Shown here in pieces: positions 1-64,000 of a stretch of 64,000 bases of DNA; the first letter of the stretch is position 1; the number at the start of each line of letters is the position of its first letter. The position numbers and the translations under genes were made by a program. The stretch comes from a virus (Duplodnaviria; Heunggongvirae; Uroviricota; Caudoviricetes). The stretch lies in the IMG/VR virus record IMGVR_UViG_3300035670_000071, one strand, 5' to 3'. The notes under the pieces were generated by a model, which did not search any database, was not told the origin of the DNA, and saw only the letters and a list, made by a program, of their open reading frames with translations.

Positions 1-192
1 CTACGAGAACGTATCTATATCTTTGACGTGAAGTTCAATCAAATCGGCTACATAATCGAAGAACGTGAATGCGGAACAGAGGGTGGCGACAAAATGTATA
101 CAGCAAAAAGAAAAGACGGAAAGACAACGACAACAATGGAGGTTAATGCCCTGATTAAGCAGTTCAAATTGGAACAACAATAGGTAATACTG

Positions 193-1029
193 ATGGAAGA
201 AAGAACATTAATCGACAATCCGAAAGTCAGATGTTACCGCCAATACTTGCGAATGGTAATTCAGGGATATATGACAAGCTTGATTTGTAAATCAAGAGCA
301 GGGCTTGGCAAGACACAGACGACTATCCAGATGTTGAAAGAGGATAAGATAGAGTTTCATTACATAAATTCATATTCCACTCCGTTGGCATTATACAAGA
401 CCTTATATCAACACAATGGAAAAATCATAGTGCTTGATGATATGGAGATGATATTTGAGAATGATGTTTCGATAAGCATACTCAAGTCTGCGTTATGGGA
501 CGTGGACGGAGAACGTAAGGTTACCTATAACTCAACGACGACCAGACTTACAGAAGTCCCGTCGTCTTTCGTGTTTACAGGGAAGATTGTAATGCTCGTC
601 AATGAAATCAAGGCGAAGAAGTCGCCGTCATTTGATGCGTTGCTGTCAAGAACCTTGAATGTCGAAATATCCTATTCCTTTGAGGAAACAAAGGCAATGG
701 CATTTGACATAATTAATAAGCGTGTTACAGACACAGAGCAACGGGTTAGAGTTATGGATATAATCAACAGGTGCATTGCACCATTTCACGATTTCAATTT
801 TAGATTGCTTGACAGACTCATTCAGTTTGTCAGGTATGACCCAGTAGAAGCCGAGACATTATTTATGAACACTTTGAGTGTTGATGACGATAATAAGCTT
901 GTGTGGGCATTGCTCACGCAGGACATCACGATTGATGAACAGATTAGGCAGTTCACAGCCAAGACAGGAAAGTCGAGGACGACTTTCTATAAGATAAGGA
1001 AAAGGATTAAGGAGGAATACGGAGAATGA
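193..1029 (+). CDS. P-loop NTPase (Walker A GLGKTQTT, Walker B IIVLDDME); possible replication/packaging ATPase
   Basis: Walker A and B motifs read directly in the ORF translation. Confidence 0.55.
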   Translation: MEERTLIDNPKVRCYRQYLRMVIQGYMTSLICKSRAGLGKTQTTIQMLKEDKIEFHYINSYSTPLALYKTLYQHNGKIIVLDDMEMIFENDVSISILKSALWDVDGERKVTYNSTTTRLTEVPSSFVFTGKIVMLVNEIKAKKSPSFDALLSRTLNVEISYSFEETKAMAFDIINKRVTDTEQRVRVMDIINRCIAPFHDFNFRLLDRLIQFVRYDPVEAETLFMNTLSVDDDNKLVWALLTQDITIDEQIRQFTAKTGKSRTTFYKIRKRIKEEYGE

Positions 1030-1283
1030 AAATCAAAAAGACAATCACGCTGAATATCAAGAGGGAGGGGAAGAATATTATATGTTATGACCTTCCGACG
1101 TTAAGTTTGATAGTTGGCACTACATCAGTAAGTGGAAATTACAGGTTGTATGGTGTTGAAAAGAAAGACGACAATACGTTTGTGTTGTCTGTTGATACTC
1201 TTAAGAAAAGGATAGAGACTTTGAAGCGTCGACGTGATAAGCTCGACAGCTCTATCGAATTGATGGAACAGGTGACACAATGA
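1026..1283 (+). CDS. hypothetical protein
   Basis: ORF with an AGGAGG ribosome-binding site about 10 nt upstream; overlaps the previous stop. Confidence 0.35.
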   Translation: MKIKKTITLNIKREGKNIICYDLPTLSLIVGTTSVSGNYRLYGVEKKDDNTFVLSVDTLKKRIETLKRRRDKLDSSIELMEQVTQ

Positions 1284-1402
1284 CGAATGCGACGTGCTTT
1301 GATTGTGGCAAGAAATTCAATGTTGAAGAATGTGCCGACGAAGGATATGAAACAATCTGCACCTGTCCGCATTGTAAAGCGAAGAATTTTGTAGGTAAAT
1401 AA
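1280..1402 (+). CDS. zinc-ribbon miniprotein (CxxC...CxxC, 40 aa)
   Basis: Hand-translated small ORF MTNATCFDCGKKF...CTCPHCKAKNF; ATGA overlap with the upstream stop. Confidence 0.35.
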   Translation: MTNATCFDCGKKFNVEECADEGYETICTCPHCKAKNFVGK

Positions 1403-1403
1403 A

Positions 1404-1664
1404 ATGGCAGAAATTAATGTATGGACAATAGTATTGATTGCTTTTTTCACAGGACTTGGTAGCGGTATAGGAAACCCTATCGGGCAACACCTATACGAGA
1501 AATATATTAAGTCAAAGTTAGTCAAGACGACAGAAAAGTTAGATGATGTTCCAGAAAAACTCAAAGAAGAACTTGCACGTTCTATTGAGAATACAAAACA
1601 CATTGAAGAAAAAATACTTGGAAAACAAGTTGATAATTATATGAGGAATGAATATGGTAAATAA
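1404..1664 (+). CDS. hypothetical small membrane protein
   Basis: N-terminal hydrophobic segment. Confidence 0.35.
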   Translation: MAEINVWTIVLIAFFTGLGSGIGNPIGQHLYEKYIKSKLVKTTEKLDDVPEKLKEELARSIENTKHIEEKILGKQVDNYMRNEYGK

Positions 1665-1862
1665 AATTAATAAAGAGATGATGGACAGAGAAGTAAAAAG
1701 ATTAGTAAACGAGGTTATCGGAAAAGATGCAATACACAAAATTGCAAGTCAGCTTGTCGATAGAGAACCTGCCTCTTTACAGGGTGAACAACATTTGTTT
1801 GCTATCGGGAGGGTATCTGGACGTAAAGAACAAACGAATAGTTTTGTTGGAGATAGAGGTGT

Positions 1863-2105
1863 TTGATTATGGCAGAAGAACCAGAAACTCTACTCCTAAA
1901 ATTGAAGAATGATAAAGTTTGGGACGAACCGCATTGGCAAATTATTGCACACGAAAAGGATTGCCCAGAAGATTGTCACGAAAAAGATGACCCATTCGAT
2001 TGCGAGATATATTTTTATGTCGAAGATGATGTTGATTTCAGCAAGATAAAGGTAGGCGACAAGATTACACTTGATGAGGAATTTGAAGTAGTTGATAGAC
2101 AATGA
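1863..2105 (+). CDS. hypothetical acidic protein
   Basis: ORF co-oriented and abutting its neighbours. Confidence 0.3.
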   Translation: MIMAEEPETLLLKLKNDKVWDEPHWQIIAHEKDCPEDCHEKDDPFDCEIYFYVEDDVDFSKIKVGDKITLDEEFEVVDRQ

Positions 2106-2551
2106 GAAAGGGCACACATCACAACGCAAAGGCGAGGAAGCGTATTAGTAAAGGGACTCGTAAGGCATTGAAGAACCCTGAAGTAAGGGAACGTATCCTG
2201 AAAACAGCGTTCAAGAAAGGTGGTGTGGCTTGGAATAAAGATGTCAAAGGCATTCATCTTAGTCCGCAATCAGAGTTCAAAGAAGGTATAACCACAGGCA
2301 AGAAGCACCCGTCTTGGAAAGGCGGAGTTCAGAAGCCAGTAAAAGATTGTGCACATCTTTGGGCAGGAACAAACAAAAGATTAAGACGACCAAAAGTCAT
2401 ATATGAAGAACGTCACGGAAAGATACCAAAAGGATATGTAATATATCATATTGACGGAAACAATAACAATGATGATATAGATAATCTTGAAGCAATAACC
2501 CGTGCAGAATTACTTAAAAGAAATGCAGAGAAGCATAGAATGGAGAATTAA
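2102..2551 (+). CDS. HNH endonuclease
   Basis: HHIDGNNNNDDIDNL...H motif typical of HNH nucleases. Confidence 0.65.
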   Translation: MRKGTHHNAKARKRISKGTRKALKNPEVRERILKTAFKKGGVAWNKDVKGIHLSPQSEFKEGITTGKKHPSWKGGVQKPVKDCAHLWAGTNKRLRRPKVIYEERHGKIPKGYVIYHIDGNNNNDDIDNLEAITRAELLKRNAEKHRMEN

Positions 2552-2552
2552 A

Positions 2553-2876
2553 ATGGAATATATTTTACCTTTCAAGAAATGGTCTCAAGAGGATAAGAAG
2601 CGAGTAGCTGAATTAAAGAAGTTTGTCATAAGACCAGAGGAGTCATATCATATATCTTGGGCATTATTTAATGAAACACAAAGATTACGAAAGCAACTTG
2701 AAGAAATGGAATGTGAAAAATGTTGGAAAAAACATCACCCTTCAAATAGAGGAAATCAATATTCACGGGATAAGGCACGATTGAAAAAACATCTCAAAGA
2801 GATGGAACGTATCAATAAATTTTTCAGTCCTTATCACAATAGACTTGGGGTTGATTATGAACGAAGCTACAAATGA
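2553..2876 (+). CDS. hypothetical basic protein
   Basis: Internal ATG (MEYILPF) preceded by GGAGA; the upstream part of the track ORF overlaps the HNH gene. Confidence 0.3.
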   Translation: MEYILPFKKWSQEDKKRVAELKKFVIRPEESYHISWALFNETQRLRKQLEEMECEKCWKKHHPSNRGNQYSRDKARLKKHLKEMERINKFFSPYHNRLGVDYERSYK

Positions 2877-3285
2877 TGAAGCATACATAGAGTGGTATGA
2901 GGCACAACCAGAAGAATTTGTCCATAGAGTATGGTCTGAAGGGTATGCTGAAGGCAGAATGCAGGAGAAAAATGATATAGTTGATTTTCCAGATTTGATT
3001 GCTGAGAAACCAAGTTTCAAATTTATAGAGGACAAAGATGTTTAGTGAACGATTTATGGCAAGTATTGACATATTGAATGTATTGTTAAATATCACGTTC
3101 ATCACATATAATATAGTGCGTGGCACTTATGGAATGTTAATTTTTTGGATACCAAATTTTATCTTTGTGACATTCCTTATGATTAGGAGAGCACGACAGA
3201 AGGATATTGCAAAGGCAAGAACCATTGAAAAAGCGAGAAGTAAAGTCAAGTTTGATTTGGCTAATTAATACAGGAGCGGTATAAG

Positions 3286-3771
3286 ATGATGACTATTGAA
3301 GGTTTGGAACAAATAGCCAAAAGTATTATGGAACAAAAAGGGCATCATAGTCCTCAGATAATCTTTGTCACAAAGAAAGGAATTGAAATTGCGTTATTGT
3401 TATTTGACTCTCAAGAAGCAAAAGAAAGAATGCTTGATATTGTTCGACGGAAGGTATCAGTTGAACAGATAGATAGTTACTTTACAATTATGGAAGGTTG
3501 GATTGGAAACAACATCAATATCAGACCTTCTTGTGACTCGCAGCGACAGGAAGGCATTATTATATGTGAATACAGGAGAGATATGAATAACAAAACTCTC
3601 ATTCATAAATTCAAAAGAGAAAAAGGAAAAATCAAATGGACAGAAAGAGTAGTGTTAGGTAACGACCACGACTCAGCTTCGCCGTGGAATGTCTATCTTG
3701 AAGATTGTATGGAAGAAAAGATTGCTAAGGCAAGAATAAAGGCGTTCACAGATGGAAACACTAAGTCTTGA
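3286..3771 (+). CDS. hypothetical protein
   Basis: CAGGAG ribosome-binding site upstream; 161 aa. Confidence 0.4.
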   Translation: MMTIEGLEQIAKSIMEQKGHHSPQIIFVTKKGIEIALLLFDSQEAKERMLDIVRRKVSVEQIDSYFTIMEGWIGNNINIRPSCDSQRQEGIIICEYRRDMNNKTLIHKFKREKGKIKWTERVVLGNDHDSASPWNVYLEDCMEEKIAKARIKAFTDGNTKS

Positions 3772-4117
3772 ACAGGCAAAGGCACTCGGAAATCAGTTTG
3801 CTAAAGAACTTCAAGAGGAGTTCAAAGTAGAGCTTGATTGGTGGTTTGTCGGTTCAATACGAGAAGGAAAATATAACGCAGGAACATCAGATATTGATAT
3901 GGTCATTATTCCAAAGAAGGAAGGAATGTTCGGCTATGAAGCTATCAAGCGTATCCTCGCCAAAATGGAAGAGTATAAGAAATTTGGGACGGTCTTCAAG
4001 AAAGGAAGGGAGATAAGTCTTATTGATGTATTGATAATATTTGATTTAGAATTTGTAAATAAATTGAGGGAAATGAATGAACAAAGCCGAAACAGACTTC
4101 ATACACAAAGCGAATAA
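3752..4117 (+). CDS. minimal nucleotidyltransferase (Pol-beta superfamily, MNT-like)
   Basis: GSIREGKYNAGTSDIDMVII matches the hG[GS]x9-13Dh[DE]h nucleotidyltransferase signature. Confidence 0.65.
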   Translation: METLSLEQAKALGNQFAKELQEEFKVELDWWFVGSIREGKYNAGTSDIDMVIIPKKEGMFGYEAIKRILAKMEEYKKFGTVFKKGREISLIDVLIIFDLEFVNKLREMNEQSRNRLHTQSE

Positions 4118-4532
4118 CTTTGCGATTATGAAGCATTTAGGACAGAAGGACGACGAAGGTAAAGACTATTATCTTCATCATCTCGTTCCTGTTCAGGCAA
4201 TGATATTTATGCTCACGAAAGATGTGGAGGTCATTTCCGCAGCCGTGCTTCACGACGTTTTGGAGGACACCGAAACAACGTATGATGAGCTTGTGGAAAA
4301 CTTTGGAAAGCGTGTTGCTGATTTAGTTCACGAGGTTACTCACGAAGGAAAGAAGGATGAATATGGTTTTTATTTTCCTCGTCTACATTCCAAAGAAGCA
4401 ATATTAATAAAGCTGATTGATAGGGCAAACAATATCAGCAGGATGGATTCGTGGGATATTGCCCGTAGAGAACATTATCTAAAAAGAACGAAATTTTGGA
4501 AAGATGGAAAAGAAAGAAAGAACTTACGTTGA
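4077..4532 (+). CDS. small alarmone hydrolase (Mesh1/SpoT-type HD-domain (p)ppGpp/ppApp pyrophosphohydrolase)
   Basis: Motifs HHLVPV, AAVLHDVLEDTETTYDEL and LIKLIDRANN align with the Mesh1/SpoT hydrolase motifs HD...ED...KLADRLHN. Confidence 0.75.
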   Translation: MNKAETDFIHKANNFAIMKHLGQKDDEGKDYYLHHLVPVQAMIFMLTKDVEVISAAVLHDVLEDTETTYDELVENFGKRVADLVHEVTHEGKKDEYGFYFPRLHSKEAILIKLIDRANNISRMDSWDIARREHYLKRTKFWKDGKERKNLR

Positions 4533-4728
4533 TAGACGCAGGGTTAAACAAATCGAGGACGAAATAATGTGCGTTCTCGGAGAGAATGTTGGATTCAGAA
4601 GAACCATAGATATTTTGAAGAATGAAATTGAGATAAATAAAAATCGGGTAAAGAAGCTTCAAGACGAGAAAGATAAAGAACTTATCGGTGCATTGAGGGG
4701 TATTCCAGTAGGTAATAATAATGACTAA
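4504..4728 (+). CDS. hypothetical coiled-coil protein
   Basis: ORF in the gene run. Confidence 0.3.
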   Translation: MEKKERTYVDRRRVKQIEDEIMCVLGENVGFRRTIDILKNEIEINKNRVKKLQDEKDKELIGALRGIPVGNNND

Positions 4729-4960
4729 GAGTGAACAAAAAAGAAGTATAGATACTATCGTGTTGACGCTTTTACTTGCAGGAGTTTTGGCAGGTGGCGT
4801 TAAAATAAATGAGGAACTGAATAAAAATTCAAAACCAATAAGAGTGAAGTATGATGCGTTTGAATATAATGATACAACGTATGTTATCAAACATCTTAAC
4901 GATTCAACATTTGATATTTTGTTAAAGTATAAATCGGGGGATTATAATGGACACAAGTAA
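4721..4960 (+). CDS. hypothetical membrane protein
   Basis: One TM segment. Confidence 0.3.
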   Translation: MTKSEQKRSIDTIVLTLLLAGVLAGGVKINEELNKNSKPIRVKYDAFEYNDTTYVIKHLNDSTFDILLKYKSGDYNGHK

Positions 4961-5276
4961 ATTTGCATCAGTAATGTTATGGTTTTTTGTAATAATATTA
5001 ATCCTTTTGGTAGGATATATTACCATAGATTCAGTATTTGAGTCGTCAGTAGGTTCAAAATATACAGAAGGAAATTGGCTACTTTCCGAGCAGTATTATT
5101 GTGCAACTCAGGATATGACCGCAAAGGAATATGTATCACAGAGTTGCAGTCTGTTTGGTTGTGTAGATGTTGAAAAGACTAAATGTGTCGGAAACGGCAA
5201 TGAGAAACTTATTGATTATGATGATGAAATATTCTGTCAATACACACTAAAAGGAGATTATGGTTGGTGTGATTGA
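4947..5276 (+). CDS. hypothetical Cys-rich membrane-anchored protein
   Basis: N-terminal TM followed by a Cys-rich ectodomain. Confidence 0.3.
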   Translation: MDTSKFASVMLWFFVIILILLVGYITIDSVFESSVGSKYTEGNWLLSEQYYCATQDMTAKEYVSQSCSLFGCVDVEKTKCVGNGNEKLIDYDDEIFCQYTLKGDYGWCD

Positions 5277-5743
5277 TGAGGAATATAGACGATTGGTTAG
5301 ATAGCATATCTATTTGCAAGAGCTGTTATTGTATGACACATACAATCGACGGGAAATGCGGAAAGTGTGGTGCAGACAAAGATAAAGAATGAAAAATTTG
5401 GAGGGGTAAAATGAGTATAGACAAACAATACAACGATATATTAGATAGTCTTAAGATAAGACGTATCGACCCAGTGAATAAGAAACCAGATGTGACCGTA
5501 GTGCCAATGGCAATCCCAGTCAAGAAAGTTTCTAAGAAAAAGGTAAAGAAGAAAGTGGTGGCAAAGTGATTGAAAATATTGTCTTGAAAGCAGATGAATT
5601 TGATAAGTTAGAGTTCAAGAAAACAGGAACTTTTGCTGATACTATTATATATAGATTGCCTGATAAACCATCAGAGATGTATCTTTTGAAACAAGGACAT
5701 TGTGAAGGCACAGGTAGATATTATTCAGGTATGAAAATAACAT

Positions 5744-6028
5744 TTGAGAAAGGTGAACCATTTGAAACCAGAAATAGCTGAAGAACTATATAATGAAATA
5801 TTGACTGAATGGATTGCACGGCACGGAAAAGAAAAGCTTGACCCTGAGAAGTTAGAAGCAACAAGACAGACATTGCTTTCTCTTCCTGAAGATAAGGTAT
5901 ACAAAAGCGTAGTCAATATGTCAACAGGAAAGACACATTTAGTCCCTATCAAAGATATAATCCTTAATGGACTGCGTGGTTGGGAATTAGACAAATATCC
6001 TGTTATAGACGAGAAAAAATTAGAATGA
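5744..6028 (+). CDS. hypothetical protein
   Basis: ORF in the gene run. Confidence 0.3.
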   Translation: MRKVNHLKPEIAEELYNEILTEWIARHGKEKLDPEKLEATRQTLLSLPEDKVYKSVVNMSTGKTHLVPIKDIILNGLRGWELDKYPVIDEKKLE

Positions 6029-6077
6029 AAACATTTATATATAACTTGGTATAATCAGGTATGCATAGGTATAACAA

Positions 6078-6680
6078 ATGACAAAAATAAAAAAGGCAAT
6101 ATGCACGACACTTTGTTGCATAGTAATAAATTTTCCAATGGGTAATGGAGCTTTTGAAAATGAAGCACCGATATATTCATCTAATGGAATGGCTTCAATA
6201 ATGGTCGAGGAGACAAAACCTATTGAAGTAGCAATCATTGAAGTTCCACCACCAGTTCCATTGGATAAAGTAATCAAAGAAGAGCTTGGAAAGTTCAAGA
6301 CAAATCCAGTAATAAATTTTTCGTATGTAAAAAGGATAATCAAAATAGAAAGCTATTATGACAGCAGTCTCGTCGGTTCAAGCGGTGAGAGAGGACTTAT
6401 GCAGATAATGGAAGGAACTTGGTATAATTATACAAACATTCCATTTGATAACGCTTTCGAGAGAAGGCATAATATTCACGTCGGAATAAAGCATTTAAGA
6501 AACCTTTATTCAATGATGAGAAACGAATATCCACATTGGGATAGTTTAGGCGTTCAGGATAAGCAGGTAGCGATAGGAGTTGCATACAATGGAGGATTCA
6601 CAAGATTCAAGAATACGGATTTTGATATTGGTGAGATGCCTAAAAGGTCGCAGAAGTATGCCGAGAGAATAATGGAGTGA
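6078..6680 (+). CDS. lytic transglycosylase (SLT domain)
   Basis: Catalytic IESYYDSS, then GERGLMQIM and AYNGG, the three family-1 SLT motifs. Confidence 0.7.
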   Translation: MTKIKKAICTTLCCIVINFPMGNGAFENEAPIYSSNGMASIMVEETKPIEVAIIEVPPPVPLDKVIKEELGKFKTNPVINFSYVKRIIKIESYYDSSLVGSSGERGLMQIMEGTWYNYTNIPFDNAFERRHNIHVGIKHLRNLYSMMRNEYPHWDSLGVQDKQVAIGVAYNGGFTRFKNTDFDIGEMPKRSQKYAERIME

Positions 6681-7063
6681 AGTAGATGAAAAAAACACCT
6701 AAGAAAGATGTAGATAAAATAATCAGACTCAAACCTTATACCCATACACGACTAAAAGATTTGGGAGGAAAAGGCGAGAGTTTTGATGAAGTCATCAATA
6801 AATTGATAGACAATTATGAAAAGATGTTGTTAGGGGGTAAATAAAATGGAGAAGTTTTTGGCAACGAAAGTTGACGATAAAAGTATCGAGCTGAAGTCGT
6901 CAAACGAATTGGAAGAGTTATATAAATTGCTCGACAAAGATGAGAACTTTATCCTTCAATGGGTAGAGGGTAACGATTTGCGGTCAGAAGTTAAGGTCGC
7001 AACAAATATTTCAGGTAAGGTCAAGACAGGAGAAATTGTTTTGAAGAGTAGGGAGGCAAAAAA

Positions 7064-8401
7064 ATGATAGAATTAATTATAGGTGGAATAGCATTGTTTA
7101 TACTTTTTGTGTTCATAATTGCAGCGTTTTCGTGGTATAGAATAGTAGACCCAAGCGAAGCACATTTAGTTGTAACACCAAACAAGAAGTTTGTTGTATC
7201 GCCAGATGATGAAGTTGCAACAAACGGAGCAAAGACATATTTTGCGATTCCAAGTTGGCTACCTTTCTTTGGTAGGGCAATAAGGATTCTTGACGTGACA
7301 ATCAAGGAGATTGTTATTATGCAGGAGACTTATGAAAAGAGTCAAGCAAGATATAATGTAAAGTCAAGCACTAAATACAGAATTAAAGACGTAAGAACTG
7401 CGGCAGAGACTTTTGTTAGTAACGAAGAATTGCAAGAGCAACTTAAAGAAGTTGTTAGTGCATCAGTTAGAGCAGTTACTGTAAAGTATGATGTTGTAGA
7501 TGCAAGAGCAAACAAGCAGAAAATGAGTGAAGAAATTTACAAAGAAATGAATGATGACTTGCAGAAATGGGGTCTTGAACTTGTTAACTTCCAGTTAGTT
7601 GACTTCCAGGACACAAAGGATTCGTCCATCATTTCAGACATCTCAAAGAGACGTGAAGTTGAGATTCAATCAACCACAAGAGAGCAGAATGCAGAAAAGA
7701 TTAAACAAGCTCGTGTAAAAGAAGCTGAAGCTGAAGAGAATGCAAGAAAGAGAGAGATTGAAAAGGAAAAGGTAATTGGAGAGCAAGAACAACTTAAGAC
7801 TCAGAAGATTGCTGAAATGCAGAAAACAGCAGAAGAAAAGAGATACGAGGTTGTCAAAGTTCAGACAATCAAACAAGCTGAAATCACTAAGGAAAAAGCT
7901 ATTGTAGAAGCAAACCAAAAGAGAGACACAGAACGAATTTATATGGAGCAGAAAAAGCTTGAAGGTCAGGGAGACCGTGCAAGAGCAGAAGAACAAGCTA
8001 AAGGAGAAGCGGCTCCAATCAGGGAAAAAGGATTTGCGGAAGCAGAAGCAAAAGAGAAACTTCAAGCCGCACTTAACAAGTTCGGTGACGCTGCAATCAG
8101 AGCACTTGTCGCTGAAAAGGTTGTTGAGATGCAGAAGGTCGTTGGTGTAGAGACAGCTAAATCACTTGGACAAGCTGATGTGAAAGTATTCGCAGGTGGC
8201 GGAAAAGCAGGAGAAGAAGGCTTTGAACTCGGTAAGATGATACAGGCAATGTCTGTAGCTAACCCAAACACAGCAGATGCAGTGTTAAACAAGATTGCAA
8301 GACCAAATGATTTGGGATTGACAGCACTTGGATTGGAAGCAATGAAGGAGACCACTAAGAAGAAAGAGGATGCTCCTTTCAAGCAGAACCAAAAGAAGTA
8401 A
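7064..8401 (+). CDS. SPFH/band-7 flotillin-like protein
   Basis: N-terminal TM, PHB domain, long EA-rich coiled coil; GGGAGG ribosome-binding site. Confidence 0.7.
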   Translation: MIELIIGGIALFILFVFIIAAFSWYRIVDPSEAHLVVTPNKKFVVSPDDEVATNGAKTYFAIPSWLPFFGRAIRILDVTIKEIVIMQETYEKSQARYNVKSSTKYRIKDVRTAAETFVSNEELQEQLKEVVSASVRAVTVKYDVVDARANKQKMSEEIYKEMNDDLQKWGLELVNFQLVDFQDTKDSSIISDISKRREVEIQSTTREQNAEKIKQARVKEAEAEENARKREIEKEKVIGEQEQLKTQKIAEMQKTAEEKRYEVVKVQTIKQAEITKEKAIVEANQKRDTERIYMEQKKLEGQGDRARAEEQAKGEAAPIREKGFAEAEAKEKLQAALNKFGDAAIRALVAEKVVEMQKVVGVETAKSLGQADVKVFAGGGKAGEEGFELGKMIQAMSVANPNTADAVLNKIARPNDLGLTALGLEAMKETTKKKEDAPFKQNQKK

Positions 8402-8454
8402 TTTTGTTAACACAAAACTGAAGTAAATTTTTTATTTTTTTATTTATTTAGTTT

Positions 8455-9519
8455 GTGTTGGGGGAGAGTTTAATGAATAAGGACGACGAATACGCAAAGA
8501 AGCTAAAGGAAAGGCGTGAAGCCGAAGAGCGTAAGCTCGTAGAAAGGCGTAAAGCACGAAACCCTATCCTTAGCACCGCAAGAGAATTGCGAAGCACGAT
8601 GGTATATGATAATATCAAAATACCAGATAAACAAAAAGTTTCAGAAACGCAGATAATCAATCAAGAAGATGTTGATAGAGTAGTCGAAGAAAGTCCTATC
8701 CAGAAAGTTGTTATTGAAGAAGCACCAATAGATGAGTCAAAAGAAGATAAAATAGCAAGGATTCTCAAATCTCGAAAAGAGATATATGAGAAGCATAGGG
8801 AAGCTATTGACTTCAAGTATCAGGAAGGAAGAAAAAAGATTCAGACAGCTCTTGATGAAGCCTTGAAACAGGCAGAGACAGAGCATAAAGAAACATTAGA
8901 TTCCTTAAAGACAGATATGGACGAGTCTCTTGAAGATAATGAAGATGCAGAAGAACGAAGGGATATTCGTAACAATTACAAGGAAGAAGTCAAGTCAGAG
9001 AATGAAAACTATAATGACTCTGTAAAAGAAACACGGGACGAACATAAGACTTCATTTCAGGAACTCAAAGAGGAGTTTGAGACACAGCTCGATGAACTGA
9101 AAGAACAATATGATTCCGATGTTGCTGATATTGAGACAGAGGACTTCGATGATGAAGACCTTCAGCTTACAGCTAAGGAGTTTGAAGCTGAGACTATATC
9201 ATTTGATACACTTGACCAATATGATACAGATGATTCAGAAGATACAAGTTCCGATTCAGGAAGTTCATATGATGGTGGCGGTGGCGGTATCATCAAAGGA
9301 GCGTTTATGATTATCGGCGGTGTTATTGTAGCAACTGTCGGTTATCAGGTATTTTCAACAGTGATTGATGCTGTTGAGACATCACAGGTGAATGTCACAG
9401 GAACAGGGATGGAAACAATGCTTAATAATTCATCAACATTTTTATGGATTATTATGTTGATTCCTATGATATTTATATTATTCAGTGTGATGAAGGTATT
9501 TAGATTTGACCGATATTAA
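8455..9519 (+). CDS. acidic coiled-coil protein with C-terminal membrane anchor
   Basis: D/E-rich coiled coil, glycine run, then two C-terminal hydrophobic helices. Confidence 0.45.
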   Translation: MLGESLMNKDDEYAKKLKERREAEERKLVERRKARNPILSTARELRSTMVYDNIKIPDKQKVSETQIINQEDVDRVVEESPIQKVVIEEAPIDESKEDKIARILKSRKEIYEKHREAIDFKYQEGRKKIQTALDEALKQAETEHKETLDSLKTDMDESLEDNEDAEERRDIRNNYKEEVKSENENYNDSVKETRDEHKTSFQELKEEFETQLDELKEQYDSDVADIETEDFDDEDLQLTAKEFEAETISFDTLDQYDTDDSEDTSSDSGSSYDGGGGGIIKGAFMIIGGVIVATVGYQVFSTVIDAVETSQVNVTGTGMETMLNNSSTFLWIIMLIPMIFILFSVMKVFRFDRY

Positions 9520-9533
9520 TTGGGGGTAAGACA

Positions 9534-9893
9534 ATGAAGATTGAGGACGGAAAGAAGAAGTTCAGCTTTTCGGAAATTATGAAGAGGTTCGGTTTTCGAA
9601 ATGATGACAAAGGAACAGATGTCAAATCAAGTCAAAGAATGAATGCCAATGCTGAAGACTTAGCCAAAATGGGAGCTGAAGTTATGAGGCTTGAAGACAA
9701 AGTTGAAAGCATTGAGCGAAAAGTAAATAAAGAAACAGCACACAGATACAATAAGACAATATATAATGAGGATAATATATTGTATCCTAATGGAAAGTTG
9801 AAGCGTAAAAGCAAGATGGGACTTGCACCAGGATTCAAGCGACCAGAGAGTTGGGCGAAGACTGGACCAAAACCAAAGAAGGGCAAAAAATGA
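9534..9893 (+). CDS. hypothetical protein, basic C-terminus
   Basis: ORF following the flotillin gene. Confidence 0.35.
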   Translation: MKIEDGKKKFSFSEIMKRFGFRNDDKGTDVKSSQRMNANAEDLAKMGAEVMRLEDKVESIERKVNKETAHRYNKTIYNEDNILYPNGKLKRKSKMGLAPGFKRPESWAKTGPKPKKGKK

Positions 9894-10038
9894 TTAAGCA
9901 GATGAGCAAACAAACTAAAGTTGGTTTCTTAATTCTGGCTGTAGGAGTGGGAATGTTCTTTTTTGATGCGTCAAGAGGAGTAGCACCATTTCTCGTCGGA
10001 TTTAGTCTGCCTACAATCATAAGAGGGGTTCAGGAAAA

Positions 10039-11118
10039 ATGAAAAAACTATGGCTGATAATGGGATTAATTTTGGCTATTGGACTACTTTCGGGGTGTTC
10101 TTCACTCACAGCAGTTCAAGATGGATTGACACCGCAAACACCGAAAGGTCAGACACCGCAGCAACAAGAAGCTCCTGCGGTCACATATGCCGACCCAAGT
10201 AAGCCGTTGTCTGAACAAACAGGCGAAATTATGAACAAACCAGAGGTTTTGGTGAACACTACACCTGATGTTGTGAACACAACGCCAGTTGTCAACAGCA
10301 CTCCTGTTGTAAACACTACACCACCTGTTGTAAATGTAACAACGAATGGGACAAATCTATCTTTTAGTGGTATTGACTTAACACCTAATGGTGCATATCA
10401 CACAGGAACGAGTGATAGAGCAGATGTAGAAACATTCACAGTTGCCTCTTGGAATTTGCAAGTCTTTGGAATATCAAAGGCTTCTGAACCAGAACTGATG
10501 AGATTCTATGCCGACAAGATAAGTGACTACGACATTGTATTTGTGCAGGAGATTCGTGACGCTTCAAACACATCATTCAATAAGCTATGTGGAATGCTTA
10601 GTGGATATAGATGTGGTATATCGCAAAGGGAAGGTAGGACATCAACAAAGGAACAAATAGGTCTGCTGTTTAAAGATGATTACGAACTCCTTGAGTTCGT
10701 ATACATCGCAGACCCCGATGATGTCTGGGAAAGGTCGCCTATTATGGCAAAGTTCAATGTGAGCGGATATGTGTTCTCAGTATATAATGCACATATCAAG
10801 CCTGATGATGCAGTCAATGAGATAGAGATGTTCTTCAGGAATGCAGGGAATGATGAGGGTAATGTGATGGTTACTGGCGACTTGAATGCAGGTTGCGACT
10901 ATTATGACCCTGATAAGACTACGGCATTTGATGATTGGTATTGGTTAATCGGGTCAGGTCAGGATACTACAGAGAACCAGAACACCTATTGTGCTTACGA
11001 CAGAATTATAGTCAATAAGAATATGATTGAGAACATTGTAAGGTCTGGTGTTGATGGTGAAGGCATCAATGCGTCAATCAGCGACCATTACTTAGTATTT
11101 GCAGAGGTAGAAATATGA
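10039..11118 (+). CDS. secreted lipoprotein nuclease, endonuclease/exonuclease/phosphatase (DNase I-like) family
   Basis: Lipobox LLSGCSS; NxT-repeat Thr/Pro linker; motifs SWNLQ, GDLNAG and SDHYLV resemble DNase I. Confidence 0.65.
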   Translation: MKKLWLIMGLILAIGLLSGCSSLTAVQDGLTPQTPKGQTPQQQEAPAVTYADPSKPLSEQTGEIMNKPEVLVNTTPDVVNTTPVVNSTPVVNTTPPVVNVTTNGTNLSFSGIDLTPNGAYHTGTSDRADVETFTVASWNLQVFGISKASEPELMRFYADKISDYDIVFVQEIRDASNTSFNKLCGMLSGYRCGISQREGRTSTKEQIGLLFKDDYELLEFVYIADPDDVWERSPIMAKFNVSGYVFSVYNAHIKPDDAVNEIEMFFRNAGNDEGNVMVTGDLNAGCDYYDPDKTTAFDDWYWLIGSGQDTTENQNTYCAYDRIIVNKNMIENIVRSGVDGEGINASISDHYLVFAEVEI

Positions 11119-11807
11119 GATTTATGGTTGTTGGCGACATCCACGGAAGAGTGACCGCACTTAAGCAAGTCCTTCAGAGGTCAGGCTTTGATAAGGAAAA
11201 TGATATGCTTATTGTCCTTGGAGATATAGTTGACGGAGGATACCATACATACGAAGTTGTCGAAGAGCTTTTGACAATCAAATATATTGTATATATCATA
11301 GGCAACCACGATGAATGGTTTATGAACCATATCAAATCAGGTTGGGCAGGAGAAGTCTGGCTTTCACAAGGTGGAAAGAACACAATAAAATCATATAATA
11401 AGAATGGGCTTTCAAAGAAGCACGTTGATTTTTTCAACAGAGGAAAATATTATTATATACTGAATGATATGATTTTTGTCCACGGCGGTTTTAATCCTGC
11501 TGTTCATATCGACACAAACAGACCAGATATATTGACGTGGGATAGGGATTTGATTGAGACGGCACGATATAAGAATATTTATAGAAATGACAGATTGCCA
11601 ATCGACAGAGAAACATTTTGGCGTAAGGTTTTTGTCGGACACACTTCGACAACTATGAAGCCTTACAATTCATTGACACCCGTCAAGTTCAACAATTTGA
11701 TAATGATGGACACGGGTGCAGGATGGGAAGGGAAATTGACTATTATGGACGCTGAAACTGAACAGTATTGGCAGTCAGATATGCAGTTTCCTGCAATAAG
11801 AGAATAG
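11115..11807 (+). CDS. metallophosphoesterase (calcineurin-like Ser/Thr phosphatase / ApaH family)
   Basis: GDIHGR, GDIVDGG and GNHDE motifs. Confidence 0.65.
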   Translation: MRFMVVGDIHGRVTALKQVLQRSGFDKENDMLIVLGDIVDGGYHTYEVVEELLTIKYIVYIIGNHDEWFMNHIKSGWAGEVWLSQGGKNTIKSYNKNGLSKKHVDFFNRGKYYYILNDMIFVHGGFNPAVHIDTNRPDILTWDRDLIETARYKNIYRNDRLPIDRETFWRKVFVGHTSTTMKPYNSLTPVKFNNLIMMDTGAGWEGKLTIMDAETEQYWQSDMQFPAIRE

Positions 11808-12056
11808 GTGAATACTATGGTAAAACAAAAAATATCAGTGGCAGTCGGAGAAGATAAGAAGACTCTTTACGATAAGTATGAACTTTGGTTCAAGACGGAA
11901 ACAACACAAGCTTTTTGGTCGCATTTGGCAGTGTTCTTTTTCAGCTTTTTATTTTGGACGCTTCCTCATTGGTGGGCAAAAGCAGGTGCAGCAATCATCT
12001 TCTTCTACACGGGAGAAAGGTTGCTAAGACTCATTAAATGGAGGATGAAAAAATGA
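11808..12056 (+). CDS. hypothetical membrane protein
   Basis: Hydrophobic core; AGGTGA ribosome-binding site. Confidence 0.35.
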   Translation: MNTMVKQKISVAVGEDKKTLYDKYELWFKTETTQAFWSHLAVFFFSFLFWTLPHWWAKAGAAIIFFYTGERLLRLIKWRMKK

Positions 12057-12364
12057 TGTTAACAATGGAGATTACTCCAATGAGCGTGGCATTGACTGTC
12101 ATCGGCAGTCTTATGCTTATCGGCTTTTTGGTGTTTGTATGGTATCTTCATAGTGTTTGGACTGACTTCAGGACTATGGCGTTGACAAGGATTAAGACAA
12201 AGCTCAAGCTATCCGATGATTGGAGAGCAGTGAGAAAGTGGCAGACCTGGGAGAGCATCTCCGTAGTTTATTTAAACCACGAAGGAAAAAGGCTCAAGGT
12301 TGTTTACAAGCTGAGAGGCGGTAAAGAGATTTTGGAAGTGACAGAAAATGGCGAAGAAAAATAA
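12038..12364 (+). CDS. hypothetical membrane protein
   Basis: TM segment; GGAGGA ribosome-binding site. Confidence 0.35.
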   Translation: MEDEKMMLTMEITPMSVALTVIGSLMLIGFLVFVWYLHSVWTDFRTMALTRIKTKLKLSDDWRAVRKWQTWESISVVYLNHEGKRLKVVYKLRGGKEILEVTENGEEK

Positions 12365-12791
12365 GATACACGATATAGAATTATATGACAAGTATGACCC
12401 TATCTATTCATCAATCCCTGCTTATACTAAGCTGATTGATAGGAGTGATAGAGTTATCTTCTTGAAGAAACAGGCTGTGAAGGATTGGTTCTTCAATCAC
12501 AAAGGCAAGGGTAATGCAGTCCCGCTAAACAAGATTGCAAAAGAACTCAAGTTCAGTCCCGCAGGTAATTCCGCAGACTTCAGATTCATCGTAGCCAAAT
12601 TGATTGAGGAAGAAAAGTATCCTATTGTTGCAGGACCGAAAGGTTATTACTACCCTGTATCTGTTGAAGAACTTGATGAGAACATCGAACAGGAAGAGAA
12701 CAGGGTTCAGGGCATCAAGAGAAGGATTACAGCATTAAGGGAGATACGAGGAAGTTACTATGCAAAAGGACAAATCAGAAACACCATCTAA
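12348..12791 (+). CDS. hypothetical protein
   Basis: ORF in the gene run. Confidence 0.35.
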   Translation: MAKKNKIHDIELYDKYDPIYSSIPAYTKLIDRSDRVIFLKKQAVKDWFFNHKGKGNAVPLNKIAKELKFSPAGNSADFRFIVAKLIEEEKYPIVAGPKGYYYPVSVEELDENIEQEENRVQGIKRRITALREIRGSYYAKGQIRNTI

Positions 12792-13017
12792 AGACACCAA
12801 GCTGTCTTTTTGGGCAATGATTGTAATGTTGGTATTAGGTAGTATATTGTGTGCCAATATATTATTCGGTGCAATAACTCTTATTGCCGTTGAAGGATAC
12901 AGCAATTATTCCTTTTGGAACATTGTTGTCGGTGCGATGGGGTTGATGCTTTGCTTGACATTCATTTACGATGGGTTCAGGAAGATGAGGGGGTTGGAGA
13001 AAAATGGAGAAAAGTAA
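12760..13017 (+). CDS. hypothetical membrane protein
   Basis: Two TM helices. Confidence 0.3.
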   Translation: MQKDKSETPSKDTKLSFWAMIVMLVLGSILCANILFGAITLIAVEGYSNYSFWNIVVGAMGLMLCLTFIYDGFRKMRGLEKNGEK

Positions 13018-13148
13018 AATATTCTATGGCATAGCCATAGTTGGAATTGCCTTATTGATATGGCAGATGGTATCTATTGTAAAAGTTCCATCATTATCAA
13101 TCCTGTTCTTAAGCAGGGAGTTTGACAGCGAACTAAGCATTTCATTGC

Positions 13149-13454
13149 TTGGAATTATATTATTATTTGCAGGAGCTTACTTCGGTAAGAAGGCTTCGGA
13201 TGAGGGTGAATGAGATGACAAATTTTTATTATGTTATAGAGAAGACAGTGAAACCTGGCGAAGTGATTAAGGAGCTTGGTGAGGGAGAAGAGACTTGGCG
13301 AAGTCGTGCATTCAGGGAACACCGAATGGCAACATTCCTTTACAAGAAGAAGGCTCGTGAGAACCAGAACCCTCTTGTCTATTATCACGTCAGGATGGAA
13401 GATTCAGAAGCCGATATGAAAGACAAATCACATAGGACAGAAGTGATGAAATGA
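13149..13454 (+). CDS. hypothetical protein
   Basis: ORF in the gene run. Confidence 0.3.
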   Translation: MELYYYLQELTSVRRLRMRVNEMTNFYYVIEKTVKPGEVIKELGEGEETWRSRAFREHRMATFLYKKKARENQNPLVYYHVRMEDSEADMKDKSHRTEVMK

Positions 13455-13765
13455 TTTGTGAACAATGTGCTGATGATGTAGAGTTCCATAGGACAGGACT
13501 TTGCATTCATTGCCGTGAAGAAAAGATTGGAGAATTAAGAGAGCAGATTGCGGAGTTGGAATGCTATGAATAAAGATGATAAACCAAAGATTAGATGGAT
13601 TGGAGTCATCATCGGTTCATTCACAGGTTCAGCAATCGTATCGCTATTCAACCTTATCTTTTTTCACAGATTCAGTTTACCGACATTAGTTGGCGGAACC
13701 ATTCTTGGAATGGGACTTGCCTATATTATACTAAGATTTTTTTACAAATTTGAGGATGAATAACA

Positions 13766-14230
13766 ATGGACATAAATGCACCAAACGAATGGCAATGCAG
13801 TCATTGCAAAGCAACCTATTCATTTCAGGAGTTTATCACATTGAAGAGTGAATGGGTTGACCCGAACAGAGTAGAGTATGGAAAGGTTTCCATCTGCCGT
13901 AATTGTGGCAAGAAATTCCACAAGAACAAGTGGCAACTGAAAAACATTATCTGGGCATTTCCTAATCCGTTTACATTCTTTTTGTATCCGTCAATCAGGG
14001 TGTCTACCGTCCATTTAGAGCTTAATCATTTTGGCTATTGGTATGAAACTATGGTTTTTGCGGACAAGAAGTGGTGCAGCATCTATGAGGTGCTTGTCAA
14101 TGTCCAAATCAGATATAAGACCGAAGAGGAAGCAATCAAAGGTCATAACGCAATCTTGCGTAAGATAATGGAGAAGCAATACACTTTCAGAGAGAACGAA
14201 GATAAAGTGTTGGAGTTAAAGCTACTATGA
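13766..14230 (+). CDS. zinc-ribbon protein
   Basis: CSHCKATY...CRNCGKKF. Confidence 0.4.
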   Translation: MDINAPNEWQCSHCKATYSFQEFITLKSEWVDPNRVEYGKVSICRNCGKKFHKNKWQLKNIIWAFPNPFTFFLYPSIRVSTVHLELNHFGYWYETMVFADKKWCSIYEVLVNVQIRYKTEEEAIKGHNAILRKIMEKQYTFRENEDKVLELKLL

Positions 14231-14457
14231 ATTGGAAACATTTACTTTGGATAATTCCGTTGGTGCTGATAATTGGGGCATTCATCGGATTCAGATTATT
14301 TGCATTCACGATAGATACACTGGACACGATGGTAGAGACCATAGACCAATGTTCGATTCAGACATTACAATACATTGCGGAACAAAATAATGATTGTCAA
14401 ATATTGATTAGCGGATATATGCGTCAATGTGCAGACAACATAACAAGAAGTGATTGA
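14227..14457 (+). CDS. hypothetical membrane protein
   Basis: TM segment. Confidence 0.3.
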   Translation: MNWKHLLWIIPLVLIIGAFIGFRLFAFTIDTLDTMVETIDQCSIQTLQYIAEQNNDCQILISGYMRQCADNITRSD

Positions 14458-14464
14458 TATGATG
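14447..14464 (+). repeat. 18-bp direct repeat copy 1 (gaagtgattgatatgatg) flanking the GIY-YIG gene
   Basis: Exact 18-mer also at 14846..14863. Confidence 0.6.
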
Positions 14465-14845
14465 ATATTGGAAGAAAAGAAATTTAATGATATTCCTAAA
14501 AAACCATTATTAAAATATTTTCAAAAATACAACTTTGATAAAAAAGAAAAAATTATTTATTGCCCTATGAAATATGAAGAATTGTTTAAAATCCCAAAAG
14601 ATATTATAGGTCTTTATTATATTATTACTGATGGAGAAATCATTTATATCGGTCATAGTGAAGAATGTAGAAACAGACTGCTCCAACATTTTCATAATTT
14701 TTCACCACTCGATAGAGTTATAATACATATTGGTTTGGATGAATATAGAAAAGAAAATGAAGAAATTTTAAGAATAAAACCAAAATATAATTCAGTAGGT
14801 AATTTTACTTGGGGTAATTTGAGAGACCTTAAAATTATTGAATGA
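14450..14845 (+). CDS. GIY-YIG homing-type endonuclease
   Basis: GLYYIITDGEIIYIGHSEECRNRLLQH matches the GIY-YIG signature; very AT-rich; flanked by an 18-bp direct repeat. Confidence 0.65.
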   Translation: MIDMMILEEKKFNDIPKKPLLKYFQKYNFDKKEKIIYCPMKYEELFKIPKDIIGLYYIITDGEIIYIGHSEECRNRLLQHFHNFSPLDRVIIHIGLDEYRKENEEILRIKPKYNSVGNFTWGNLRDLKIIE

Positions 14846-14863
14846 GAAGTGATTGATATGATG
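14846..14863 (+). repeat. 18-bp direct repeat copy 2
   Basis: Identical 18-mer supplying the start (MIDMM) of the downstream gene. Confidence 0.6.
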
Positions 14864-15118
14864 TTAGATGTAGGTAAAAACACGAAGAAAGATTTGTTCT
14901 GGATTATTCCAGAGATTGTCGGTTCAGTTGCGTTGTCAATCGCAGGAGCAATGCATCTTGGAGTTGTTCCTCACCCAGAAGTCATCGGATTGTGGGAATG
15001 GATTTACAATGTCGGCTTATGCGGTGTCGTGATTATGTTCGGGTTTAAGGGAATGTTCAAAGGACTCAACGAGTTCTCTGAAGTGTTCGCAAAAGAAGAG
15101 GTTCCCGATAATGGATAA
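14849..15118 (+). CDS. hypothetical membrane protein
   Basis: TM helices; its start region is duplicated upstream of the GIY-YIG gene. Confidence 0.4.
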   Translation: MIDMMLDVGKNTKKDLFWIIPEIVGSVALSIAGAMHLGVVPHPEVIGLWEWIYNVGLCGVVIMFGFKGMFKGLNEFSEVFAKEEVPDNG

Positions 15119-15467
15119 GGATAAAGATGGCTTGTCAGGTCTTACGTCAAGCCTTATTGGAATAGGATTAAGCAGTGCAATATTAGGAGGGATGATGAAT
15201 ATGTTCGGCAATAGAGAAGAGATTCCGAAAGGGGTCGTTAAGGAAATGATGCACGGGCTAATGCTCGGTGTAGTTGATTTGGTCAACGAGAAAGATTATG
15301 AAATCAAGGAGCTGAAAGACAGGCTCGAACAGCAGAAGAATGACATAAAGGAACTGACTGCTGACAAGGAAGCTGCGGAAAGACGCTATCAGGAAATCCT
15401 GAAGTTCGCTGAAGACTTGAAAGCCAAAGCTGATGCTAAGAAGGAAGCTCCTAAAAAGAAGAAGTGA
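15111..15467 (+). CDS. hypothetical membrane/coiled-coil protein
   Basis: Gly-rich TM followed by a coiled coil. Confidence 0.35.
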   Translation: MDKDKDGLSGLTSSLIGIGLSSAILGGMMNMFGNREEIPKGVVKEMMHGLMLGVVDLVNEKDYEIKELKDRLEQQKNDIKELTADKEAAERRYQEILKFAEDLKAKADAKKEAPKKKK

Positions 15468-16003
15468 ATGAATGGTTGTTTGTTTTGATTGTGGAAGCGT
15501 GAAAGTTTGTGTTATATATGATAACAAACTTTTACTCTGCAAAAGATGTTATGAAAAAAGAAACGAGCAAGACAAGCTATGGCTTGAGAAACACAAAGGG
15601 TATTACTGATGGTCGTCAATGAAACAGCGTGTGCGTGGTATACGGAAGGGCTTACTTATTCCTGTCAACACTATTGTTCGATGCCTACGGAATGTCATAT
15701 AAATGCTGTCGGAGCAATCTCTCTTGGCATCATCATCTTTGCGGCGATATGGTTTTTGACTCCTGTAATCATTGACGTTGCCAAAGGATTATTCGGAAAT
15801 AAACGAGGGTAGAAAGTGCAGTTAGAACTCATATGCAAGACTTGTGGAGGAAAAGACTTCATTAGACGTGCCTGTGGTTCTTCACCAAAAAACCAAGAAG
15901 AATGGGAAGACTTCGAGTGCAAGAAATGTCGGGAATGGATTGTCGTAAAATATACAGCTAAGTGGATGGTTTACAATAAGAAGAAGAAATCAAAGGTGAA
16001 AAA

Positions 16004-16255
16004 ATGAGATTAGCCATAATTATTATCGTCTTAGGAGCGGTGTTTTTGAGCGGATGCACCACCGAATCATCGACGGTAGAGACGCTTGAGAAAGCAGGGT
16101 TCACCGACATAGAAACACAAGGTTGGGACGCTTTGGGTTGCAGTGATGATGACTTTTATTCAACAAAGTTCACAGCAAAGAATGTGAACAATCAATCAGT
16201 AGAAGGAACTGTTTGTTGCGGTCTTTTATTCAAGAGATGCACAATCAGATATTGA
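16004..16255 (+). CDS. small lipoprotein
   Basis: Lipobox FLSGCTT. Confidence 0.35.
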   Translation: MRLAIIIIVLGAVFLSGCTTESSTVETLEKAGFTDIETQGWDALGCSDDDFYSTKFTAKNVNNQSVEGTVCCGLLFKRCTIRY

Positions 16256-16265
16256 GGTATTTGTA

Positions 16266-16664
16266 ATGAGTGAAGAGAAGAAAGAGAAAATGGTTTTGAC
16301 GAATGTTCCGCATAATGATTTGACGGAGTTCGATTACGACACAGGATTCTATCTCCTGTGGTTAGCTATAAGTATGACATTGTTTATTGCTTTTTCATTT
16401 ATGTCATCAATCTATGACCCCGAATGGTTTCACCCAATCGAAAGATTGTTCTGGTGGTTCTGGTTCATAACATCAATATTCATATTCAAGAGACGCAATG
16501 ATAATCTTGTATTCCAACATAATATACAGAAACTTCAGGCAGACTACAGGGAAGTCTACGACGCTAAAGTGAATGTCGGAGTCCTTGAAGCATTGATAAC
16601 AATAAAGAAAGAAAAACTTGCTGAGGAAAAAGCGAATGCTCACATTCACAAAAAACAAAAATGA
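16266..16664 (+). CDS. hypothetical membrane protein
   Basis: Two TM helices. Confidence 0.35.
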   Translation: MSEEKKEKMVLTNVPHNDLTEFDYDTGFYLLWLAISMTLFIAFSFMSSIYDPEWFHPIERLFWWFWFITSIFIFKRRNDNLVFQHNIQKLQADYREVYDAKVNVGVLEALITIKKEKLAEEKANAHIHKKQK

Positions 16665-16844
16665 TGAATATGAAATCACTAATGATAAGGACCAGTTCCT
16701 GGGTATTGTCAAGAAACAACGAGTTGGCACCTATCTTCACTGGTGTTTTTTCCCAGACCAAGCTCCTCTCGGTGACCTTTGGTTTAGTGCAGGTTGTATG
16801 GACGAGATTAGGGCTTTTATGAAAAATCCTGAGAGGTATAAACA

Positions 16845-17060
16845 ATGAAGTGCTCAATGTGTGAGAATTATTTTTCACCACCATTCAAAATAATCTATAA
16901 TAAAGAAGGCAAAAGAATCAAAGTATGTCAAAAGTGTTATGATAACGCAACAATAAAGATAAGCAAAAATACTTGTCCTGTTTGCAAAAAACTTATGAAA
17001 GACGACACCGAAGCACAGCAGGAATACTGTGAAAAGTGTGGTGTCTGGTATAATTATTGA
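16845..17060 (+). CDS. zinc-ribbon miniprotein
   Basis: Four CxxC pairs. Confidence 0.4.
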   Translation: MKCSMCENYFSPPFKIIYNKEGKRIKVCQKCYDNATIKISKNTCPVCKKLMKDDTEAQQEYCEKCGVWYNY

Positions 17061-17367
17061 GGCTAATAAAATGACTGGTTATGTGACATTGGAACAGGAT
17101 ATATTCAAGGTGTTCGAGAAGCGTGGGATAAAGATAGACAAGATAGAAGTCGACGTGAAGAATGGAAAATATACAATATCTGTCACCTATCCAGAAGCCG
17201 TAAAAGAATTTGCTGATAATAAAATATTCAATGACGAAAGATATGTAGAAGTCCTTTGCCAATCTTGCAGGAAGAATAAGGTGAAGGTGCTCAAGAATCA
17301 CCCTTACTTTGGGATTTTATGTAGCACCTGTATGAAAGGATGCGTCTATACAGTGAGGAAAGAATGA
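17029..17367 (+). CDS. hypothetical protein with C-terminal CxxC pair
   Basis: ORF in the gene run. Confidence 0.35.
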   Translation: MKSVVSGIIIEANKMTGYVTLEQDIFKVFEKRGIKIDKIEVDVKNGKYTISVTYPEAVKEFADNKIFNDERYVEVLCQSCRKNKVKVLKNHPYFGILCSTCMKGCVYTVRKE

Positions 17368-17493
17368 ACAAAGCGGGGTGCTTTTTATGTGTGATAAATG
17401 TGGGTTTTGGATGGCCTGTGCGGAATGCAGTAAGAAATACGCAGAGGTCGATAGGGAATTAACAAGGATAGAATACGAGAAGGAGTTGGCAAA

Positions 17494-17871
17494 ATGACTG
17501 ATGATAAAAAGACTAAACTGATTAATGCTCTGCACAAGATGCAAGACACAGTGAATAATTATTGGGAAACGATTGATGTGCTTTCATACTGCGATAGGCC
17601 ATTCTCTGAAGCTCTTGACGAGATACAGAAGTCACAGCCTAAAGGCGTGAAGCTGAAGAAGAAAGAGAGAAAGGCATTGTTGATGAAGACACTTAATGAG
17701 AAGATGCCTGAATTTGTCAAGACGCTTGACGAGTTCGACTTGATGATGGAAGCTGTCGAATTAAGAATTGAAGAGTCAAAGGACAAGCTCCAAGACAAAC
17801 TTGACGGCCTTGACGAACTTGAAGATTTACAAAATGAGATTGAGGAAAGGAAGAGGGAGCTTGACCTATGA
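17494..17871 (+). CDS. hypothetical coiled-coil protein
   Basis: ORF in the gene run. Confidence 0.35.
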   Translation: MTDDKKTKLINALHKMQDTVNNYWETIDVLSYCDRPFSEALDEIQKSQPKGVKLKKKERKALLMKTLNEKMPEFVKTLDEFDLMMEAVELRIEESKDKLQDKLDGLDELEDLQNEIEERKRELDL

Positions 17872-18012
17872 TTGAGATTGGAATTATTGAGGTAGGGTTG
17901 GTGTTCCTAATAATTGGCGGAATCTGGGCTTTCGTCCAATTCATTCTTCCACTTATGGGGGAATAGAAACATTTATATATAAGTTAGTATATACTAACTA
18001 TATCGCATTTGC

Positions 18013-19608
18013 TTGAACCGCAATTTATCGGCGATGGAGGAAAATACAATGGCAAGATTTAATGCTAAAATATCAGAGTCTACAAAGACTACAAATCACG
18101 AAGGTGCAATAGCTTACAAGCTAACACCTGAACTTGAGCTATACGCTACAGTTTGCACTGCATCATTGCAGGACAAATTCTATGAAAAGGCAGATGAAAC
18201 TCTAACAAGAATCAGAGCTTTAATCAAGAAAGTCGACCCTATGTTCGTTGCTAAGTTAGCAGTCTACGCAAGGGAACAGATGTATCTTAGAAGCATTCCT
18301 TTAGTCCTTGTCATAGAACTGAACAAGCAGGTAGAAGACAAGTCTTTAATTGTCCCACTTACAAAGAGAGTCATCCAAAGAGCTGATGAGATTACAGAGC
18401 TTCTGGCATACTACCAGACAGCAAACCCTCAGAACGCTAAGGAAGTTAAGGGCAACAAGAAAAAGCTCTGCAAACTATCTAAAGCCCTATCTAAAGGCAT
18501 TGCAGAATCATTCCATAAGTTTGACGAATATCAGTTTGCTAAATACAATACTGATGGCGAAGTTAAGCTAAGGGACGCTCTGTTCTTGACGCACCCTAAA
18601 CCAATGAACCCAACAGAGGTTGCATTGTTCAAGAAGATTGCACAGGACACACTGGACACTCCTTACACTTGGGAAGTAGAATTGTCTACTGCCAAGGCTA
18701 AAGGCAAGGAGAAGAAACAAGTCTGGCAAGAACTTATTGATTCCAATAAGCTTGGCTATATGGCCCTATTGAGAAACCTGAGAAATATACTTCAGGAAGA
18801 TGTCTCAAAAGAGCATATGATTAAGGTAGCTAAAGCTATTTCCGACCCTGAACAGGTAAGGAAATCCAAGCAGCTTCCGTTCAGATTCCTATCGGCCTAC
18901 AAAGAACTTGCAGGTTCCGCAAAGAAACGAGGCTATTCAAGGTCTGATGATGAAACAAAAATCAACAGCCCTTACGTTAGCCTTATGCTTGACGCACTTG
19001 AGGACGCTATTGCTGTTTCAGCAGAGAACGTGCCTGGCTTCGGCTATGACACGAGCATCCTGATTGCATCAGACGTTTCAGGTTCAATGCAAAAGCCTGT
19101 ATCTGAAAAGAGTAAGATTGAGAACTATGATATAGGCTTGACGCTATCAATGGTATTGCAACACAGATGCAAGGTAGTCCAAACAGGTATCTTCGGTGAC
19201 TCCTTTAAGATAAAGGCACTCCCAAAGAAGGCTATATTGGCTAACGTGCTGAAGCTCTACGAAATTGAAGGCGAAGTCGGCTACTCAACAAACGGCTACA
19301 AGGTAATCAGACACCTTATTGAAACCAAACAAAAGGTTGACAAGGTAATGATTTTCACTGACTGCCAAATGTGGAATAGTGACGGCGATGGTAGCACTTT
19401 CGTAAAGGAATGGAACACATATAAGAGTTTCAACCCTTCAGCGAAGTTATACCTTTTCGACCTTAGCGGTTACGGCAATACTCCAATCTCTACAAGAGAG
19501 AAGGACGTTTACCTGATTGCGGGTTGGTCTGAGAAAGTCTTCGGTGTGCTTTCAGCACTCGAAGAGGGCAAGACTGCGATAGATGTAATCAACAAGGTGA
19601 CTCTATGA
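18013..19608 (+). CDS. Ro60/TROVE-domain ribonucleoprotein with C-terminal vWA domain (Rsr-like)
   Basis: TROVE-type N-terminal region (HEGAIAYKL...YAREQMYLRS) and a vWA MIDAS motif IASDVSGSM; the likely true start is the ATG near 18049 behind a GGAGGA ribosome-binding site. Confidence 0.8.
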   Translation: MNRNLSAMEENTMARFNAKISESTKTTNHEGAIAYKLTPELELYATVCTASLQDKFYEKADETLTRIRALIKKVDPMFVAKLAVYAREQMYLRSIPLVLVIELNKQVEDKSLIVPLTKRVIQRADEITELLAYYQTANPQNAKEVKGNKKKLCKLSKALSKGIAESFHKFDEYQFAKYNTDGEVKLRDALFLTHPKPMNPTEVALFKKIAQDTLDTPYTWEVELSTAKAKGKEKKQVWQELIDSNKLGYMALLRNLRNILQEDVSKEHMIKVAKAISDPEQVRKSKQLPFRFLSAYKELAGSAKKRGYSRSDDETKINSPYVSLMLDALEDAIAVSAENVPGFGYDTSILIASDVSGSMQKPVSEKSKIENYDIGLTLSMVLQHRCKVVQTGIFGDSFKIKALPKKAILANVLKLYEIEGEVGYSTNGYKVIRHLIETKQKVDKVMIFTDCQMWNSDGDGSTFVKEWNTYKSFNPSAKLYLFDLSGYGNTPISTREKDVYLIAGWSEKVFGVLSALEEGKTAIDVINKVTL

Positions 19609-19871
19609 GTATGAAAGATTCAGGAACAGAGTGTTGCCATTCAGTTGGCAGCTCTATATTTTTTTGGATTGGTATCATACTCATCGTAGGGTCTGTTTTT
19701 TATGTAGGCAAAATACAGGTTCAACAATGGAGAGAAGTCGAAGCATACTGCAATGAGCAGTTTGGTGAAGGCAACTGGACATTGAACGAAACAACAGGAA
19801 CTGGCGATAACAAATATTACATAGGTCAAGTTCACGAATGTATCCAAAATCACTCCATTGACCTTACATAA
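19605..19871 (+). CDS. hypothetical small membrane protein
   Basis: TM segment. Confidence 0.3.
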   Translation: MSMKDSGTECCHSVGSSIFFWIGIILIVGSVFYVGKIQVQQWREVEAYCNEQFGEGNWTLNETTGTGDNKYYIGQVHECIQNHSIDLT

Positions 19872-19944
19872 ATCACGCTTCCTTATGGGCTTGACAACTG
19901 CCAATGAAATTGTCTGGGTTTATATTGTTGTCCCAAAATGACTA

Positions 19945-20150
19945 TCGGGCTTTGAAATCCGCAAGGATTCCAGAGCTACGTCAAAGAAACAACCATCGTC
20001 TGCCACCTGATGTATGAGCGTGGTGAGCTGCAACCCTTCGGGGTTGGTGACCTCATAAGGACTCGAAAGAGCAGGTCACCCGTGGGATGCTCTGAACTCC
20101 CTGAACTTTACTGCCTTTTCCTATAGGCGAAAAGGCAACCTTTTTATATT
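19945..20150 (+). ncRNA. candidate structured ncRNA (Y-RNA-like) 1
   Basis: ORF-free stretch; UUCG-capped hairpin caacccTTCGgggttg; 8-bp helix ggtgacct/aggtcacc enclosing a GAAA tetraloop; ends in a hairpin plus T-run. Confidence 0.3.
20113..20146 (+). terminator. hairpin (gccttttc/gaaaaggc) followed by TTTTT
   Basis: 8-bp stem, 8-nt loop, oligo-T tract. Confidence 0.4.
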
Positions 20151-20164
20151 AGTTAGTATATCCT

Positions 20165-20400
20165 ATTGTTGCGTGACGTTGATGAGTGTTACTTCGCTCT
20201 GGACGAAACGGTCAGGGTTCGAATCCCTGGTGTCGCTTCGGCGGCATTGGTGTAATGGTAGCACGTTAAATACACTCGTCGCTTGTTTCCGCACTTCATA
20301 GTCACAGGATGACGTAATCAAGAGTTACTTCGAAAACCAAACACGATTTCACAAAGACTCTTGGTGACTATTTCTCCTTCTGACACCTAAAATGGTGGCG
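20165..20400 (+). ncRNA. candidate Y-RNA-like ncRNA 2 containing a tRNA-like module (YrlA-like)
   Basis: At 20213..20264: T-arm cagGGTTCGAATCCctg, then a 7-bp acceptor-like stem closed by a UUCG tetraloop, then a D-arm GTGTaatggtaGCAC; lies directly downstream of the Ro60 gene on the same strand. Confidence 0.4.
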
Positions 20401-20771
20401 TAGTTAAGAAATACATCGCAAAAAATGGTTCAAGCAAGGATTCTATCCTTACAATTTCTTAACGATTGTTCCCCAACTTTACTTTAACACACCACTTTGC
20501 CAAATAGCAAAGTTTAAATTATAGAATGATTATCATACATAATTGAGGGCTTAAATTGGGTAAGAAACAAACTTGGCGAGTAGAGATTCCTATCACTGGT
20601 AAACTACGTCTTCTTCAGAGGACTAACTATCTTGAGTTCGTCAAAGTGTATTCTAATCTGGTCCGAGACATTAGATTAAAAAATAAGACGAGGCAATAAT
20701 ATGTGGGAAGTGGTTGTCATAGGAATCTTTTGCGTCATAGGATTCGTTATAGTATGGTGGATTCTTGACTT

Positions 20772-21095
20772 TTGAGGTGTATAAAAATGGTGTTAGAAAA
20801 GGTTATCGAAACTTGGAAATGTCCATATTGCAATGAAGAATACGACGATGAACTTGATGCTGAAGCGTGTGCAGAAGAATGTGCCGACGTAGAAAGTCCA
20901 ATCGAAGATGAACGAACTGAATATTACTGCGAGATGTGCGGTAAGAAACATCGTGATTATAATTATGCCGAGACCTGTGAAGAACTTCATAGGAAAAAAG
21001 AAGACCGACATTTCATCAAATGGCAACACGACGAGGAAATGAAGAAACTGGCTAAGGCCGCAGCCCATCCAGGGCAAAAGAAATTAGTGGTGTAA
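20772..21095 (+). CDS. zinc-ribbon protein
   Basis: CPYC...CAEEC...CEMCGKKH. Confidence 0.4.
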   Translation: MRCIKMVLEKVIETWKCPYCNEEYDDELDAEACAEECADVESPIEDERTEYYCEMCGKKHRDYNYAETCEELHRKKEDRHFIKWQHDEEMKKLAKAAAHPGQKKLVV

Positions 21096-21323
21096 ATGAA
21101 ACTTTTAGAAGTCTCACTCGACAATACAACAAAGAATAAGATAACAATCAAGAAAGATAGGATATTCAAGAAGCTTAACTATACCGACAAACTTGATTTA
21201 CGAGATGCGTTAATGGACTTTTGCATTGAACTCAATACAGAAGTCAAACAAGAATTAAAACAAAAGGAGACGAACTATGAAAAAGAAAATACTCGAAGTG
21301 TTCTTCGACGAAAAAGAAAATGA
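21096..21323 (+). CDS. hypothetical protein
   Basis: ORF in the gene run. Confidence 0.3.
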   Translation: MKLLEVSLDNTTKNKITIKKDRIFKKLNYTDKLDLRDALMDFCIELNTEVKQELKQKETNYEKENTRSVLRRKRK

Positions 21324-21462
21324 AGTGACCATCATAGAGACCGCAGCTTTCGGGAAACTCGACAGCTCATCTCGAACAGACATCAAGACAGGATTCCTTG
21401 AATGGACCAATAAGACAAAGATTAATGATGTTGTAAAAAAACTTGCTGGAGGGAAAAAATGA
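21277..21462 (+). CDS. hypothetical protein
   Basis: ORF in the gene run. Confidence 0.3.
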   Translation: MKKKILEVFFDEKENEVTIIETAAFGKLDSSSRTDIKTGFLEWTNKTKINDVVKKLAGGKK

Positions 21463-21651
21463 AACTTGCCGTCAATGAAGTAACACATATTTTTTATCAC
21501 AGAAAGACATATACACTCGCTAAACTTAATGCTCTTGTTGAAGAAGCATTAGGCATAAAGAATTTTACCGAGAACAAGATGCGTCTGACAAAAGACCAAT
21601 ACGAAGTTGTCATCGGATTGCTCGACGTATTGTTGCATAAGGGGGAAGAAA

Positions 21652-21924
21652 ATGACAGAGATAAAACAGATTGCAGGACGGCACAAATGCGGGAAGAGAA
21701 TGGTAATGAGAATAACCGATTACAAGCAATCGGAAGAGCAACCAGACTCAACTCTGGGTTGGCTGATTTACGGAGTGTGTCAGAAGTGCGAAGTAATCCT
21801 GATGTCAGCGATATTCCAACAGAAGGAAGAACCGAGGATGAACATCGACTTTATGATAACTGATGAAGTAGCAAAAGAAGGAAAGGGAGACCCTTTTAAG
21901 AATATCAAAAAGGCAAGACATTGA
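21652..21924 (+). CDS. zinc-ribbon protein (internal start MTEIKQ)
   Basis: HKCGKR...CQKCEV; start trimmed to avoid the overlap with 21459.. Confidence 0.3.
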   Translation: MTEIKQIAGRHKCGKRMVMRITDYKQSEEQPDSTLGWLIYGVCQKCEVILMSAIFQQKEEPRMNIDFMITDEVAKEGKGDPFKNIKKARH

Positions 21925-22068
21925 ATATACGAAAGCCGTTATCTAAGGACCAGAGACCAATAGCAACAATCCTCTGGGGAAATATATTCGGCTATCTGAA
22001 GCAGATAGTCACGCTTAGAGGCTTTAAGAAAACACGCCGCTTCATCATCGTATACGAATATCCGAAAG

Positions 22069-22356
22069 GTGAAGGAGGCAAAGAAAATGAAAATTCTTTT
22101 GATAACTGAACCTTATTGGAATGCAGGAAGAGAATTTGGTTGGGACGGACAATTCAGCCAGATTGGTATTCCAATAGACATTCCATATATCAAAGGGGAA
22201 GGTTATCTGCACATACAAGTGCAAGGGAGACCAGACATTTGGGCAGTATCCAAAGCAAGAGCAAGAGCCATTGTGCTACATTACAAAGCATACAAAGTCA
22301 TCAACGGTGTAAAACATTGTGTTGTTCCTTGGGCAGCATTCAATAAGGTTATTTAG
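22069..22356 (+). CDS. hypothetical protein
   Basis: ORF in the gene run. Confidence 0.3.
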   Translation: MKEAKKMKILLITEPYWNAGREFGWDGQFSQIGIPIDIPYIKGEGYLHIQVQGRPDIWAVSKARARAIVLHYKAYKVINGVKHCVVPWAAFNKVI

Positions 22357-22364
22357 CCAAAATT

Positions 22365-22970
22365 ATGTGTGAAAAAATGAGAACTTTTAACATAGAATTA
22401 ACCCCATATGCAATATTAAAACAATCAGATAAGCCGTGGTTAAAATTTGAACTAAGCTATATATCATATGATTTACAAAAATATTGTTATACTCACCCAG
22501 ATATATCAAAACTAAAAGAACAAATAAAAACAAGAAGATATGGGGAATTAGGAAAATGTTTTTTATGTAAAGAAAAAAAATCTGATTTACAAAATCATCA
22601 TCTTGTGCCAAACTTAGAAATAGCAAATAATTTTTTTTTTAGAATAACTGAAGGATGTGTTGTTCCTTTATGTCATAACTGCCACAATAGTTCTTTTCTT
22701 CATCATTTAGATGATAATGATGTTTGCGAAGCTATTAAAATAAGAGAAGAAATGGATATATATATAAAAGAAATAAAAAAATTAATAGAAGAAATAAATA
22801 ATTCTGCATTGATAAAAATTAAAGACTTATCTTTATTAAAAAGTTTTGTTGAAAAATTTGTTGATTCAGCAATAAAACAAGAATTATCTATAGCCAATGA
22901 AATGTTTAATATAATAACAAATTCAATACCACAAAAAGAGACTCACAATGAAAAACAATTACATCAATAA
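22365..22970 (+). CDS. HNH endonuclease (very AT-rich, compositionally distinct)
   Basis: CFLCKEKK...NHHLVPN...CHNCHN. Confidence 0.6.
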   Translation: MCEKMRTFNIELTPYAILKQSDKPWLKFELSYISYDLQKYCYTHPDISKLKEQIKTRRYGELGKCFLCKEKKSDLQNHHLVPNLEIANNFFFRITEGCVVPLCHNCHNSSFLHHLDDNDVCEAIKIREEMDIYIKEIKKLIEEINNSALIKIKDLSLLKSFVEKFVDSAIKQELSIANEMFNIITNSIPQKETHNEKQLHQ

Positions 22971-23331
22971 TATAAAAAAAATTGGAAGTCGTTTACTTGA
23001 TTATAAAATATACATCAGTAGAGCAACAAGCTACATCGCCATTGTAAATACTGGAATGATTCTTATGTTGTTCCTTTCAAAACTGGAAGACTACGGAATT
23101 GATATCGAACTACAGAACTGGGGATTGCCTATCTATATATTCACACTGATAATGTGCATCTTCATAGGATACATTGATGTCAAGCTCGGGCTTTACAAGT
23201 CAGAAGTCAGTAAGACACAACAGCAGAATCCGCAGATGTTACATATGATGCAAGAACTGAAAGACATAAAAGAGGAGCTTAGAAAACAAAATGAAATCAA
23301 TGAAAGAAGAAATAATAAAAGGATTCGCTGA
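22948..23331 (+). CDS. hypothetical membrane protein
   Basis: Two TM helices. Confidence 0.35.
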   Translation: MKNNYINNIKKIGSRLLDYKIYISRATSYIAIVNTGMILMLFLSKLEDYGIDIELQNWGLPIYIFTLIMCIFIGYIDVKLGLYKSEVSKTQQQNPQMLHMMQELKDIKEELRKQNEINERRNNKRIR

Positions 23332-23406
23332 GACATATGGTAATGTTGTTGAAGTATTCACTAACAGACATCACTTCTGGTTTGAAAAGAAAAATAAATA
23401 AAAAAT

Positions 23407-23928
23407 TTAATCATCTTCTGATTCATAGTCAGCAATGATTTCAAGGAATCTCATTAGCATAGCTATTTCCATATCTGTCAAGATGATTCTGCTCGTGCAG
23501 AGATTCTTTCTCAACTGCTTCATATCAGACTTCACTTTCTTCCAATCTATACTATCATCAATAGTCAACTGGAAAGTGTGACCTCTCATATGCGGCGGTA
23601 GATGTTCGGAATCTGCTAATACGATAGCACGTTTCGCCCTGTGGAATCCTTGGTGACAAGTCTTACACAAAGTAAGGCAATTCCTTCCGCTATCCTTCCC
23701 TCCGTTCTTCTGGAACTTTACGTGGTGCAAAGTAAGATGAGACTCGGGGTATTTGCATTCGGTATTTTGGCACTTGAAGTTATCTCTCTGGAATACCTCT
23801 GCTTTGATAACATACTTATCATAGATTCTTTGTTTGAGTTCGCTTGTTAGTCTATCATAGCTTCCGCTATCCCAAGACTTAAAATACTCGTCCATTGATA
23901 CAACTTTCCTAAATACTTCATATGCCAT
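23407..23928 (-). CDS. HNH endonuclease
   Basis: KCQNTECKY...HHVKFQKNGG...CKTCHQGFH. Confidence 0.65.
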   Translation of the reverse strand: MAYEVFRKVVSMDEYFKSWDSGSYDRLTSELKQRIYDKYVIKAEVFQRDNFKCQNTECKYPESHLTLHHVKFQKNGGKDSGRNCLTLCKTCHQGFHRAKRAIVLADSEHLPPHMRGHTFQLTIDDSIDWKKVKSDMKQLRKNLCTSRIILTDMEIAMLMRFLEIIADYESEDD

Positions 23929-23963
23929 TCTTTCACCCTATGTTTTCCTCCATTCCTCTTTTA

Positions 23964-24039
23964 TGAGCTGGACGGGATTTGAACCCGCAGCCACTCGATT
24001 AAAAGTCGAGTGCTCTAAACCAGGTTGAGCTACCAGCCC
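23964..24039 (-). tRNA. tRNA-Lys(UUU)
   Basis: Hand-folded cloverleaf; anticodon loop CTTTTAA; T-arm GCGGGTTCAAATCCCGT. Confidence 0.7.
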
Positions 24040-24042
24040 GTA

Positions 24043-24115
24043 TACCCGCACTGAGATTCGAACTCAGATTTGACGGTCCGAAGCCGACTGGACTTGTCCC
24101 TTATCCTATGCGGGT
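24043..24115 (-). tRNA. tRNA-Arg(UCG), putative
   Basis: Anticodon loop CTTCGGA with one U-U mismatch in the stem; canonical T-arm. Confidence 0.5.
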
Positions 24116-24821
24116 GTTGCCTTTCTCTGCTTCCAACATATTTACTAACTGATACACACCTGTCAATCCACCATATTCGTTACGTTCTATCCGACCTATT
24201 TTGGCTAAATTATATGTCGACAGTGTATCAAGGAATCGTTGTTTATAGACAAAGCTGATGCTCAGATATATGCTCTCTGCATTCAGCTCCTTCATATATT
24301 CATTGATTCGTTTGAACCAGTGCGTTATTTCATTGTCACGTATACGACTGAAACGTGCAGCCGATTGTCCTCCTTTCTTATGTTTGTGTGGCACTTCGCT
24401 GTGGATGTCGATGAGCTTTTTTATCTCTCCATCACTCATAACCTGTGCCCCGTAACATTCTTCAAGGTCGATGATTAATATTGTATACATCAGAGACGGC
24501 TCTCCACCGAATGTGAGAAGTTCCTTTCCACAATAATAATGCTTTGTCTTTCGCTTGTAAGGCTCTACTGTGAAATTCTCATCATCCCAAAAGAGACTAA
24601 CTCCAGATATACCAGGGTTGGAACTAAAGATAGTGTGCTATCTTATTGAGTCCCGTAAGTGTTTCGATACGGGTCTTGTTATCTTTTATGTTCCGTGCAG
24701 AACATATCTCTTTTCCAATGTCTGGTGCGTCTGCACCAACTGGTATGTGCATACTTATCATTTTCGTTCCTCCATATATTTTAGTGGACAGACTGGGATT
24801 TGAACCCAGGTTCTCTCGCAT
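24101..24821 (-). CDS. eRF1/aRF1-type peptide chain release factor (N and GGQ domains only), split across two frames at a CUU-UAG site
   Basis: N-part GTKMISMHIPV and CSARNIKDNKTR resemble the eRF1 motifs GTSMISLIIPP and TASNIKSRVNR. After a +1 shift at UAUCUUUAGU the frame stays open through YYCGKELLTF to KKGGQSAARFSRIR, which resembles eRF1 GRGGQSALRFARLR. Confidence 0.6.
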
Positions 24822-24858
24822 ATCAGGCGAGTGCGTTAACCAACTTTGCTATCTGTCC
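24785..24858 (-). tRNA. tRNA-Ile(GAU)
   Basis: Anticodon loop CTGATAT; canonical T-arm and acceptor; weak D-stem. Confidence 0.65.
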
Positions 24859-24860
24859 GA

Positions 24861-24931
24861 TGGGAATACTGAGAGTCGAACTCAGGGCTTCTGGTCTGGA
24901 GCCAGATAGGTTGCCACTACCCCATATCCCC
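24861..24931 (-). tRNA. tRNA-Trp(CCA)
   Basis: Anticodon loop CTCCAGA. Confidence 0.65.
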
Positions 24932-24932
24932 T

Positions 24933-25008
24933 TGGTGCCGCCGACGGGATTCGCACCCGTGTCCCGACATCGAAAGTGTCGGATGATTGGCTTCTACACT
25001 ACGGCGGC
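24933..25008 (-). tRNA. tRNA-Glu(UUC), CCA encoded
   Basis: Anticodon loop CTTTCGA; T-loop TGCGAAT, which carries G55. Confidence 0.65.
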
Positions 25009-25011
25009 GTA

Positions 25012-25084
25012 TGGAACCGTCGGGATTTGAACCCGAACCAATAAGGCTTCAGCCTATCGCACTCCCAGGTTATGCTACAGTTCC
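25012..25084 (-). tRNA. tRNA-Phe(GAA)
   Basis: Anticodon loop CTGAAGC. Confidence 0.7.
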
Positions 25085-25086
25085 AA

Positions 25087-25162
25087 TGGTGGGGCTGGGC
25101 GGATTCGAACCGCCGTCTCAGGTTCCAAAGACCTGAATGATTGGCCACTACACTACAGCCCT
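25087..25162 (-). tRNA. tRNA-Gln(UUG), CCA encoded
   Basis: Anticodon loop CTTTGGA; A1-C72 mismatch. Confidence 0.6.
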
Positions 25163-25169
25163 ATGTTGA

Positions 25170-25241
25170 CGCTGGTGACGGGAATTGAACCCGTGTCCCG
25201 AAGTAGACAGCCTCGGATGATAGCCACTACACCACACCAGC
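25170..25241 (-). tRNA. tRNA-Asp(GUC)
   Basis: Anticodon loop CTGTCTA; G73. Confidence 0.65.
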
Positions 25242-25244
25242 ATA

Positions 25245-25317
25245 TGGGGATGAGAGGATTTGAACCCCTGTCGAGTGGTCCCAAACCACTAATGCTTCCA
25301 AGCTACACCACATCCCC
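25245..25317 (-). tRNA. tRNA-Pro(UGG)
   Basis: Anticodon loop TTTGGGA. Confidence 0.7.
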
Positions 25318-25318
25318 G

Positions 25319-25392
25319 TGGTCTGCACTGCCTGAGTTGCACAGGCCTCCTCTGGGTTACAGCCAGTTGGCACACTCCGTGCCTTAGTGCAG
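25319..25392 (-). tRNA. tRNA-Tyr(GUA), short variable arm (type I), CCA encoded
   Basis: Anticodon loop CTGTAAC; 4-nt variable region; T-loop TGCAACT, which carries G55. Confidence 0.55.
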
Positions 25393-25397
25393 GTAAA

Positions 25398-25469
25398 CAC
25401 CCGTGCTGGGAATTGAACCCAGATTTAGAGGTTAGAAGCCTCCTGTCTTATCCTTTGGACGACACGGGT
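25398..25469 (-). tRNA. tRNA-Arg(UCU)
   Basis: Anticodon loop CTTCTAA. Confidence 0.6.
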
Positions 25470-25472
25470 ATA

Positions 25473-25549
25473 TGGGTTACAGGACGGGAGTTGCACCCGC
25501 TTCACCAGTTCCACAGACTGGTATGCTTTGCTGTTACACCACCTGTAAC
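25473..25549 (-). tRNA. tRNA-His(GUG) with encoded G-1 and CCA
   Basis: Anticodon loop CTGTGGA; G-1 pairs with C73; T-loop TGCAACT. Confidence 0.65.
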
Positions 25550-25579
25550 ATTGTCCGATGTTTTTATTTACGCATTCGA

Positions 25580-25671
25580 TGCACCTGCTGGGAGTCGAAC
25601 CCAGGGTCTCACGGAATCTTCGCCGTGAAATGGCATATAAGCCGTGTGCCTTACCACTTGGCCACAGGTGC
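25580..25671 (-). tRNA. tRNA-Ile(UAU) with a 20-nt intron-like insert at the anticodon loop
   Basis: Canonical acceptor, D and T arms; anticodon stem CACGG / CCGTG separated by CTTATAT plus a 20-nt insert that repeats CACGG. Confidence 0.5.
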
Positions 25672-25674
25672 AAA

Positions 25675-25747
25675 TGCGGATGTCGGGATTTGAACCCAAA
25701 CAAACTGCTTGGAAGGCAGTTGTGCAACCAGGTAACACTTCATCCGC
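25675..25747 (-). tRNA. tRNA-Gly(UCC), discriminator A73
   Basis: Anticodon loop CTTCCAA. Confidence 0.7.
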
Positions 25748-25750
25748 ATA

Positions 25751-25822
25751 TGGGCGAAGCAGGAGTTGAACCTGCGTCCTCCTCTTTGTAAGAGAGGTGT
25801 CATACCGTTAGACCACACGCCC
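25751..25822 (-). tRNA. tRNA-Val(UAC)
   Basis: Anticodon loop CTTACAA. Confidence 0.6.
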
Positions 25823-26143
25823 TTTATAGGTTAGCCTACTCTTGATAATTGTTCATAGAATTTGCAATCCAGAATTTTATTCTGGTATTGTTGCTCAAAT
25901 CAAATGTGTTTAGAAATTCTGAATCGCAAACCTTTGGGAACAATCACCATTGATATTGAAACGGCCTTCCGACTATTACGATGCCTGTTTCTCTATCCTG
26001 ATGTTTTACCAGTGTTTGATTCATAGTGAGTATGATTATGCAGGTTATATATAAAGTTTTCTTTTTGGAAACCCAAAGGGCACTTCCTAAGAAGCACCCC
26101 GTGGGAAAAGAGGTGATTCTATAGTTTATGTCATAGCTTGTAT

Positions 26144-26156
26144 TTATATATATTTT
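26144..26156. promoter_or_regulatory. TTTATATATATTT TATA-like motif
   Basis: Member of the recurring AT 15-mer family found in intergenic regions. Confidence 0.3.
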
Positions 26157-26160
26157 TCTA

Positions 26161-26244
26161 CGCTGAGAAGGGGAGTCGAACCCCCATATCCATTCCTGGA
26201 CGGCACCTTAGCAGAGTGCTGGGCCACCATTACCCAATCTCAGC
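26161..26244 (-). tRNA. tRNA-Ser(GCU), type II
   Basis: Anticodon loop CTGCTAA; long variable arm; G73. Confidence 0.7.
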
Positions 26245-26396
26245 ATTAATCTTTCAATGGTAGATGATGAATGATGCTATCTTCAGGCAGTGGCTCACGG
26301 AACCACATATGTATCTTGTTTTCTTTGAAGGCTCTAACTACTGCGGAGTCATCGTCTTTAAATTCAAAGTCATCTGGACCATCCTCGTCTACCATA

Positions 26397-26480
26397 CGCT
26401 GTGAGCAGGATTCGAACCTGCGACACACTTCCGTGTGCGATGGTTTTCAGGACCATTTGCTCACCATTCGCCTTCACAGC
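26397..26480 (-). tRNA. tRNA-Ser(UGA), type II, putative
   Basis: Anticodon loop CCTGAAA; long variable hairpin CACAC-GGAA-GTGTG. Confidence 0.55.
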
Positions 26481-26486
26481 ATTATA

Positions 26487-26571
26487 TAGGGGGTAAGGGA
26501 TTTGCACCCTTGTATTACCTACGTAAACCAGATTTTGAGTCTGGTGCGTTTGACTACTCCGCCAACCCCCT
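26487..26571 (-). tRNA. tRNA-Leu(CAA), type II
   Basis: Anticodon loop CTCAAAA; long variable arm; T-loop TGCAAAT. Confidence 0.65.
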
Positions 26572-26576
26572 ATGAA

Positions 26577-26661
26577 TACGGGGAGAGAGATTTGAACTCT
26601 CGTAGCACCTATGTGCAACAGCTCTTAAGGCTGCCTCGTTTGACCACTCCGACATCCCCGT
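26577..26661 (-). tRNA. tRNA-Leu(UAA), type II
   Basis: Anticodon loop CTTAAGA; long variable arm. Confidence 0.65.
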
Positions 26662-26666
26662 ATAAG

Positions 26667-26739
26667 CGGTGAGGGTGAGACTCGAACTCACAGTTCCTTG
26701 GTTAACGGCCAAGAGCCTTACCTGTTTGGCCACCTCACC
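26667..26739 (-). tRNA. tRNA-Asn(GUU), putative
   Basis: Anticodon loop CCGTTAA, with C33. Confidence 0.55.
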
Positions 26740-26744
26740 AATAG

Positions 26745-26815
26745 AGGTCCATCTGGGACTTGCACCCAGGTTTTGTGGGTTGCAGCCACACGCCTTGCTA
26801 CTTGGCCAATGGACC
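26745..26815 (-). tRNA. tRNA-Cys(GCA)
   Basis: Anticodon loop CTGCAAC; U73; T-loop TGCAAGT. Confidence 0.65.
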
Positions 26816-26818
26816 ATA

Positions 26819-26893
26819 AGCCGTCGACGGGATTTGAACCCGCATAGACCTCTTTACAGGAGAGGTGCCTCAGCCGAGTTAGACTACGACGGC
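26819..26893 (-). tRNA. tRNA-Thr(UGU), putative
   Basis: Anticodon loop CCTGTAA; enlarged D-loop. Confidence 0.5.
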
Positions 26894-26898
26894 ATATA

Positions 26899-26971
26899 TG
26901 GACACTGCGGGAATCGCACCCGCCGCCTCCTGTGTGCAAGACAGGCGTTCTACCTTATGAACTAAGTGCCC
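26899..26971 (-). tRNA. tRNA-Ala(UGC)
   Basis: Anticodon loop CTTGCAC; G3-U70 identity pair present; T-loop TGCGATT. Confidence 0.7.
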
Positions 26972-26977
26972 TTTGGA

Positions 26978-27062
26978 TACGGGAAGCAGGATTTGAACCT
27001 GCGTATCACCTACGTGAACTTGGTCCTAAGCCAAGTGTGTTTGACCGCTCCACCATTCCCGT
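26978..27062 (-). tRNA. tRNA-Leu(UAG), type II
   Basis: Anticodon loop CTTAGGA; long variable arm. Confidence 0.65.
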
Positions 27063-27075
27063 GTTAAATAAATGA

Positions 27076-27176
27076 TACCGATGGGCGGATTTGAACCGCC
27101 AAATCTCAAGGTTATGAGCCTTGCGGGATGCGAACTTTTACATTCTCCAAGTTACCCTACATCGGTATATTAAGTC
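27076..27176 (-). tRNA. tRNA-Met(CAU)-like with an extra segment of about 25 nt in the D-arm (possible non-canonical intron or pseudo-tRNA)
   Basis: Acceptor ACCGATG/CATCGGT, anticodon loop CTCATAA and T-arm GGCGGTTCAAATCCGCC are canonical, but the D region is about 27 nt too long. Confidence 0.4.
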
Positions 27177-28026
27177 AGAAATTGTTGCCAAAAAATCTTT
27201 AGAGATTATTTTGGTCTTAAATTGTTGGTATTGAACTTTCAGAAATTTTAGCAACAACGTCGGACTAATTGGCCAATGTGAGACTTGACAGTAAATTGGT
27301 TGCTGTCGTTCCCGCCAAATTACACATTCCGTTTGAGTTGTTGTGTTGCATTTTAGGTTAATCACCCATTATGGTATATGTAGAATAATCGAACTCATAT
27401 ATATAGTTTTTGGTCATCGCCGTAAATATAGAATTGAGAGTTAGGAAATGACTCACTATACAGGTCACGACATCTTCGAGCCTCACCTAAATCATTAAAG
27501 GATTGCATCACTTTGCCTATATCGGTAACGATATAGTATCTTACTTTAGTATTCCGACTTTCGATTTGGCTACACCTGGAGGCTGTATCAACTTCACTAC
27601 ATATTCCACATCTGGATTGCAGTTCCTTTTTTGTTTGAGAAGTTTAATATGATGAGCATCCCTAAAGCTATGATAATCTTGACTTTCCCACGTTATCGTC
27701 TTTTTCTGCAAGACTTCTAAAACTTTGTATGTATCCATTTTATTATGAAGGGAGTTCCGCCCTCTGCTACATAGGCTGGGTAAGACAGTTGAGGTTCTGC
27801 CAGAAGTTGACCATACATAACAGAGGTCTGCGGCCCCATTTTAAGTATTCAATATCTTCTGTAATTCTGCTTTGTATTCTGGGTCTTCTATCATTGGGGT
27901 CATATCTATTACCCGAGCACAATACCCACATCTTGTTATGCCAACTTTATCAACTGCAATAAGTATTATCTTATTTTTTGATAATAAGCATTGATGTATA
28001 TCCTCAAATCTTTTCATTGAAGAGCC

Positions 28027-28329
28027 TCATTTCTTTCTCTTTGTTATGGTCTTCTTCCGCTTTACTTTACGTCTTACTAACTTTTTTCTTTTCTTCTTAT
28101 TCGTATGCAACCATTTCGTTGTCCAATAAATAAGAAGAGTAGCGACAAGCGTAGTGACCACTGCCGTCATATAGCCATTACCTGCAATGCCAAATTTGGC
28201 GAGAAACCGATTGAGCGTAGCTGCAATCGGCTCTCGCCAACTAAGGCCAACAAGCAATGCCAATCCTGCTGTTATTCCTGTATACGCTTGTCCCTTAAAC
28301 TCTTCCTTAATGTCGTCCAATATCCGCAT
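28027..28329 (-). CDS. membrane protein with a highly basic K/R-rich C-terminal tail
   Basis: Two TM helices, then KKKRKKLVRRKVKRKKTITKRKK. Confidence 0.45.
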   Translation of the reverse strand: MRILDDIKEEFKGQAYTGITAGLALLVGLSWREPIAATLNRFLAKFGIAGNGYMTAVVTTLVATLLIYWTTKWLHTNKKKRKKLVRRKVKRKKTITKRKK

Positions 28330-28367
28330 TCGTTTCCCTTAATTGCCCTTGTTCTCAGAATAAAGAA

Positions 28368-28463
28368 TTACTTCTTTTTCTTCGAACTCTTGTTTTTCTT
28401 TGATACTTTTGCCTTAACTACAACTTTAGCTTTGGCTTCTACTTTCGATTTCTTTTTTGACAT
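28368..28463 (-). CDS. lysine-rich micro-protein (31 aa, MSKKKSKVEAKAKVVVKAKVSKKNKSSKKKK)
   Basis: Hand-translated; GGAGGCGG ribosome-binding site 5 nt upstream of the ATG. Confidence 0.45.
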   Translation of the reverse strand: MSKKKSKVEAKAKVVVKAKVSKKNKSSKKKK

Positions 28464-28477
28464 ATGTCCGCCTCCAT

Positions 28478-28525
28478 TTACTTTTTCTTTGGTGGTGTCT
28501 TTTTTGATACTGGTTTCTTTGCCAT
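28478..28525 (-). CDS. lysine-rich micro-protein (15 aa, MAKKPVSKKTPPKKK)
   Basis: GGAGGTGA ribosome-binding site upstream. Confidence 0.4.
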   Translation of the reverse strand: MAKKPVSKKTPPKKK

Positions 28526-28549
28526 ATATTCACCTCCGTTATGTTTTAT

Positions 28550-28618
28550 CTATTTTCTTTTTACTGGTTTGCCAGTAATAGGATGTGTTGGTTTTGTTTT
28601 TGGATTTACTTTAGCCAC
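28550..28618 (-). CDS. lysine-rich micro-protein (22 aa, GTG start, AKVNPKTKPTHPITGKPVKRK)
   Basis: GGAGG ribosome-binding site overlaps the end of the upstream gene; start codon is GTG. Confidence 0.3.
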   Translation of the reverse strand: MAKVNPKTKPTHPITGKPVKRK

Positions 28619-29156
28619 TTTTATTTACCTCCGTCGGTTCATCTGCATCAAAGACATCTTCGAAATCATCTATTGTCTTTGACACATCAGTCTTCTCTTG
28701 TGATACGGCAGAGGTTTCCTCTACAGTTTCAACTGTTAGTTTCACTGGTTTATTGTCCTTAAAATGTTCAAATAATTCTGGATGTGCTTTGCATACTTTC
28801 TGTCCTAATACGTTGATTAAAAACCAACTTCTGCTCTTTACAACTTCGATTTTTGCCATTGTTTTTTCCCTCACTTGTTTGTATACTTTCTTTGCCTTGC
28901 CATAGAATACTATCGCACTATCTCTTAGTATCCCATATTTCCTCAAGCACCAAGACTTCCAATACGCCACTTGTTTGACATCGATAATGATAGTCGGCGG
29001 TTCTGGTTTTTTGAAAACATTCCTAATTGCCTCTTTTGGAATATGAAATGGACTGCTTTCATCTCTGCAATTTTCGCAATACACATAGATATGTTGTCCA
29101 ATATGTAATGTGATAATTTTTCCTTTGCAGAGTCTACACCTATATTCATTCGGCAT
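28611..29156 (-). CDS. zinc-ribbon protein
   Basis: N-terminal CRLCKG...CENCRD. Confidence 0.45.
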   Translation of the reverse strand: MPNEYRCRLCKGKIITLHIGQHIYVYCENCRDESSPFHIPKEAIRNVFKKPEPPTIIIDVKQVAYWKSWCLRKYGILRDSAIVFYGKAKKVYKQVREKTMAKIEVVKSRSWFLINVLGQKVCKAHPELFEHFKDNKPVKLTVETVEETSAVSQEKTDVSKTIDDFEDVFDADEPTEVNKSG

Positions 29157-29383
29157 TCCATACCCTATACTTACCCATTATTTTATAAGTCCATATTACA
29201 TTTAGTATTTAAATGTAACGCCTTATACCCACAATATGGGCATACAACGCCTGACTTTTCTTGACCACATCTTTGGCACGGCATAGTTTACATTCTCCCA
29301 TTTACTGAAAAGGAAAGAATTATTTCCTCATTTTCTACCCAGTTCTTTCAACATATGCTTTTCAGTTTTTGAAAATAAAAAAT

Positions 29384-29524
29384 TTATTTTTTGAGTATGT
29401 TCCCAACTACCTTTTCTGCATAGCCTTCTCCGACTTTACATTTAGGGCAGAACTTTTTACTCTTCGCAGCCTTTCCACATTTAGGGCAAGACCATTTTTC
29501 ATTTTCTAATTTTGGTAATACCAT
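29384..29524 (-). CDS. zinc-ribbon miniprotein (46 aa)
   Basis: Hand-translated MVLPKLENEKWSCPKCG...CPKC; AGGAGG ribosome-binding site. Confidence 0.35.
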   Translation of the reverse strand: MVLPKLENEKWSCPKCGKAAKSKKFCPKCKVGEGYAEKVVGNILKK

Positions 29525-29536
29525 CTTGTGTTCCTC

Positions 29537-31675
29537 CTAAAAATTTATTTTCTTACCAAACCCAATTTTGTTTGGTATCTGATTATTAACTCTTTGTTGT
29601 GTGAATGATGTATTCTGTTGAGCCTTTCCTGCATTGCCATTTGTGAATGGATTATTAACTTGCATCTGTGGAACTCTTTGAGCTTGTCTTTGTGCTTTTG
29701 CTTCCTGTCTTGCTTCTCTATCTCTCGCCGCAGCTCCTCTTTGTATATTAGCAAACTGCATCTGTTTTATTCCAGCTTGTCTTCTTACTGCTGCTCTTTG
29801 TGCAGGTGTCGCACCCTGATATTTTACAGAATATGCTTTTACCCAAGTATCGTATACTTTCTGTGATTGTTCTTTATTTGATGATTCATAAAATTTAGGA
29901 ACTATACTTCCTGGTGATGTTGCTGTCGGGAAATCATATCCATATACATCCCAAGTATCATCAGCGTCGTCATAGAAATCTACTGCGAATCCTGTTCCTC
30001 TTTGTGAATTAACTAATGTTGCACCACGCTTCATATAGTTTCGCATAACTGCTTTCTTCTGAGCCATAGTTCCCTTGTTAAAACTATGCTGGTCTGCTCC
30101 ACCACCTGGTCCTGCATTGACTCCAGTTGAACCTCTATATGATGGCATATTTGCGAACTCTTTAGGAATAAGATTTCCATTCTCATCAAGTTTCCAGAAT
30201 CTTCCTTCCTCTTTAACTGGTAATCCTTGAGCCTGTCTTAATGCTCTAACTTCTGCAAGTTGAGCAAGAATTTCTGGTGAAAGAACAAATCCTTCTCCAT
30301 CACTATCTGGAATAAATTGCATATTTCCTTTAGCACCCATTGTAGATTGTGCAAATAAATTTTCTACTTTTGATGATGGTTCATAACTTCTTGTTTCAAT
30401 TCTTATATCAGATAAAGCTCTTGTTGGTGCTGCTGCAAGTAAAGCATCCGCCTCTGCCGCACTTAATGTTTCATCAACGAAATACTGAGCATAATTTTCA
30501 TCAAAGAATGTATTATAAGAATCCATTGTTCCGCCTGAACCAGCTATTGCTTGTTCAATCTTAGTTGAAGAAACAGGAGCATAAGGGTCTGTATTTGTCC
30601 CACCACCTGAAAGCAATGAAAAACCAGAACCTATACTTGATGTTGGTTCATATGATTTTGGCAACTCTGTAGCCACTGCTGGGGCATCAGCTAATGTATT
30701 ATCTAACATACCTTGTATATCTGTTGTTCCTTCAAGTAAAGAAGTCTCTGTAGTCGCTGTCATCATTGATGCATCTGCAAATAATGTAGATGGTTCACTG
30801 CTTAACACACTCGGCTCTGATGCTAATGCTGTCGTTGGAGTAGCATAAATATTTGATAATAATCTTGTAGTTCCTTCAGCAAGACCAGAGGTTGTTGTCT
30901 CTGTAGATGGTAATGATGTTGATAAAAAATCAGTATTCGTAGTTGGTAATTCCTGTGTTAAAAACGTTGAAGGTTCTGACGCAAAAGTTAATGTCTCTGG
31001 TGCTGTTGAAGATTCTATAGACACCCCTGACACATTTATTGGTTCAAGTGTTGGAAGTGGTGCTTCAGAAGTATAAGACGACATAGTAGAAAGCTTTAAT
31101 CTTGAATCTGCCGCAGCTTGTCTTTCTGCTGCAAGTTCTGCAGGAGTTTTCTCTGGTGTGACATTCAATAATGAAACAGAATTTTCAAGATTTGTTCCAA
31201 GTGTATTCAAAGAATTTGATGCTATATCTCCAAGAACGTCTCCTGTATCAACAACTTGTGTTTGTGTTGCTGCAGGAAAATAACTTGTTTGCCCAGCTAA
31301 TGCTTGTTCTTCAGCAAGTATTTCTTCTGGTGTTTTTTCTGTTGTCGTTCCAGCAGATGCCATATATTCCGTCTTAACAGAATCCATCTGTTGTTCAAGA
31401 GCTGCTGCTCTTGCACGTGCATCTGCCGCAGCTTGTCTTTCAGCTTCTAATTTTGCAGCTTGTTCAGCAGCTAATCTTTCAGCTTCTTTTCTTGCTGCTT
31501 CTTCCTCTTGAAATTTCTTTAAAGCTGCTGCCTCTGCTAATGCTGCTTTTTCTTCTTCAGAATAAGACTGTTGAGGTGATGAAGTTGAGACTGATGTCGA
31601 TAGTTGTGATGATGCAGACGAGGATTGAACCTGTCTTTCGCTTCTTCTCTCTTTGAATCTATCGAAAAATCCCAT
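29537..31675 (-). CDS. 712-aa protein with N-terminal coiled coil and long S/T/Q-rich low-complexity region
   Basis: EA-rich coiled coil KKFQEEEAARKEAERLAAEQ; remainder is low complexity. Confidence 0.55.
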   Translation of the reverse strand: MGFFDRFKERRSERQVQSSSASSQLSTSVSTSSPQQSYSEEEKAALAEAAALKKFQEEEAARKEAERLAAEQAAKLEAERQAAADARARAAALEQQMDSVKTEYMASAGTTTEKTPEEILAEEQALAGQTSYFPAATQTQVVDTGDVLGDIASNSLNTLGTNLENSVSLLNVTPEKTPAELAAERQAAADSRLKLSTMSSYTSEAPLPTLEPINVSGVSIESSTAPETLTFASEPSTFLTQELPTTNTDFLSTSLPSTETTTSGLAEGTTRLLSNIYATPTTALASEPSVLSSEPSTLFADASMMTATTETSLLEGTTDIQGMLDNTLADAPAVATELPKSYEPTSSIGSGFSLLSGGGTNTDPYAPVSSTKIEQAIAGSGGTMDSYNTFFDENYAQYFVDETLSAAEADALLAAAPTRALSDIRIETRSYEPSSKVENLFAQSTMGAKGNMQFIPDSDGEGFVLSPEILAQLAEVRALRQAQGLPVKEEGRFWKLDENGNLIPKEFANMPSYRGSTGVNAGPGGGADQHSFNKGTMAQKKAVMRNYMKRGATLVNSQRGTGFAVDFYDDADDTWDVYGYDFPTATSPGSIVPKFYESSNKEQSQKVYDTWVKAYSVKYQGATPAQRAAVRRQAGIKQMQFANIQRGAAARDREARQEAKAQRQAQRVPQMQVNNPFTNGNAGKAQQNTSFTQQRVNNQIPNKIGFGKKINF

Positions 31676-31856
31676 TTTTATTTACCTCACTTTTTCTTTT
31701 TTGATGGAAGTGTTCTCCAAGCTTCATACGTCTTTGTGCCTACCTTATATGTTCCGACAGCAAATCGTCTACCACTCTTTGTAACTTCCTTGACATTCGA
31801 ATTAGGAATGCTAACTTTCTTTTTCAATACTACAGAATAAAATTCAGTTGAACCGC

Positions 31857-32123
31857 TCATTTTTTCCCCCTCACAAACTTCTTATCAAAATTTTTGGACA
31901 TATTTTCCAAATTATCTTTGTTCGCCGCATACACACCTGCAACAACTCCCAAGCCTGGGACTCCAACAACTGCTCCAAGTATGCCTCCACCGACAGCATA
32001 ATTTACTGTCTTTCTCGTCTGCTTATCTTGAATCAATGGTTTTTGAATAGCTGTAGCTCGTTTTTTCTCGACTCTTTTCTGGCCGAGAATATTTGATACC
32101 ACATTATCGCTGTTGAAATGCAT
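31857..32123 (-). CDS. small glycine-zipper membrane protein
   Basis: GGGILGAVVGVPGLGVVAGV. Confidence 0.4.
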   Translation of the reverse strand: MHFNSDNVVSNILGQKRVEKKRATAIQKPLIQDKQTRKTVNYAVGGGILGAVVGVPGLGVVAGVYAANKDNLENMSKNFDKKFVRGKK

Positions 32124-32136
32124 TTAGGTCACACTC

Positions 32137-32346
32137 TTATCTTCGACAACCCTTGCCTTTGAAATGAGGTCCTTTTCCATCAAATTTTCTTGGTCCACGT
32201 TTCAATAGAGTATTGTCATAAAGATTTTCTGTTTCTTTGAACTCGCCTTCAACATTAGGTTTTACACCCTTTGTCTTTCCTTTACCAAGAAGAGTTACGT
32301 CTTTCTTGCCAAGGATTTTGTCTACAATCTCTTGGGAGTTTGCCAT
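32137..32346 (-). CDS. small basic protein (internal start MANSQ)
   Basis: K/G-rich. Confidence 0.3.
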   Translation of the reverse strand: MANSQEIVDKILGKKDVTLLGKGKTKGVKPNVEGEFKETENLYDNTLLKRGPRKFDGKGPHFKGKGCRR

Positions 32347-32347
32347 C

Positions 32348-32503
32348 TTACTTACCCTTCTTTTTAGACAATATCTTTGATGTAACATCTCCCTTAGTTG
32401 GTGAGTCGCCAATCAATTTCTTTACAACGCCTTCTGTATATCCGCCATCCTTTGTATTTTTCAACAAAGCATCATTTGTCAATTTGGTTTCCTTCTTTGC
32501 CAT
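32348..32503 (-). CDS. small basic protein (51 aa)
   Basis: Hand-translated MAKKETKLTNDALLK...; GGAGGTG ribosome-binding site; TATA-like 15-mer about 55 nt upstream. Confidence 0.35.
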   Translation of the reverse strand: MAKKETKLTNDALLKNTKDGGYTEGVVKKLIGDSPTKGDVTSKILSKKKGK

Positions 32504-32552
32504 ATTAAATACACCTCCAGTGTAGTCTTACTATATTTAAAACGACTTTGCT

Positions 32553-32567
32553 TTATATATATATTTT
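32553..32567 (-). promoter_or_regulatory. TTTATATATATATTT TATA-like promoter motif
   Basis: Exact 15-mer recurs at four other intergenic sites. Confidence 0.4.
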
Positions 32568-32581
32568 TTTACAATCTCTAT

Positions 32582-33166
32582 TCATAAAAGTTCAAGGGTA
32601 TAATCACAGCTCTTCGCCAAGATGCTCTGATGAGTTACAAGAAGGACAGTGATATGCTTTTCCATACAATAGTGCCTAACTTTCTTATATAATTGAGTAT
32701 ATAGATTCTCGTCAAGACTCTTGAAAGGTTCATCAAGTAATAGAATATTGGGTTCTACAATAAGTGCCCTAATAAGCAATAGCCTTTGTTTCTCTCCACC
32801 TGAGACCTTATCTATGCTTTTACCAAGATGTTGCTCTACATTGAAGAATTGGGCCATTAAACGCATCCTGGAAGTATCATCTGCTGATACCTCCCTCCCT
32901 TCAAGTTTCAAAGGCAAAAGAAGATTCTCTTCAATAGACAACCAAGGCATCAACCTATCTTCCTGAAACATATACGACAGCTTACCTTCTGCCGTTATCT
33001 CTCCCTCAAATTCCTCAAGCCCTGCAATACACCGCAGAAGCGTTGTCTTCCCAATACCGCTTGGGCCAACGATGGCTGTCATCTTTCCTTCAGGTGCCGT
33101 AAAAGAGAAGTCCTTATGGACTTCAAGACCCCCATACTTCTTGTGGAGATTTTCAATCTTTAACAT
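32582..33166 (-). CDS. ABC transporter ATP-binding protein (NitT/TauT family)
   Basis: Walker A GPSGIGKTT, ABC signature VSGGEKQR, Walker B LLLDEP. Confidence 0.75.
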   Translation of the reverse strand: MLKIENLHKKYGGLEVHKDFSFTAPEGKMTAIVGPSGIGKTTLLRCIAGLEEFEGEITAEGKLSYMFQEDRLMPWLSIEENLLLPLKLEGREVSADDTSRMRLMAQFFNVEQHLGKSIDKVSGGEKQRLLLIRALIVEPNILLLDEPFKSLDENLYTQLYKKVRHYCMEKHITVLLVTHQSILAKSCDYTLELL

Positions 33167-33893
33167 ATGAAAAGAACCTCCTTTGTGTATATCTCAATAT
33201 CCAATCTATAACTAATCCTATCAAGACAATCAATAATACTACAGCAAACAGCTTAGGGATGTTAAGGAGTCTATAATAGTTGTTTACCATAAACCCAAGC
33301 CCATTTGTTCCTATGAACAATTCTGCAGTCACAACAATCTTCCAAGCCACGGCATTTGACCTTATGATTCCAAGAAATATTGGTGGCATCATCTGTGGAA
33401 ATATGATATATCTAAAAATTCGTTTCTTGTTTTTTGTTATCGTGCTTCCATATTCGAGAAGCTGTTTATTGATATTTGATAACCCTAATTGCACGGCAAC
33501 AAATATGTTTGGCAATATGACCATCACAATTATAAAATATGGTGTTACCCACGATAAACCAAACAATACAATTCCTATGATTGTCCATACTGCTGACGCA
33601 AGAAATTGACTTGGATAAAAAATCATATCCACATATCCTGCTATCTTAGGATAGAAATATCTCAACGAGCCTATGAATAGCCCTACAAGTGTTGCAAAGA
33701 GTAGAGAGATATACACTCTTTGTGAACTTAAAAATACATTCTCCCACGTCCTTGTCTTAAACAACAAAGAGAAAAATTCTGAAATAATTTCAGACGGAAC
33801 TGGGACTATAAAATTATCTACGCTTATCTCCCATACAATTAAGATAGCAAACGCAAAGACTATCTTAAGCCAATTCCGTCTTAGCCAATTCAT
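33153..33893 (-). CDS. ABC transporter permease (NitT/TauT family)
   Basis: Six or more TM helices; conserved EAA-like loop. Confidence 0.7.
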   Translation of the reverse strand: MNWLRRNWLKIVFAFAILIVWEISVDNFIVPVPSEIISEFFSLLFKTRTWENVFLSSQRVYISLLFATLVGLFIGSLRYFYPKIAGYVDMIFYPSQFLASAVWTIIGIVLFGLSWVTPYFIIVMVILPNIFVAVQLGLSNINKQLLEYGSTITKNKKRIFRYIIFPQMMPPIFLGIIRSNAVAWKIVVTAELFIGTNGLGFMVNNYYRLLNIPKLFAVVLLIVLIGLVIDWILRYTQRRFFSYVKD

Positions 33894-33900
33894 TGTCTTC

Positions 33901-34878
33901 TCAGATAAATAAAGTATCTGTTGTTACAATGTAGTCTAACACACCCTCAGAATAAGCTGTTCCAAGTATAGCTTCCCAAGCAAACCAATCTTTATAGTTC
34001 ATCTTGTCAAGCCTTATTTCATACTTAGCTTTTTCTAAAAGGAAGTCATAATCGTCTCCACTTTCTTCAGCTTCAAGTCGTGTTATCTCTTCAAGATGTT
34101 CCTGACTCCATTCATAGTTTGCCCTGAAATATTTTATTGCATCGTCATATATCTCAGGATTCTTTTGATATTCATCATATCTTGCAACAAAGAATTTCGC
34201 AGGAGGAACCGTCCCATAGAACTCGTTCATCTCTTTTCCAAAGTCAAGCACTGTCTTATATCTGCTATCAAAGTCTGAAGCAAATATGAAATCACTATCA
34301 AACATTGCTGCATCAATTTCTCCTTTCTCTAAGAGTGCAGGTGCATTCTCTGAATCAATTCCAATGAACTCTATTCTGTCCAAATCTAAATTATATATCT
34401 TGAACAGAACTGTCTTCATAATTAATGTAGAACCATCTGTTGCTCCTTGAATACCTATCTTTTTTCCATAGAAATCTTTTGGCCCATTGATTGAAGAACC
34501 TTTCAAAGCAACAACTTGTCCGACGCTAAATCCTTTAGGTCCTACAATCTCTCTATAATATGGTGCGAGAACTTTAAATTTCTCTCCTTCATTATAGGCA
34601 ATAGCCAAATTAACTCCACTCAATACTCCTATCGTCGGTGTTCCTTTTGTAGCAAGTGTATAAAGCTCTGCTTGATTATAGCTGCTTTCTACAATCTTTA
34701 CATTCACACTTTGTGGTTCAGGAACTTTTCCTTCGTGTAACGGATAGAATATTGGATTGAAACCAACACCTGTCACAACAAGGTTTAAGTCAGGTCTTTC
34801 ATCTGGTATCTTTGGTTCGTTTGTGCATCCTGCCAGGACCAGAATCCCCAGCATTAATGCCATTATTACATATTTCAT
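33901..34878 (-). CDS. ABC transporter substrate-binding lipoprotein (NMT1/SsuA-like)
   Basis: Lipobox LVLAGCTN; periplasmic-binding-protein-like fold inferred from family resemblance. Confidence 0.6.
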   Translation of the reverse strand: MKYVIMALMLGILVLAGCTNEPKIPDERPDLNLVVTGVGFNPIFYPLHEGKVPEPQSVNVKIVESSYNQAELYTLATKGTPTIGVLSGVNLAIAYNEGEKFKVLAPYYREIVGPKGFSVGQVVALKGSSINGPKDFYGKKIGIQGATDGSTLIMKTVLFKIYNLDLDRIEFIGIDSENAPALLEKGEIDAAMFDSDFIFASDFDSRYKTVLDFGKEMNEFYGTVPPAKFFVARYDEYQKNPEIYDDAIKYFRANYEWSQEHLEEITRLEAEESGDDYDFLLEKAKYEIRLDKMNYKDWFAWEAILGTAYSEGVLDYIVTTDTLFI

Positions 34879-36107
34879 TTTCGGCCTCCAAATCGTCTGT
34901 CATAGACGACCTTTGTCTTTTCCCCATTGAGCTTCTTATTCACGACTTCCATCGGACAGAATAGCCCAAGCCCAACTCCTTCACTCCAAGTATACTCCTC
35001 AGAGATTTCGAAGTTGTTAGCAAACGTATTTGCAAGGGTGGGTAAGACTCCCCTATCAACATACTCTGGAAGAAGTTCAACATACAACGTGAACTTTGAT
35101 TTCACGAGGTCATCGTCTTCTATCTCTTCCACAGTAATCTGATAATCACCAGTTATATATTGTTTTATTGATTTAATCGCATCATCTATTCTGTCTTTGA
35201 ATATAGTGATGCCTTTCACCTTAATCTCATCTGATGCTCTACCGACCATATAGTATTCACGCATCCCGCAATCACATATACCACCGACCCTGAATAGGTC
35301 TTCTGTGTCATACCTGATTATTGGATTCTCAGTTGAGAGCTTGGTGATAATAAGTCTGCCGACCTCACCTTCTTCAGCATACTTATTGTTGTCTGCAATG
35401 AACTCATAATAAAAATCTTTCGGAAATATATGGTATATATTGCTTTCTATAGTATGTCTGCACTGATACATTGATATAGCTGTCTCTGCCATACCATACT
35501 GCTGAATTATCTTTGCCTTTGGATAAAGCTCCTGAAGCTTCTTTCTTACAGGCCCAGACAATACGCTACCTGCCAAAAGCCACTTATCAATACCATCATA
35601 TCCAAGAATGTTTAACATAGACGCAATCTTCAAAGCTACAGGCGGGGTCGTTCTGATGGCATTTATCTTAGCTTCCATAATGACCATTGCAGTGGTCTGC
35701 AGGTCATACGGGTTTCCTAAGAACACCATAACACCTGCCTTAGCAAAGTGTCTGGCAAACGTATACGCAAGAGTATAATTATTTATTATCGCTACTCTGT
35801 CTTTTTTACTTCCCTGATTAAGATAGAAAGCTGTCTTTGCGAATCTTGTTGCAGACTGCTCAATCTCTTTCTCTGAACGATAGAATATGGCCACTTGTGA
35901 TGACGTTCCAGAAGTCAATCGTGCAAATACTGCACCTTCAATTGTATCTATACCGAAATCAACATTAGAAGTTTCAAGATTATCAAGAAGCATATGTTTT
36001 GATATAATAGGAAGACGCTTAAAATCCTTAAGGTCGTAACCCTTATACAGCTCTTTATAGAACTTTGAGTCGGCTGCCGCTAACTCTACAATGTCTCCCT
36101 TATCCAT
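34875..36107 (-). CDS. adenylate-forming ligase, PaaK/coenzyme-F390-synthetase-like
   Basis: LTSGTSS (A3), QQYGMAETA (A5), YDTEDL (A8-like). Confidence 0.6.
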   Translation of the reverse strand: MDKGDIVELAAADSKFYKELYKGYDLKDFKRLPIISKHMLLDNLETSNVDFGIDTIEGAVFARLTSGTSSQVAIFYRSEKEIEQSATRFAKTAFYLNQGSKKDRVAIINNYTLAYTFARHFAKAGVMVFLGNPYDLQTTAMVIMEAKINAIRTTPPVALKIASMLNILGYDGIDKWLLAGSVLSGPVRKKLQELYPKAKIIQQYGMAETAISMYQCRHTIESNIYHIFPKDFYYEFIADNNKYAEEGEVGRLIITKLSTENPIIRYDTEDLFRVGGICDCGMREYYMVGRASDEIKVKGITIFKDRIDDAIKSIKQYITGDYQITVEEIEDDDLVKSKFTLYVELLPEYVDRGVLPTLANTFANNFEISEEYTWSEGVGLGLFCPMEVVNKKLNGEKTKVVYDRRFGGRK

Positions 36108-36131
36108 TTTTATAAACCCTCAACGATTAAG

Positions 36132-36416
36132 TTAACAGCCAAGTTGTGAATACTTCACCTTTGACAAGTCAACAACAGTCTCAACTTCTAAATTCTTTAG
36201 AAGTTGTGTGTTTTCTGCCAACTGCAAAGTTATTTCCGATGGCTGGAAGGGTTCAAGAACGGTATGTTGCAACAATGCAACAGGGTCTTTCTGGCTAAAC
36301 TGGTCTGCTGAAGCAACTGCACCAAGGACAGTAGCTGCGGTTATTCCAGTAGCTAAAGCAATAGCTCCTATTTTCTTCATTGTTTGCCTGTCCATACCCA
36401 TCTTAAACACCCTCAC
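36132..36416 (-). CDS. small secreted protein (signal peptide; C-terminus ...YSQLGC)
   Basis: Signal peptide MKKIGAIALATGITAATVLGAVASA; TATA-like 15-mer immediately upstream. Confidence 0.45.
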   Translation of the reverse strand: MRVFKMGMDRQTMKKIGAIALATGITAATVLGAVASADQFSQKDPVALLQHTVLEPFQPSEITLQLAENTQLLKNLEVETVVDLSKVKYSQLGC

Positions 36417-36417
36417 C

Positions 36418-36432
36418 TTTATATATATATTT
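36418..36432 (-). promoter_or_regulatory. TTTATATATATATTT TATA-like promoter motif
   Basis: Exact recurring 15-mer. Confidence 0.4.
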
Positions 36433-36433
36433 A

Positions 36434-37936
36434 TTATCTTTTTGCCATTCCAGCCTGTGCCCTTATAAAAGCATCAATATCCTCTACAAGGAAATCATTC
36501 TCTGGAAGCATAGCTAATTTCTGCTCTGTTGTTCTGTTATCATCAAACACCATAGGTTCTGGTTTAAACCATACTGCTGATGACCAAGGCATAAATGTCA
36601 TAACATAAAATGAATCCGTAGCTATGATTTGTTGATAATGTTTTTCCATACCTTCTTCACTAATTATGAATGGAGCAAAATGTTCTTCCCAATCAATATC
36701 ATCCATAACCTTGTTGAACAGATGAGACTTCATTTCTATCTGATGCAGTCGCAACCACAATTTAGCCAAATCATCTTTCTTCTGGTCCTTCAAATCCTGA
36801 TATAGTTGTGACCTATATACTACACCAAGAAGCTCAAGATTCTTCTGTGAAGGATTAGCTAAAAACATATTTTCATATTCCTTGACAGACTCTATCTTTT
36901 GTGCAGATATTTTCTTATACATATCATTAACAAGGAACCAATTTAATCTTTCTACATCTGAATATGGGCAGGTGCAACTTGTAAATCCATTGTCCCAAGT
37001 CAATAAATTCTCATAATCGAATCGAATCATATCACGTTCTGCAAGAATCACATTTGGATATGTGTCTTTATCAATTCCATAAACAAATCCTGAATCCTGC
37101 TCCCAACATTCAAGATTTATTTTGTAAAGTTTGAACTCTTCTGCATTCCACGATAATGATTCATTATAGGTAGAATTATAGTCATCTGAGTAAAAAATAT
37201 ACAACGACATTAAAGTTTTTGCAAGGTCTTTTGAAATTACCTCACTCTGATTTAAAACTTCAAAATCTTTCAGCTCTGGCATCTTCACCATAGGAAGAGA
37301 ATACCCTGCTTCATTGTTCAAGACACTTTCTCGTATCTCTATCTGTGCAAGAATATATGCTGCATTCTTATTAATATCAGTAAGTGATGCTCTAAGTTCT
37401 GTCTTAGATATTGTCTGTCCATTTCTCATCAAGAATAGATAGTTCTCATTCTGGTCTATAGATTGTATGAATCTTGATAGGTCCTGTATATATCTCAATA
37501 ATGTTTTCTTCTGTTGCTCAACAAGTAGTCGTGCATTCTCTTCTGTTGGTTGCACATAAAATAATCGAGTCATATCTGAAGTCTTCTTATATTCCTTTAA
37601 AAAATCTCCAGGATAAATATCAACAAAATTTCCTGTTCTTTTTGAATATTCCCTGAAGAAAGAAGTATTTGATAAATCATCTATCTTTTCAAAATCAACC
37701 TGCCCTGCATAATCTTCTGGCAATAAAAATATAGGTTGTGTATATGTCAGAACAAAGAAGTCTGGTATATTGGTATTTCCTGTCAGAGTAATATTTTTCT
37801 CTTCAAGTTGTGGAGGAACATCTGGTATACCTGGAGGTAATACCTTTACTTCTCTCGTGCATCCTGCCGCAAGGACAAGAGCTACCAATAGCATAATGAT
37901 GCTACCTTGTTTGCATATCGTAGTGATAGTCGACAT
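36434..37936 (-). CDS. 500-aa lipoprotein of unknown function
   Basis: Lipobox LAAGCTR. Confidence 0.5.
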   Translation of the reverse strand: MSTITTICKQGSIIMLLVALVLAAGCTREVKVLPPGIPDVPPQLEEKNITLTGNTNIPDFFVLTYTQPIFLLPEDYAGQVDFEKIDDLSNTSFFREYSKRTGNFVDIYPGDFLKEYKKTSDMTRLFYVQPTEENARLLVEQQKKTLLRYIQDLSRFIQSIDQNENYLFLMRNGQTISKTELRASLTDINKNAAYILAQIEIRESVLNNEAGYSLPMVKMPELKDFEVLNQSEVISKDLAKTLMSLYIFYSDDYNSTYNESLSWNAEEFKLYKINLECWEQDSGFVYGIDKDTYPNVILAERDMIRFDYENLLTWDNGFTSCTCPYSDVERLNWFLVNDMYKKISAQKIESVKEYENMFLANPSQKNLELLGVVYRSQLYQDLKDQKKDDLAKLWLRLHQIEMKSHLFNKVMDDIDWEEHFAPFIISEEGMEKHYQQIIATDSFYVMTFMPWSSAVWFKPEPMVFDDNRTTEQKLAMLPENDFLVEDIDAFIRAQAGMAKR

Positions 37937-38804
37937 TTTTTAACCCGCTTTGTTCTAAATATTTTAATGTTACCTTTGGGTCCGAGTGATTCAACATACT
38001 CTGTAATACGTGAATATCTTTATATCTTTCCCAAACCCTTCGTGCAAAACATCTCCTCATATCGTGAGATGCAAAATCTTTTGTTGAAAAACCACAATTT
38101 TGTAAAGCCATCTTCAAATCTTCCCAATAATATTTATAGTTATATCTGAACATAGCAACACTATCTACCAATGGAGTTTTCCAAGATTCAGATTCCGTAA
38201 CCATAAAATAAAATTTATCATTAAGATAATTATTCTGTATCCAATTTAACAAAACACCTATCGCAATCTGGTCGTGAATATAAACAACATTTCTCTTTCT
38301 TCCTTTCCCTAAAATAACTAAACGTAAAGCAACAGCTCCTTTATAATCCTCTGAAAATATATTTCCTCTCGCTATTCGCAATACATCTCCGACACGAACA
38401 CCTGTTAAAGTCTGAATCAACGCAATCATTCTATGTCTCTCACTTTTCATTGCGTTTATTATATCTATGATTTTTTCTTCAGGAAGATACTTTCGCTCCA
38501 TCTTAATATCATTTCTTAATGGCGGTTTTATCAGCCCATCAATAAGTTTCGTTCTTAAATTTCCGTCGGAAATTTTAAATTCTATAAAAGCTTTTAAGAT
38601 ACTATAATAACTACCCATCCTTTTTTTAACAGCTACTTCTATAAGAAAATTATTATAGTCTTCAAGCTTTTCAAGGTCTGGATTTGTCTTAAGAAATCTC
38701 TCAACACCTTCTTTATATCTTGCTATTGATGTGTCCATCAATGTCGCTTTTTCTCTAAGATGTTGCTCAAAGAAAGCAACATCAAATGGTGAACTCTTCA
38801 TCAT
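37902..38804 (-). CDS. tyrosine recombinase / integrase
   Basis: C-terminal catalytic region HDMRRCFARRV...LNHSDPKVTLKYL, matching the R..H..R..Y signature. Confidence 0.75.
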   Translation of the reverse strand: MMKSSPFDVAFFEQHLREKATLMDTSIARYKEGVERFLKTNPDLEKLEDYNNFLIEVAVKKRMGSYYSILKAFIEFKISDGNLRTKLIDGLIKPPLRNDIKMERKYLPEEKIIDIINAMKSERHRMIALIQTLTGVRVGDVLRIARGNIFSEDYKGAVALRLVILGKGRKRNVVYIHDQIAIGVLLNWIQNNYLNDKFYFMVTESESWKTPLVDSVAMFRYNYKYYWEDLKMALQNCGFSTKDFASHDMRRCFARRVWERYKDIHVLQSMLNHSDPKVTLKYLEQSGLKNVDYHYDMQTR

Positions 38805-39487
38805 TCTTCAGACACCTCTTCATCCTCTCCATCATCAAGGTCTGCATAAGGTGCTTCCTCTCCGTCAACATCTGGGTCATACTCCAGCTCTTCAGGCCCT
38901 TGCTGTTTCTCTATCCTTGTAGAGCCAAGACTCTCAAAGTCAATCTGATGGTTCTTACCAACAAGTTCTCTAAGCTCTTCAATTGTTCTCTGGTCGGCAA
39001 TCTCCTTGTATTTCTCTGTTGCAGTCTCGACATCTGGTTTCTGTCTGAAGTCTGGTCTGATGAAGTAATGGAAATACTGCAATATATCTTTTATCAAAGT
39101 CTCAAGCTTATTAAGCTCCTGAATTATGATATAGACATTTCTTGTAGTATACCCATTTGCTTCACACCAATCAATCATTCTATCTACTACACCGAAAGCT
39201 ACATCGGTTACATAGATACCTGGGTCTTTGGTGTCAAGATTTAATGTTGCCCTCATCGTTGGCGTATTTCTTATAAGCATACGGACATTCTTATAAATCT
39301 GCTTCAATATTCCACGGACCTCTAATATCTCAGGGACATTATAGAATGTATTCAACTTGATACTCTTCATATCAAGCATATAGAACAAGATAGCCATTCT
39401 CTCGTTGTAAAGAATAGAGCTGTGGCTCCTAATCTCTTTAAACGTATTGAACTTATATCCTGTTGATGGTGGTCCGCCGTCTGCCAT
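38801..39487 (-). CDS. hypothetical protein with acidic C-terminus
   Basis: ORF co-oriented in the operon. Confidence 0.45.
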   Translation of the reverse strand: MADGGPPSTGYKFNTFKEIRSHSSILYNERMAILFYMLDMKSIKLNTFYNVPEILEVRGILKQIYKNVRMLIRNTPTMRATLNLDTKDPGIYVTDVAFGVVDRMIDWCEANGYTTRNVYIIIQELNKLETLIKDILQYFHYFIRPDFRQKPDVETATEKYKEIADQRTIEELRELVGKNHQIDFESLGSTRIEKQQGPEELEYDPDVDGEEAPYADLDDGEDEEVSEE

Positions 39488-39500
39488 TTTAACCTGCTAC

Positions 39501-40163
39501 CTAATCCTTACCGAAGGCTAACTTGATAATCAATGCTCCAAGCAAGATAGCACCAAATATGGCTACGAAAATCAAAGCAATCTGTGGGACATTGACATTA
39601 CCATAACTCTTCATTCTTTGAGCAATAACCTTCTCAATCTTTGCATTGATGTTGTGCGGAATAAGTGCAGTCATCATATACTTGATTGAACCAAAATTAA
39701 TGCTTGTCTTAAGTGCATCAATAGTCTCTGTCTCTTGAATAAGCCCTCTACTGATTGCTTCTCTAAGCCTTGCCATCTGTTCTTGGTCTTTGATAATATA
39801 CTGCAAATCATCTGCAAGTTTAGCTGCCTTTACATTAACACTTGCACCGAAAGAGGCATCAAATGGAATCAATATGTTCTTGGTCTTTCTATCAACATAT
39901 GTAGAACTTATTATGAATGCACCATATTCTTTATCCTCTATGATACCTGCATCTGGTTTAACAGGCTTCCATTCACAATATCTATTGTCCTGGAAAAACA
40001 ACGCTATTGGATAGCCTTTCATCCAAGCCTTGAACTCCACTATTGCGTGTGTCTTCTTTCCTATAATAATCAAGAATATCATCAGTATTCCGAATAACAA
40101 TAAGAATAGCAACGCCAGTCCTATCCATAGATAGATGTTTGTTAAAAATGTAGCTTCTGCCAA
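39501..40163 (-). CDS. membrane protein (N- and C-terminal TM helices)
   Basis: Hydrophobic termini. Confidence 0.45.
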   Translation of the reverse strand: MAEATFLTNIYLWIGLALLFLLLFGILMIFLIIIGKKTHAIVEFKAWMKGYPIALFFQDNRYCEWKPVKPDAGIIEDKEYGAFIISSTYVDRKTKNILIPFDASFGASVNVKAAKLADDLQYIIKDQEQMARLREAISRGLIQETETIDALKTSINFGSIKYMMTALIPHNINAKIEKVIAQRMKSYGNVNVPQIALIFVAIFGAILLGALIIKLAFGKD

Positions 40164-40207
40164 TTTAATACCTCCCTACTGTCTTACCCAAAGACCCTTT
40201 GTTAATT

Positions 40208-40819
40208 TCATCTTCTTCCTAATAGACGTTTGAAGAAGCCTTCCTTTATAGCTCCTACGTTTCCGTCTTCGGAAATCTGACGCTGTTCTGTGAACTGCGA
40301 CTGTAACATAATTCTCTCGTTCTTTACGTTTCCGCCTTTGTATCCTAATGCTCTGTCGAGTTTCGTCTCCAAAACATTCCTCAAAATGCCGAACTCTAAC
40401 TCCTTATCAAATGTATAATCATAATAACTCATCGTATTCAATATATCAATTTTGGCTATATCAAAGTTCAATAGCTTACTTGCTTTTCTATTCTCATCAA
40501 GGAATGTCAATACGTTGTCTTTATGGAATACGAACCAGTATCTCTTTCTTACTTCTTCAGGAACTTCATTATCATTTAGAAGCTGTTCTGCCATAGACCC
40601 GCCCATATTGATAGGCATATCAGGAACCTGGACATTATGGTATCTCTGAGCAGTAAATGGATTATCGTGATGTTGTTGAGGCATCAACATTTGCTGTGCA
40701 CTCTCTGCCATATTCTCCTGCATAAGCATTCGCTCATCAGGTGTGATACCCATACCCATACCGCCTTTTAATGTTGGTGGTTCTGCCATTCCTGTAAATT
40801 GGTCTAATACGTCTCCCAT
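40208..40819 (-). CDS. hypothetical protein
   Basis: ORF co-oriented in the operon. Confidence 0.45.
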   Translation of the reverse strand: MGDVLDQFTGMAEPPTLKGGMGMGITPDERMLMQENMAESAQQMLMPQQHHDNPFTAQRYHNVQVPDMPINMGGSMAEQLLNDNEVPEEVRKRYWFVFHKDNVLTFLDENRKASKLLNFDIAKIDILNTMSYYDYTFDKELEFGILRNVLETKLDRALGYKGGNVKNERIMLQSQFTEQRQISEDGNVGAIKEGFFKRLLGRR

Positions 40820-40831
40820 TTTGTTATCTCC

Positions 40832-43639
40832 CTAATTAAGTATTTCTCCGTGAATATATCTTGAAACAAAGTTCCAGATGTTTGTGCTTAATTGTTCAAG
40901 TAATCCTGGTTCAATTGTTCTATTTACCATCCATACTTCATCAGCAATCTTCCCATAAATCTTATCTTCCATTCTGAAACCGCTTGTCTTGTAATAAGAA
41001 TCTCCATCTTTTACACAACTTGCTTCAAGTTTATATATTCCTTTTACCCAACCATTTATCGGTTGTGGAGGAATAGCATTATATGTTCCTGAGCCTACTT
41101 CTGTCAATGAATAACCAGACATAACAAGTGGTCCTTGGTCTACACCATTCGATGGCCCATATATATTAAGCGAACAAGTAGCTCCAGTAACTCCTGAATT
41201 ATCTCTTTTATCAAAGAAATATATGCTAACTATTGCTGCATCATATGGACTGTATATTCCTGGCATAGTAAAATCAATTTCATAAAAGGAAAAGAATATA
41301 TCATTTAAAGTCAAATTCAATCCTGATAATGCTCCCTCAATACCGTTAAGTCTATCTTTTACGTTAAACTCCCCGCCACCTCTTACTTCATTGATTACAT
41401 CTACAGCGTTGACAATATCCAAATGAATATAATCTGTGAACATATTATAGTATATTCTATGATTTCCGTTCAGCTTAACATTGTCAACAGTTAATATATC
41501 GTCAGTGTTATCTGCTTGACCATAAAATCTTATCAATATATCATTTGTATTATCATACGAAGAATTTAATGCAAAAGTATTTGTGCCATAAGGAATAGTT
41601 CCTACCCAGCTCTCTACTGTTTGCCAAGAAGAACCACCGTTATAACTTATTTCTACTCTATATTCATCTGTGTTTTCTGCTCCTGAAACTCCTCTATCAT
41701 AAGATAATGTCAAGTCATCGTATGTTGTAGAATCTGCTGGAATTATGATATAACCACTTCCACTTTCATATTCTATCAACAAATAATTTCTAAAATCATT
41801 CTCCATATATAATCTACACTCACCAGCATCTCCTGGAATATCTCTTGATGGAACACCAACATACGCAAATGTTGTTCCTGCTGTGACATAACTTGTCACA
41901 TCAAAAGGATAGTTAACGTGGTCTAAAGTATCTGTTGTGCTCTTAGTAAACATTGTTGTTCCATTAAGATTCCAATCAGTAGCATCAAGTGGATACCAAT
42001 CTGATATGGTTTTATAAGAAACCGTGCAAGGCATATTATTATTCACTTCGTGCCATAAAGCATAAAGTGTTGCAGACTTTATTACTTCACCAGAAGGTGT
42101 TGCAGGAATAATATAACGAACAAATCCTCTTCTTTCCTCGGTGATTGTTCCACCTGCATCAGTTTTTATCTGAGTCATTATCTCTCCAGGTTCAAGTTTT
42201 TCATACACGCCTTCCTTATATTTTATTGTTCCATACTCTGTAAGATAATCATCTGCAAAAAGATTAACTGGAACTGGGTCTACACCTGTTCCTTTAATCT
42301 GTATTGTTTCTGATGATGTTATTGAAAAATTTACATCATCTATTTGCTCATCTGTTGTAATGCCAAAAGTCACTCCATCATCTGGTAATGCTTGAGCAGA
42401 ATAATTGAATAATTCTGAAAAGAAATCTATATATTCATATCTTGCTGTAATATTTCCTTCAACCTTAACCTTGACATTGTTTGTTGTGTCATCAACATAT
42501 TTACCTATTGTGCCATTAAGAGCTTTAACTGCTTCAAATGATACCTGTGTAAATTCTGATTCAAGTTGATTAGAAACTAATACCCATTGTAAACTATCAT
42601 AATCCCAGAAATAAACACTGGCATAGCCATTTTCAAAATCAGTATATCCTTGCCATTCAAAAAACATTCTACTTGCCTGAGTTATATCCTGAGACATATT
42701 ATAATATTCTATCTCAACATCAATCCTGTCCTGTAATCCATCCCATTCAGTAACAAGATGAGAATAATCTTCATCATCATACCACAACGCAGTAGGATTA
42801 CCAGAAGATGTTCCCCAATTATAAACTGCATCCATAGGATAATAAGTTACAGATTCTGTTGCAAAATCACAAACAACAGCAACAGGCCATACACCAACAG
42901 ATTCATCATCATCTGGTATTTCCATATCATAAACATATAATCCATCACTATTTGGAATATTCTTCATTCTTGAGTTTCTTATATGTGTAGTGTCATCTGG
43001 ATGATATATGCTTACAAAACATTCAGCATCATTAATTGGTTGACCATCTATAGAAATTTGTGCTATAGCTTTTGCTGTATCACCAACTTCATAATATGTT
43101 CCTAAAACATTCAATGTAGGAGTCTGTTTTTTAATGCTTGTTACACTTCCAACATTATCTACCCAATCAACTTGTTCTACACGCTTTATAGTTTCAACAA
43201 GTCCTGCACTTGATACAATGAACTTATCAATAACCCATACTCCATTTGCTTCTGCCATTCTGACTCTCATAACATTAGTTATTGTGTCATAATGATTTGT
43301 TGTGTTTACAGAAAATTGAGCAGATATTTTTGTTCCTACAGGCATAGTGCCTAAAACATCCCAGGTTGAAGTATTATAATTCCACAACGATAATGTCAAC
43401 TCCTTATTATTATCATCAAGCCACATTGTAATATACATTGTAGGCTGAACAGAACTCAACGGTTGAGTGATAAATTGATGGTCACTTCCTCTAAGTCCAT
43501 AAACATATCCATCTACTTCATAGGTATTTGAAAGTGTTCCAGAATCGGGTGTTCCAACCACGTGCTGACCTAATAGGTTAGCACTTGCCATCTGTATGAC
43601 CATCAAAGCCATCAGTATAAAAATAATTGATTTCTTCAT
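40832..43639 (-). CDS. 935-aa secreted/virion surface protein
   Basis: Signal peptide; many N-x-S/T sequons. Confidence 0.55.
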   Translation of the reverse strand: MKKSIIFILMALMVIQMASANLLGQHVVGTPDSGTLSNTYEVDGYVYGLRGSDHQFITQPLSSVQPTMYITMWLDDNNKELTLSLWNYNTSTWDVLGTMPVGTKISAQFSVNTTNHYDTITNVMRVRMAEANGVWVIDKFIVSSAGLVETIKRVEQVDWVDNVGSVTSIKKQTPTLNVLGTYYEVGDTAKAIAQISIDGQPINDAECFVSIYHPDDTTHIRNSRMKNIPNSDGLYVYDMEIPDDDESVGVWPVAVVCDFATESVTYYPMDAVYNWGTSSGNPTALWYDDEDYSHLVTEWDGLQDRIDVEIEYYNMSQDITQASRMFFEWQGYTDFENGYASVYFWDYDSLQWVLVSNQLESEFTQVSFEAVKALNGTIGKYVDDTTNNVKVKVEGNITARYEYIDFFSELFNYSAQALPDDGVTFGITTDEQIDDVNFSITSSETIQIKGTGVDPVPVNLFADDYLTEYGTIKYKEGVYEKLEPGEIMTQIKTDAGGTITEERRGFVRYIIPATPSGEVIKSATLYALWHEVNNNMPCTVSYKTISDWYPLDATDWNLNGTTMFTKSTTDTLDHVNYPFDVTSYVTAGTTFAYVGVPSRDIPGDAGECRLYMENDFRNYLLIEYESGSGYIIIPADSTTYDDLTLSYDRGVSGAENTDEYRVEISYNGGSSWQTVESWVGTIPYGTNTFALNSSYDNTNDILIRFYGQADNTDDILTVDNVKLNGNHRIYYNMFTDYIHLDIVNAVDVINEVRGGGEFNVKDRLNGIEGALSGLNLTLNDIFFSFYEIDFTMPGIYSPYDAAIVSIYFFDKRDNSGVTGATCSLNIYGPSNGVDQGPLVMSGYSLTEVGSGTYNAIPPQPINGWVKGIYKLEASCVKDGDSYYKTSGFRMEDKIYGKIADEVWMVNRTIEPGLLEQLSTNIWNFVSRYIHGEILN

Positions 43640-45831
43640 CTTTGATACCTCACCCTGACGCTGAACACCTCGTCGATTAAAGCATTGGTTATATAGTAGT
43701 TAATATTTTCATCCGTGACTACTATTCCTTTATGTGCTACCCACCATACTCCTAAATGTTGTGCCCTATCAGCATCAACCATCTCTCCTGTTATGGACGA
43801 GTTCGCACTGAACTTATAACTGTTTGTTAACGTGGTTGGCGTTACTCTGACATCAAGTATCTCATTGGCCCCCGTGCAGCAATCAACTGTTGTGCCAAAT
43901 CCGACTCCGCCGCTCACTGTGATATTCACGGTTTCCTCAAATATTCCAGTCAATAGATATACTGTCTGGTTTAGTTTAGTCTCATTAAACCTTACTACAT
44001 TGCTTAAGTTGTTGTCCTTATATATATAAGTTTCGTCTCCATACTGGACATACCCTGCGTCATTTGTAAGGTCACCAAGGGTCACATCTGTATAGTTAAG
44101 CTCATTATCTCCTACAACATCTGATTGCAACTGGAGGTCATTATAAGGCCCTACAACGTCACCTGAGTGATTCTGTGTGTTCACATAGTTATACAGGTCG
44201 CTTATACTTTGATTTAATGATACATTCAATGCATCAATTCGTATATTGGTTGCATTATCTAAGCTAACAACATACGCTGTAAGCGACTGGTTTAGATTAT
44301 ATATTGACTGGTTCACCGCTACCATATCCAGATAGTGTTGATTAGCCAAATCTATGATTGACTGATTCAAAAACGTAACCGTGTCATTGAAGATATAAAA
44401 TGTGATATATTGAGCATCATTGAAGAAATCACCGACAGTCACTTCAGAATAATTGATTTCAGCATCACCTATCGTATCAGCATTTATCTGAATATTATCA
44501 TATGTCCCAGATACATCACCGCCAAACAGCGTATCTAACATCACATCATCAGACCAGTTAATGTCGAGTTCTGGAGGCAGATTCTCAATCTGTGTCCAAT
44601 TAATGTCAGATGTTACAATCTGCTCAAGCACAGTGGTATTCAATAAAGATTCATTGAATGCAAACAAGAACGATGTTCCATTTTGTGATGTTTTAATTAT
44701 CCAAGACTCATCAGAGAAATAATAATCTGGTGGTTCTGTATCAGAATAATTAAGAAGCCCAGTAATTATAAGTCTATCAACAGTTAATGTTCTAACAACA
44801 ACATCTCCTAAATCATCTCCAAATGTTGGATGAACGGTTTCTGAAACAGTCATCAAAGTTTCACCACTTACAGGATTTATGAACGTAAATGTTTCCCCTA
44901 AATAATTCTCTGCAATAACATAATAATCTCCTTCTACTGTGATATTTCCTTTTGCAACAACATTATCATTGACAATAAGTTCATCAGATACATATACTGG
45001 AGAATTACCTGTAATATTATGAACATTCAACTCCCAAACATTCATAATGCTGTGATTTGACATATTCAAATCTCCAGTCATAGTATCTCCTGTTTCATTC
45101 ACCCAAATATCAGTCAATGTTGCATTTGTAAGATACCCTACATCATTAACAAATTCAGAAAGATTTTCATACGTTGTGTCATTATCAACACCATCAGCAA
45201 ATCCTGCTGGTATGTTTCCAATATCTGTCCAATTTACCCCTGTGATATATCCTGCATCATTTGTAAAATCTAAAAGCGTAACATCAGAATAATTTAATTC
45301 ATTATCTCCTATTGCGTCATTCACAAGCTGAATATTAGCATAAGTTCCAGATACATCTCCACCAAAATTTGTCGACGTTATAATATCATCTGTTCTATCA
45401 ACATCAAGGTCAGAAGGAATATTTATTAAATCATTCCAATCAAGACTTACAACTCCACTCTCTACAATATTTATGATTGTATTATTTAATGCAGCTTCAT
45501 TTAATATGAATTGATTAGCAACAAGATTTATGTAAACCTCGTCGGCTGTATATTGAGTATCATTATCTATGTCATCAGCAAAACCTGCAGGAATATTCTG
45601 AATATCATCCCATTCATATGTTACAACAAGATTTGCAATAGAAACATTATAGATTGTGTTTCCGTTCATATAAATATCTGTATTCATAGAACAAGGACCA
45701 TTGATTAAACACGCTGCTCCTGGAGCTAATCCTGGAGGAGCTTCTGGTGCAAATATATCCCACCCAGCAAGAGCCTGAGAACTAAGAAGTGAAACTAAGA
45801 ATAGAAATATAAAAAAGAACTTACCTTTCAT
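43636..45831 (-). CDS. 731-aa secreted repeat protein (four W..I.NIPAGFADxxDND repeats and three NELNY[ST]DVTLxDxTNDAGY repeats)
   Basis: Signal peptide; internal repeats read in the translation. Confidence 0.55.
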   Translation of the reverse strand: MKGKFFFIFLFLVSLLSSQALAGWDIFAPEAPPGLAPGAACLINGPCSMNTDIYMNGNTIYNVSIANLVVTYEWDDIQNIPAGFADDIDNDTQYTADEVYINLVANQFILNEAALNNTIINIVESGVVSLDWNDLINIPSDLDVDRTDDIITSTNFGGDVSGTYANIQLVNDAIGDNELNYSDVTLLDFTNDAGYITGVNWTDIGNIPAGFADGVDNDTTYENLSEFVNDVGYLTNATLTDIWVNETGDTMTGDLNMSNHSIMNVWELNVHNITGNSPVYVSDELIVNDNVVAKGNITVEGDYYVIAENYLGETFTFINPVSGETLMTVSETVHPTFGDDLGDVVVRTLTVDRLIITGLLNYSDTEPPDYYFSDESWIIKTSQNGTSFLFAFNESLLNTTVLEQIVTSDINWTQIENLPPELDINWSDDVMLDTLFGGDVSGTYDNIQINADTIGDAEINYSEVTVGDFFNDAQYITFYIFNDTVTFLNQSIIDLANQHYLDMVAVNQSIYNLNQSLTAYVVSLDNATNIRIDALNVSLNQSISDLYNYVNTQNHSGDVVGPYNDLQLQSDVVGDNELNYTDVTLGDLTNDAGYVQYGDETYIYKDNNLSNVVRFNETKLNQTVYLLTGIFEETVNITVSGGVGFGTTVDCCTGANEILDVRVTPTTLTNSYKFSANSSITGEMVDADRAQHLGVWWVAHKGIVVTDENINYYITNALIDEVFSVRVRYQR

Positions 45832-46153
45832 CCCGTTTGCCCCCTCCTTTATCGCTGGATGCCGTGCTTATTTTATCGTAAAGGTCAAAGATTCCTAACA
45901 CCAAGGCCAATACAAAAAATGCAGCATTCAGACCCATAAGGTAGGGATAGCTGTTTGATACTTGCACGGGTTCGTATGCCAAAAGTGTAGTATTATATTG
46001 ATAGACATATGTTTCGACATTAAAGCTCGTGAACATAAGAACACCGAGTATAACTACACACAATGCCCAAAGAATTTCCTGTTTAGTGAAGAACGCTGCC
46101 GCAAATAGAATCAATGCTACAACTTCGAAAAATATGAATAATTCGATTAACAT
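45821..46153 (-). CDS. membrane protein
   Basis: Three TM helices. Confidence 0.4.
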   Translation of the reverse strand: MLIELFIFFEVVALILFAAAFFTKQEILWALCVVILGVLMFTSFNVETYVYQYNTTLLAYEPVQVSNSYPYLMGLNAAFFVLALVLGIFDLYDKISTASSDKGGGKRDER

Positions 46154-46477
46154 TTTAGTAAGGCCTCCGCACTACAATGACCTGTATCTCCACTATCGCT
46201 CCTTTTTGGAGACCAAGTATCTTCTGTTCCTCTTTATTAAAGATGACTCCTACTGAGTCGCCAATTCTTCGTATAATCTTCTGTCGGAGCATAACCATTT
46301 TATCTTATATAATTACAGGAATGAATTAGTATATAAATGTTTTCATTTCCATAGGGTATACTCTGGCACGTGAGATAAACTTTCCTAATAATATAGAAAG
46401 AGAATAAAAAAGAAAAAATTTCCCAGTTCACACTGGGTGTTGCCTTTCAACAACCGAATCTACCAACCTTCTCAGTT

Positions 46478-46702
46478 TTACCTGAAAATGTTGATAAGGC
46501 CGAATGCTGCAAGGACTATGATACCAACCGCTATCAGGCCGAAACCAGCGAACACAGTTGCCTGTGTGCTGTCCATACCTTCTGTAGTCTCATTAGATAG
46601 GCCTGTGGTTGGCAGAGCTGCTCTAACTTGAGCTACAACAAGGTAACCGACCATCAAGACGATACCGATACCAATCGCTCCGATTGCTATTTGCATAAAC
46701 AT
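46478..46702 (-). CDS. two-helix membrane miniprotein, paralog 1 of 3
   Basis: MFMQIAIGAIGIGIVLMVGYLVVAQVR...GLIAVGIIVLAAFGLINIFR. Confidence 0.5.
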   Translation of the reverse strand: MFMQIAIGAIGIGIVLMVGYLVVAQVRAALPTTGLSNETTEGMDSTQATVFAGFGLIAVGIIVLAAFGLINIFR

Positions 46703-46756
46703 CTTGGTCTACCTCCGTAGTTCTTTCTTTGTGTTCTGTCTAATCAGTCTTCAGGT

Positions 46757-46981
46757 TTATCTGAAGATGTTGATTAAACCGAATGCGGCAAGGACTATGA
46801 TTCCAACAGCTATTAGGCCGAAACCTGCGAATACTGTTGCTTGAGTTGAGTCCATACCTTCAACTGTCTCGTTTGTCAATCCTGTAGTTGGCAAGGCACT
46901 TCTAACCTGTGCAACAACAAGGTATCCTACCATTAGGACGATTCCAATTCCAATTGCTCCGATTGCTATTTGCATAAACAT
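46757..46981 (-). CDS. two-helix membrane miniprotein, paralog 2 of 3
   Basis: N- and C-terminal helices nearly identical to those of paralog 1. Confidence 0.5.
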   Translation of the reverse strand: MFMQIAIGAIGIGIVLMVGYLVVAQVRSALPTTGLTNETVEGMDSTQATVFAGFGLIAVGIIVLAAFGLINIFR

Positions 46982-47030
46982 TTTGTTTACCTCCGTTCTT
47001 TTGTTTTCTTTTTTGTTCTACACAGCTTTC

Positions 47031-47321
47031 TTATCTGAAGATATTTATCAGACCGAATGCTGCAAGGACTATGATTCCAACTGCTACAAGGCCGAAACCT
47101 GCGAATACAGTTGCTTGTGTGCTGTCCATACCGTCAGATACAGTAGTGTCTTCCACATACTGAGTTGTGTTATCTACACAATCTCCAACGACTTCCCCGC
47201 CATAACAAGGGTTTGCTGTCAGTGTTACTGGCAGTGCTGTTCTTACTTGTGCTACCACAAGGTATCCTACCATAAGGACTATTCCGATTCCAATTGCTCC
47301 GATTGCGATTTGCATAAACAT
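47031..47321 (-). CDS. two-helix membrane miniprotein, paralog 3 of 3 with a Cys-containing loop insertion
   Basis: Same termini; insert NPCYGGEVVGDCVDNT. Confidence 0.5.
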   Translation of the reverse strand: MFMQIAIGAIGIGIVLMVGYLVVAQVRTALPVTLTANPCYGGEVVGDCVDNTTQYVEDTTVSDGMDSTQATVFAGFGLVAVGIIVLAAFGLINIFR

Positions 47322-47398
47322 TTTTTGTTCCTCCGTGTTGTCTGGGACAACCTTTGTGTCTTTCTCAGCTCAACTAATTAGTATAAACACCTTATTCC

Positions 47399-47415
47399 TT
47401 TATATATATATTTTT
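47399..47415 (-). promoter_or_regulatory. TTTATATATATATTTTT TATA-like promoter motif
   Basis: Recurring 15-mer. Confidence 0.35.
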
Positions 47416-47652
47416 CCAGCGACCTATTTTAGATAGATTTTGAAGTTCATCTCTCGATGACGCTTCACAAGAATGTATTCTCCTATCTTTTCAGTCGTCA
47501 AAACCTGCTCAGAACGATTTATGCTTCTAAGAATCTTATCTACTTGGTCTCCTTTTACACCTTGCAGCATTATTTCAGGAGTGAAGTTCAGCATATTGAA
47601 CTTCTCATAAATCTGCCGATTGTTTGTGATAACGGTTTTTTTCTTTGCCATT

Positions 47653-47955
47653 TTATGTAAACATCCATACATAAAGTATACCAGCTAACTCGAACACCAT
47701 CAGTATGAACATTATCTGCACACTGAATTGCTCTACGTATATGCTCGTTGCATACAACGATACGAAAAAGGCCCCTGTAATGAAACACAAAACAAGATTC
47801 TTCGTCTTATAATATAACATAGCTTGATATACAAAGAACAAAATCACGACAGGCCAACCTACACCACCCATTGCAGTATTGAACATATTATAAACTGCTC
47901 CGACCATATTTCCGTCGATTAATTCGTCCCATCCGTGATTTACGTAGTCTGTCAT
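47653..47955 (-). CDS. membrane protein
   Basis: Three TM helices. Confidence 0.45.
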   Translation of the reverse strand: MTDYVNHGWDELIDGNMVGAVYNMFNTAMGGVGWPVVILFFVYQAMLYYKTKNLVLCFITGAFFVSLYATSIYVEQFSVQIMFILMVFELAGILYVWMFT

Positions 47956-47960
47956 TTTGC

Positions 47961-48404
47961 TTAACTCCTTATGTCCTTACCTGTCCACATTACCCAGGCA
48001 GCAACTATATATCCTATAGTCAATATTGTCTTAAGTATGCCAACAATAAATGTTGATGAATCTGATGTCATTTTACTTATGATTACGGCATTCAAAACAT
48101 TAATGAACCCAAACATATAATTATCAACTGCATTCAAAAATCTCTCTACAAACCCAAGGCTTAAAGTATCCAATACTCTGTAGATTGCGTTACCTCTATC
48201 TTCAACTGCTCCATCTGGTGTAATGCTTTGATTTAATTGCCCAGTGAATCCTTCAGTATATTTCTCGTCGTAATCAAGCCCACTTCTATATTCTGGCCTA
48301 TCAAATATTTTATCTCCATTGGAATCAACAACTAAATTTATCATTATACCAGTAGCTAAGTTGAGCATAATACTAAACAACATCAACTTAATTACTGCGT
48401 TCAT
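47961..48404 (-). CDS. membrane protein
   Basis: TM helices at both ends. Confidence 0.45.
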   Translation of the reverse strand: MNAVIKLMLFSIMLNLATGIMINLVVDSNGDKIFDRPEYRSGLDYDEKYTEGFTGQLNQSITPDGAVEDRGNAIYRVLDTLSLGFVERFLNAVDNYMFGFINVLNAVIISKMTSDSSTFIVGILKTILTIGYIVAAWVMWTGKDIRS

Positions 48405-51400
48405 TTTGTTTCCTTCTCCCCTTCTTTAAGGATTGCTATTAATGAAATAAGTGCTGAAAGCAACAATACTCCCATACTCAATCCAAGCCATCCGAAGATG
48501 ATGAACAGAGTGGCAAAGCCTATCAATATTATGCTTAGGATGTTTGCTGTCTTTATTGTTCCGATTATTGCAACAACACTCAGGAATAACAGGAAGAACC
48601 AATTCAATGCCTCTTGTGTTATATCCTCTGGTAATTGTATTCTATAATTCTTGAACAAGAAGAACCCTGTTGTCTTCTGCCCTGAAGCGTGTGTTATATT
48701 CATAGATACCGACATTGTTGTGTTTATATAACTTGGAGGCAATAATTGCTGGAACTCATAAGCATATGACCCATAATCAGATGAATAAGTTGGTGTTCCT
48801 GTAAATGTATATAACACAGGACCGTCTGTATTTCCTTGGTGAACTGTAAATGTAACACTTGTTGTTGCATTCTCTGCATCAACATATCTACCAACAACAT
48901 AAGTATCATTTCCTTCTTGTTGAAGAGTTGCACCATACACGACATTATTGTAATATCCAAGGTTCTCTGTTGCAAGAGATATATCGTATAATCTTAATGT
49001 CTTATCTCCACCTACATCAGCAGCATATATTCCCATTTCTCTTACAGGCTGGTTATCACTGTGAATCTCAATTATGTATTCCTGATTCTCAATCAAGAAC
49101 GCACCAATCTTTCCTTCAACATCTGTGTAGTCTGCTGTAATCTGAACCTTATTATTCTCTATCAATTTATTGATATAAATTCTTGGATTATCATATTGGC
49201 CAAGCAAGTCATCTATAGTGAAGGAACTGTATATGTATGATGTCGAACTTATCTCAATCAAATATATGCTCTGGTTGAAAGCATCTTCTGGTGGTGTAAG
49301 GAAAGTTCTGTAATATCCGCTTGTTCCATATGTCAATAGGAATTTGAACTTTTCATACGCACAGGTGATTTCAACTGTTTGTGTATTATTTGTAAGCTCC
49401 TGGATTCTTGTGCTATCTTCACAGAACACAAGGAACTCTACCTTATCTGGTTTTGTCATATCAAAAGGCAATAATGTCTTCTCATCATAAAGATTTATCA
49501 ATGAATAAAAGTTCATATCAAGAACATATGTTTGCTCTTGTTTATACGTGAAAGTATATGTTGTGTTCAAATCTATGTATCTTGTCTTTTTAGCCAAAAT
49601 GTTTGCTGGTGCAGCATCAACAAGAACAGTCAAATCGTATGTTCCTGTAGGGAAATACTGACTATTTGTATAGTTTCCAATTGTGATTGACATATTTAAG
49701 TCGTCCAATAATTCTTGTGTCTTTACATCTCTCAACTGGAATGTTATCTTAGCCTGATATGACTCATAATCCTGTTTGACAAGATTTGCCCCAAGAGTTT
49801 TCCAATGAACTCCTTCTTCCCATAATCTGTTTGCGAAAGGAACACTTCCTTCAATATCAGTCATTGTCAACCAAGCACCATCATCGCTGCATTGGAATAC
49901 CATTGTATTCTGTGCTAACGAATCTTCAAACCCAACTCTTAATTTTAAATTGTTATCAGCATCATCAAGGCATTCATCCTGTGGTGTTATATTTAATCTA
50001 TCATTGCTTGATACTCCAACAGCTACTTCCCATACAGGAATAGATTCAGCAACCATATCATATGTCATATAATAATATTTGAAACCAACTGTATTTGTAA
50101 CAGATGAATAGCTTGTCCAATTGGCATCTATTGCATTTCCAAGATTAACCCATCCAGGGTCATCTACATATGTTCCACCATTTGTATAGGCAACAGTATT
50201 ACCCACAGTTCCTGTGCAACTTCCACCTATATCAGCAGACTGTTGGAAACAATCATCAAACTGTGTTGTTATATTTACTCTATATGTTTGGTCAAAGAAC
50301 TGAGGATGTGAAAATGTCAAATCATAAACACCTTCTGGTAATCCTTCAACATAATTTGTAACAGTTGTATTATATGTCTGATTAAATGTTGCTCCAGGAG
50401 TTCCTGAAACAGTAACGACATTCACAGTATAATTTGTAAATGTTGAATCATCAAACACATTCACACCAGTCACATTTACTGCTCCACCTATATAGAATAT
50501 CCAGCTTGTTTCTTGAATATTAGTTCCTCCTATTGAGAAGAACTCATAAGTATCAACACCATACGTCGCAACCTGTTGCTCTGGTGTCAAGCTATTTGGA
50601 GGCATAACAACAGAAACAGTAATATCATATTCAAAGTCATTTACCTTCACTATAGTATATTCAAATTCAGTTGATGGGTTTGCTATCTCCTCAAAGTCGA
50701 CCCAGTTACCATCTTTTGTTTCAGAGTTCCATATTACAAAGTGACCATCATACTTGCTGTTTGGTCTGTTGTAAATCAAATCTCCATTTAATGATTGAAG
50801 TGTAAATGTTCTGCTTAATGATTTATTCACAAAATCAAACTGGAATGTATATCTGTCGGTTTGTTTTGTTGTGCTCTTTGAAGATACATCATATGGATTT
50901 CCTGCATATACTACTCTTGCTCTAATATCAACATCTGTGTCATATTCAAGACCAGCAGTTATTGGTGTAACTTCATAATCTGGAATTACCATATCTGTAT
51001 GGTCATCTGACGCACTTGCATTAAATACACATCTTTGCATTGGTAATCCTGTTGTGTCTACAACGTGATTGTGTTCAAACAATGCACCATTCTGTGATAA
51101 ACCATTCTCATAAAGATACTTCATATAATATACTTTGTTCACAGAACTTACAAATGTTGTGTCATCAAAATAGAATCTTATTCCATTGATGCTATCATTT
51201 ATATCAATTGTCTGTGTCTGCACTCCAGTAGCTCTTGTGTGAGTCCTTACTGTAGTCCATCCAACACCATCATATGTCTGCACAACAACTCTTGCATCCT
51301 GTGTTTCAACTTGGTATTGAAGACTTGATACATAATAGAATGAATCAAATGTCTGTCCAACCCATCCTTGTGTCAGGCCTGTATTACTTATTGTTGTTGT

Positions 51401-54400
51401 AGAGAATGTAGCATCATATACATCATATGATTGTGAATGATTAACTGTGTTCTGATATGTTGCATCATAATTGAATACTTCTACATCAATATCTTCCCAT
51501 TCATATATCAATCCATCAATATCACAATCTATTCTCTCATACGCCTGGAATAAATTGTAATCAAAGTATTCTACATTAAGAGATAAATCTCTTACTGCAT
51601 TTGAATGAGCAGAAACATTATCTGCTCTGAATCCATTTTCATCCCCAAGTGATATTAGTGGTGCTGTGTTATCTTTAACTTCAAATGTCTGTAAAGCTCC
51701 TTGGAATGCATTACCAGCATCATCATAACATATTGCTGTCCAAGACACTTCACTCTTATCCTCAGCATATGATAATGAAATATCTCCTGTTGTATATGTT
51801 GTCTCAAGAGGAACCTGGAGATTTGTAAATCCATTTGCTCCAGCAGTAACTACACATATATTTGAATCACAACTTACTGTAGGCATATCATCAGAATATT
51901 TTCTTACAAACATCCAATCTATTGTTCCTTTAGTATCTGTTCCTGATGTTCCTCCAGCAGTTGTATCTCCAATCACAAGTGGAACACCAACTGTTGGAAT
52001 GTTTGTTGTTAAAGTATATTGTAATGCATCGTTTGCCCAGAAAGATGAATCTCCATCTTTCCATACAACTTTATATTTATTATATGAATCACTTACAGCT
52101 TGACTTGCTGATTCGCTGATTACACCATACTTATATGTCTTGAAAACAAATGCATCCTGAAGAGTTCCTATCTTCATCTTTCCTATAGTATTTGATGTTC
52201 CTCTTCCAAATCCTACTTCAAGTGGCCACTCTTCTGCAGTATAATCTCTTTGATACCATTCAAGTATAGCTGGGCTATTGAATGTTCTTGTTGTTATGAA
52301 GAAGTCCTTGTTACTCGAATCCTCATCATAGAATGTCATCTCTCCTGAGCCATATGTCAATGTTGTTGACTCTGTTGAAATTGGTTCCCACGTTTCTGAA
52401 TCTATTGGATTACTATCAAATGGTTCAAAAAACTCAAATACTTCTTCTCCATTCTGAGCATAAGTATCGAAAACATTGTTTGTGTTATCCATAACAATAG
52501 TTATTGTTTCTCCAGCATCCATAGATAATTTTGTCCATACAACATTTCCTGTTCTGAAATAATCAGGATGATTAACTGCATCTCGTATGCTATAAGGTCT
52601 TACTTGGAAATCCATATCAACAGTAGATGTTTGTGCATTTACTGTGTAATTTGCAACCTCTTCATATCCAGTTCCAGTATCATCAACAAGCAATGAACAC
52701 ATATCAACATTATCATCGTCTTGAACATCAATTGTAAGAGTTATTGAATCTCCTATTTCTGGGAATAATATATTCTCATTTGACGCATATGTATTTATCA
52801 AAGGAGGAGCAAGGTCAAAATTATAAGTTCTATTCTCTGATGTCACAGTATAATTTTGCCCTATAGCTGAACACTGAATATTCCAAAGATATTCATCATC
52901 AACTACAGGCCAGTTAGAAGCTGATTCCCAACTTACATTTCCTTCTGCTTGTAGCTTTTCTGTGAATATAATATTTCCATTGTCATAGTTCTCTTGGTAT
53001 GTAAAGTAATCTGAAGCAGAATCATAATCTCCTGCATATGAACATAATCCAGAAGGATAAGTATCCTCGGTTCCTGCAGTGCAAGTTGTTGGATACCATC
53101 TTAAATTGAATGTATCACACTGGCCGCAATCGTAATCTCTCTTTTGACCAAGGGCTTGTGCACAAGCAAGATTTGCATCTGTTCCACCTGTTCTCCAGTA
53201 TCCTTCATAAACTCTTCTTTCTGTTGTTGTTGAATAATAGCCAATATTATCTACAACATAATCATTCGTCTTCTCTGTTCCTGGAATGCAAGTATTTGTG
53301 CTATAAAGCTGATATGAATCTGTAAATGAATCTCCATAATCAAGAACCATCGTTCCGTGTTCATCTCCACCACCGTGGTTACACGCTGCTTGAGAAGAAG
53401 CCCAATAATATTGATATACTGTTCCAGAACATACTGTATCCGCATCATCTGATAATCTCAAACATACGTGGTTGTGGTCTCCAAACTCAGATTGCCCGTG
53501 GTCGAAGTTACCATCAAGTTCTGCATTTGCCATATCAACATATCCTATTCTCTCCCAGTTGAATCTGAATCTATATTTATCGCTATTTTCAATAATTGAT
53601 TTATTTATCTGCCCTGTAGATAAAACATCGCCAGGGCCATATTCACCAGATGTATATGTGTTACAACTTCCAGGAACTGTTGCTCCAGTCCAATCCTCAA
53701 GGCATACTTCAAGTGGATAATCAGGAACAGGTGCAAGTGTTATATCTCCAAGGCATCCTTCACTCATTGCCATCTGTGTTATCAAATAATTGAATACTAC
53801 AGTCAATCCATAATCTGTGTTTACTCTATCAGTATCTATGTGACCATAAGAACCTACAAACTGTCCATTCGCATTTAAGTCACAAGTTATTCCACCATCA
53901 TAATCTGTTACACTGAATGTTGTAAAGAATGGCTCGTTGTCAACCAATATAGTTTCTGGTGCTGTAACATTCAGATTCTCAAGAGGATATACTGATACCT
54001 TTGCACTGCCCTGCAACTTATGAACATTTTGATTAAACACATCTATATAACATTTCCATTGTTCATAATTTGCTAAGTCATCTGTAACTGAACCAGTGCC
54101 TGGTGTCGTTGTATAAAGTTGTCCTCTATTAATATTATAAAATGTATAATCATAATCATTTACATTAACATATGTTTCTGTTGGATGATAGCTAAATTTA
54201 ATCTGTTTCGCAAATGGTTCGGATTCATCAAGCATTAACATTAATCTCAAATATAATGTATCTCCAACAGTAACCTCATCCTCACTTACAAACTCAGTCC
54301 AATCATTCCATACATCATAAGGTGCACTTGCAGTCAATGCATTATATTCTTTTACATCATCTTCTGTCATTCCTACTGAAAAGAATTGCACATCGTCCAA

Positions 54401-57400
54401 AGAACCATCAATAAGTTGATTGTAATCTGTTCCGTTCCAATGTCCACCAAATGTTATTCTGTTTGTAGTTGTTCCAAGATTTGCTCCACTAACAGTTCTT
54501 ATTGATGGGTCAACAACACCATTCACATATATGTTTTTAGTCAATCCATCATATACAGCAATTATTTCATAATCGACTCCTGTAGTCAATACATTGGTTG
54601 TAGTCAATACTGACCCACTCCAATCATCGCCTGTATAGAATATTAGCTGTCCAAGATTGTTTACTGCTAATCTGAAGTTCTGGTCTCTCTCTAAAATAAC
54701 AGCTTCTGAAGTAGGTAACGAATCAAGATTAAGTTGCCCAATTATTGATAATTCTGTTAATGCATCAAACTTTGTATTTGAAGAAACTACAAACACAGAT
54801 TCGTTGCTCACTATATCTAATGACGAATTATCAGTTCCAAATCTATCTGTTCTGAAGCTTGGCGTTCCTTGTGCACCGTGTATGTTAAATAAATATGAAT
54901 CATATATTGACTGTTGAGTAAACTGATAATATGCAAATTGACTATTTTCATAATCGTCATCAGCATCATAGAAATTCTGCACAACTCCTCCTGATAATTC
55001 ATAGCTCAACTTAAATCTATCAACTTCATCTGGAGTAATGATATTTCCTGTTATGAAGTTATCATCGGCTTCATCATATCCATCATATCCGTTCTTTCCC
55101 CATACTCTGATATTATTTAGATACCATCCATAGTTCTGGTCATCGTGCCCATAAACTTCTATCTTAAGAACTGGTTTTGTTGGATTTGGATTTGTGTGTG
55201 TGAAATCTCCGCAACCAGCTTGTGTTCCTGTATTTGTTGTTGGTGTTGCGTCTCTATAATACCATCTTGTATATGAATAAGCGTTGTTCGCATATTTACC
55301 AGCATTCGCACAATGTGTCATCACAAGTTTTTCAACATCATAAGGTGCTGGAATTGGCGGACTGTTTATTGTTGAAACAAGATACCAACCAGTAGAATAA
55401 ACTGTTCCTACACCACCATCTGTAAACATATGTGTGTATTGAGCTGGAATTAGAGTATATGATACTGTTCCATTTGATGCTTCAGAATATGCTGATGTTG
55501 ATGTTATTGTATCTACATACGCATCATCATTCAAATATTTTTCAAACCAATCATTATTGTCTACTGCTTTTTTCCAAGAAACAGTTACATCAATATTATT
55601 ATATGTATCATCATTAGTCACGTTGAAACTGCAACTTAATTCTGTATCAAACTCTGGATACAACTCGTTTATGACTACCTCATTTACCTTCACTACATCA
55701 TCATAGAAAAGAAGTGGATTTCTTCCTGCAAGAATCTCTGCTCTATCTTCCTCTCCACCCTCATCAGAATCGGCAGATAAAGGATTTGTATAATATACAT
55801 AAAGTTCTTCATAATCATTTAATGCATCCCCATCTGTGTCTGACAATAAAAGAACGCTATCAGAAGGAAGATTGAATATAACAAATCCAGGCTGATATTT
55901 TCCTATTCTCTGATTTGTTCCTTGCCCTTCAATCTGTAATCCAAAATCATATATTTCTCCACCAAGATTATCACTTAAATCAATAGGTGTAAACTCCTTG
56001 AAACCAGCAATCAATGTCTGTTCTTTTGTGTCTCCGAAAAATGCTGGAAGAGTGATAGTCAAATCCTTATTGATTATATTTAAGTCCCCACTTATATTTG
56101 TCTGCAACTCAACTTGATAATCTGTCACATCCTGATTTGCAGTCAAAACACATTCATTGTTTGAGCAACTTACAGTAACTGGTTCTCCTGGAAGATACTT
56201 TCTTATTCTTGTGCTATCCTGAACATAATCCACACCATAGTCATCTGAACCAATCTTTAATGTAGCCTCATTTGAATATGTTGAATTGTAAAGAAGAGTC
56301 CAAGTAAGTCCACCATCTCCACTTATCTCATATAATGCACCAGACTCTGTTGTTGTCTTTGCTGTCAGTCTTACCTTGTAGTTTGTTCCTCTTACAAAAT
56401 TCTGAACATTCACAGTTCTTTGCACGTTATCTTCATATGTTCTGATGTCTACACCATTGTTATCATAAAGACCATATATCAGATTCGCATATTCATCTCC
56501 TGCTGTGGTGTCGTGCCATCCGAACATTCTATTGGCACCAGTTCCTGCAAGAGCCTTATAATCGTGTTCAAGAACATATCCTGTTGTTGCAGTTCTTACA
56601 AAGTTCGCTACAGTCCAAGGTCCATATGACCCCCAAGCTGCTCCTGTCCAGTTAAACAATAACTGGTCTGGATATGCTGGTGAATTTACGTGATAATTTG
56701 TAGCGTCATAATTCGCCCATCGTGCAGGATTCAATGTTCCATCTGTCACATCATCATATCCGTCAAAGAAAACAAATACTTCTTCTGGGTCTTCTGCATA
56801 TGTAAATGAATCTGATAATTTTAATGTGATTGAATCTCCTGCATCCATAGATACTTTTGTCCATACCTTTGAATTTGATGCATCATTTGTTTCTCTCCAA
56901 TATGGATAACCATAAGCTTCAAACACATCTTCCTGTGTTACCTTTGTTCTTTCAAAAGCATTAAACCCATCTTCATAATCTTCCTTGTATACAAATATAT
57001 CATTACCAAGAGTTGAAGGTATTGTAAATTCAAGTTGATAATCTTCAACTGACTCTGGTGCATAAACTGTGCATACATTACCATTACAAGTTACAACAGG
57101 TTCTGATGCTGTTGGCACGTGCTTTCTCACATACAGATATTGAACTCTTCCTGCTGTGTTCCAAGATGCTGTTCCACCAGCATATACATTTCCTAATACA
57201 AGTGGCATAGCTGTTGTTGGAACATTGTAATCAACTTGATATTCAAGAGTATTTCCAATTACAAGTTGAGCAAGACCACTACTCCATACAACTTTATGTT
57301 TTGTGTATGTGCTGCTACCAACAGTTTGTTTTGAAACATTAGCTGTATTATAATATGATGTTGCTCCTACCTTTGATAATAACTTGAAATAATCCTGTGT

Positions 57401-60400
57401 TGCAGCATCTTTAATTCTGGCTACAGTATTTGTGCCATCAGAGAAACCAAACTCAAGTGGCCACTCTTCATTTACTGGGTCATCCTTTTCAACTATCTCA
57501 AGAACTACTCCCTTATCAAAAGAGAAATTTGTCCTATAATAATCTACATCAGCAGAATCTGCATCATAGAAATACATTGCTCCTTCAGCTCCTATTATAT
57601 AGGAAGCCCCAAGGTCTTCAAAATCAACTTGCTCCCAATATGGTAATGTTTCAAGTTCTGTATTTACTGTTATATCCCTGAAATCTTGCAAAAATAAAAA
57701 TACATCTGAAGGTGACTCTGCATAACCTTCAACATCATCTTCTCCTATAACAAATGTGTATGTCTCTCCTGCTGTTAAATTTGTCTTTACCCAAAGAGTA
57801 TCGCTATCTTCTCTCCAGTATGATTGCTTATCTTCAACAAGACCCCATCTGAAAAGATTCACATTATCAAGTTCAACTGCAGTTCCATTCTTATCATTAT
57901 TCATCCAGAAATGGAAATAATAATTTTCAATAGTGTTGTTTACAACAATATCATCATCCCACCAGTATTGTGTTGTTGCTGGTAAACCTACTGCATCCCA
58001 TAACATCTTTTCCTCATATATCCTTGCATATGAGTTACCAGACCAATACCATTCATTTGTGTCTGTCTTCCACGTTGTTCCCCATCTATAATCCCCATCA
58101 ACAAGTCTTGATGCTGGGTCAGCCGTATATAATGCCTCGTGGTTTATTGCACCAGATTGTGCATTTCCAAGAACAGTCCAACTCACACCATCATAACACG
58201 CTGGTTCTGTTGTTAAATTTGATAGAAGAGAATGCCCTTCAGACTTTATTCTCAATACTATATCGCCATAAATTCCTGCATAATTCCAGCAACTTTCTGG
58301 TATCTGTATATAATCTTCAATAGGAGCTACACCATCAAAACTATGTTTTACATACCATCTTGTGTTCTCTCTTTCAACACCTGGAAGTTTTGTATAATTA
58401 ACATATAGATAATACGGTTCTATAGAATATGAAGTTGAGTTTTCAACAGATACTGTTTCTGTATTTTGTCCACCAAATTCTTCTCTCTGAAAATTATAAG
58501 AATATGGTCTTCCTGAATCTAATGTTCCTGTCAATACTCCTGTGTCTTTTAATCCTGGTCCTATAATTCCTCCTCGTTCAAGCTGACCTACATCATACGG
58601 GTCTGGCCACCATCCTGTAGCATAACACTGATAGATGTCTCCACCTGTATCATCAAGACACCATTCATAAGCAGTTGTATTATAATCAACTGCTCCTAAG
58701 AACATTATTCTATAATCAATATTTTCTGGCTCTCCTGCAAAGCTTACATACTTTGTTTCGTCTACTCTATTGCCTCCAAGAGGATGTTCGAGACCAGGTT
58801 TTACCCATTCAGCTACTGTTCCGTTTCCATCTGTAATATATAATGTCTGTAGTCCATCTGTTAATCCTGAAACTGTATAATAGCTAAAACTTGCTGCAGA
58901 ACTCATACCTTGTGTTGACCAACTATCTCCATCCCACCAATGTAATGTCAATCCACTTGTTGAAATATTTGTCTCTATATATACAGAAGTAAGGTCATAT
59001 AATGCTCCTTCTCTTAAACCATCTTCCAAAACAACACCATCATATATTCTATCTCTTTCATCATAATCTACAATATCTGGAGTTCCAACGTAAAGACTTT
59101 GAAGTTCTGGGAAAGTATAATATGTTGGTGCAGTGTATCCTGCTGATGTTACATACGCCATTCCTTTAAAGACATAATCTGAACCAAAATTCATAACTAC
59201 ATCTTTACATACTTGTGTTGGAACACTATTCACAACAGTTACACTTCCTAATTGTGGTGCCCCTCCATCCTCTGTATACTGAACTGTCGCATTTACACTC
59301 GACGCATTATTCAAATCGGTAACATTAAAACAATATGTCGCTGTCTTTGTTATTCTATTTATAGATAAAGAATCAAACACAACTGTTGGTGATGTTGCTA
59401 CTGTAACATCTGTTGAATAAGAAATATACGTCGGATTATAGCTCTCAGTCACTTTTAGATTCCATACATCTCCTGGAACAAGCCTTTCACTTACTGAACC
59501 TGTTCCTGTATCAGTATATATTCTATCTGCAGTTGACACACCAGACATTGTATAATCAAATGTTGATTGATGCACAAGCCCTGTAAATCCAAAATTTACA
59601 TTAGATATTACAGGAACTTCTCCTGTAAGATTAAATAATAAATAAAATGTTTCTGTTCTTGAAAACGATAATGGAAGAGACTTATTAAACCAAGTCCAAT
59701 TACCATTTCCTGTTACATCATAATAAGCATCAAAATCACCACCCGCAACAGTTGATGTTAATGTAAGACCTTCAACTCTTTTTCCTGCAGCAAGATTATT
59801 ACTTACCCAAGTCTTTTGAGATGCGTTTGGCGGATATGCATACATACTTATTTGATTAACATAGTGTCCTTGCCCGTGCCCATCTGAGCATCCCCAGTTA
59901 TCATAATGCCATAGTCTTAAATATTGTATTTCTTTTGAAGGATTTGGATTATAGAATGTCAACCAAACTCCACTATTATATGAACTTCCTTGTTGTGCTG
60001 TTGAAGCTGTTGTTCCATCGTGATACAAAAACTCATAATAAGTATACATTGCTGAAGAATACTTGTTATTTCCTACATACTGAAAATGATAAATTCTTTC
60101 AAGTCTATCAAATGCACCAACAGTTATTTGATGATATGCCCATCCAGTATTACAAGATGTTCCAAACCCACCATCTGTCTGAACTGCTGTTGCTGATGCA
60201 CCAGAAGTTCCCACACCATAAATAGAAGTTCCTTCATAATTTGCAGTAGTTGTTGTTTGAGAAAGATTCGTATCTGAAGAAATATTCAAAGGTTGTTGTA
60301 TTCCTGTTTGTAATTTATACCACGAGAAAGTTATATTTGAAGGATTTGTAGGTGGATATGTTGGGTCGTATACTGCTTGTAATCCACCCTCTGTTCCTGG

Positions 60401-60535
60401 TTGAAGATTATTATATATAGGAGATGGATTTATGTAAGTTGCTGCTGAGACTGATGATACAAAAAGTAAACTCAACAGGAATATCCACAGAATATTTACC
60501 GCTTTCGTGCTATAGCTCACATTAAAGGACCCCAT
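48401..60535 (-). CDS. giant 4044-aa surface protein (signal peptide, LamG/ConA-like segments, C-terminal TM anchors)
   Basis: Uninterrupted 12-kb ORF with a signal peptide. T/S/Y/N/D/G-rich with frequent N-x-S/T sequons. Motif LDDVQFFSVGMTEDDVKEY resembles LamG. Three C-terminal TM helices. Confidence 0.7.
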   Translation of the reverse strand: MGSFNVSYSTKAVNILWIFLLSLLFVSSVSAATYINPSPIYNNLQPGTEGGLQAVYDPTYPPTNPSNITFSWYKLQTGIQQPLNISSDTNLSQTTTTANYEGTSIYGVGTSGASATAVQTDGGFGTSCNTGWAYHQITVGAFDRLERIYHFQYVGNNKYSSAMYTYYEFLYHDGTTASTAQQGSSYNSGVWLTFYNPNPSKEIQYLRLWHYDNWGCSDGHGQGHYVNQISMYAYPPNASQKTWVSNNLAAGKRVEGLTLTSTVAGGDFDAYYDVTGNGNWTWFNKSLPLSFSRTETFYLLFNLTGEVPVISNVNFGFTGLVHQSTFDYTMSGVSTADRIYTDTGTGSVSERLVPGDVWNLKVTESYNPTYISYSTDVTVATSPTVVFDSLSINRITKTATYCFNVTDLNNASSVNATVQYTEDGGAPQLGSVTVVNSVPTQVCKDVVMNFGSDYVFKGMAYVTSAGYTAPTYYTFPELQSLYVGTPDIVDYDERDRIYDGVVLEDGLREGALYDLTSVYIETNISTSGLTLHWWDGDSWSTQGMSSAASFSYYTVSGLTDGLQTLYITDGNGTVAEWVKPGLEHPLGGNRVDETKYVSFAGEPENIDYRIMFLGAVDYNTTAYEWCLDDTGGDIYQCYATGWWPDPYDVGQLERGGIIGPGLKDTGVLTGTLDSGRPYSYNFQREEFGGQNTETVSVENSTSYSIEPYYLYVNYTKLPGVERENTRWYVKHSFDGVAPIEDYIQIPESCWNYAGIYGDIVLRIKSEGHSLLSNLTTEPACYDGVSWTVLGNAQSGAINHEALYTADPASRLVDGDYRWGTTWKTDTNEWYWSGNSYARIYEEKMLWDAVGLPATTQYWWDDDIVVNNTIENYYFHFWMNNDKNGTAVELDNVNLFRWGLVEDKQSYWREDSDTLWVKTNLTAGETYTFVIGEDDVEGYAESPSDVFLFLQDFRDITVNTELETLPYWEQVDFEDLGASYIIGAEGAMYFYDADSADVDYYRTNFSFDKGVVLEIVEKDDPVNEEWPLEFGFSDGTNTVARIKDAATQDYFKLLSKVGATSYYNTANVSKQTVGSSTYTKHKVVWSSGLAQLVIGNTLEYQVDYNVPTTAMPLVLGNVYAGGTASWNTAGRVQYLYVRKHVPTASEPVVTCNGNVCTVYAPESVEDYQLEFTIPSTLGNDIFVYKEDYEDGFNAFERTKVTQEDVFEAYGYPYWRETNDASNSKVWTKVSMDAGDSITLKLSDSFTYAEDPEEVFVFFDGYDDVTDGTLNPARWANYDATNYHVNSPAYPDQLLFNWTGAAWGSYGPWTVANFVRTATTGYVLEHDYKALAGTGANRMFGWHDTTAGDEYANLIYGLYDNNGVDIRTYEDNVQRTVNVQNFVRGTNYKVRLTAKTTTESGALYEISGDGGLTWTLLYNSTYSNEATLKIGSDDYGVDYVQDSTRIRKYLPGEPVTVSCSNNECVLTANQDVTDYQVELQTNISGDLNIINKDLTITLPAFFGDTKEQTLIAGFKEFTPIDLSDNLGGEIYDFGLQIEGQGTNQRIGKYQPGFVIFNLPSDSVLLLSDTDGDALNDYEELYVYYTNPLSADSDEGGEEDRAEILAGRNPLLFYDDVVKVNEVVINELYPEFDTELSCSFNVTNDDTYNNIDVTVSWKKAVDNNDWFEKYLNDDAYVDTITSTSAYSEASNGTVSYTLIPAQYTHMFTDGGVGTVYSTGWYLVSTINSPPIPAPYDVEKLVMTHCANAGKYANNAYSYTRWYYRDATPTTNTGTQAGCGDFTHTNPNPTKPVLKIEVYGHDDQNYGWYLNNIRVWGKNGYDGYDEADDNFITGNIITPDEVDRFKLSYELSGGVVQNFYDADDDYENSQFAYYQFTQQSIYDSYLFNIHGAQGTPSFRTDRFGTDNSSLDIVSNESVFVVSSNTKFDALTELSIIGQLNLDSLPTSEAVILERDQNFRLAVNNLGQLIFYTGDDWSGSVLTTTNVLTTGVDYEIIAVYDGLTKNIYVNGVVDPSIRTVSGANLGTTTNRITFGGHWNGTDYNQLIDGSLDDVQFFSVGMTEDDVKEYNALTASAPYDVWNDWTEFVSEDEVTVGDTLYLRLMLMLDESEPFAKQIKFSYHPTETYVNVNDYDYTFYNINRGQLYTTTPGTGSVTDDLANYEQWKCYIDVFNQNVHKLQGSAKVSVYPLENLNVTAPETILVDNEPFFTTFSVTDYDGGITCDLNANGQFVGSYGHIDTDRVNTDYGLTVVFNYLITQMAMSEGCLGDITLAPVPDYPLEVCLEDWTGATVPGSCNTYTSGEYGPGDVLSTGQINKSIIENSDKYRFRFNWERIGYVDMANAELDGNFDHGQSEFGDHNHVCLRLSDDADTVCSGTVYQYYWASSQAACNHGGGDEHGTMVLDYGDSFTDSYQLYSTNTCIPGTEKTNDYVVDNIGYYSTTTERRVYEGYWRTGGTDANLACAQALGQKRDYDCGQCDTFNLRWYPTTCTAGTEDTYPSGLCSYAGDYDSASDYFTYQENYDNGNIIFTEKLQAEGNVSWESASNWPVVDDEYLWNIQCSAIGQNYTVTSENRTYNFDLAPPLINTYASNENILFPEIGDSITLTIDVQDDDNVDMCSLLVDDTGTGYEEVANYTVNAQTSTVDMDFQVRPYSIRDAVNHPDYFRTGNVVWTKLSMDAGETITIVMDNTNNVFDTYAQNGEEVFEFFEPFDSNPIDSETWEPISTESTTLTYGSGEMTFYDEDSSNKDFFITTRTFNSPAILEWYQRDYTAEEWPLEVGFGRGTSNTIGKMKIGTLQDAFVFKTYKYGVISESASQAVSDSYNKYKVVWKDGDSSFWANDALQYTLTTNIPTVGVPLVIGDTTAGGTSGTDTKGTIDWMFVRKYSDDMPTVSCDSNICVVTAGANGFTNLQVPLETTYTTGDISLSYAEDKSEVSWTAICYDDAGNAFQGALQTFEVKDNTAPLISLGDENGFRADNVSAHSNAVRDLSLNVEYFDYNLFQAYERIDCDIDGLIYEWEDIDVEVFNYDATYQNTVNHSQSYDVYDATFSTTTISNTGLTQGWVGQTFDSFYYVSSLQYQVETQDARVVVQTYDGVGWTTVRTHTRATGVQTQTIDINDSINGIRFYFDDTTFVSSVNKVYYMKYLYENGLSQNGALFEHNHVVDTTGLPMQRCVFNASASDDHTDMVIPDYEVTPITAGLEYDTDVDIRARVVYAGNPYDVSSKSTTKQTDRYTFQFDFVNKSLSRTFTLQSLNGDLIYNRPNSKYDGHFVIWNSETKDGNWVDFEEIANPSTEFEYTIVKVNDFEYDITVSVVMPPNSLTPEQQVATYGVDTYEFFSIGGTNIQETSWIFYIGGAVNVTGVNVFDDSTFTNYTVNVVTVSGTPGATFNQTYNTTVTNYVEGLPEGVYDLTFSHPQFFDQTYRVNITTQFDDCFQQSADIGGSCTGTVGNTVAYTNGGTYVDDPGWVNLGNAIDANWTSYSSVTNTVGFKYYYMTYDMVAESIPVWEVAVGVSSNDRLNITPQDECLDDADNNLKLRVGFEDSLAQNTMVFQCSDDGAWLTMTDIEGSVPFANRLWEEGVHWKTLGANLVKQDYESYQAKITFQLRDVKTQELLDDLNMSITIGNYTNSQYFPTGTYDLTVLVDAAPANILAKKTRYIDLNTTYTFTYKQEQTYVLDMNFYSLINLYDEKTLLPFDMTKPDKVEFLVFCEDSTRIQELTNNTQTVEITCAYEKFKFLLTYGTSGYYRTFLTPPEDAFNQSIYLIEISSTSYIYSSFTIDDLLGQYDNPRIYINKLIENNKVQITADYTDVEGKIGAFLIENQEYIIEIHSDNQPVREMGIYAADVGGDKTLRLYDISLATENLGYYNNVVYGATLQQEGNDTYVVGRYVDAENATTSVTFTVHQGNTDGPVLYTFTGTPTYSSDYGSYAYEFQQLLPPSYINTTMSVSMNITHASGQKTTGFFLFKNYRIQLPEDITQEALNWFFLLFLSVVAIIGTIKTANILSIILIGFATLFIIFGWLGLSMGVLLLSALISLIAILKEGEKETK

Positions 60536-60558
60536 ACGTCTTACTAAACCACATCTGG

Positions 60559-60573
60559 TTTATATATATATTT
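60559..60573 (-). promoter_or_regulatory. TTTATATATATATTT TATA-like promoter motif about 25-35 nt upstream of the giant-gene ATG
   Basis: Exact 15-mer; its spacing implies a leaderless or very short-leader transcript. Confidence 0.4.
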
Positions 60574-60609
60574 AAAATATAACCAGGGCTTTCAACCATA
60601 GAGACCCTC

Positions 60610-63285
60610 TTAAGATTGTTGCCCGTATTTGTCGTATGTCCCCCTTGGATACATTACATATTTTCTACTTCTCGGACTCCATACCCTTCCATCTGGTAAA
60701 GGTGGTCTGTTAGGATTCGCTGTGGCATATTGTTCTCTTAAAGAAGCTGGAGCCTCTTGCGTTTCCTGTGGTTGATAAGCTATCTGGGGTTGTGGTTGTG
60801 GTGCATACGCTATTGGTCTTGCTGGTGCCCTTGTAGGAACCGCTATTGGTAAATCAACTGAATTACTTCTTTGTTGGCCACCAATATTCAAAGCATTATT
60901 ACTTCCTTCTCCAAGGCTTTCAGCTACCTTATATACATAATCTCCTGCTCCAGTTCCAACACCAATCTGTGACATTGTATTTATTCCCTGAGAGCTTCCT
61001 CCACCTTGCCCAAGTGATACCGCTTCAGCCATTCTGAAAGGATTTGACTGCACAGCAGAAAGAGCTGCAATATTTCCTTGTGAATTGTAACCGCTTCCTC
61101 TGTATACGCCTGTCATACCTTCGGCATTCTGTAAACTTCCGATTCCAGACTGCACACCCATAAGTCCACCAAGCATTTGTCCTTTTGTTACTGCATCACC
61201 CATTGATGTCTTATTTGAATCTATATTTCCAAAGTTTCTTGCCGCAGCTCTTAGTCCTCTTGCAGCTTGTTTTCCTCTCTTTCCTTTTCCATAAAGAGAT
61301 GGACCATATCCTGCTTCTGCATATGCTTCTGCCTTAGCAACTTCAGCACCTGCTTCAACTCTGGCTTTCTGTAAGTCCAATTCTGCTCTTCTTAAATCTA
61401 CTAAAGATTTTTTCTCTTGAATAGATAATTGTGCACCTGCTATTTCCTTCTGTTGTGCAAGAGCCGCATCAGCTTTCATCTTCGCTAACTTTTGTTCAGG
61501 AGATAGAACACCAAGTTCATCTCTCACAAGATACCTTCTTGTTATTGCATCAACATTATTTAACACAGAGCCTTTTCCTGGTTTTTGCCCAGCCATCAAT
61601 GCTTCACTAACAGCAGACTTAAACTGAAGTTGTTGTCCATACAATCCTCTTTCTGCTGCTTCAAGTTCAGCCATCTCAGCTCTTGTATCATATCCTGTGG
61701 TAGCTTGTTCTGCTAATTCTGCTCTTCTTAATGCAATCTGTTCTTTCTGATATTCAAGATTCTGTTTCTGAATATCTCTTTTATCAGAAGCTATTTCAAG
61801 AGCATCTGTAACTGCACTTTTTGCTTGTTCATATCCATATACAAATGGTTTAGCCATATTAGATGCTACGCCACCTATAGCTGCACCAGCATTTGAAAAG
61901 AACTGATTTGGTTTAGCCGCCGTATCAAACGGTGTTTCTACAGTAGGCTCTCCTTGTTCATCTACATATGTGACTTCCCCTGTATTTGGGTCCTGTAATG
62001 CATTATATGAATATGTCACTTCTTCTGCAGGTGTTTCTGCTTCTTCTTCATTATCCTGAAATCCTTTTCCTCTTAGGAAGTTTCCAGTCTTCTCGAAGAA
62101 TCCTTGTTCAAATTTATCTCTTGGGTCACAATCTACTGCGTTAGCTAACCCATCTCCATCATAGTCGCCCCACATTGTAAGACCGACTTGCTGGTTTGCT
62201 CTTTCAAACCCAACATTGCCAGGATTTCTAAAATCTGGCTTATCCCAACCATTACTCTGCTTAGAATGTTTTGCTGTTGCTCCTTTTCCAAATTGTGGCA
62301 AGAATTTTTCTATATTCACACTCTGTGAATATTGCCCTGCCACTGCTTTCCCTGGTGCATTTCCCAGTATATTATTTATTTTACTTCCAGCATCAAATTC
62401 TGAGTTTAGAGCTTTGCCTGGTGTTGTTCCTATTATCTTATTGATGTCAAATGCCCCAGCAGGATTCTTTGCTACTCCTGGTTGCTTTGATAGCATCTTA
62501 GCTAATGGATTTGGTCCACTTTGCCCACCAAGTATAGCTGCAACTTTCTTATCTGGTTCTCCACCAAACCCGAGAGTGCTACTTACTTTAGTGTTTACTG
62601 CTCCTCCAAAACCAAGCATTGCTGATACATTAACTGGTGTAGTGTAACCATTCTTGAAAGGATTTGCTGTCTTTACCACACTTTTTGATGGGGATGGGCC
62701 ATTCACAAATTGGCTAACTTTCTGGGTGGGGTCAAGGTTAGCTATCTTTTGTGATTTTTGTGGTGTGAACATATTGTTGACATTTGCAAATTCTCCTATC
62801 TTTGGTTTTCCACCAAGCATTTCAGTTATCTTTTTATTTGCTTTGGTATCGAACCCGCCAACAAATTTGCTTCCTGGGTCACTGGAAGATTTCTTTGAAG
62901 AACCTCCCATACCAAGCATATACTCGGCTCTCTGTTTGGCATTTAATTTCTTGCCTTCAGTTCCAAGCATATTTCCAACTTTGTTAGTTGAGCCATATCC
63001 TCCTCCAAGTATATCAAGAGGTATGTTCTCATTCTTTCCTTTACCACCCTTAGTTCCAAGCAACACATCAAGTTTATCTTGATAGCCACCTGCACCTGAA
63101 AGGGTGGGTAATTTTCCATCCATATCTGCCATAGTTCCACCACCCATTATTTTATTTTGAAAATCAAACGTCTGAAGAGCTTTGCTGGTTCCACCTAATA
63201 CATCACGCTTCATCTGAGCATCTTCAAGTATCTCAGCCTCCGTCTTCTTCGGTATTCCCATTACTCTGCCTTCAAACATATTCAT
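60610..63285 (-). CDS. 891-aa glycine-rich repeat protein with C-terminal coiled coil
   Basis: Degenerate repeats of about 14 aa of the form x[IM]LG..PGK.. (ILGG, MLGT, LGFGG...), followed by an AELAEQ-type coiled coil and a PQ-rich tail. Confidence 0.6.
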   Translation of the reverse strand: MNMFEGRVMGIPKKTEAEILEDAQMKRDVLGGTSKALQTFDFQNKIMGGGTMADMDGKLPTLSGAGGYQDKLDVLLGTKGGKGKNENIPLDILGGGYGSTNKVGNMLGTEGKKLNAKQRAEYMLGMGGSSKKSSSDPGSKFVGGFDTKANKKITEMLGGKPKIGEFANVNNMFTPQKSQKIANLDPTQKVSQFVNGPSPSKSVVKTANPFKNGYTTPVNVSAMLGFGGAVNTKVSSTLGFGGEPDKKVAAILGGQSGPNPLAKMLSKQPGVAKNPAGAFDINKIIGTTPGKALNSEFDAGSKINNILGNAPGKAVAGQYSQSVNIEKFLPQFGKGATAKHSKQSNGWDKPDFRNPGNVGFERANQQVGLTMWGDYDGDGLANAVDCDPRDKFEQGFFEKTGNFLRGKGFQDNEEEAETPAEEVTYSYNALQDPNTGEVTYVDEQGEPTVETPFDTAAKPNQFFSNAGAAIGGVASNMAKPFVYGYEQAKSAVTDALEIASDKRDIQKQNLEYQKEQIALRRAELAEQATTGYDTRAEMAELEAAERGLYGQQLQFKSAVSEALMAGQKPGKGSVLNNVDAITRRYLVRDELGVLSPEQKLAKMKADAALAQQKEIAGAQLSIQEKKSLVDLRRAELDLQKARVEAGAEVAKAEAYAEAGYGPSLYGKGKRGKQAARGLRAAARNFGNIDSNKTSMGDAVTKGQMLGGLMGVQSGIGSLQNAEGMTGVYRGSGYNSQGNIAALSAVQSNPFRMAEAVSLGQGGGSSQGINTMSQIGVGTGAGDYVYKVAESLGEGSNNALNIGGQQRSNSVDLPIAVPTRAPARPIAYAPQPQPQIAYQPQETQEAPASLREQYATANPNRPPLPDGRVWSPRSRKYVMYPRGTYDKYGQQS

Positions 63286-63300
63286 TGAACATCACATCCG

Positions 63301-63624
63301 CTACATATATTCATTTTCTTTCTCCTTTCTTATCGCTGCAATTATCATATATAGGATAACTACAAAAAACAAAATGAATGGCATCATATGGAAGTAATCC
63401 ATATATTTATCGATTGCTGCGTGAATCTCAAGCGAAGTTTCTTCTGGAATATTACTTCCAAGATACGAGCTTGAATTTGTCATATCCTTAACTTGAGGAA
63501 CAAGGTGTGCTACAAATACCTGGTTGAATGTAATATATAGTATACCAAGTCCGAACAATGTCACTAAGGCAAACACCCAAGTGAATCCTGTTGAATATCC
63601 TTTCTTGTTCATCATAAATCTCAT
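63301..63624 (-). CDS. membrane protein
   Basis: Two TM helices. Confidence 0.45.
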   Translation of the reverse strand: MRFMMNKKGYSTGFTWVFALVTLFGLGILYITFNQVFVAHLVPQVKDMTNSSSYLGSNIPEETSLEIHAAIDKYMDYFHMMPFILFFVVILYMIIAAIRKEKENEYM

Positions 63625-64000
63625 CTCCCTAACATCCTATTTACCTTCGCCTGTGCCGATGAAGGTATTGCGGTCTTTGCTTTCTTGGGTTGTTTCAGCA
63701 CATTACCACCATAGGTTTGTCCGACATCCCCAAATCCACTATTCACAGCATTTCGTGCTCTCTCATAAGATATGTCTTCTTTAGACATTCTTGGCTGTGG
63801 TTTTCTGAATGGCATCATTGGCTGTTGCATAGGCATCATCTGTTGCATCTGTCTTGTATACGGTGCACCATATGTTGGCCGTGTTGCCGCCTCTACATTA
63901 CTATATGAATATAATGGTATTGCTGCTGCTCCTATAACACCCGCTCTTCCAGCTTGTGCCTGAGCAAATCCTGCTCCTTCATCAAAAAATGCTATTGATT
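63621..64000 (-). CDS. hypothetical M/Q/P-rich protein, 5' partial (continues beyond the window)
   Basis: The reading frame stays open to the window edge. Confidence 0.35.
   Translation of the reverse strand, partial: SIAFFDEGAGFAQAQAGRAGVIGAAAIPLYSYSNVEAATRPTYGAPYTRQMQQMMPMQQPMMPFRKPQPRMSKEDISYERARNAVNSGFGDVGQTYGGNVLKQPKKAKTAIPSSAQAKVNRMLGR

Follow-up and report, generated by a model that had tools for sequence, protein, structure and literature searches.

Which domain of life hosts an element that encodes both an enzyme of the murein-cutting type and an archaeal style of translation is the question raised by the 64,000-nucleotide stretch of viral DNA analysed here (hereafter the window), in which an open reading frame for an SLT lytic transglycosylase (6078-6680, + strand) shares one contig with an eRF1-like factor, atypical tRNAs and TATA-like motifs. 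The first-pass annotation had taken the enzyme to imply a murein-containing host and had set it against the archaeal-type signals as a conflict between domains. The answer reaches beyond a single gene, as the host assignment governs how the tRNAs, the promoters, the release factor, the Ro60 gene and the surface proteins of the element are to be read.

Judged by its sequence, the 200-residue product of 6078-6680 is an intact family 1 lytic transglycosylase of the SLT/GH23 type, with a predicted activity of cleaving the MurNAc-GlcNAc bonds of murein. The Pfam SLT domain (PF01464) matches it at 49.3 bits, above the curated cut-off of 21.3 bits (E=4.3e-13), and the protein features a catalytic Glu91-Ser92 pair (codons 6348-6353) followed by the motifs GERGLMQI at residues 103-110 and AYNGG at residues 169-173. 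Relatives of 140-467 aa were gathered by an exhaustive HMMER search, a word-indexed protein search having yielded 3 matches, and in the resulting family alignment of 25 sequences E91, S92, G103, G106, Q109, N132, G136, N171 and G173 are invariant. The ES, GLMQI and AYNGG signature picked out at first pass is therefore real. All members of the alignment also feature an N-terminal hydrophobic segment, which in the window protein corresponds to a predicted export signal or anchor at about residues 1-25. The family of small SLT proteins as a whole numbers 474 relatives. Against the PDB the single sequence gave no match, whereas the alignment profile matched the catalytic domains of MltC, Slt70 and MltE with E-values from 9e-14 to 2e-8. 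A search of IMG/VR returned no relative of the enzyme, tblastn found no counterpart in 50,697 phage records, and the PHROG matches, to a ‘lytic tail fiber protein’ and an ‘endolysin’, are weak (E from 1e-5 to 2e-3).

Closer homologues are found on archaeal chromosomes. One relative (E=8e-19, 41% identity over 129 aa) lies on a 29-kb piece of archaeal chromosome near genes for an archaeal-type ThrRS, aIF-1A and FtsZ, and the adjacent ThrRS is 68-77% identical to that of its best 80 loci, nearly all of which are titled Pacearchaeota, Woesearchaeota or Nanoarchaeota, with a few labelled ‘archaeon’ and one Diapherotrites. In 11 of these 80 loci an SLT homologue is encoded within about 1.7 kb 5′ of the ThrRS gene, mostly less than 600 bp away (E from 1.5e-21 to 4e-4); these ThrRS-linked proteins are 30-41% identical to the window enzyme and belong to a chromosomal DPANN family of small proteins of about 180-250 aa. 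The premise that an SLT gene calls for a murein-containing host is thus mistaken, as DPANN chromosomes themselves encode homologues of it. The enzyme scores 86-90 bits against the DPANN proteins and 81 bits (37% identity) against a genuine Verrucomicrobia chromosomal SLT, a difference so small that it fixes neither the direction nor the source of transfer. The chimeric history that had also been suggested for the element survives weakly, in that the SLT domain is ultimately of bacterial origin within the DPANN lineage, and not otherwise.

Two further loci point the same way. The eRF1-like factor reported at first pass is encoded at 24101-24761 (- strand) as a 219-residue, two-domain (N+M) aRF1/eRF1-like protein that features NIKD and GGQ motifs and is devoid of a C domain; it is recognized by Pfam eRF1_2 (E=6e-10) and by eRF1 and aRF1 entries in the PDB, and eRF1 is also the best Foldseek match of its AlphaFold model (E=1.6e-11). 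In sequence searches about 70 virus-type relatives come first, after which all named cellular matches are aRF-1 proteins of Woesearchaeota, Nanoarchaeota or Nanoarchaeia, at 44-57 bits as opposed to 24 bits for the best aRF1 or eRF1 in the PDB. The virus-type factor was not found in 185,579 GTDB species genomes, and hence no provirus was seen. Furthermore, a cluster of genes at 32582-36107 (- strand) for an AMP-binding-like protein, an NMT1-type substrate-binding protein, a permease and an ABC ATPase shares its order with an 83-kb archaeal chromosome contig that encodes histones, PolB and RPA, and the only named matches of the substrate-binding protein are from Nanohaloarchaea (50%) and Nanobdellota (43%) MAGs. 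Because three independent genes or clusters, the release factor, the SLT and the ABC cluster, point to DPANN archaea, the most likely host of the element is a member of this group (Woesearchaeota, Pacearchaeota or Nanoarchaeota), and the apparent clash between the transglycosylase and the archaeal signals dissolves, since these archaea carry SLT genes themselves: both halves of the original observation stand, and the conflict does not. The archaeal reading likewise survives the prospect of consistent bacterial best hits raised at first pass, the informative best matches being archaeal. Counting against this assignment, the GC content of the window (37.8%) lies at the upper end of the 23-38% range of the DPANN loci.

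The release-factor gene sits within an array of 25 tRNA genes (23964-27166, - strand), 23 of them called by ARAGORN and Rfam and two, tRNA-Tyr and tRNA-Met, added by hand. The intron-like tRNAs of the first-pass annotation are borne out by a tRNA-Ile(UAU) gene (25580-25671, - strand; 61.8 bits) with a 20-nt intron at position 37/38 (ARAGORN i(38,20)) and by a tRNA-Met(CAU) gene (27076-27166, - strand; 45.4 bits) with an A1-U72 pair and about 18 extra nt in its D loop, possibly a non-canonical intron. The tRNA-Ile(UAU) intron folds into a near-canonical bulge-helix-bulge, CACGG-CTTA-TAT-GCC...GGC-GAAG-ATT-CCGTG, a layout that we read from the sequence as outer and central helices of 5 and 4 bp, the latter including one A.G pair, with two bulges of 3 nt each (TAT and ATT) and a GCC/GGC inner helix; removal of an intron of this type requires an archaeal splicing endonuclease. 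A related virus (L096) encodes three or more additional tRNAs that have short introns in the anticodon loop. The ‘tat’ spacers between the tRNAs of the array can pair with one another.

The identity elements of these tRNAs carry a similar message when interpreted by established tRNA identity rules, under which the tRNA-Tyr, tRNA-Trp, tRNA-Gly and tRNA-Pro sets of the window are of predicted archaeal/eukaryal rather than bacterial type. With Rfam boundaries, tRNA-Trp (24861-24931, - strand) presents G1-C72 and A73, the same type as in a Woesearchaeota MAG, and tRNA-Gly(UCC) (25675-25747, - strand) presents the A73 noted previously; tRNA-Pro combines G1-C72 with A73, and the tRNA-His gene encodes G-1 opposite C73. 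The type I tRNA-Tyr proposed at first pass has a candidate at 25319-25392 (- strand), a GUA tRNA of class I with a short variable loop, C1-G72, A73 and an encoded CCA; it is a sub-threshold call (ARAGORN at -ps90) with atypical A8 and G55 residues and no Rfam match even at E<=10, and a tRNA-Tyr of like type is called at the default threshold in L096. By the same identity rules, neither a C1-G72 class I tRNA-Tyr nor a G1-C72/A73 tRNA-Trp is a substrate for bacterial synthetases. A blastn search with the array against 520 kb of DPANN loci, which hold just 5 tRNAs, gave no matches.

The coding sequence of the release factor itself spans two ORFs, the first of 45 codons and the second in the +1 frame, so that its synthesis would need a +1 frameshift of the prfB kind. 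A putative programmed site, UAU CUU UAG (24624-24632, - strand; compare UAU CUU UGA in prfB), lies at the junction, and the fused product ...HYL-SSNP... is colinear with the ...QYL-SNNP... of an unsplit homologue. The same nonanucleotide is kept in five distinct related viruses whose release factors are just 41-57% identical, and at all five loci a G-rich or SD-like stimulator 5′ of the slippery site is absent.

Expression signals around the transglycosylase gene are also of archaeal or, more broadly, prokaryotic appearance. A BRE/TATA-like motif, GAAAACATTTATATATAA (6027-6044, + strand), recognized by its resemblance to the known BRE+TATA consensus, has a TATA core that begins 44 nt 5′ of the SLT start codon, and further copies lie 5′ of the Ro60 gene (17965-17982, + strand) and at about 26055 and 46337 (both - strand). 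The core TTTATATA occurs 13 times in the window as opposed to 5.5 expected, a count reached in none of 100 shuffles, and the longer GAAA(A)C(A)TTTATATA, or in fuller form GAAA(A)C(A)TTTATATA(TAA), has 4 intergenic copies, each co-oriented with a gene. The TATA-like motifs of the first-pass annotation are thus enriched, intergenic and gene-oriented, and their resemblance to the consensus makes them putative archaeal promoters; the absence of GAAAAC(A)TTTATATA from 520 kb of DPANN sequence (80 loci) is neutral evidence. The GGAGG-type ribosome-binding sites are equally genuine, with SD-like motifs at -20 to -4 of 37 of the 78 starts, compared with 4 of 78 in an in-gene control. Immediately 3′ of the SLT gene and separated by very short gaps follow genes for a DUF7557/VapB-like protein of 52 aa, a 73-aa ORF and an SPFH/Band_7 flotillin-like protein of 445 aa (6686-8401, + strand), which together with SLT probably form one operon. 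This operon belongs to a non-structural block on the + strand, with the large and presumably structural genes on the - strand.

Taken together, we consider it likely that the window is part of a large virus or virus-like element, at least 106 kb in size, of a DPANN archaeon of the Woesearchaeota/Pacearchaeota group, and that its transglycosylase is an intact, host-type family member carrying what would be an export signal. Such an element would run on the archaeal transcription, tRNA-splicing, aminoacylation and translation machinery of its host, with the BRE/TATA-like motif at 6027-6044 driving the SLT - DUF7557 - 73-aa ORF - SPFH operon. The enzyme would be exported via its N-terminal signal, and Glu91 would cut MurNAc-beta-1,4-GlcNAc bonds in bacterial peptidoglycan outside the archaeal cell. 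An extracellular action on bacterial murein is, we infer, the most likely role, one in which the viral enzyme could add to the infected cell’s own SLT in the manner of an auxiliary gene and so favour attachment to, or scavenging from, bacterial neighbours. Given that the family is encoded on DPANN chromosomes, the viral gene would reflect the gene repertoire and lifestyle of the host rather than a murein wall.

An unlikely variant of this model keeps the DPANN host and makes the SLT an entry or lysis enzyme that would open, for the virus itself, an as yet unrecognized glycan layer of the archaeon or the wall of the bacterium to which it is attached. Phage SLT domains are typically virion-associated or endolysin modules, the PHROG hits of the window ORF, weak as they are, fall into just these categories, and a study of DPANN and CPR viruses places SLT genes together with tail lysins among the infection-related genes (PMC12647753). 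Against such a role, the gene is part of the non-structural + strand block and has its own promoter-like motif, its closest matches are not tail-protein domains but small free-standing proteins, chromosomal or virus-like, and no holin-like partner is recognized next to it, the annotations of the neighbouring DUF7557 protein, 73-aa ORF and SPFH protein including none. Furthermore, murein is not known from DPANN cells.

The viral nature of the element can be questioned as well, and a non-viral identity, as a large DPANN plasmid, integrative element or Borg-like extrachromosomal element, has a still lower probability. Pfam and PHROG searches recognized no capsid, portal or terminase in the 64-kb window, PHROGs gave no matches to the large - strand proteins, including a giant protein of 4044 aa that carries no SLT domain, and the presence of this protein, of an integrase and of the ABC transporter would suit such an element. 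The label ‘virus’ rests on gene content and on a relative in IMG/VR. That relative, 125 kb in length, argues against a non-viral element, as do the tRNA arrays, the HNH endonucleases, the preponderance of small ORFans and the two long co-directional blocks typical of large viruses, and the structural genes may have diverged beyond recognition or be encoded past the limits of the window. Other features listed at first pass are mostly upheld. Three ORFs of the gene set display the CxxC...CxxC pattern of zinc-ribbon miniproteins, and the description of sequon-rich surface proteins applies to the protein encoded at 43636-45831 (34 sequons, 12.2 +/- 3.0 expected) and to an Exo_endo_phos protein (10 sequons, 3.6 expected), and does not extend to the other large proteins. 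Rfam detected no Y RNA or other family 3′ of the Ro60 gene.

Were the element instead a phage infecting a murein-walled bacterium, such as a member of the CPR or Verrucomicrobia, the SLT would serve it as an ordinary enzyme of lysis or entry and its archaeal-looking features would have to be acquired or coincidental, a scenario to which we assign very little probability. Its appeal lies in the near-ubiquity of the SLT domain in bacteria, in the Verrucomicrobia chromosomal protein that is the nearest organism-named relative of the enzyme, and in the SD-type ribosome-binding sites and tyrosine integrase, both of which fit a phage. It is countered by the bulge-helix-bulge intron with its need for an archaeal endonuclease, by tRNA-Tyr and tRNA-Trp acceptor ends that fall outside the rules of bacterial synthetases, by a release factor of the archaeo-eukaryotic class, and by counterparts of both the SLT and the ABC cluster on archaeal chromosomes. 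Moreover, megablast of the first 25 kb of the window (1-25000) against the 50,697 phage records found no match, as had the SLT protein search, and PHROG matches are almost nil.

Even less credible is an archaeal host whose wall, made of pseudomurein (as in Methanobacteriales or Methanopyrales) or otherwise murein-like, would be cut by the SLT, a host type that the first-pass annotation had considered. It would agree with the archaeal signals, which are real, and a wall-cutting enzyme would be sensible for lysis. Pseudomurein, however, is built with beta-1,3-linked N-acetyltalosaminuronic acid and withstands GH23 enzymes of the lysozyme type; the known viruses of pseudomurein hosts employ Pei endoisopeptidases. 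Neither a Pei-type pseudomurein endoisopeptidase nor any homologue from Methanobacteriales or Methanopyrales, the pseudomurein-bearing lineages, was retrieved in any search, and all three informative genes point to DPANN instead, so that this proposal finds no support.

Finally, a eukaryotic giant virus (Nucleocytoviricota), dismissed at first pass and rightly so, has a next to negligible chance: it would account for the eRF1-like gene, the Mimivirus-like CUU UAG shared with R726 (CUU UAG C), the many tRNAs, the intron, Ro60 and the sequons, the tRNA identity features are common to archaea and eukaryotes, and IMG/VR lists L096 as a contig from a giant-virus MAG, yet SD-like motifs precede about half of the starts, genes overlap in operon-like fashion, G-1 opposite C73 is encoded in tRNA-His, the binding-protein-dependent ABC transporter is syntenic with archaeal chromosomes, the release factor is nearer to DPANN aRF1 than to eRF1, and no large ORF contains an NCLDV hallmark domain.

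Returning to the DPANN virus with a host-type SLT, we tentatively propose, at a level of confidence just short of even, that the window represents a hitherto undescribed lineage of large viruses of Woesearchaeota, Pacearchaeota and Nanoarchaeota, distinguished by a near-complete set of archaeal tRNAs with bulge-helix-bulge introns, RtcB or another RNA ligase, Ro60, a frameshift-gated aRF1 devoid of a C domain and host-type ‘predation’ genes (the exported SLT and the ABC importer). Related contigs measure 91, 125-126, 127 and 183 kb, and cells of these archaea have genomes of about 1 Mb; the relatives carry RtcB and an RNA ligase. The aRF1 of such a lineage would be gated by a UAG-sensing +1 frameshift, comparable to those of bacterial RF2 and Mimivirus, and would open autoregulation by stop-codon sensing to direct testing in an archaeal setting. 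If the proposal is true, the SLT and the ABC importer could boost the exploitation of bacteria by the infected DPANN cell, in a three-way interaction of virus, episymbiont and bacterium.

In practical terms, a viral contig that encodes a peptidoglycan hydrolase cannot safely be assigned to a bacterial host on that ground. Automated host prediction and annotation would be inclined to call a phage in such a case, and one relative has been filed as a giant-virus MAG. Should the DPANN assignment hold, a large, translation-rich group of viruses would be added to a clade whose viruses are barely known, and it would seem that viruses of episymbiotic archaea possess genes whose target is a third organism, namely the bacterium.

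How the element relates to known systems can be followed gene by gene. Its frameshift site resembles that of bacterial prfB (RF2), where the protein likewise continues in the +1 frame after a CUU-stop slippery site, and that of the Mimivirus/Megavirus class-I release factor (R726; PMC3521657), whose CUU UAG C is also used by two of the relatives identified here. The window factor differs from both in being a 219-residue, N+M, aRF1-like protein without a C domain in an archaeal-virus setting, in dispensing with an SD-like stimulator, and in requiring no extra readthrough.

At the level of the whole element, the haloarchaeal tailed virus HGTV-1 (Halomagnusvirus) carries 36 tRNA genes and RNA ligases thought to handle tRNA introns, as described in a passage of its report (PMC8651126). 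It shares with the present element the large size for an archaeal virus and a near-complete tRNA set, its ligases finding a counterpart in the RtcB and RNA ligase of the window’s relatives. It differs from the element in host lineage and composition, the searches of the phage records showed no sequence similarity to any entry, and a release factor is not among the HGTV-1 translation genes listed there.

The transglycosylase itself shares the Glu-Ser, GLMQ and AYNGG motifs with E. coli Slt70, MltC and MltE (PDB 1qsa, 4c5f and 2y8p), from which it is set apart by low identity, by the absence of a superhelical or lipoprotein accessory domain, and by the archaeal expression signals of the element on which it resides. 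With phage SLT modules (PHROG 14342, 669, 2013 and 342; the tape-measure LT domain in PDB 9b45) it has in common the GH23 fold and a viral genome, and it differs from them in not being a tail or tape-measure domain, in its position outside the structural block and in the weakness of the matches.

SLT genes in Woesearchaeota, in Pacearchaeota and in DPANN viruses have already been published, and it is with these that the present gene compares most directly. Viruses assigned to DPANN hosts in acid mine drainage carry soluble lytic murein transglycosylase genes (PMC12647753) and, as they are described, resemble the window element in combining SLT with translation-related genes; the text makes no mention of release factors or exceptionally large genomes. 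Woesearchaeota and Pacearchaeota encode extracellular murein-like lytic transglycosylases that are thought to act on bacteria (PMC8204110, PMC9723730). The fam00969 proteins of Castelle et al. 2021 (PMC8204110) and the GH23 genes of Vigneron et al. 2022 (PMC9723730) are likewise SLT/GH23 enzymes, predicted to be extracellular and from what would be the same host lineage. The fam00969 proteins are large, reaching 3,000 aa, a very large multidomain architecture in contrast to that of the window enzyme, which is a single-domain protein of 200 aa with an N-terminal signal, encoded on a virus-like element.

The open reading frame at 6078-6680 (+) encodes a 200-residue SLT/GH23 lytic transglycosylase, as the first-pass annotation had proposed. 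Its Pfam SLT match (PF01464) lies well over the curated cut-off (E = 4.3e-13). When 1.84 billion representative proteins were searched exhaustively with HMMER, 474 relatives emerged, nearly all of them small (~140-300 residues) and the closest just 47% identical. In a 25-member alignment, E91, S92, G103, G106, Q109, N132, G136, N171 and G173 are invariant and make up the E-S/GxxGLMQ/AYNGG signature that characterises family 1 lytic transglycosylases; a hydrophobic N-terminal segment is present in nearly all members. The single sequence has no match in the PDB; the alignment profile recovers MltC, Slt70 and MltE through their catalytic domains and, with weaker scores, goose-type lysozymes. Together, the Pfam match, the invariant motifs and the profile matches make the assignment sound, and from its sequence the protein looks like a catalytically competent enzyme with predicted export.

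Such an enzyme need not imply murein in the host, because genomic studies describe extracellular murein-like lytic transglycosylases in Woesearchaeota and Pacearchaeota (PMC8204110; PMC9723730; PMC12352652), read as tools to bind or degrade bacterial walls (PMC8204110; PMC9723730), and soluble lytic murein transglycosylase genes are reported in DPANN/CPR viruses (PMC12647753). These reports contradict the earlier view that the SLT signature requires a murein-containing host. Ranking eighth among the SLT relatives of the entire library, P0131 is encoded on the 29-kb contig L008, which we assign to an archaeal chromosome since the neighbouring genes specify aIF-1A, FtsZ, a KH/PNO1 protein and a ThrRS whose editing domain is archaea-specific. 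The 80 loci that best match this ThrRS among 185,579 species genomes (68-77% identity) are nearly all in records titled Pacearchaeota, Woesearchaeota or Nanoarchaeota, with a few labelled only 'archaeon' and one Diapherotrites, and 11 of the 80 carry, like L008, a homologue of the window SLT at most ~1.7 kb upstream of ThrRS, most within 600 bp (tblastn E 1.5e-21 to 4e-4). The DPANN chromosomal copies score 86-90 bits, against a slightly lower 81 bits for a Verrucomicrobia protein, the sole relative with a name in the initial search, that is truly bacterial by its TonB-receptor neighbours; further close relatives are located on short virus-like contigs.

A complete binding-protein-dependent ABC importer is encoded at 32582-36107 (-) by a cluster comprising an AMP-binding-like enzyme, an NMT1/SsuA-type SBP, a permease and an ATPase. 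The only named SBP relatives belong to Nanohaloarchaea (50% identity) and Nanobdellota (43%) MAGs; the Nanobdellota contig carries SBP-permease-ATPase as well as AspRS, and the window's own order, AMP-binding-SBP-permease-ATPase, recurs on L094, an 83-kb contig of an archaeal chromosome that also encodes histones, PolB and RPA. A related 127-kb viral contig also has an SBP (P0307). The eRF1-like factor noted previously is likewise present, at 24101-24761 (-), as determined by Pfam (eRF1_2, E = 6e-10), a PDB eRF1/aRF1 match and an AlphaFold model (mean pLDDT 73) whose top Foldseek matches are ribosome-bound eRF1 (E = 1.6e-11). It comprises the N (NIKD loop, YxCxxxL) and M (GGQ) domains without a C domain. 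Some 70 short relatives on virus-like contigs rank first in the search and cellular proteins follow, the named ones all being aRF-1 of Candidatus Woesearchaeota, Nanoarchaeota or Nanoarchaeia (28-34% identity, 44-57 bits, versus 24 bits for the top aRF1/eRF1 of solved structure). Release factor, SLT and ABC cluster are three unrelated genes whose sequence affinities give one answer and suggest DPANN. A search for a provirus did not find the virus-type release factor in GTDB species genomes, and the window's tRNA array, as a possible att-site link, had no match in 520 kb of DPANN loci.

We consider the SLT most likely to be a host-derived auxiliary gene acting on nearby bacterial murein, given that it has a signal sequence and an intact active site and that homologues are conserved on chromosomes of the inferred host lineage; the enzyme would be exported by the infected archaeon and would cut bacterial peptidoglycan in its vicinity. 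A role in virus entry or release is less likely. The gene lies outside the minus-strand block of very large, presumably structural proteins, in a plus-strand block of small, mostly uncharacterised genes, with a promoter-like motif of its own upstream; the genes that follow encode, in order, a DUF7557/VapB-like protein, a 73-aa product and an SPFH/flotillin-like protein. The SLT protein matches phage lysin families (PHROGs) only weakly.

ARAGORN, Rfam and manual inspection together define an array of 25 tRNA genes, including tRNA-Tyr and tRNA-Met, at 23964-27166 (-), with ARAGORN and Rfam each reporting 23 at 23964-27062 (-). The intron-like tRNAs described earlier hold up in two cases. tRNA-Ile(UAU) (25580-25671, -; 61.8 bits; ARAGORN intron mode) contains a 20-nt intron at position 38, in a region readable as CACGG-CTTA-TAT-GCC-ATTTCAC-GGC-GAAG-ATT-CCGTG, whose fold of a 5-bp outer helix, a 4-bp central helix with one A.G pair and an inner helix, with two 3-nt bulges at the splice sites, is a predicted near-canonical bulge-helix-bulge (BHB) motif. 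tRNA-Met(CAU) (27076-27166, -; A1-U72; 45.4 bits) has ~18 extra nt in its D loop, which can form an AACTT/AAGTT hairpin and possibly represent a non-canonical intron. Between tRNA-Arg and tRNA-Pro, a gap of 79 nt can be folded as a perfect cloverleaf whose anticodon is GUA and which has C1-G72, A73, a variable loop of 4 nt and encoded CCA; this tRNA-Tyr candidate is atypical, accepted by ARAGORN just at 90% of threshold and not reported by Rfam. The proposed type I tRNA-Tyr is thus sub-threshold in the window itself and gains support from the related 12.5-kb contig L096, where a tRNA of exactly this type passes the default ARAGORN threshold and at least three further tRNAs carry short anticodon-loop introns. 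Read with Rfam boundaries, tRNA-Trp has G1-C72/A73, as in tRNA-Trp of a Woesearchaeota MAG, tRNA-Gly has the A73 originally noted, tRNA-Pro has G1-C72/A73 and tRNA-His an encoded G-1 opposite C73. Under published rules of tRNA identity, the sets seen in Tyr, Trp, Gly and Pro are of archaeal/eukaryal type; the tRNA-His G-1:C73 arrangement is prokaryotic. Seven of the 25 tRNAs have G at T-loop position 55 in place of the near-universal U (TGCRA loops), those listed being Ala, Cys, Glu, His, Leu-CAA and Tyr (L096 Tyr likewise), and 'tat' spacers flank many tRNAs on either side, where pairing can lengthen the acceptor stem.

Classical ribosome-binding sites are borne out by SD-like motifs ahead of 37 of 78 starts, versus 4 of 78 at an in-gene control position. 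The TATA-like motifs are enriched: TTTATATA occurs 13 times against 5.5 expected (0/100 shuffles reach 13), four copies of GAAA(A)C(A)TTTATATA are intergenic and oriented toward the downstream gene, as are several A-rich/TATATATATAAA variants, and one promoter-like copy begins 44 nt upstream of the SLT start codon. By resemblance only, the motif looks like a BRE+TATA promoter; a scan of 520 kb of DPANN DNA did not recover it.

A eukaryotic giant virus, excluded from the outset, is ruled out by the SD motifs and operon-like packing, the G-1:C73 tRNA-His, the prokaryotic ABC importer and a release factor closer to DPANN aRF1. The tRNA identity sets and the BHB intron, together with the release-factor class and the archaeal chromosomal counterparts, contradict a bacterial host; best hits were not consistently bacterial, the informative ones being archaeal. 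Of the suggested pseudomurein or murein-like archaeon, the archaeal host stands and the pseudomurein wall is rejected, as no search supported it.

Gene orientation and GC-skew sign switch at ~23.3 kb (23300-23400), with plus-strand genes to the left and minus-strand genes to the right; the tRNA array lies just right of the switch, where GC is raised (0.43-0.47), and overall GC (37.8%) sits at the top end of the values seen in the DPANN loci. HNH endonuclease genes occupy 2102-2551 (+), 22365-22970 (+; weak PHROG match only) and 23407-23928 (-), one directly beside the tRNA array, and those of relatives are scattered among tRNAs. Three small CxxC...CxxC proteins account for the zinc-ribbon miniproteins, and the claim of sequon-rich surface proteins holds strongly for one, a 731-aa Asn-rich protein (43636-45831, -) with 34 N-x-S/T sequons versus 12 expected. 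Together with a single 4044-aa ORF (48401-60535, -), whose sole recognisable domain is DUF2341 (LamG-like) in two stretches, it is a candidate glycosylated surface or adhesion protein; a PHROG search matched neither. A Ro60/TROVE+vWA protein (18013-19608, +) is followed by ~1.5 kb without substantial ORFs (19872-21450, +), with a TATA-like motif at ~20140-20152 and, ~60 nt past it, a tRNA-like T-arm CAGGGTTCGAATCCCTG and D-arm GGTGTAATGGTAGCAC (~20212-20262). The arrangement recalls Y RNAs of the bacterial YrlA type; Rfam returned nothing there and the fold z-score is just -2.0. The virus-like relative L102 likewise has Ro60, ~4 kb downstream of its release factor.

Searches of the 64-kb window with Pfam and PHROGs recognised no gene for a capsid, portal or terminase, and the virus label derives from the overall architecture and from the 125-kb IMG/VR relative L095, which is linked to the window via the release factor only, its gene there also embedded in a tRNA array. 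The 183-kb ENA metagenome contig L003 has the integrase, its neighbour, the Metallophos protein and the release factor in common with the window. L096 (IMGVR_UViG_GVMAG-M-3300009149-34_000001) is catalogued in IMG/VR under a giant-virus MAG. Its release factor has the same frameshift, it encodes 13 tRNAs, of which several contain short introns, and its HNH and Metallophos genes are homologous to those of the window; it probably belongs to this archaeal virus group and not to a eukaryotic giant virus. L003 and the 126-kb ENA contig L101 also encode, near the release factor, RtcB (tRNA-splicing ligase), an XPB/RAD25-type helicase and other intein-interrupted genes, a radical-SAM enzyme, an RNA ligase and a TnpB/Cas12f-like gene. 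The element is probably a large, translation-rich viral genome from Woese-, Pace- or Nanoarchaeota that encodes a frameshift-gated release factor of its own, and as a whole it is of greater interest than the apparent conflict over an SLT of established type in a DPANN setting.

The release-factor gene is split: ORF A spans 45 codons and ends ...CAC UAU CUU UAG UUC, the remainder of the protein lying in the +1 frame, so that the gene would need a putative +1 frameshift at UAU CUU UAG (24624-24632, -). This junction is identical in five distinct viruses (window, L003, L095, L096 and L102; L095 and L101 are one and the same virus), whose release factors are only 41-57% identical. Unsplit homologues are exactly colinear with the window protein, given a Leu-tRNA slip from CUU to UUU (...QYL-SNNPQVSGISFYW in the unsplit P0004 versus ...HYL-SSNPGISGVSLFW in the window). 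UAG is also the window's rarest stop codon (9 of 78 genes), and a UAG-sensing feedback loop controlling the release factor is a natural hypothesis. The architecture resembles both the autoregulatory frameshift of bacterial RF2 (prfB; UAU CUU UGA C) and the Mimivirus class-I release factor R726, whose frameshift site is CUU UAG C (PMC3521657).

What the first reader, a model, noticed from the sequence alone, without database searches (positions are those of the whole stretch)
18013..20400. Ro60(TROVE)-vWA gene followed by two structured RNAs, one with a permuted tRNA-like module (candidate Y RNAs)
The 531-aa protein has a TROVE-like N-terminus and a vWA MIDAS motif (DVSGS), the Ro60/Rsr architecture. 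The 0.9-kb ORF-free stretch just downstream on the same strand holds UUCG- and GAAA-capped helices and a hairpin plus T-run terminator at 20113..20146. A second unit at 20213..20264 reads perfect T-arm (GGTTCGAATCC), then 7-bp acceptor-like stem closed by UUCG, then D-arm (GTGT-AATGGTA-GCAC). That is the circularly closed tRNA-like domain described for bacterial YrlA-type Y RNAs. A related near-palindromic motif (ttatat[a]agttagtatat) sits upstream of the Ro60 gene (about 17975..17996) and upstream of the second RNA (about 20143..20162), suggesting co-regulated promoters. Ro60-Y RNA modules on mobile elements next to a large tRNA array point to a dedicated RNA surveillance or tRNA-mimic system.
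Basis: partly seen in the sequence, partly recalled or inferred. Interest (0 to 1): 0.75.

Follow-up and report, generated by a model that had tools for sequence, protein, structure and literature searches.

The report
Ro60 gene with three Y RNAs
A virus-like mobile element carries a Ro60 RNA-quality-control protein gene followed by three small partner "Y RNAs", one of which folds like a tRNA; this is a known kind of system, seen here in an unusual and probably archaeal setting.

Summary
ORF 18049-19608 (+) is a Ro60/Rsr protein (Pfam TROVE 1.4e-33, Ro60-vWA 1.2e-9, MIDAS DVSGS). I built a covariance model only from Ro60-linked RNAs of other genomes, mostly Bacteroidota. It finds three tandem Y RNAs on the same strand. 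Y1 (20169-20294, 83 bits) is a complete YrlA-type RNA with V, T, closed acceptor and D arms and an A15:U48 Levitt pair. Y2 (20305-20379, 43 bits) and Y3 (20391-20477, 39 bits) lack the tRNA-like domain. Covariation across 38 sequences is strong: 91% of cells pair and 30 of 35 pairs show compensatory changes.

The first "RNA" (about 19947-20146) is conserved and structured in three related lineages. It is not a Y RNA by this model and matches no Rfam family.

The shared upstream motif is real (2 copies, 0 expected). It reads as an archaeal-type BRE/TATA box followed by a dyad.

Phage and bacterial Ro60/YrlA systems are already described, so this is a new member of a known kind. Two things are less ordinary: RNA-1, and the signs of an archaeal host (BRE/TATA motifs, a tRNA with a bulge-helix-bulge-like intron, and a permease most similar to DPANN archaeal proteins).

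The parts
17967..17999 (+). Promoter-like element of the Ro60 gene. It consists of AAACA + TTTATATA (BRE/TATA-like, 17967-17979) followed by the perfect 18-bp palindrome AGTTAGTATATACTAACT (17982-17999).
   Evidence: Sequence. AAANNTTTAWATA gives 4 hits against 0.24 expected. The element is conserved upstream of Ro60 in L010, L013, L001 and L097. Promoter function is inferred.
18008..18024 (+). Hairpin in the Ro60 5' leader with the conserved loop UUGAACC.
   Evidence: RNAalifold on 3 lineages gives 5 pairs, 3 of them with compensatory changes. Its function is unknown.
18049..19608 (+). Ro60/Rsr protein gene (519 aa from ATG 18049). Alternative starts are ATG 18034 and TTG 18013. It has a TROVE ring domain and a vWA domain with MIDAS DVSGS.
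   Evidence: Pfam TROVE 1.4e-33 and vWA_Ro60 1.2e-9. PHROG 850 'RNA-binding protein' 1.3e-61. The closest solved structure is Thermus phage phiLo Ro60, 9KOP/9L5Y, E 4.5e-26. More than 7000 homologues were found; the best named ones are Bacteroidota at 53-57% identity.
19633..19666 (+). Hairpin followed by T7, 25 nt after the Ro60 stop codon; the likely end of the Ro60 transcript.
   Evidence: Terminator scan. L010 and L013 have T7+T7 runs directly after their stop codons.
19605..19871 (+). 88-aa ORF of doubtful status with a predicted membrane helix. It is specific to the window and occupies the place where L010 has a fourth Y-RNA module.
   Evidence: ORF list. It is absent from L010 and L013. 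L010 5625-5690 is a Y module at 47.6 bits.
19947..20146 (+). RNA-1, a conserved structured RNA of unknown class with a well-aligned core at 19994-20146. It has several hairpins: GCAA-, UUCG- and GAAA-capped ones, one with the conserved loop UGAUGUAKGA, and a 3' hairpin at 20112-20137 followed by T5. The 5' end is only inferred, from a TATA-like box at 19919-19926.
   Evidence: Conserved only in the window, L010 and L013 lineages. Compensatory changes occur in at least four helices. z = -2.06. No Rfam hit, no R1 hit, and absent from IMG/VR.
20141..20165 (+). Promoter-like element of the Y-RNA array: TTTTTATATT followed by AGTTAGTATAT, which is a half copy of the Ro60 dyad.
   Evidence: A TATA box about 26-30 nt upstream would place the start at about 20171-20173, which is the first paired bases of Y1 (inference).
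20169..20294 (+). Y1, a YrlA-type Y RNA. Its parts are: outer stem 20170-20176/20288-20293; GACGUUG motif 20175-20181; inner stem 20181-20189/20272-20280; UUAC 20189-20192; V arm 20193-20207; T arm 20213-20229; closed acceptor stem 20230-20247; D arm 20250-20264.
   Evidence: R1 gives 83.2 bits, E 2.5e-18, full length. All 35 hand-drawn pairs are standard, at -38.2 kcal/mol. On 38 sequences 91.1% of cells pair and 30 of 35 pairs show compensatory changes. A15:U48 Levitt pair.
20305..20379 (+). Y2, a short Y RNA with the same Ro60-type stem (GAUGACGUAA ... UAUUUCUCC) and UUAC motif. It has an A/C-rich loop and no tRNA-like domain.
   Evidence: R1 gives 42.8 bits, E 1.5e-8. The stem covaries between the window and L010.
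20391..20477 (+). Y3, a Y RNA with the GGUGGCGUAG ... CGAUUGUUCCCC stem. Its loop holds a GGUUCAA remnant and a 6-bp hairpin.
   Evidence: R1 gives 38.9 bits, E 1.3e-7. The stem covaries among the window, L010 and L013.

Best explanation
The locus is a Ro60 (Rsr)-Y RNA ribonucleoprotein module carried by a large virus-like mobile element.

**Proposed mechanism.** The protein is a TROVE-ring/vWA Ro60. Three tandem non-coding Y RNAs are made from one promoter just downstream of it. Each Y RNA pairs its 5' and 3' ends into a bulged stem that carries a GNCGU(A/U)R motif, the local version of the GNCGAA Ro60-binding motif. That stem docks on the Ro60 ring. The rest of each RNA is the effector module.

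In Y1 the effector module is a closed, circularly permuted tRNA mimic with V arm, T arm, a 7-bp acceptor stem capped by UUCG, and a D arm. This presumably recruits or competes for a tRNA-binding factor. Y2 and Y3 present other loops, as YrlB does in Salmonella.

By analogy with Deinococcus, Salmonella and Thermus phage phiLo, the RNP would tether Ro60 to a host ribonuclease or RNA-processing enzyme. It would thereby steer degradation or repair of structured RNAs (tRNA, rRNA) while the element replicates.

The Ro60 gene and the Y array carry the same TATA-plus-dyad element, so they are probably switched together.

**Shown here:** protein family, RNA family membership, RNA secondary structure, motif duplication.
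**Inferred:** Ro60-Y binding, transcript ends, the effector partner, co-regulation, and the biological role.
For: - **Protein.** Pfam TROVE + vWA_Ro60, PHROG 850, homology to solved phage Ro60, and an invariant MIDAS motif.
- **Independent RNA model.** Model R1 was built from 34 Ro60-linked RNAs of other genomes, with the window's own clade excluded. It gives 83.2, 42.8 and 38.9 bits at 20169-20294, 20305-20379 and 20391-20477, all on the + strand.
- **Specificity of the model.** In 64 other Ro60 loci all 171 hits lie on the Ro60 strand.
- **Covariation.** In the seed alignment 25 of 29 pairs are compensated. On a MAFFT alignment of 38 sequences with the window's own fold, 91.1% of cells pair against at most 48% when partners are slid. 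30 of 35 pairs show double changes, and the covariation score is 0.754 against at most 0.16.
- **Close relatives.** L010 and L013 (72-75% protein identity) keep every helix of Y1-Y3 through compensatory changes.
- **Levitt pair.** G15:C48 in 109 and A15:U48 in 56 of 205 modules; the window has A15:U48.
- **Defining features.** The features I tested for are listed in Chen et al. 2014 (PMC4201824).
- **Precedent.** Phage Ro60-Y RNA-PNPase is described in PMC12135203.
- **Shared promoter motif.**
Against: - No transcript, binding or modification data exist for this element.
- The 5' motif deviates from the published GNCGAAN0-1G: it reads GACGUUG, GACGUAA and GGCGUAG.
- Rfam gave no hit at all.
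- If the host is archaeal, the canonical effector PNPase is likely absent. This rests on my own knowledge that most archaea lack PNPase and was not tested. The tethering partner is therefore unknown.
- No RtcB, RNA ligase or nuclease was found among the ORFs of at least 150 aa in the window that I scanned.
- The thermodynamic signal of the Y region alone is weak (z = -1.29), as is usual for tRNA-like folds.
Confidence: 0.85

Rival explanations
1. Y1 is a circularly permuted tRNA gene. An archaeal host would process it, by BHB cleavage, ligation, and opening of the acceptor loop by RNase P/Z, into a working tRNA. On this view it is not a Ro60 partner.
For: The element shows archaeal-type signals, including a tRNA with a BHB-like intron. 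Y1 has a full 7-bp acceptor stem, U8, and T and D arms with G18G19. Permuted tRNAs and RNase P cleavage of a 7-bp YrlA acceptor stem are discussed in the literature.
Against: No anticodon loop can be reconstituted from the ends. The junction is a 4-nt/7-nt internal loop plus the conserved Ro60-type stem, not a bulge-helix-bulge. The same architecture is found next to rsr in dozens of Bacteroidota genomes, and the literature read here notes that no bacterial equivalent of the splicing endonuclease has been reported. Y2 and Y3 share the stem but have no tRNA part.
Confidence: 0.05
2. The tRNA-like element is debris from the nearby tRNA array: the 3' half of one decayed tRNA next to the 5' half of another, with no function.
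For: Model R1 also gives weak hits (9-23 bits) at junctions between neighbouring true tRNAs in the array at 23.9-27.1 kb. This shows that tandem tRNAs mimic the permuted order.
Against: The acceptor strands are joined by a UUCG tetraloop, not by a spacer. The score is 83 bits against at most 23 bits for junctions. The element lies on the opposite strand from the tRNA array. Every helix is kept by compensatory changes in L010 and L013 and across 38 sequences. It is flanked by the conserved Ro60-type stem.
Confidence: 0.03
3. The 19.9-20.5 kb stretch encodes small proteins or is merely the 3' untranslated region of the Ro60 mRNA.
For: Short ORFs of 37-52 aa exist on both strands. In L010 and L013 no T-run separates RNA-1 from the Y array.
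Against: Indels between relatives are not multiples of three, for example the 2-nt difference in the D loop. Substitutions are pairwise compensatory rather than third-position. Gene callers found no gene here in any relative. A hairpin plus T7 follows the Ro60 stop codon directly.
Confidence: 0.02
4. RNA-1 (19947-20146) is a further, non-canonical Ro60 partner or a regulator of the Y array, rather than an unrelated small RNA.
For: It keeps a fixed position between Ro60 and the Y array in all three lineages that have it. Its helices covary. Chen et al. note that Ro60 immunoprecipitations recover RNAs that bioinformatics misses.
Against: It has no Ro60-type terminal stem or GNCG motif and no R1 hit. 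It is seen in only three lineages. The linkage could be hitch-hiking.
Confidence: 0.3

Closest known systems
Salmonella Typhimurium rsr-yrlB-yrlA (YrlA, crystal structure 6CU1) and the YrlA family of Chen et al. 2014
   Same: The RNA lies next to and on the same strand as Ro60. Its 5'/3' stem carries a GNCG-type motif, and YUAY precedes the V region. The T arm, closed acceptor-like stem and D arm come in that permuted order. The 15:48 Levitt pair covaries. A shorter second Y RNA sits alongside.
   Different: The motif is GNCGU(A/U)R rather than GNCGAA. The acceptor stem is 7 bp (6 in Salmonella). There are three Y RNAs in one array. There is no rtcBA next to it. The promoter looks archaeal rather than sigma-54/RtcR.
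Mycobacterium smegmatis YrlA and the mycobacteriophage YrlA RNAs
   Same: These show that YrlA next to Ro60 on a virus is established. The 7-bp acceptor stem is like that of M. smegmatis YrlA, which RNase P can cleave and which then receives CCA.
   Different: The sequence clade differs: this one groups with Bacteroidota-type modules at 83 bits. No cleavage data exist here. The acceptor stem is capped by a tight UUCG loop.
rsr-linked Y RNA arrays of Bacteroidota (Chryseobacterium, Flavobacterium, Pontibacter and others) as retrieved here
   Same: These are the best-matching relatives of both the protein (53-57%) and the RNAs. They share the GUGYCGUAG ... UUGYYRCC stem, GUUACUUCG, and tandem arrays of 2-5 modules on the rsr strand.
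   Different: The Bacteroidota genes lack Shine-Dalgarno sequences and carry an ACGCAAAA-N4-5-GCGT dyad upstream. The window instead has GGAGG and a TATA-plus-AGTTA...TAACT dyad.
Thermus phage phiLo Ro60 with Yrl1/Yrl2 and host PNPase (PMC12135203)
   Same: A virus-encoded Ro60 with two adjacent virus-encoded Y-like RNAs. It is the closest solved structure to this protein (E 4.5e-26). It gives a mechanistic precedent for hijacking a host nuclease.
   Different: About 29% identity. As described in the text read here, the phiLo Yrls are stem-bulge-stem RNAs with a CGAA motif, and no tRNA-like domain is mentioned. The host is bacterial.
Halogranum tailed virus 1 (HGTV-1) gp129 TROVE protein
   Same: It is the best hit among cultured viruses (34%). 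It is an archaeal tailed virus with many tRNAs, including an intron-bearing one, and with RtcB nearby. Weak Y-like modules carrying the AUACUUC motif flank its gene.
   Different: It is a distant relative. Its Y-like RNAs score only 8-12 bits with R1 and are unannotated. No full tRNA-like Y RNA was found.
Deinococcus radiodurans Rsr-Yrn1-PNPase (RYPER)
   Same: The general mechanism: a Y RNA stem on the Ro60 ring and an effector loop that tethers an exoribonuclease.
   Different: Yrn1 has a different arrangement, with a T-like arm only. The PNPase partner is unverified here.

Membership tests
Ro60/Rsr protein | TROVE (HEAT-repeat ring) domain | tested here: met
   PF05731, E 1.4e-33, 117 bits against a cut-off of 23.
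Ro60/Rsr protein | C-terminal Ro60-type vWA domain with MIDAS DxSxS | tested here: met
   PF25045, 38.8 bits against a cut-off of 27.7. DVSGS is present, and D347/S349/S351 are invariant in 20 homologues.
Ro60/Rsr protein | Full-length homology to an experimentally characterised Ro60 | tested here: met
   phiLo Ro60 9KOP/9L5Y, E 4.5e-26 over residues 12-511.
Ro60/Rsr protein | Binds Y RNA and misfolded RNA | not testable with these tools
   Needs RIP or EMSA.
YrlA-type Y RNA | Encoded within 4 kb of Ro60 on the same strand | tested here: met
   Y1 starts 561 nt after the stop codon, on the + strand. All 171 family hits in 64 other loci are on the Ro60 strand.
YrlA-type Y RNA | 5' and 3' ends pair into a stem that holds the Ro60 site | tested here: met
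   Helices 1 and 2 have 15 pairs, all with compensatory changes, and 89-97% of cells pair.
YrlA-type Y RNA | GNCGAAN0-1G motif near the 5' end | tested here: inconclusive
   The window has GACGUUG (Y1), GACGUAA (Y2) and GGCGUAG (Y3). The whole Bacteroidota-type clade has GYCGUAR. GNCG is kept, but AA is replaced by UA or UU.
YrlA-type Y RNA | YUAY at the start of the V region | tested here: met
   UUAC in Y1 and Y2, AUAC in Y3. The columns of UUACUUC are invariant or nearly so in A3 and A5.
YrlA-type Y RNA | T stem-loop (GGUUCGAAUCC-like) | tested here: met
   20213-20229. The helix pairs in 98.9% of cells, and 4 of 5 pairs are compensated.
YrlA-type Y RNA | [quoted passage not shown] | tested here: met
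   20230-20247, 7 bp plus UUCG. All 7 pairs (helices 5 and 6) have compensatory changes across the 38 sequences, with 88-95% of cells paired.
YrlA-type Y RNA | D stem-loop with G18G19 | tested here: met
   20250-20264, GUGU-AAUGGUA-GCAC. 97.4% of cells pair.
YrlA-type Y RNA | Levitt pair 15:48 covaries (G:C or A:U) | tested here: met
   165 of 205 modules are G:C or A:U. The window has A15:U48.
YrlA-type Y RNA | tRNA-type modifications (psi55, D) and Ro60 co-purification | not testable with these tools
   Experimental.
YrlA-type Y RNA | Match to a curated Rfam family | tested here: not met
   No Y RNA or YrlA hit at gathering or at E up to 10. The same is true for relatives that my model scores above 85 bits, so this reflects the library and not the RNA.
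Circularly permuted tRNA gene | Ends form a bulge-helix-bulge and restore an anticodon stem-loop | tested here: not met
   The junction is a 4/7-nt internal loop within the Ro60-type stem, and there is no anticodon loop.
Bacterial intrinsic terminator (hairpin 20112-20146) | GC-containing hairpin followed by a T-run, conserved | tested here: inconclusive
   Present in the window. The hairpin is conserved with compensatory changes, but the T-run is missing in L010 and L013.
Archaeal BRE/TATA promoter | Purine-rich BRE plus TTTAWATA about 26-30 nt upstream of the transcript start | tested here: inconclusive
   Motif enrichment is 4 against 0.24 expected. Placement is 30-77 nt before start codons, and 26-30 nt before the first paired base of Y1. 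No transcript start data exist.

The most novel reading that the evidence does not exclude
A clade of large virus-like elements of archaea, possibly DPANN-associated, has taken up a bacterial (Bacteroidota-type) Ro60-YrlA module. These elements express it from archaeal BRE/TATA promoters under a shared dyad operator. They use the tRNA-mimicking Y RNA together with their own near-complete tRNA set to protect or reprogramme the tRNA pool of the host, for example as an adaptor or decoy for archaeal tRNA-processing or tRNA-cleaving enzymes. RNA-1 would be a new, non-Y class of Ro60-linked structured RNA in this system.
Probability: 0.25. Interest if true: 0.7.

Novelty: new member of a known kind. 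Interest (0 to 1): 0.45.

Why it matters
Ro60-Y RNA particles are conserved from bacteria to humans, where Ro60 is a major autoantigen. What the tRNA-like domain of bacterial YrlA RNAs binds is still unknown.

This locus adds a compact, well-delimited example: one protein, three Y RNAs and a shared control element. It sits on a mobile element that also carries at least 23 tRNA genes (ARAGORN and Rfam; a possible 24th was seen by eye at 27070-27160).

The work also shows two broader things. Tandem Y-RNA arrays are the rule next to rsr in Bacteroidota. And the same module sits in a group of uncultivated viruses whose signals look archaeal.

If the archaeal setting is confirmed, it would extend functional Y RNAs to the third domain. 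It would also offer a system in which the partner of the tRNA-like domain cannot be the usual bacterial one.

Practically, the result warns that tRNA finders mis-call these modules as tRNAs and that Rfam does not detect them.

Tried and rejected
- **Rfam.** Searches at gathering and at E up to 10 on the window and on L010/L013 found only tRNAs and chance hits.
- **DNA similarity to catalogued phages.** No match.
- **RNA-1 as a Y RNA.** Model R1 with filters off gives nothing above 4.6 bits in 19.6-20.15 kb.
- **Search for more RNA-1 homologues.** nhmmer over 176 fetched sequences found only its own clade. Two exact-pattern scans of IMG/VR found nothing. Regex scans of the loci agreed.
- **RNA-1 as another known RNA.** By eye I considered a hammerhead, a C/D-box or K-loop RNA, and RNase P RNA. 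Motif registers or conservation do not fit.
- **The apparent hammerhead-like GAUGAG...CGAAAC in Y1.** It is not conserved in L010.
- **Sigma-70 promoters.** The scan is no better than shuffles, 11 against 7.8, and no -35 box lies upstream of the shared motif.
- **Viral hallmark genes.** PHROG and Pfam scans of the ORFs of at least 150 aa that I scanned found no capsid or terminase in this window. "Virus" therefore rests on the tRNA array, integrase, HNH genes and IMG/VR relatives.
- **Host assignment.** The flotillin gene gave essentially only unnamed metagenome hits.
- **ARAGORN in intron mode.** It did not resolve the odd 95-nt tRNA.
- **Supplementary tables of Chen et al. 2014.** Not held, so I could not check whether Bacteroidota or archaeal-virus Y RNAs were already listed.


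Full report
**1. What is in the sequence**

The ORF ending at 19608 on the + strand is a Ro60/Rsr protein. Pfam gives TROVE (E 1.4e-33) and the Ro60-type vWA domain (E 1.2e-9). PHROGs places it in family 850, 'RNA-binding protein'. The nearest solved structure is the Ro60 of Thermus phage phiLo (E 4.5e-26).

The MIDAS residues of DVSGS are invariant in an alignment of 20 homologues. More than 7000 homologues exist, and the closest named ones are Bacteroidota at 53-57% identity.

The ATG at 18049 follows a GGAGG box and matches where homologues begin, so 519 aa is the more likely product.

**2. The tRNA-like unit and its family**

Neither Rfam nor ARAGORN reports anything there.

I therefore collected Ro60 loci: 9 from IMG/VR, 80 from reference genomes, 80 from metagenomes, plus the contigs of the closest protein relatives. 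A crude pattern search showed the same order of elements beside Ro60 in 76 of 96 sequences (95 fetched loci plus the window). That order is GUGYCGUAR, stem, UUACUUCG, V arm, T arm, closed stem, D arm, stem, UUGYYRCC.

An alignment of 34 such modules excluded the window and its close relatives. It folds into a consensus with 29 pairs, 25 of them with compensatory changes.

The covariance model built from that alignment (R1) finds three tandem matches on the + strand of the window:

| Module | Coordinates | Score | Note |
|---|---|---|---|
| Y1 | 20169-20294 | 83.2 bits | full length |
| Y2 | 20305-20379 | 42.8 bits | no tRNA-like domain |
| Y3 | 20391-20477 | 38.9 bits | no tRNA-like domain |

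Its only other hits in the window are weak (at most 23 bits). They lie at the junctions of neighbouring true tRNAs, which trivially imitate the permuted order.

In 64 other loci all 171 hits lie on the Ro60 strand, usually as arrays of two to five modules.

**3. Structure test**

I drew the Y1 fold by hand. All 35 pairs are standard, at -38.2 kcal/mol against an MFE of -43.8. I projected it onto a plain MAFFT alignment of 38 modules. The results were:

- 91.1% of cells pair, against 38-48% when partners are slid by 1-3 columns.
- 30 of 35 pairs show changes on both sides.
- The covariation score is 0.754, against at most 0.16 for the slid controls.
- 0 of 500 shuffles reach these values.

The closest relatives are L010 and L013, at 75% and 72% protein identity. 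They keep every helix of Y1, Y2 and Y3 through compensatory changes. For the inner stem, for example, the window has GAUGAGUGU/ACACUCGUC, L010 has AAUUUCAGU/ACUGAAAUU and L013 has AGAUUCGG/CCGAAUCU.

The tertiary Levitt pair follows the rule described for YrlA. Among 205 distinct modules it is G15:C48 in 109 and A15:U48 in 56. The window has A15:U48.

**4. Comparison with the defined family**

Chen et al. 2014 define YrlA RNAs by the following features (PMC4201824):

- proximity to Ro60, on the same strand;
- a GNCGAAN0-1G motif;
- YUAY before the V loop;
- the T, AS and D stem-loops;
- the covarying 15:48 pair.

They reported such RNAs in 254 bacteria and 22 phages. All features are met here except the exact motif. 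It reads GNCGU(A/U)R in this clade and in all Bacteroidota-type modules.

Virus-borne Ro60 with Y-like RNAs is also documented for Thermus phage phiLo, where the RNP binds host PNPase (PMC12135203). TROVE proteins have been noted in jumbo phages, Asgard viruses and Borgs.

This is therefore a new member of a known kind. The 7-bp acceptor stem resembles that of M. smegmatis YrlA, which is an RNase P substrate.

**5. The first RNA (RNA-1)**

The stretch from about 19947 to 20146 is conserved only in the window, L010 and L013 lineages. It is absent from IMG/VR.

Several helices change in a compensatory way:

- The hairpin with the conserved loop UGAUGUAKGA has stems CCAC/GUGG, CCAAC/GUUGG and UCGUU/AACGA.
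- The UUCG hairpin covaries.
- So does a stem enclosing a small capped hairpin (CUC-GAAA-GAG, GUC-AUUGC-GAC, GGC-AUUGU-GCC).
- So does the 3' hairpin.

RNA-1 is therefore a structured RNA and not coding sequence. It has no Ro60-type terminal stem, no R1 hit even with filters off and no Rfam match. I leave it as an unexplained conserved RNA.

The T-run after its 3' hairpin is present only in the window.

The 88-aa ORF at 19605-19871 is specific to the window. L010 has a fourth Y module at that place.

**6. The shared motif and the host**

TTTATAT-N2-4-GTTAGTATAT occurs only at 17972 and 20143, against 0.00 expected. Upstream of Ro60 it continues into a perfect 18-bp palindrome.

The same arrangement, GAAACATTTAWATATAAGTT...TATACTAACTA, precedes Ro60 in L010 and L013. 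It also precedes Ro60 in the more distant L001 and L097.

The element looks like an archaeal BRE/TATA box with a dyad between TATA and start site:

- AAANNTTTAWATA occurs 4 times against 0.24 expected.
- TTTAWATA boxes sit 30-45 nt before many start codons, which often carry GGAGG(TG) boxes.
- For the Y array, a start 26-30 nt after the TATA box falls on the first paired bases of Y1 (inference).

Other signals also point to an archaeal host:

- The 95-nt tRNA at 25578-25672 (-) reads as tRNA-Ile(UAU) with a 20-nt insert at 37/38. The insert can be drawn as a bulge-helix-bulge.
- A further tRNA-like gene at 27070-27160 (-) has a hairpin inserted in its D loop.
- The best named relatives of the ABC permease in the window are Nanohaloarchaea (61%) and Nanobdellota (48%).
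- The best cultured-virus relative of the Ro60 is the haloarchaeal virus HGTV-1, at 34%.

By contrast, Bacteroidota rsr genes lack Shine-Dalgarno boxes and carry a different upstream dyad.

I rate an archaeal host at about 0.7. No capsid or terminase gene was found in this window.

**7. Mechanism**

The best-supported model is a Ro60-Y RNA particle. The terminal stems of Y1-Y3 bind the ring. The tRNA-like domain of Y1 and the loops of Y2 and Y3 engage host factors. The RNP steers turnover or repair of structured RNA during replication of the element.

The protein family, the RNA family and the RNA folds are shown. Binding, transcript ends, the partner enzyme and co-regulation are inferred.

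The association with tRNA arrays recurs in 6 of 16 related loci, but this is only circumstantial.

**8. Verdict**

The finding is a new member of a known kind.

Interest is moderate (0.45). It is raised by the probable archaeal setting and by the unexplained RNA-1.

Noticed in passing
window 25578-25672 (-): A 95-nt tRNA that ARAGORN labels '???'. It reads as tRNA-Ile(UAU) with a 20-nt insert at position 37/38. The insert can be drawn as a bulge-helix-bulge: GCC/GGC helix, UAU bulge, CUUA/GAAG helix, AUU bulge, anticodon stem. That is an archaeal-type intron. The MFE fold offers an alternative pairing using a repeated CACGG.
   Followed up: partly
window 27070-27160 (-): An unannotated tRNA-like gene just upstream of the 23-tRNA array. 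It has acceptor UACCGAUG/CAUCGGUA, an anticodon loop with CAU and T arm GGCGG-UUCAAAU-CCGCC. A hairpin of about 15 nt is inserted in the D loop. Both ARAGORN and Rfam missed it.
   Followed up: no
window 6029, 17967, 26048(-), 46330(-), and further TTTAWATA sites at 29213(-), 32541(-), 36469(-), 60576(-): A recurrent (G)AAAAC(A)TTTATATA box lies 30-77 nt upstream of start codons, often with GGAGG(TG) ribosome-binding sites. This is an archaeal-type BRE/TATA pattern rather than sigma-70 or Bacteroidota promoters.
   Followed up: partly
window 32582-36107 (-) and 37902-38804 (-): An ABC transporter operon (ATPase, permease, NMT1-like binding protein) plus an AMP-binding enzyme and a tyrosine integrase. 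The best named relatives of the permease are DPANN archaea (Nanohaloarchaea 61%, Nanobdellota 48%).
   Followed up: partly
window 7064-8401 (+): The flotillin/SPFH gene has more than 100 almost entirely unnamed metagenome relatives at 56-99% identity. Several lie on contigs whose lengths equal those of contigs carrying Ro60 relatives (43,611, 26,401 and 127,203 bp), probably the same contigs. This suggests a widespread uncultivated group of elements that share both genes.
   Followed up: partly
window 48401-60535 (-): A 4044-aa ORF whose only Pfam match is a single DUF2341 domain. The neighbouring ORFs of 891, 935 and 731 aa have no family match at all.
   Followed up: no
window 18008-18024 (+); L010 about 3972-3990; L013 about 2684-2701: The Ro60 leader holds a hairpin with the invariant loop UUGAACC and a covarying stem (3 of 5 pairs compensated in 3 lineages). 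It may be a cis-regulatory element.
   Followed up: partly
L176 (Halogranum tailed virus 1) 1921-1986 and 4868-4957: Two unannotated Y-like RNAs flank the TROVE gene (gp129) of this cultured haloarchaeal virus. Each has a 5'/3' stem, a GNCGA-like motif and AUACUUC. They score only 12 and 8 bits with R1. RtcB, a nucleotidyltransferase and an intron-bearing tRNA lie nearby.
   Followed up: partly
L018, L022, L025, L039 (about 40-90 nt upstream of rsr): Bacteroidota rsr genes share an upstream inverted repeat, ACGCAAAA-N4-5-GCGT (GCGCAAAAAGACTGCGC in Pontibacter). This is probably a regulator binding site. It differs from the dyad in the window.
   Followed up: no
L001 5014-5084, L002 2598-2671, L008 2648-2718: ARAGORN calls YrlA-type modules as tRNA-Thr or tRNA-Asp genes, an annotation artefact. 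In HGTV-1, a GUUACUUCG motif lies inside the annotated intron of 'tRNA-Asp + intron'.
   Followed up: no
L002, L006, L009, L010, L100, L102: tRNA arrays of 3-10 genes lie within a few kb of the Ro60-Y RNA cluster in 6 of 16 related viral or metagenomic loci, as in the window.
   Followed up: partly
window 20556-20699 (+); L010 6381-6521: A small protein (47 aa; ...EIPITGKLRxLQRTNYLEFVKVY...) is conserved directly downstream of the Y array in all three lineages. It has no family match.
   Followed up: no
L013 4951-5057; L010 5625-5690: The number of Y modules varies between close relatives. L010 has a fourth module right after the Ro60 stop codon, where the window has the 88-aa ORF. L013 has an extra module after Y3.
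   Followed up: partly

Follow-up and report, generated by a model that had tools for sequence, protein, structure and literature searches.

The window (the whole 64,000-nucleotide stretch of DNA analysed) contained 25 tRNA genes, all on the minus strand and packed into 3.2 kb (23964..27166), in agreement with the array of about 25 minus-strand tRNAs proposed by a sequence-only reading. ARAGORN at default settings and Rfam RF00005 each identified 23 of these genes (23964..27062; Rfam scores of 38–70 bits, gathering score 29 bits), and their anticodons matched those listed in that reading. The genes for tRNA-Tyr and tRNA-Met(CAU) fell under the default thresholds of both programs and were called only with relaxed settings and comparative support from relatives.

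The array, the genes within it and the adjacent HNH gene lie on the minus strand. The first gene of the array was tRNA-Met(CAU), followed by tRNAs Leu(CAA), Leu(UAA), Asn(GUU), Cys(GCA), Thr(UGU), Ala(UGC) and Leu(UAG) (26486..27062; ARAGORN, Rfam and parsed arms) and by tRNA-Ser(UGA) (26396..26481) and tRNA-Ser(GCU) (26160..26245; both ARAGORN and Rfam), between which lay a conserved acidic ORF of 49 aa (26246..26395) that was also called in the related loci L003–L006. A 337-nt spacer (25823..26159), characterised by sequence reading and nhmmer, divided the array; it contained a conserved non-coding stretch, a G+C-rich hairpin with a T-run after it, and a conserved ORF of 26 codons that was preceded, at a distance of ~23 nt, by a TTTATATA box. 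Its nhmmer matches were confined to close relatives. Beyond it were tRNA-Val(UAC) (25751..25822), tRNA-Gly(UCC) (25674..25748), the tRNA-Ile(UAU) precursor (25580..25671), tRNA-His(GUG) (25473..25548), tRNA-Arg(UCU) (25397..25470), tRNA-Tyr(GUA) (25319..25392) and a block of tRNAs Ile(GAU), Trp(CCA), Glu(UUC), Phe(GAA), Gln(UUG), Asp(GUC) and Pro(UGG) (24784..25317). Apart from the Ile(UAU) precursor and tRNA-Tyr, this group was called by ARAGORN and Rfam with parsed arms. An eRF1-like gene, here termed mini-aRF1 (24101..24761), was embedded in the array, and its last codons overlapped the 5' end of tRNA-Arg(UCG) (24043..24115; Rfam 53 bits), which together with tRNA-Lys(UUU) (23964..24039; Rfam 70 bits; both also ARAGORN and parsed arms) formed the promoter-distal end. 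Directly downstream was an HNH endonuclease gene (23407..23928, 173 aa; Pfam HNH), which tblastn showed to be kept beside tRNA arrays in at least nine related loci. A YrlA-like Y RNA adjoined a Ro60 gene that matched PHROG family phrog_850.

Identity elements and introns of the tRNAs

The tRNA-Tyr gene was missed by default ARAGORN, and by Rfam even at E ≤ 10, and was found by ARAGORN at -ps90. It was of type I, with a 7-bp acceptor stem, a 4-nt variable region as first read from the letters, C1–G72, A73, an encoded CCA, A8 and the T-loop TGCAACT. Nine of nine distinct orthologs were also type I with C1–G72 and A73, and C1–G72 was invariant among these diverged genes while all other acceptor pairs varied. 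Across the nine, 96.8% of the cells of the cloverleaf were paired and 17 of 21 pairs showed compensatory change, a level reached by none of 500 shuffles. Parsed arms likewise bore out the other reported elements, namely A73 in tRNA-Gly (which also had A8), shared by seven of seven distinct relatives, G3–U70 in tRNA-Ala, and a G-1 encoded at 25549 in tRNA-His, opposite C73. CCA was encoded only in tRNAs Glu, Gln (which carried A1.C72), Tyr and His, as had been stated, leaving 21 tRNAs without it. A tertiary covariation, A18:G55, was found across the element family. The odd features of the array are genuine and archaeal, and the archaeal identity elements are conserved across the family.

The tRNA-Ile(UAU) precursor (Rfam 61.8 bits) consisted of exon 1 (25636..25671), a 20-nt insert, TGCCATTTCACGGCGAAGAT (25616..25635), and exon 2 (25580..25615). 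The insert had been placed at or next to the 37/38 position and lay exactly between these nucleotides. It could be folded as a helix-bulge-helix-bulge-helix motif with outer helix CACGG/CCGTG, inner helix GCC/GGC, 5' bulge U36-A37-U and 3' bulge A-U-U38, around a central helix CUUA/GAAG that had only three Watson-Crick pairs plus A35.G, a mismatch forced by the UAU anticodon. The 37/38 register ranked top in a splice-motif scan, the motif was unlikely for a shuffled intron (P ~0.006), and excision gave a canonical 72-nt tRNA that ARAGORN called tRNA-Ile(tat). Orthologous introns measured 16 nt in L006 and 18 nt in L016 and L033; the L006 intron, TGCCACTGGCGGAGAT, kept all splice-motif elements despite a 4-nt loop deletion, with an A-to-G change that preserved a U.G pair, and the L033 intron fitted a relaxed motif only. 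Motif-guided excision yielded canonical tRNAs for 10 precursors of the family (Ile, Arg, Leu, Gln and Gly). These comparisons support a bulge-helix-bulge intron at 37/38.

It is very unlikely that the 20 nt instead form a long variable arm or mark a pseudogene. Such an arm appeared in the default ARAGORN fold, in which a 6-nt anticodon loop and an extra arm TCACGG/CCGTGA left the tRNA unnamed, and the same hairpin was used in the RNAfold minimum-energy fold of the full precursor; the minimum-energy fold of the anticodon arm lacked the central helix of the intron. However, this pairing needs the CACGG repeat, which the sequence-only reading had noted and is present in the window but is absent from the L006 intron, where the splice motif is intact. 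Moreover, the Ile(UAU) genes of L035 and L038 had normal loops and no intron, the excision product was canonical, and AUA is the commonest Ile codon, for which tRNA-Ile(UAU) is the sole reader in the set.

The tRNA-Met(CAU) gene (27076..27166) had A1–U72 and scored 24.8 bits, below the Rfam gathering score; its L006 ortholog scored 33 bits, and orthologs showed compensatory acceptor changes and D-loop hairpins of their own. Its 5' end lay 10 nt further in than the span 27076..27176 first assigned to this Met-like gene. The D-region insert was real, but the D region measured 33 nt versus 15–19 nt in insert-less relatives, and hence held ~14–18 extra nt rather than about 25. The D-loop (25 nt) contained an extra mini-hairpin, GAAU/GUUC, and a scan of the insert for a bulge-helix-bulge splice motif found none.

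A release-factor gene with a predicted +1 frameshift

Mini-aRF1 comprised two ORFs. ORF1 (24624..24761) encoded 45 aa including the NIKS-like motif SARNIKD, while ORF2, in the +1 frame, extended down to a stop at 24101..24103 and carried HKKGGQSAARF; the junction read TAT CTT TAG T (24632..24623). The predicted 219-aa fusion product contained GGQ, NIKS-like NIKD and YxCxxxF-like YYCGKEL motifs and matched Pfam eRF1_2 only among the eRF1 domains, the C domain being absent. An AlphaFold2 model (pLDDT 84) had eRF1/aRF1 as its top Foldseek matches (E = 2e-13). Sequence and predicted fold thus support a release factor of aRF1/eRF1 type. The eRF1 fold alone is no proof of an archaeal host, since acVLRF1 and baeRF_family10, two Pfam families of bacterial eRF1-like proteins, matched this ORF as well.

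Two uninterrupted homologs, P0018 and P0023, aligned without gaps across the frameshift junction. A slip site of the form NUU UAG was found in ~25 loci, in all of which ORF2 followed in the +1 frame; the site occurred at two alternative positions (after HYL or after GL), and some family members had no frameshift. Neither an upstream Shine-Dalgarno-like stimulator nor a second read-through stop accompanied the site. The gene is predicted to be expressed through a conserved RF2-like +1 frameshift at CUU UAG. Mini-aRF1 would be made only when ribosomes shift at this site, and its synthesis may thereby be tied to the efficiency of UAG termination in an autoregulatory manner, as in bacterial RF2.

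Decoding capacity and the probable virus and host

The 25-tRNA array is a minimal complete decoder: provided that U34 reads four-codon boxes, it reads all 61 sense codons, with one U34 tRNA per four-codon box, G34 and U34 tRNAs for split boxes, and Leu(CAA), Ile(UAU), Met(CAU) and Trp(CCA). Viral codon usage fitted this set, being A/U-ending (AUA 46% of Ile codons, AGA 64% of Arg codons) with NNA codons dominating the four-codon boxes. The set would probably free viral translation from dependence on the host tRNA pool. DPANN-like cellular contigs (30–39% GC) differed little in GC content from the virus family (27–39%), however, so a need for codon compensation is not clear. The array would be transcribed in a few polycistronic units, whose further processing would rely on host enzymes: RNase P and RNase Z would cut the precursors, the CCA-adding enzyme would finish the 21 tRNAs in which CCA is not encoded, and the splicing endonuclease, together with RtcB ligase, would remove the Ile(UAU) intron. 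Charging by host archaeal aminoacyl-tRNA synthetases would account for C1–G72 and the short variable arm of tRNA-Tyr, A73 of tRNA-Gly, G-1:C73 of tRNA-His and G3.U70 of tRNA-Ala.

The window yielded no recognisable gene for a capsid, portal or terminase, and virus status rests on relatives with 47–53% mini-aRF1 identity. Loci with the same tRNA and mini-aRF1 module encoded a terminase large subunit (phrog_38, 1e-47) and a Mu-like portal, both a few kb from the module, as well as MCM-like and XPB-like helicases with inteins. The only close matches to the ABC-transporter permease in the window were from a Nanohaloarchaea MAG (60–61% identity) and a Nanobdellota MAG (47–48%), on short contigs (5–10 kb) that could be mis-binned; bacterial matches reached at most 28%. 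The terminase and portal of the relatives, and a transporter close only to Nanohaloarchaea and Nanobdellota, therefore indicate an archaeal tailed virus rather than an ordinary phage. We are fairly confident in reading the region as the translation module of an archaeal tailed virus with a large genome (at least 106 kb), most likely a virus of DPANN archaea (relatives of Nanohaloarchaeota/Nanobdellota). The host is almost certainly an archaeon, probably one of the tiny DPANN archaea, and this accounts for tRNAs of archaeal and not bacterial appearance. The host with archaeal-type translation first suggested is thus supported by identity elements, intron, release factor and permease homologs.

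There is a modest chance that the virus infects a halophilic, methanogenic or marine euryarchaeon outside DPANN and exchanged the transporter cluster independently, since the host call hangs on that single transferred cluster and the archaeal viruses already known to be rich in tRNAs have Halobacteria as hosts (PMC13532342, PMC8651126). Against this, the permease was 60% identical to DPANN homologs, with other archaeal lineages absent among the matches; the gene order AMP-binding, NMT1, permease, ATPase was common to the virus and the cellular-looking contigs L008–L010; and a GC content of 27–39% fits these contigs and not Halobacteria. A peptidase U32 gene, not detected in the window, joined the cluster in L008–L010 and in the viral relatives L005–L007. 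The use of tRNA-Ile(UAU) also argues for a DPANN host, this tRNA being the known solution of Nanoarchaeum.

An archaeal plasmid, integrative element or DPANN chromosome piece with a tRNA array is unlikely. The window did encode a tyrosine integrase, ABC transporters and a 4044-aa surface-protein-like ORF, with no recognisable virion gene, but it lacked cellular housekeeping genes and was densely filled with HNH genes and with small ORFs that had no annotation, and the relatives carried terminase and portal close to the module. A near-complete tRNA set in 3.2 kb is also typical of viruses and not of archaeal chromosomes.

Least credible is an ordinary bacteriophage with a drifted or deliberately aberrant array (for example, evading host anticodon nucleases) that looks archaeal by coincidence. 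Several features do occur in phages too, namely tRNA arrays and HNH endonucleases, the SLT-type transglycosylase domain, the Shine-Dalgarno-like motifs that preceded most genes and a Ro60 gene of phrog_850 type, and the eRF1-like ORF has its bacterial matches. The deliberately odd set once offered as an alternative is nevertheless not supported; against a bacteriophage stand the invariant Tyr C1–G72 in type I orthologs (the sole bacterial tRNA-Tyr among the fetched loci, on a Lachnospiraceae contig, was 84 nt, consistent with a long-arm type II), the predicted 37/38 introns in 10 family tRNAs (bacteria are not known to have the endonuclease that cuts bulge-helix-bulge introns), the eRF1/aRF1-like predicted structure of the release factor, the DPANN affinity of the transporter, and the lack of any match among 50,697 phage records or in IMG/VR.

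Comparison with known systems

Large tRNA sets are known from the archaeal viruses HGTV-1 (34–36 tRNAs, one with an intron; PMC13532342, PMC8651126) and DNTV-1, a nanohaloarchaeal virus with 29 tRNAs for 19 amino acids (bioRxiv 10.1101/2025.02.15.638363), and the array itself is therefore of a known kind. In common with these, the genome of an archaeal tailed virus carries many tRNA genes, at least one of them with an intron, and has further translation and RNA-repair genes nearby; DNTV-1 also provides an example with a DPANN host. The present array differs in serving all 20 amino acids with a minimal set free of redundancy, in its low GC, in the lack of sequence similarity to any phage-collection record, in introns that are common across the family, and in the embedded release-factor gene, for which we found no such report in those viruses. 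Like the arrays of T4, T5 and large phages (PMC10264068, PMC7162821), it has tightly packed tRNA genes interspersed with HNH and small ORFs, and the proposed roles are alike, namely a match to viral codon usage or escape from host tRNA depletion; unlike them, it shows archaeal identity elements and introns predicted to be spliced by proteins.

The Ile(UAU) intron resembles archaeal bulge-helix-bulge introns at 37/38 (reviewed in PMC4090602) in position, in its two 3-nt bulges spaced by a 4-position helix, in the pairing of nucleotide 32 with intron nucleotide -3, and in its flanking helices and variable loop length. It differs in being virus-encoded and very short (16–20 nt), with predicted splicing, and in a conserved A35.G or A35.A mismatch in the central helix.

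Less expected are the aRF1 with a predicted frameshift and no C domain, the A18:G55 covariation, and the YrlA-like Y RNA by the Ro60 gene. Mini-aRF1 shares with cellular aRF1/eRF1 the GGQ, NIKD and YYCGKEL motifs and the N and M domain folds, but is about half the length, with a shortened N domain, and lacks the C domain, through which the partner GTPase (aEF1-alpha or eRF3) is bound. Bacterial RF2 undergoes an autoregulatory +1 frameshift at CUU UGA C, and the eRF1-like factors of Mimivirus and Megavirus shift at CUU UAG C and CUU UAA C (PMC3521657). As in these, a class-I release-factor gene is cut by an in-frame stop after CUU, with the downstream part in the +1 frame and a slip codon of the form NUU-U; in contrast to them, the product is a 219-aa archaeal-virus factor without a C domain, the site has no Shine-Dalgarno-like stimulator or second read-through stop and occupies two positions, and some members are frameshift-free.

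Gene content of the tRNA array and its distribution among relatives

A total of 25 minus-strand tRNA genes were identified in the window, in agreement with a sequence-only reading that had listed about 25 tRNAs with the same anticodons. Detection was performed using the domain-neutral Rfam model RF00005 and ARAGORN, and all 25 genes were then parsed arm by arm. Each program called 23 genes (23964-27062; Rfam scores of 38–70 bits relative to a gathering score of 29), and the other two, Tyr and Met(CAU), were recovered by a relaxed search. Neither had been called at default settings: tRNA-Tyr(GUA) (25319..25392) was found by ARAGORN at a threshold of 90%, and tRNA-Met(CAU) scored 24.8 bits with Rfam, slightly under threshold. 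The intron search of ARAGORN labelled the window Met gene 'Tyr i(32,6)' and a Gln gene in comparison locus L036 'Stop(tta)'; both mislabels were corrected by hand. The parsed arms showed that Glu, Gln, Tyr and His were the sole genes with an encoded CCA, that tRNA-Ala carried G3.U70, and that tRNA-His carried an encoded G-1 opposite C73, all as read earlier; the remaining descriptive points of that reading on the array were also correct, apart from the size of the Met D region.

The 25 anticodons formed a non-redundant minimal decoder that covers 61/61 sense codons if U34 reads the whole box, with UUG as the sole codon read twice. Codon usage in the window, which the sequence-only reading had proposed comparing with the tRNA set, matched it: AUA made up 46% of Ile codons and AGA 64% of Arg codons, NNA was used most in the four-codon boxes of Ala, Gly, Pro, Thr and Ser, and NNU was preferred for Leu and Val.

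Several elements other than tRNA genes were found within or beside the array. A spacer of 337 nt (25823..26159, minus strand) contained a strong G+C-rich hairpin followed by T-runs, a TTTATATA box located ~23 nt ahead of a conserved 26-codon ORF, and a conserved non-coding stretch of ~100 nt. A hairpin of different sequence occupied the matching spacer position in the related locus L006, and the spacer probably serves as a boundary that combines terminator and promoter. An acidic 49-aa ORF (26246..26395, minus strand) fitted exactly between tRNA-Ser(UGA) and tRNA-Ser(GCU), and was conserved, with a gene call in each of L003-L006. Since this ORF, the spacer and a release-factor gene interrupt the array, several transcription units are likely. 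An HNH endonuclease gene (23407..23928, minus strand) adjoined the array, and homologs with 35-62% identity lay beside tRNA arrays in at least nine related loci; judged by this recurrence, its place is steadier than would be expected of a roaming homing endonuclease. GC skew and gene orientation switched at ~22000..24000, with plus-strand genes to the left and minus-strand genes to the right, such that the tRNA array marked the start of the minus-strand arm.

Relatives were absent from the phage collections searched. Megablast of positions 20000..32000 against 50,697 phage records gave no match, nor did tblastn of the 935-aa protein and the eRF1-like protein against phage records, and an IMG/VR scan with the eRF1-like protein returned no relative. 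An exact look-up of this small protein retrieved four contigs, one identical to the window and three 90-98% identical; the same look-up for the Ro60 ORF and a 500-aa ORF gave no match, and here start calls probably differ. A homology search with the ABC-transporter permease recovered a second clade at ~70-79% protein identity, in which L006 contained the whole array. An alignment of release-factor homologs then served as the query for a scan of JGI metagenomes, which yielded 33 further family loci (L011-L043; 45-99% identity), in most of which tRNA arrays adjoined the release-factor gene. The family was also represented on contigs of other public assemblies.

Structural features of the tRNAs

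The sequence-only reading had pointed to a tRNA-Tyr of type I in the window, and this feature held in its family orthologs. The window gene had a 4-nt variable region together with C1-G72 and A73, and the nine distinct Tyr(GUA) sequences of the family all adopted type I folds of 70-72 nt. In the alignment of these nine sequences, 96.8% of cells were paired and 17 of 21 pairs showed compensatory change, a level of covariation that was approached by none of 500 shuffles and by no slid register. Pair 1-72 was C-G in 9/9 sequences and A73 was invariant, and pairs 2-7 were all variable. C1-G72 and a short variable arm constitute the archaeal/eukaryotic identity set recognised by TyrRS; the bacterial tRNA-Tyr is long-armed, with G1-C72. 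The sole bacterial Tyr gene among the fetched loci was 84 nt, consistent with a long arm. The A73 noted earlier in tRNA-Gly was likewise present in the window and in Gly(UCC) of 7/7 distinct relatives; the bacterial tRNA-Gly discriminator is U73. Across the family, G-1 and C73 were encoded by most His genes, and every Gln gene began with A1.

The insert in tRNA-Ile(UAU), previously placed at or next to position 37/38, was found to lie exactly between positions 37 and 38. A custom scan for helix-bulge-helix-bulge-helix arrangements across the 92-nt precursor ranked the canonical register of a bulge-helix-bulge (BHB), the archaeal tRNA splice motif, first. The outer helix in this register was the 5-bp anticodon stem CACGG/CCGTG. 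The 5' bulge, UAU, comprised U36, A37 and the first intron base, and the 3' bulge, AUU, comprised the last two intron bases and U38. Between the bulges, C32-U33-U34-A35 faced GAAG (CUUA/GAAG) to give three pairs and an A.G mismatch, and the inner helix (GCC/GGC, 3 bp) was closed by a 7-nt loop. As in known archaeal precursors, C32 paired with intron position -3. When the 20 intron bases were shuffled with the register fixed, comparable quality was obtained in ~0.6% of trials (P about 0.006). The central helix was A/U-rich with one mismatch and was absent from the RNAfold minimum-energy fold of the isolated arm.

Comparison across the family carried more weight for this assignment. The L006 intron was 16 nt, differing in length from that of the window by the loss of 4 nt within the terminal loop alone, and an A-to-G change turned a U-A pair into U.G. 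The Ile(UAU) intron of L016 (18 nt) had bulges and helices as in the window; that of L033 (18 nt) had a one-nucleotide asymmetry, failing the strict scan and fitting the relaxed motif; and the Ile(UAU) genes of L035 and L038 had no intron. After excision of the insert, ARAGORN called the window precursor as tRNA-Ile(tat). Motif-guided excision yielded canonical tRNAs from ten family precursors, the window Ile(UAU) and nine others, with introns of 16-69 nt; Ile(UAU), Ile(GAU), Arg(UCG), Arg(UCU), three Leu(UAG), Gln(UUG) and Gly(UCC) were among the excisable genes. By default ARAGORN folded tRNA-Ile(UAU) with a long variable arm, a structure that needs the repeat of the anticodon-stem sequence CACGG within the insert. 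This repeat, which the sequence-only reading had described, was present in the window but missing from the L006 intron, and the long-arm fold was therefore rejected on comparative grounds. No splicing endonuclease or RtcB ligase gene was found among the scanned window ORFs. We read the insert, from comparative sequence evidence, as an archaeal-type BHB intron.

A second insert, in the D region of tRNA-Met(CAU) (27076..27166, minus strand; the sole CAU tRNA in the window), proved real but smaller than first described, with an excess of ~15 nt rather than 25 (33 nt compared to 15-19 nt in relatives without the insert). Orthologs with an enlarged D-loop were found in L006 (13567..13657), L033 (7384..7474) and L034 (1119..1206), with D regions of 30-33 nt, and the D region was normal in at least five other family members. 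In the window and these three orthologs the D-loop measured 23-25 nt and contained an extra hairpin of 3-4 bp, placed after the G18-G19 region, the sequence of which differed by ortholog (GAAU/GUUC, UCC/GGA, GAC/GUC and AGC/GCU). The suggestion that this insert, too, might be spliced did not hold: strict and relaxed BHB searches of all four genes gave weak candidates whose registers disagreed, and a BHB intron was rejected for want of a consistent register. Acceptor-stem changes between the Met orthologs were compensatory, which indicates that selection maintains the gene as a tRNA. On these alignments we regard the Met insert as a conserved extra D-loop hairpin that is possibly kept in the mature tRNA. 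An initiator-like A1-U72 pair was present in the window Met gene and in most family Met(CAU) genes. Three G-C pairs are expected in the anticodon stem of an initiator tRNA; the Met anticodon stem had two G-C pairs only, with a conserved A29-U41, alongside the expanded D-loop.

A further change affected the tRNA elbow. G55 replaced U (T-loop UGC) in 33 of 187 distinct well-folded family tRNAs; D-loop AG stood in place of GG in 30 of these 33, and GG was kept in 138 of the 154 U55 tRNAs (Fisher p = 9e-20). By this covariation, the G18:U55 tertiary contact is read as jointly changed to A18:G55. In the window the change was present in Glu (24933..25008), His (25473..25548), Leu(CAA) (26486..26572) and Cys (26744..26815); the Ala and Tyr genes carried G55 yet retained GG. 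It was not bound to one amino acid in family loci L006-L043.

A tRNA-like structure also occurred outside the array. Downstream of the Ro60/TROVE gene (18013..19608, plus strand) lay a Y-RNA-like element (~20170..20293, plus strand) with a long closing helix, a GGUUCGAAUCC tRNA-like T-arm, an acceptor-like stem with a UUCG cap, and a D-arm. Its architecture was the same as that of bacterial YrlA Y RNAs, and 15 of 37 pairs showed compensatory change relative to the related loci L012 and L023. The Rfam YrlA model gave no match, and the element was identified by structure and covariation.

The release-factor gene embedded in the array

The sequence-only reading had noted an eRF1-like ORF at 24101..24490. 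Its assignment to the aRF1/eRF1 type was upheld, but this ORF was only the downstream part of a longer gene (24101..24761, minus strand), here called mini-aRF1. An upstream ORF1 of 45 codons (24761..24624) closed with TAT CTT TAG, and the +1 frame was open into ORF2, which carried the GGQ motif; the slip site, TAT CTT TAG T, was located at 24623..24632. The predicted fused product of 219 aa aligned without gaps across the junction with protein homologs P0018 and P0023, both of which are uninterrupted ORFs. In ~25 family loci, ORF1 contained SA(R/K/N)NIKD every time (SARNIKD in the window) and ended NUU UAG. Slip sites in these loci were mostly CTT TAG, with ATT TAG, TTT TAG and one CTT TAA also present; ORF2 was in the +1 frame in all of them, and the junction lay at one of two alternative positions.

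The frameshift logic was the same as that of bacterial RF2, but the Shine-Dalgarno-like stimulator of RF2 was not found in mini-aRF1; the upstream sequence, AAGATAGCACACTAT, contained none 3 nt 5' of the slip site. A CUU UAG C motif has been shown experimentally in the eRF1-like factor of Mimivirus (PMC3521657), and this is exactly the slip motif of mini-aRF1.

Assignment to the aRF1/eRF1 type was based on several comparisons. The GGQ motif lay in HKKGGQSAARF, Pfam eRF1_2 matched at 6e-10, and PDB sequence matches were to aRF1/eRF1. Of the two motifs by which N domains recognise stop codons, NIKS had a counterpart in SARNIKD, and a YxCxxxF-like motif, YYCGKEL, aligned with YLCDNKF of S. pombe eRF1; the N domain was shortened and gave no Pfam eRF1_1 match. 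The predicted structure (pLDDT 84) had eRF1/aRF1 as its best Foldseek match (E=2e-13), ahead of Pelota, Balon and Vms1. The protein stopped after the M domain and so lacked the C domain, the binding site for the partner GTPase, with no eRF1_3 match. In contrast, cellular aRF1/eRF1 proteins are 360-440 aa, and the cellular homologs P0055-P0060 had all three domains.

From the slip site and domain content we infer that mini-aRF1 is a UAG-sensing, self-limiting release factor. In the literature, for which coverage was incomplete, no description of such a gene in archaeal viruses was found. The last five codons and stop of mini-aRF1 fell within the 5' part of tRNA-Arg(UCG) (24101..24115, minus strand), as they did in L006, such that excision of the tRNA would strip the mRNA of its stop. 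The gene makes it possible to test how an aRF1 works without the GTPase-binding domain, and its predicted frameshift switch would be a third, independent setting of the RF2 feedback mechanism.

Element type, host and comparison with known systems

Pfam matches in the window were to accessory genes only, namely Ro60/TROVE, an SLT domain, Band 7, two phosphoesterases, two HNH endonucleases, a tyrosine integrase, an AMP-binding protein and a three-gene ABC transporter. A 4044-aa ORF (48401..60535, minus strand) had one DUF2341 match and no other domain. Several large ORFs came after it (891, 935 and 731 aa), and together these may encode surface, adhesin or tail proteins. Large minus-strand ORFs of 712, 731, 891 and 935 aa were all without a PHROGs or Pfam match. 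No terminase large subunit, portal or HK97-fold capsid gene was recognised within the 64-kb window, and no capsid protein was identified in the window or its relatives. Terminase and portal genes were present in L030 and L035, both of which carry the tRNA and mini-aRF1 module. The terminase large subunit of L035 matched phrog_38 (1e-47), and that of L030 (7441..10161) was interrupted by an intein with LAGLIDADG. Relatives with the module also encoded a Mu-like portal and an MCM-like protein, and an XPB-like helicase in L019 (10946..13216) contained an intein. The terminase, portal and helicase genes of these relatives point to a family of tailed viruses, and the finding of an identical permease on a contig of 106,575 bp indicates that the genome is large.

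The transporter genes provided the closest link to a cellular lineage. The only named close homologs of the permease were in a Nanohaloarchaea MAG (60-61%) and a Nanobdellota MAG (47-48%); the same two MAGs came up when one genome per GTDB species was scanned, and the next matches were bacterial at ≤28%. The cluster of AMP-binding enzyme, NMT1-like binding protein, ABC permease and ATPase genes (32582..36107, minus strand; also L005-L010, L090 and L091) was arranged in the same order in virus and DPANN-like cellular contigs, with a peptidase U32 gene added in the cellular-looking contigs and in the viral relatives L005-L007. Contigs L008 and L009, both of cellular appearance, came from samples of a South China Sea cold seep (PMC9357000). 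TATA boxes and Shine-Dalgarno motifs ahead of genes lay at positions compatible with archaea, although these were not decisive.

The sequence-only reading had suggested a host with archaeal-type translation, and the transporter homologs, the tRNA identity set, the introns and the aRF1-type factor together make an archaeal host very likely. On this account, the archaeal look of the tRNAs would follow from the element being an archaeal virus. Our best guess at the host, judged from one gene cluster, is a DPANN archaeon. In Nanoarchaeum a tRNA-Ile(UAU) is used in place of the modified CAU tRNA, a practice which the tRNA-Ile(UAU) of the window would fit. A eukaryotic giant virus was rejected on the basis of the encoded G-1 of tRNA-His, CCA in some tRNAs, Shine-Dalgarno motifs, the phage-type terminase and portal in relatives, and nearest cellular homologs in DPANN archaea.

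In such a host, RNase P and RNase Z would process the tRNA precursors, and the viral tRNAs would undergo CCA addition, splicing and charging, as suggested by the absent gene features and by the identity elements. GC content was similar between the DPANN-like cellular contigs and the virus family, and the set is complete and non-selective. Simple codon compensation therefore seems to us a less likely purpose of the set than freedom from the host tRNA pool, which could be of use when the host is shut off, under tRNA-targeting defence, or in tRNA-poor hosts.

Taken as a whole, the data allow a tentative and still rather doubtful proposal: a family of tailed viruses, widespread and so far undescribed, that infect archaea (probably DPANN), with a 61-codon minimal tRNA kit, many protein-spliced introns, A18:G55 in about one-sixth of its tRNAs, and a GTPase-independent mini-aRF1 that controls its own synthesis through an RF2-like +1 frameshift at UAG. 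Were this true, the same release-factor feedback circuit would have arisen at least three times (in bacteria, giant eukaryotic viruses and archaeal viruses), and the structural marks could let the virus distinguish its own tRNAs from those of the host or shield them from host tRNA-targeting enzymes. The array offers a compact natural case of a minimal whole-code tRNA set, and the A18:G55 covariation a clean natural experiment on the tRNA elbow. Protein-spliced tRNA introns that are common in a viral lineage would bear on the ideas that introns shield tRNA genes or are required for tRNA modification. DPANN viruses are barely known, and the family could be a useful way in.

Large tRNA sets have been documented in archaeal tailed viruses, including HGTV-1 with 34-36 tRNAs, one of them intron-bearing (PMC13532342, PMC8651126), and a nanohaloarchaeal virus with 29 tRNAs (bioRxiv 10.1101/2025.02.15.638363), and the array as such thus extends a known phenomenon. 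What goes beyond these precedents is the minimal complete set, the frequency of introns across the family, the embedded release factor with its predicted frameshift switch and no C domain, the A18:G55 change and the Met D-loop.
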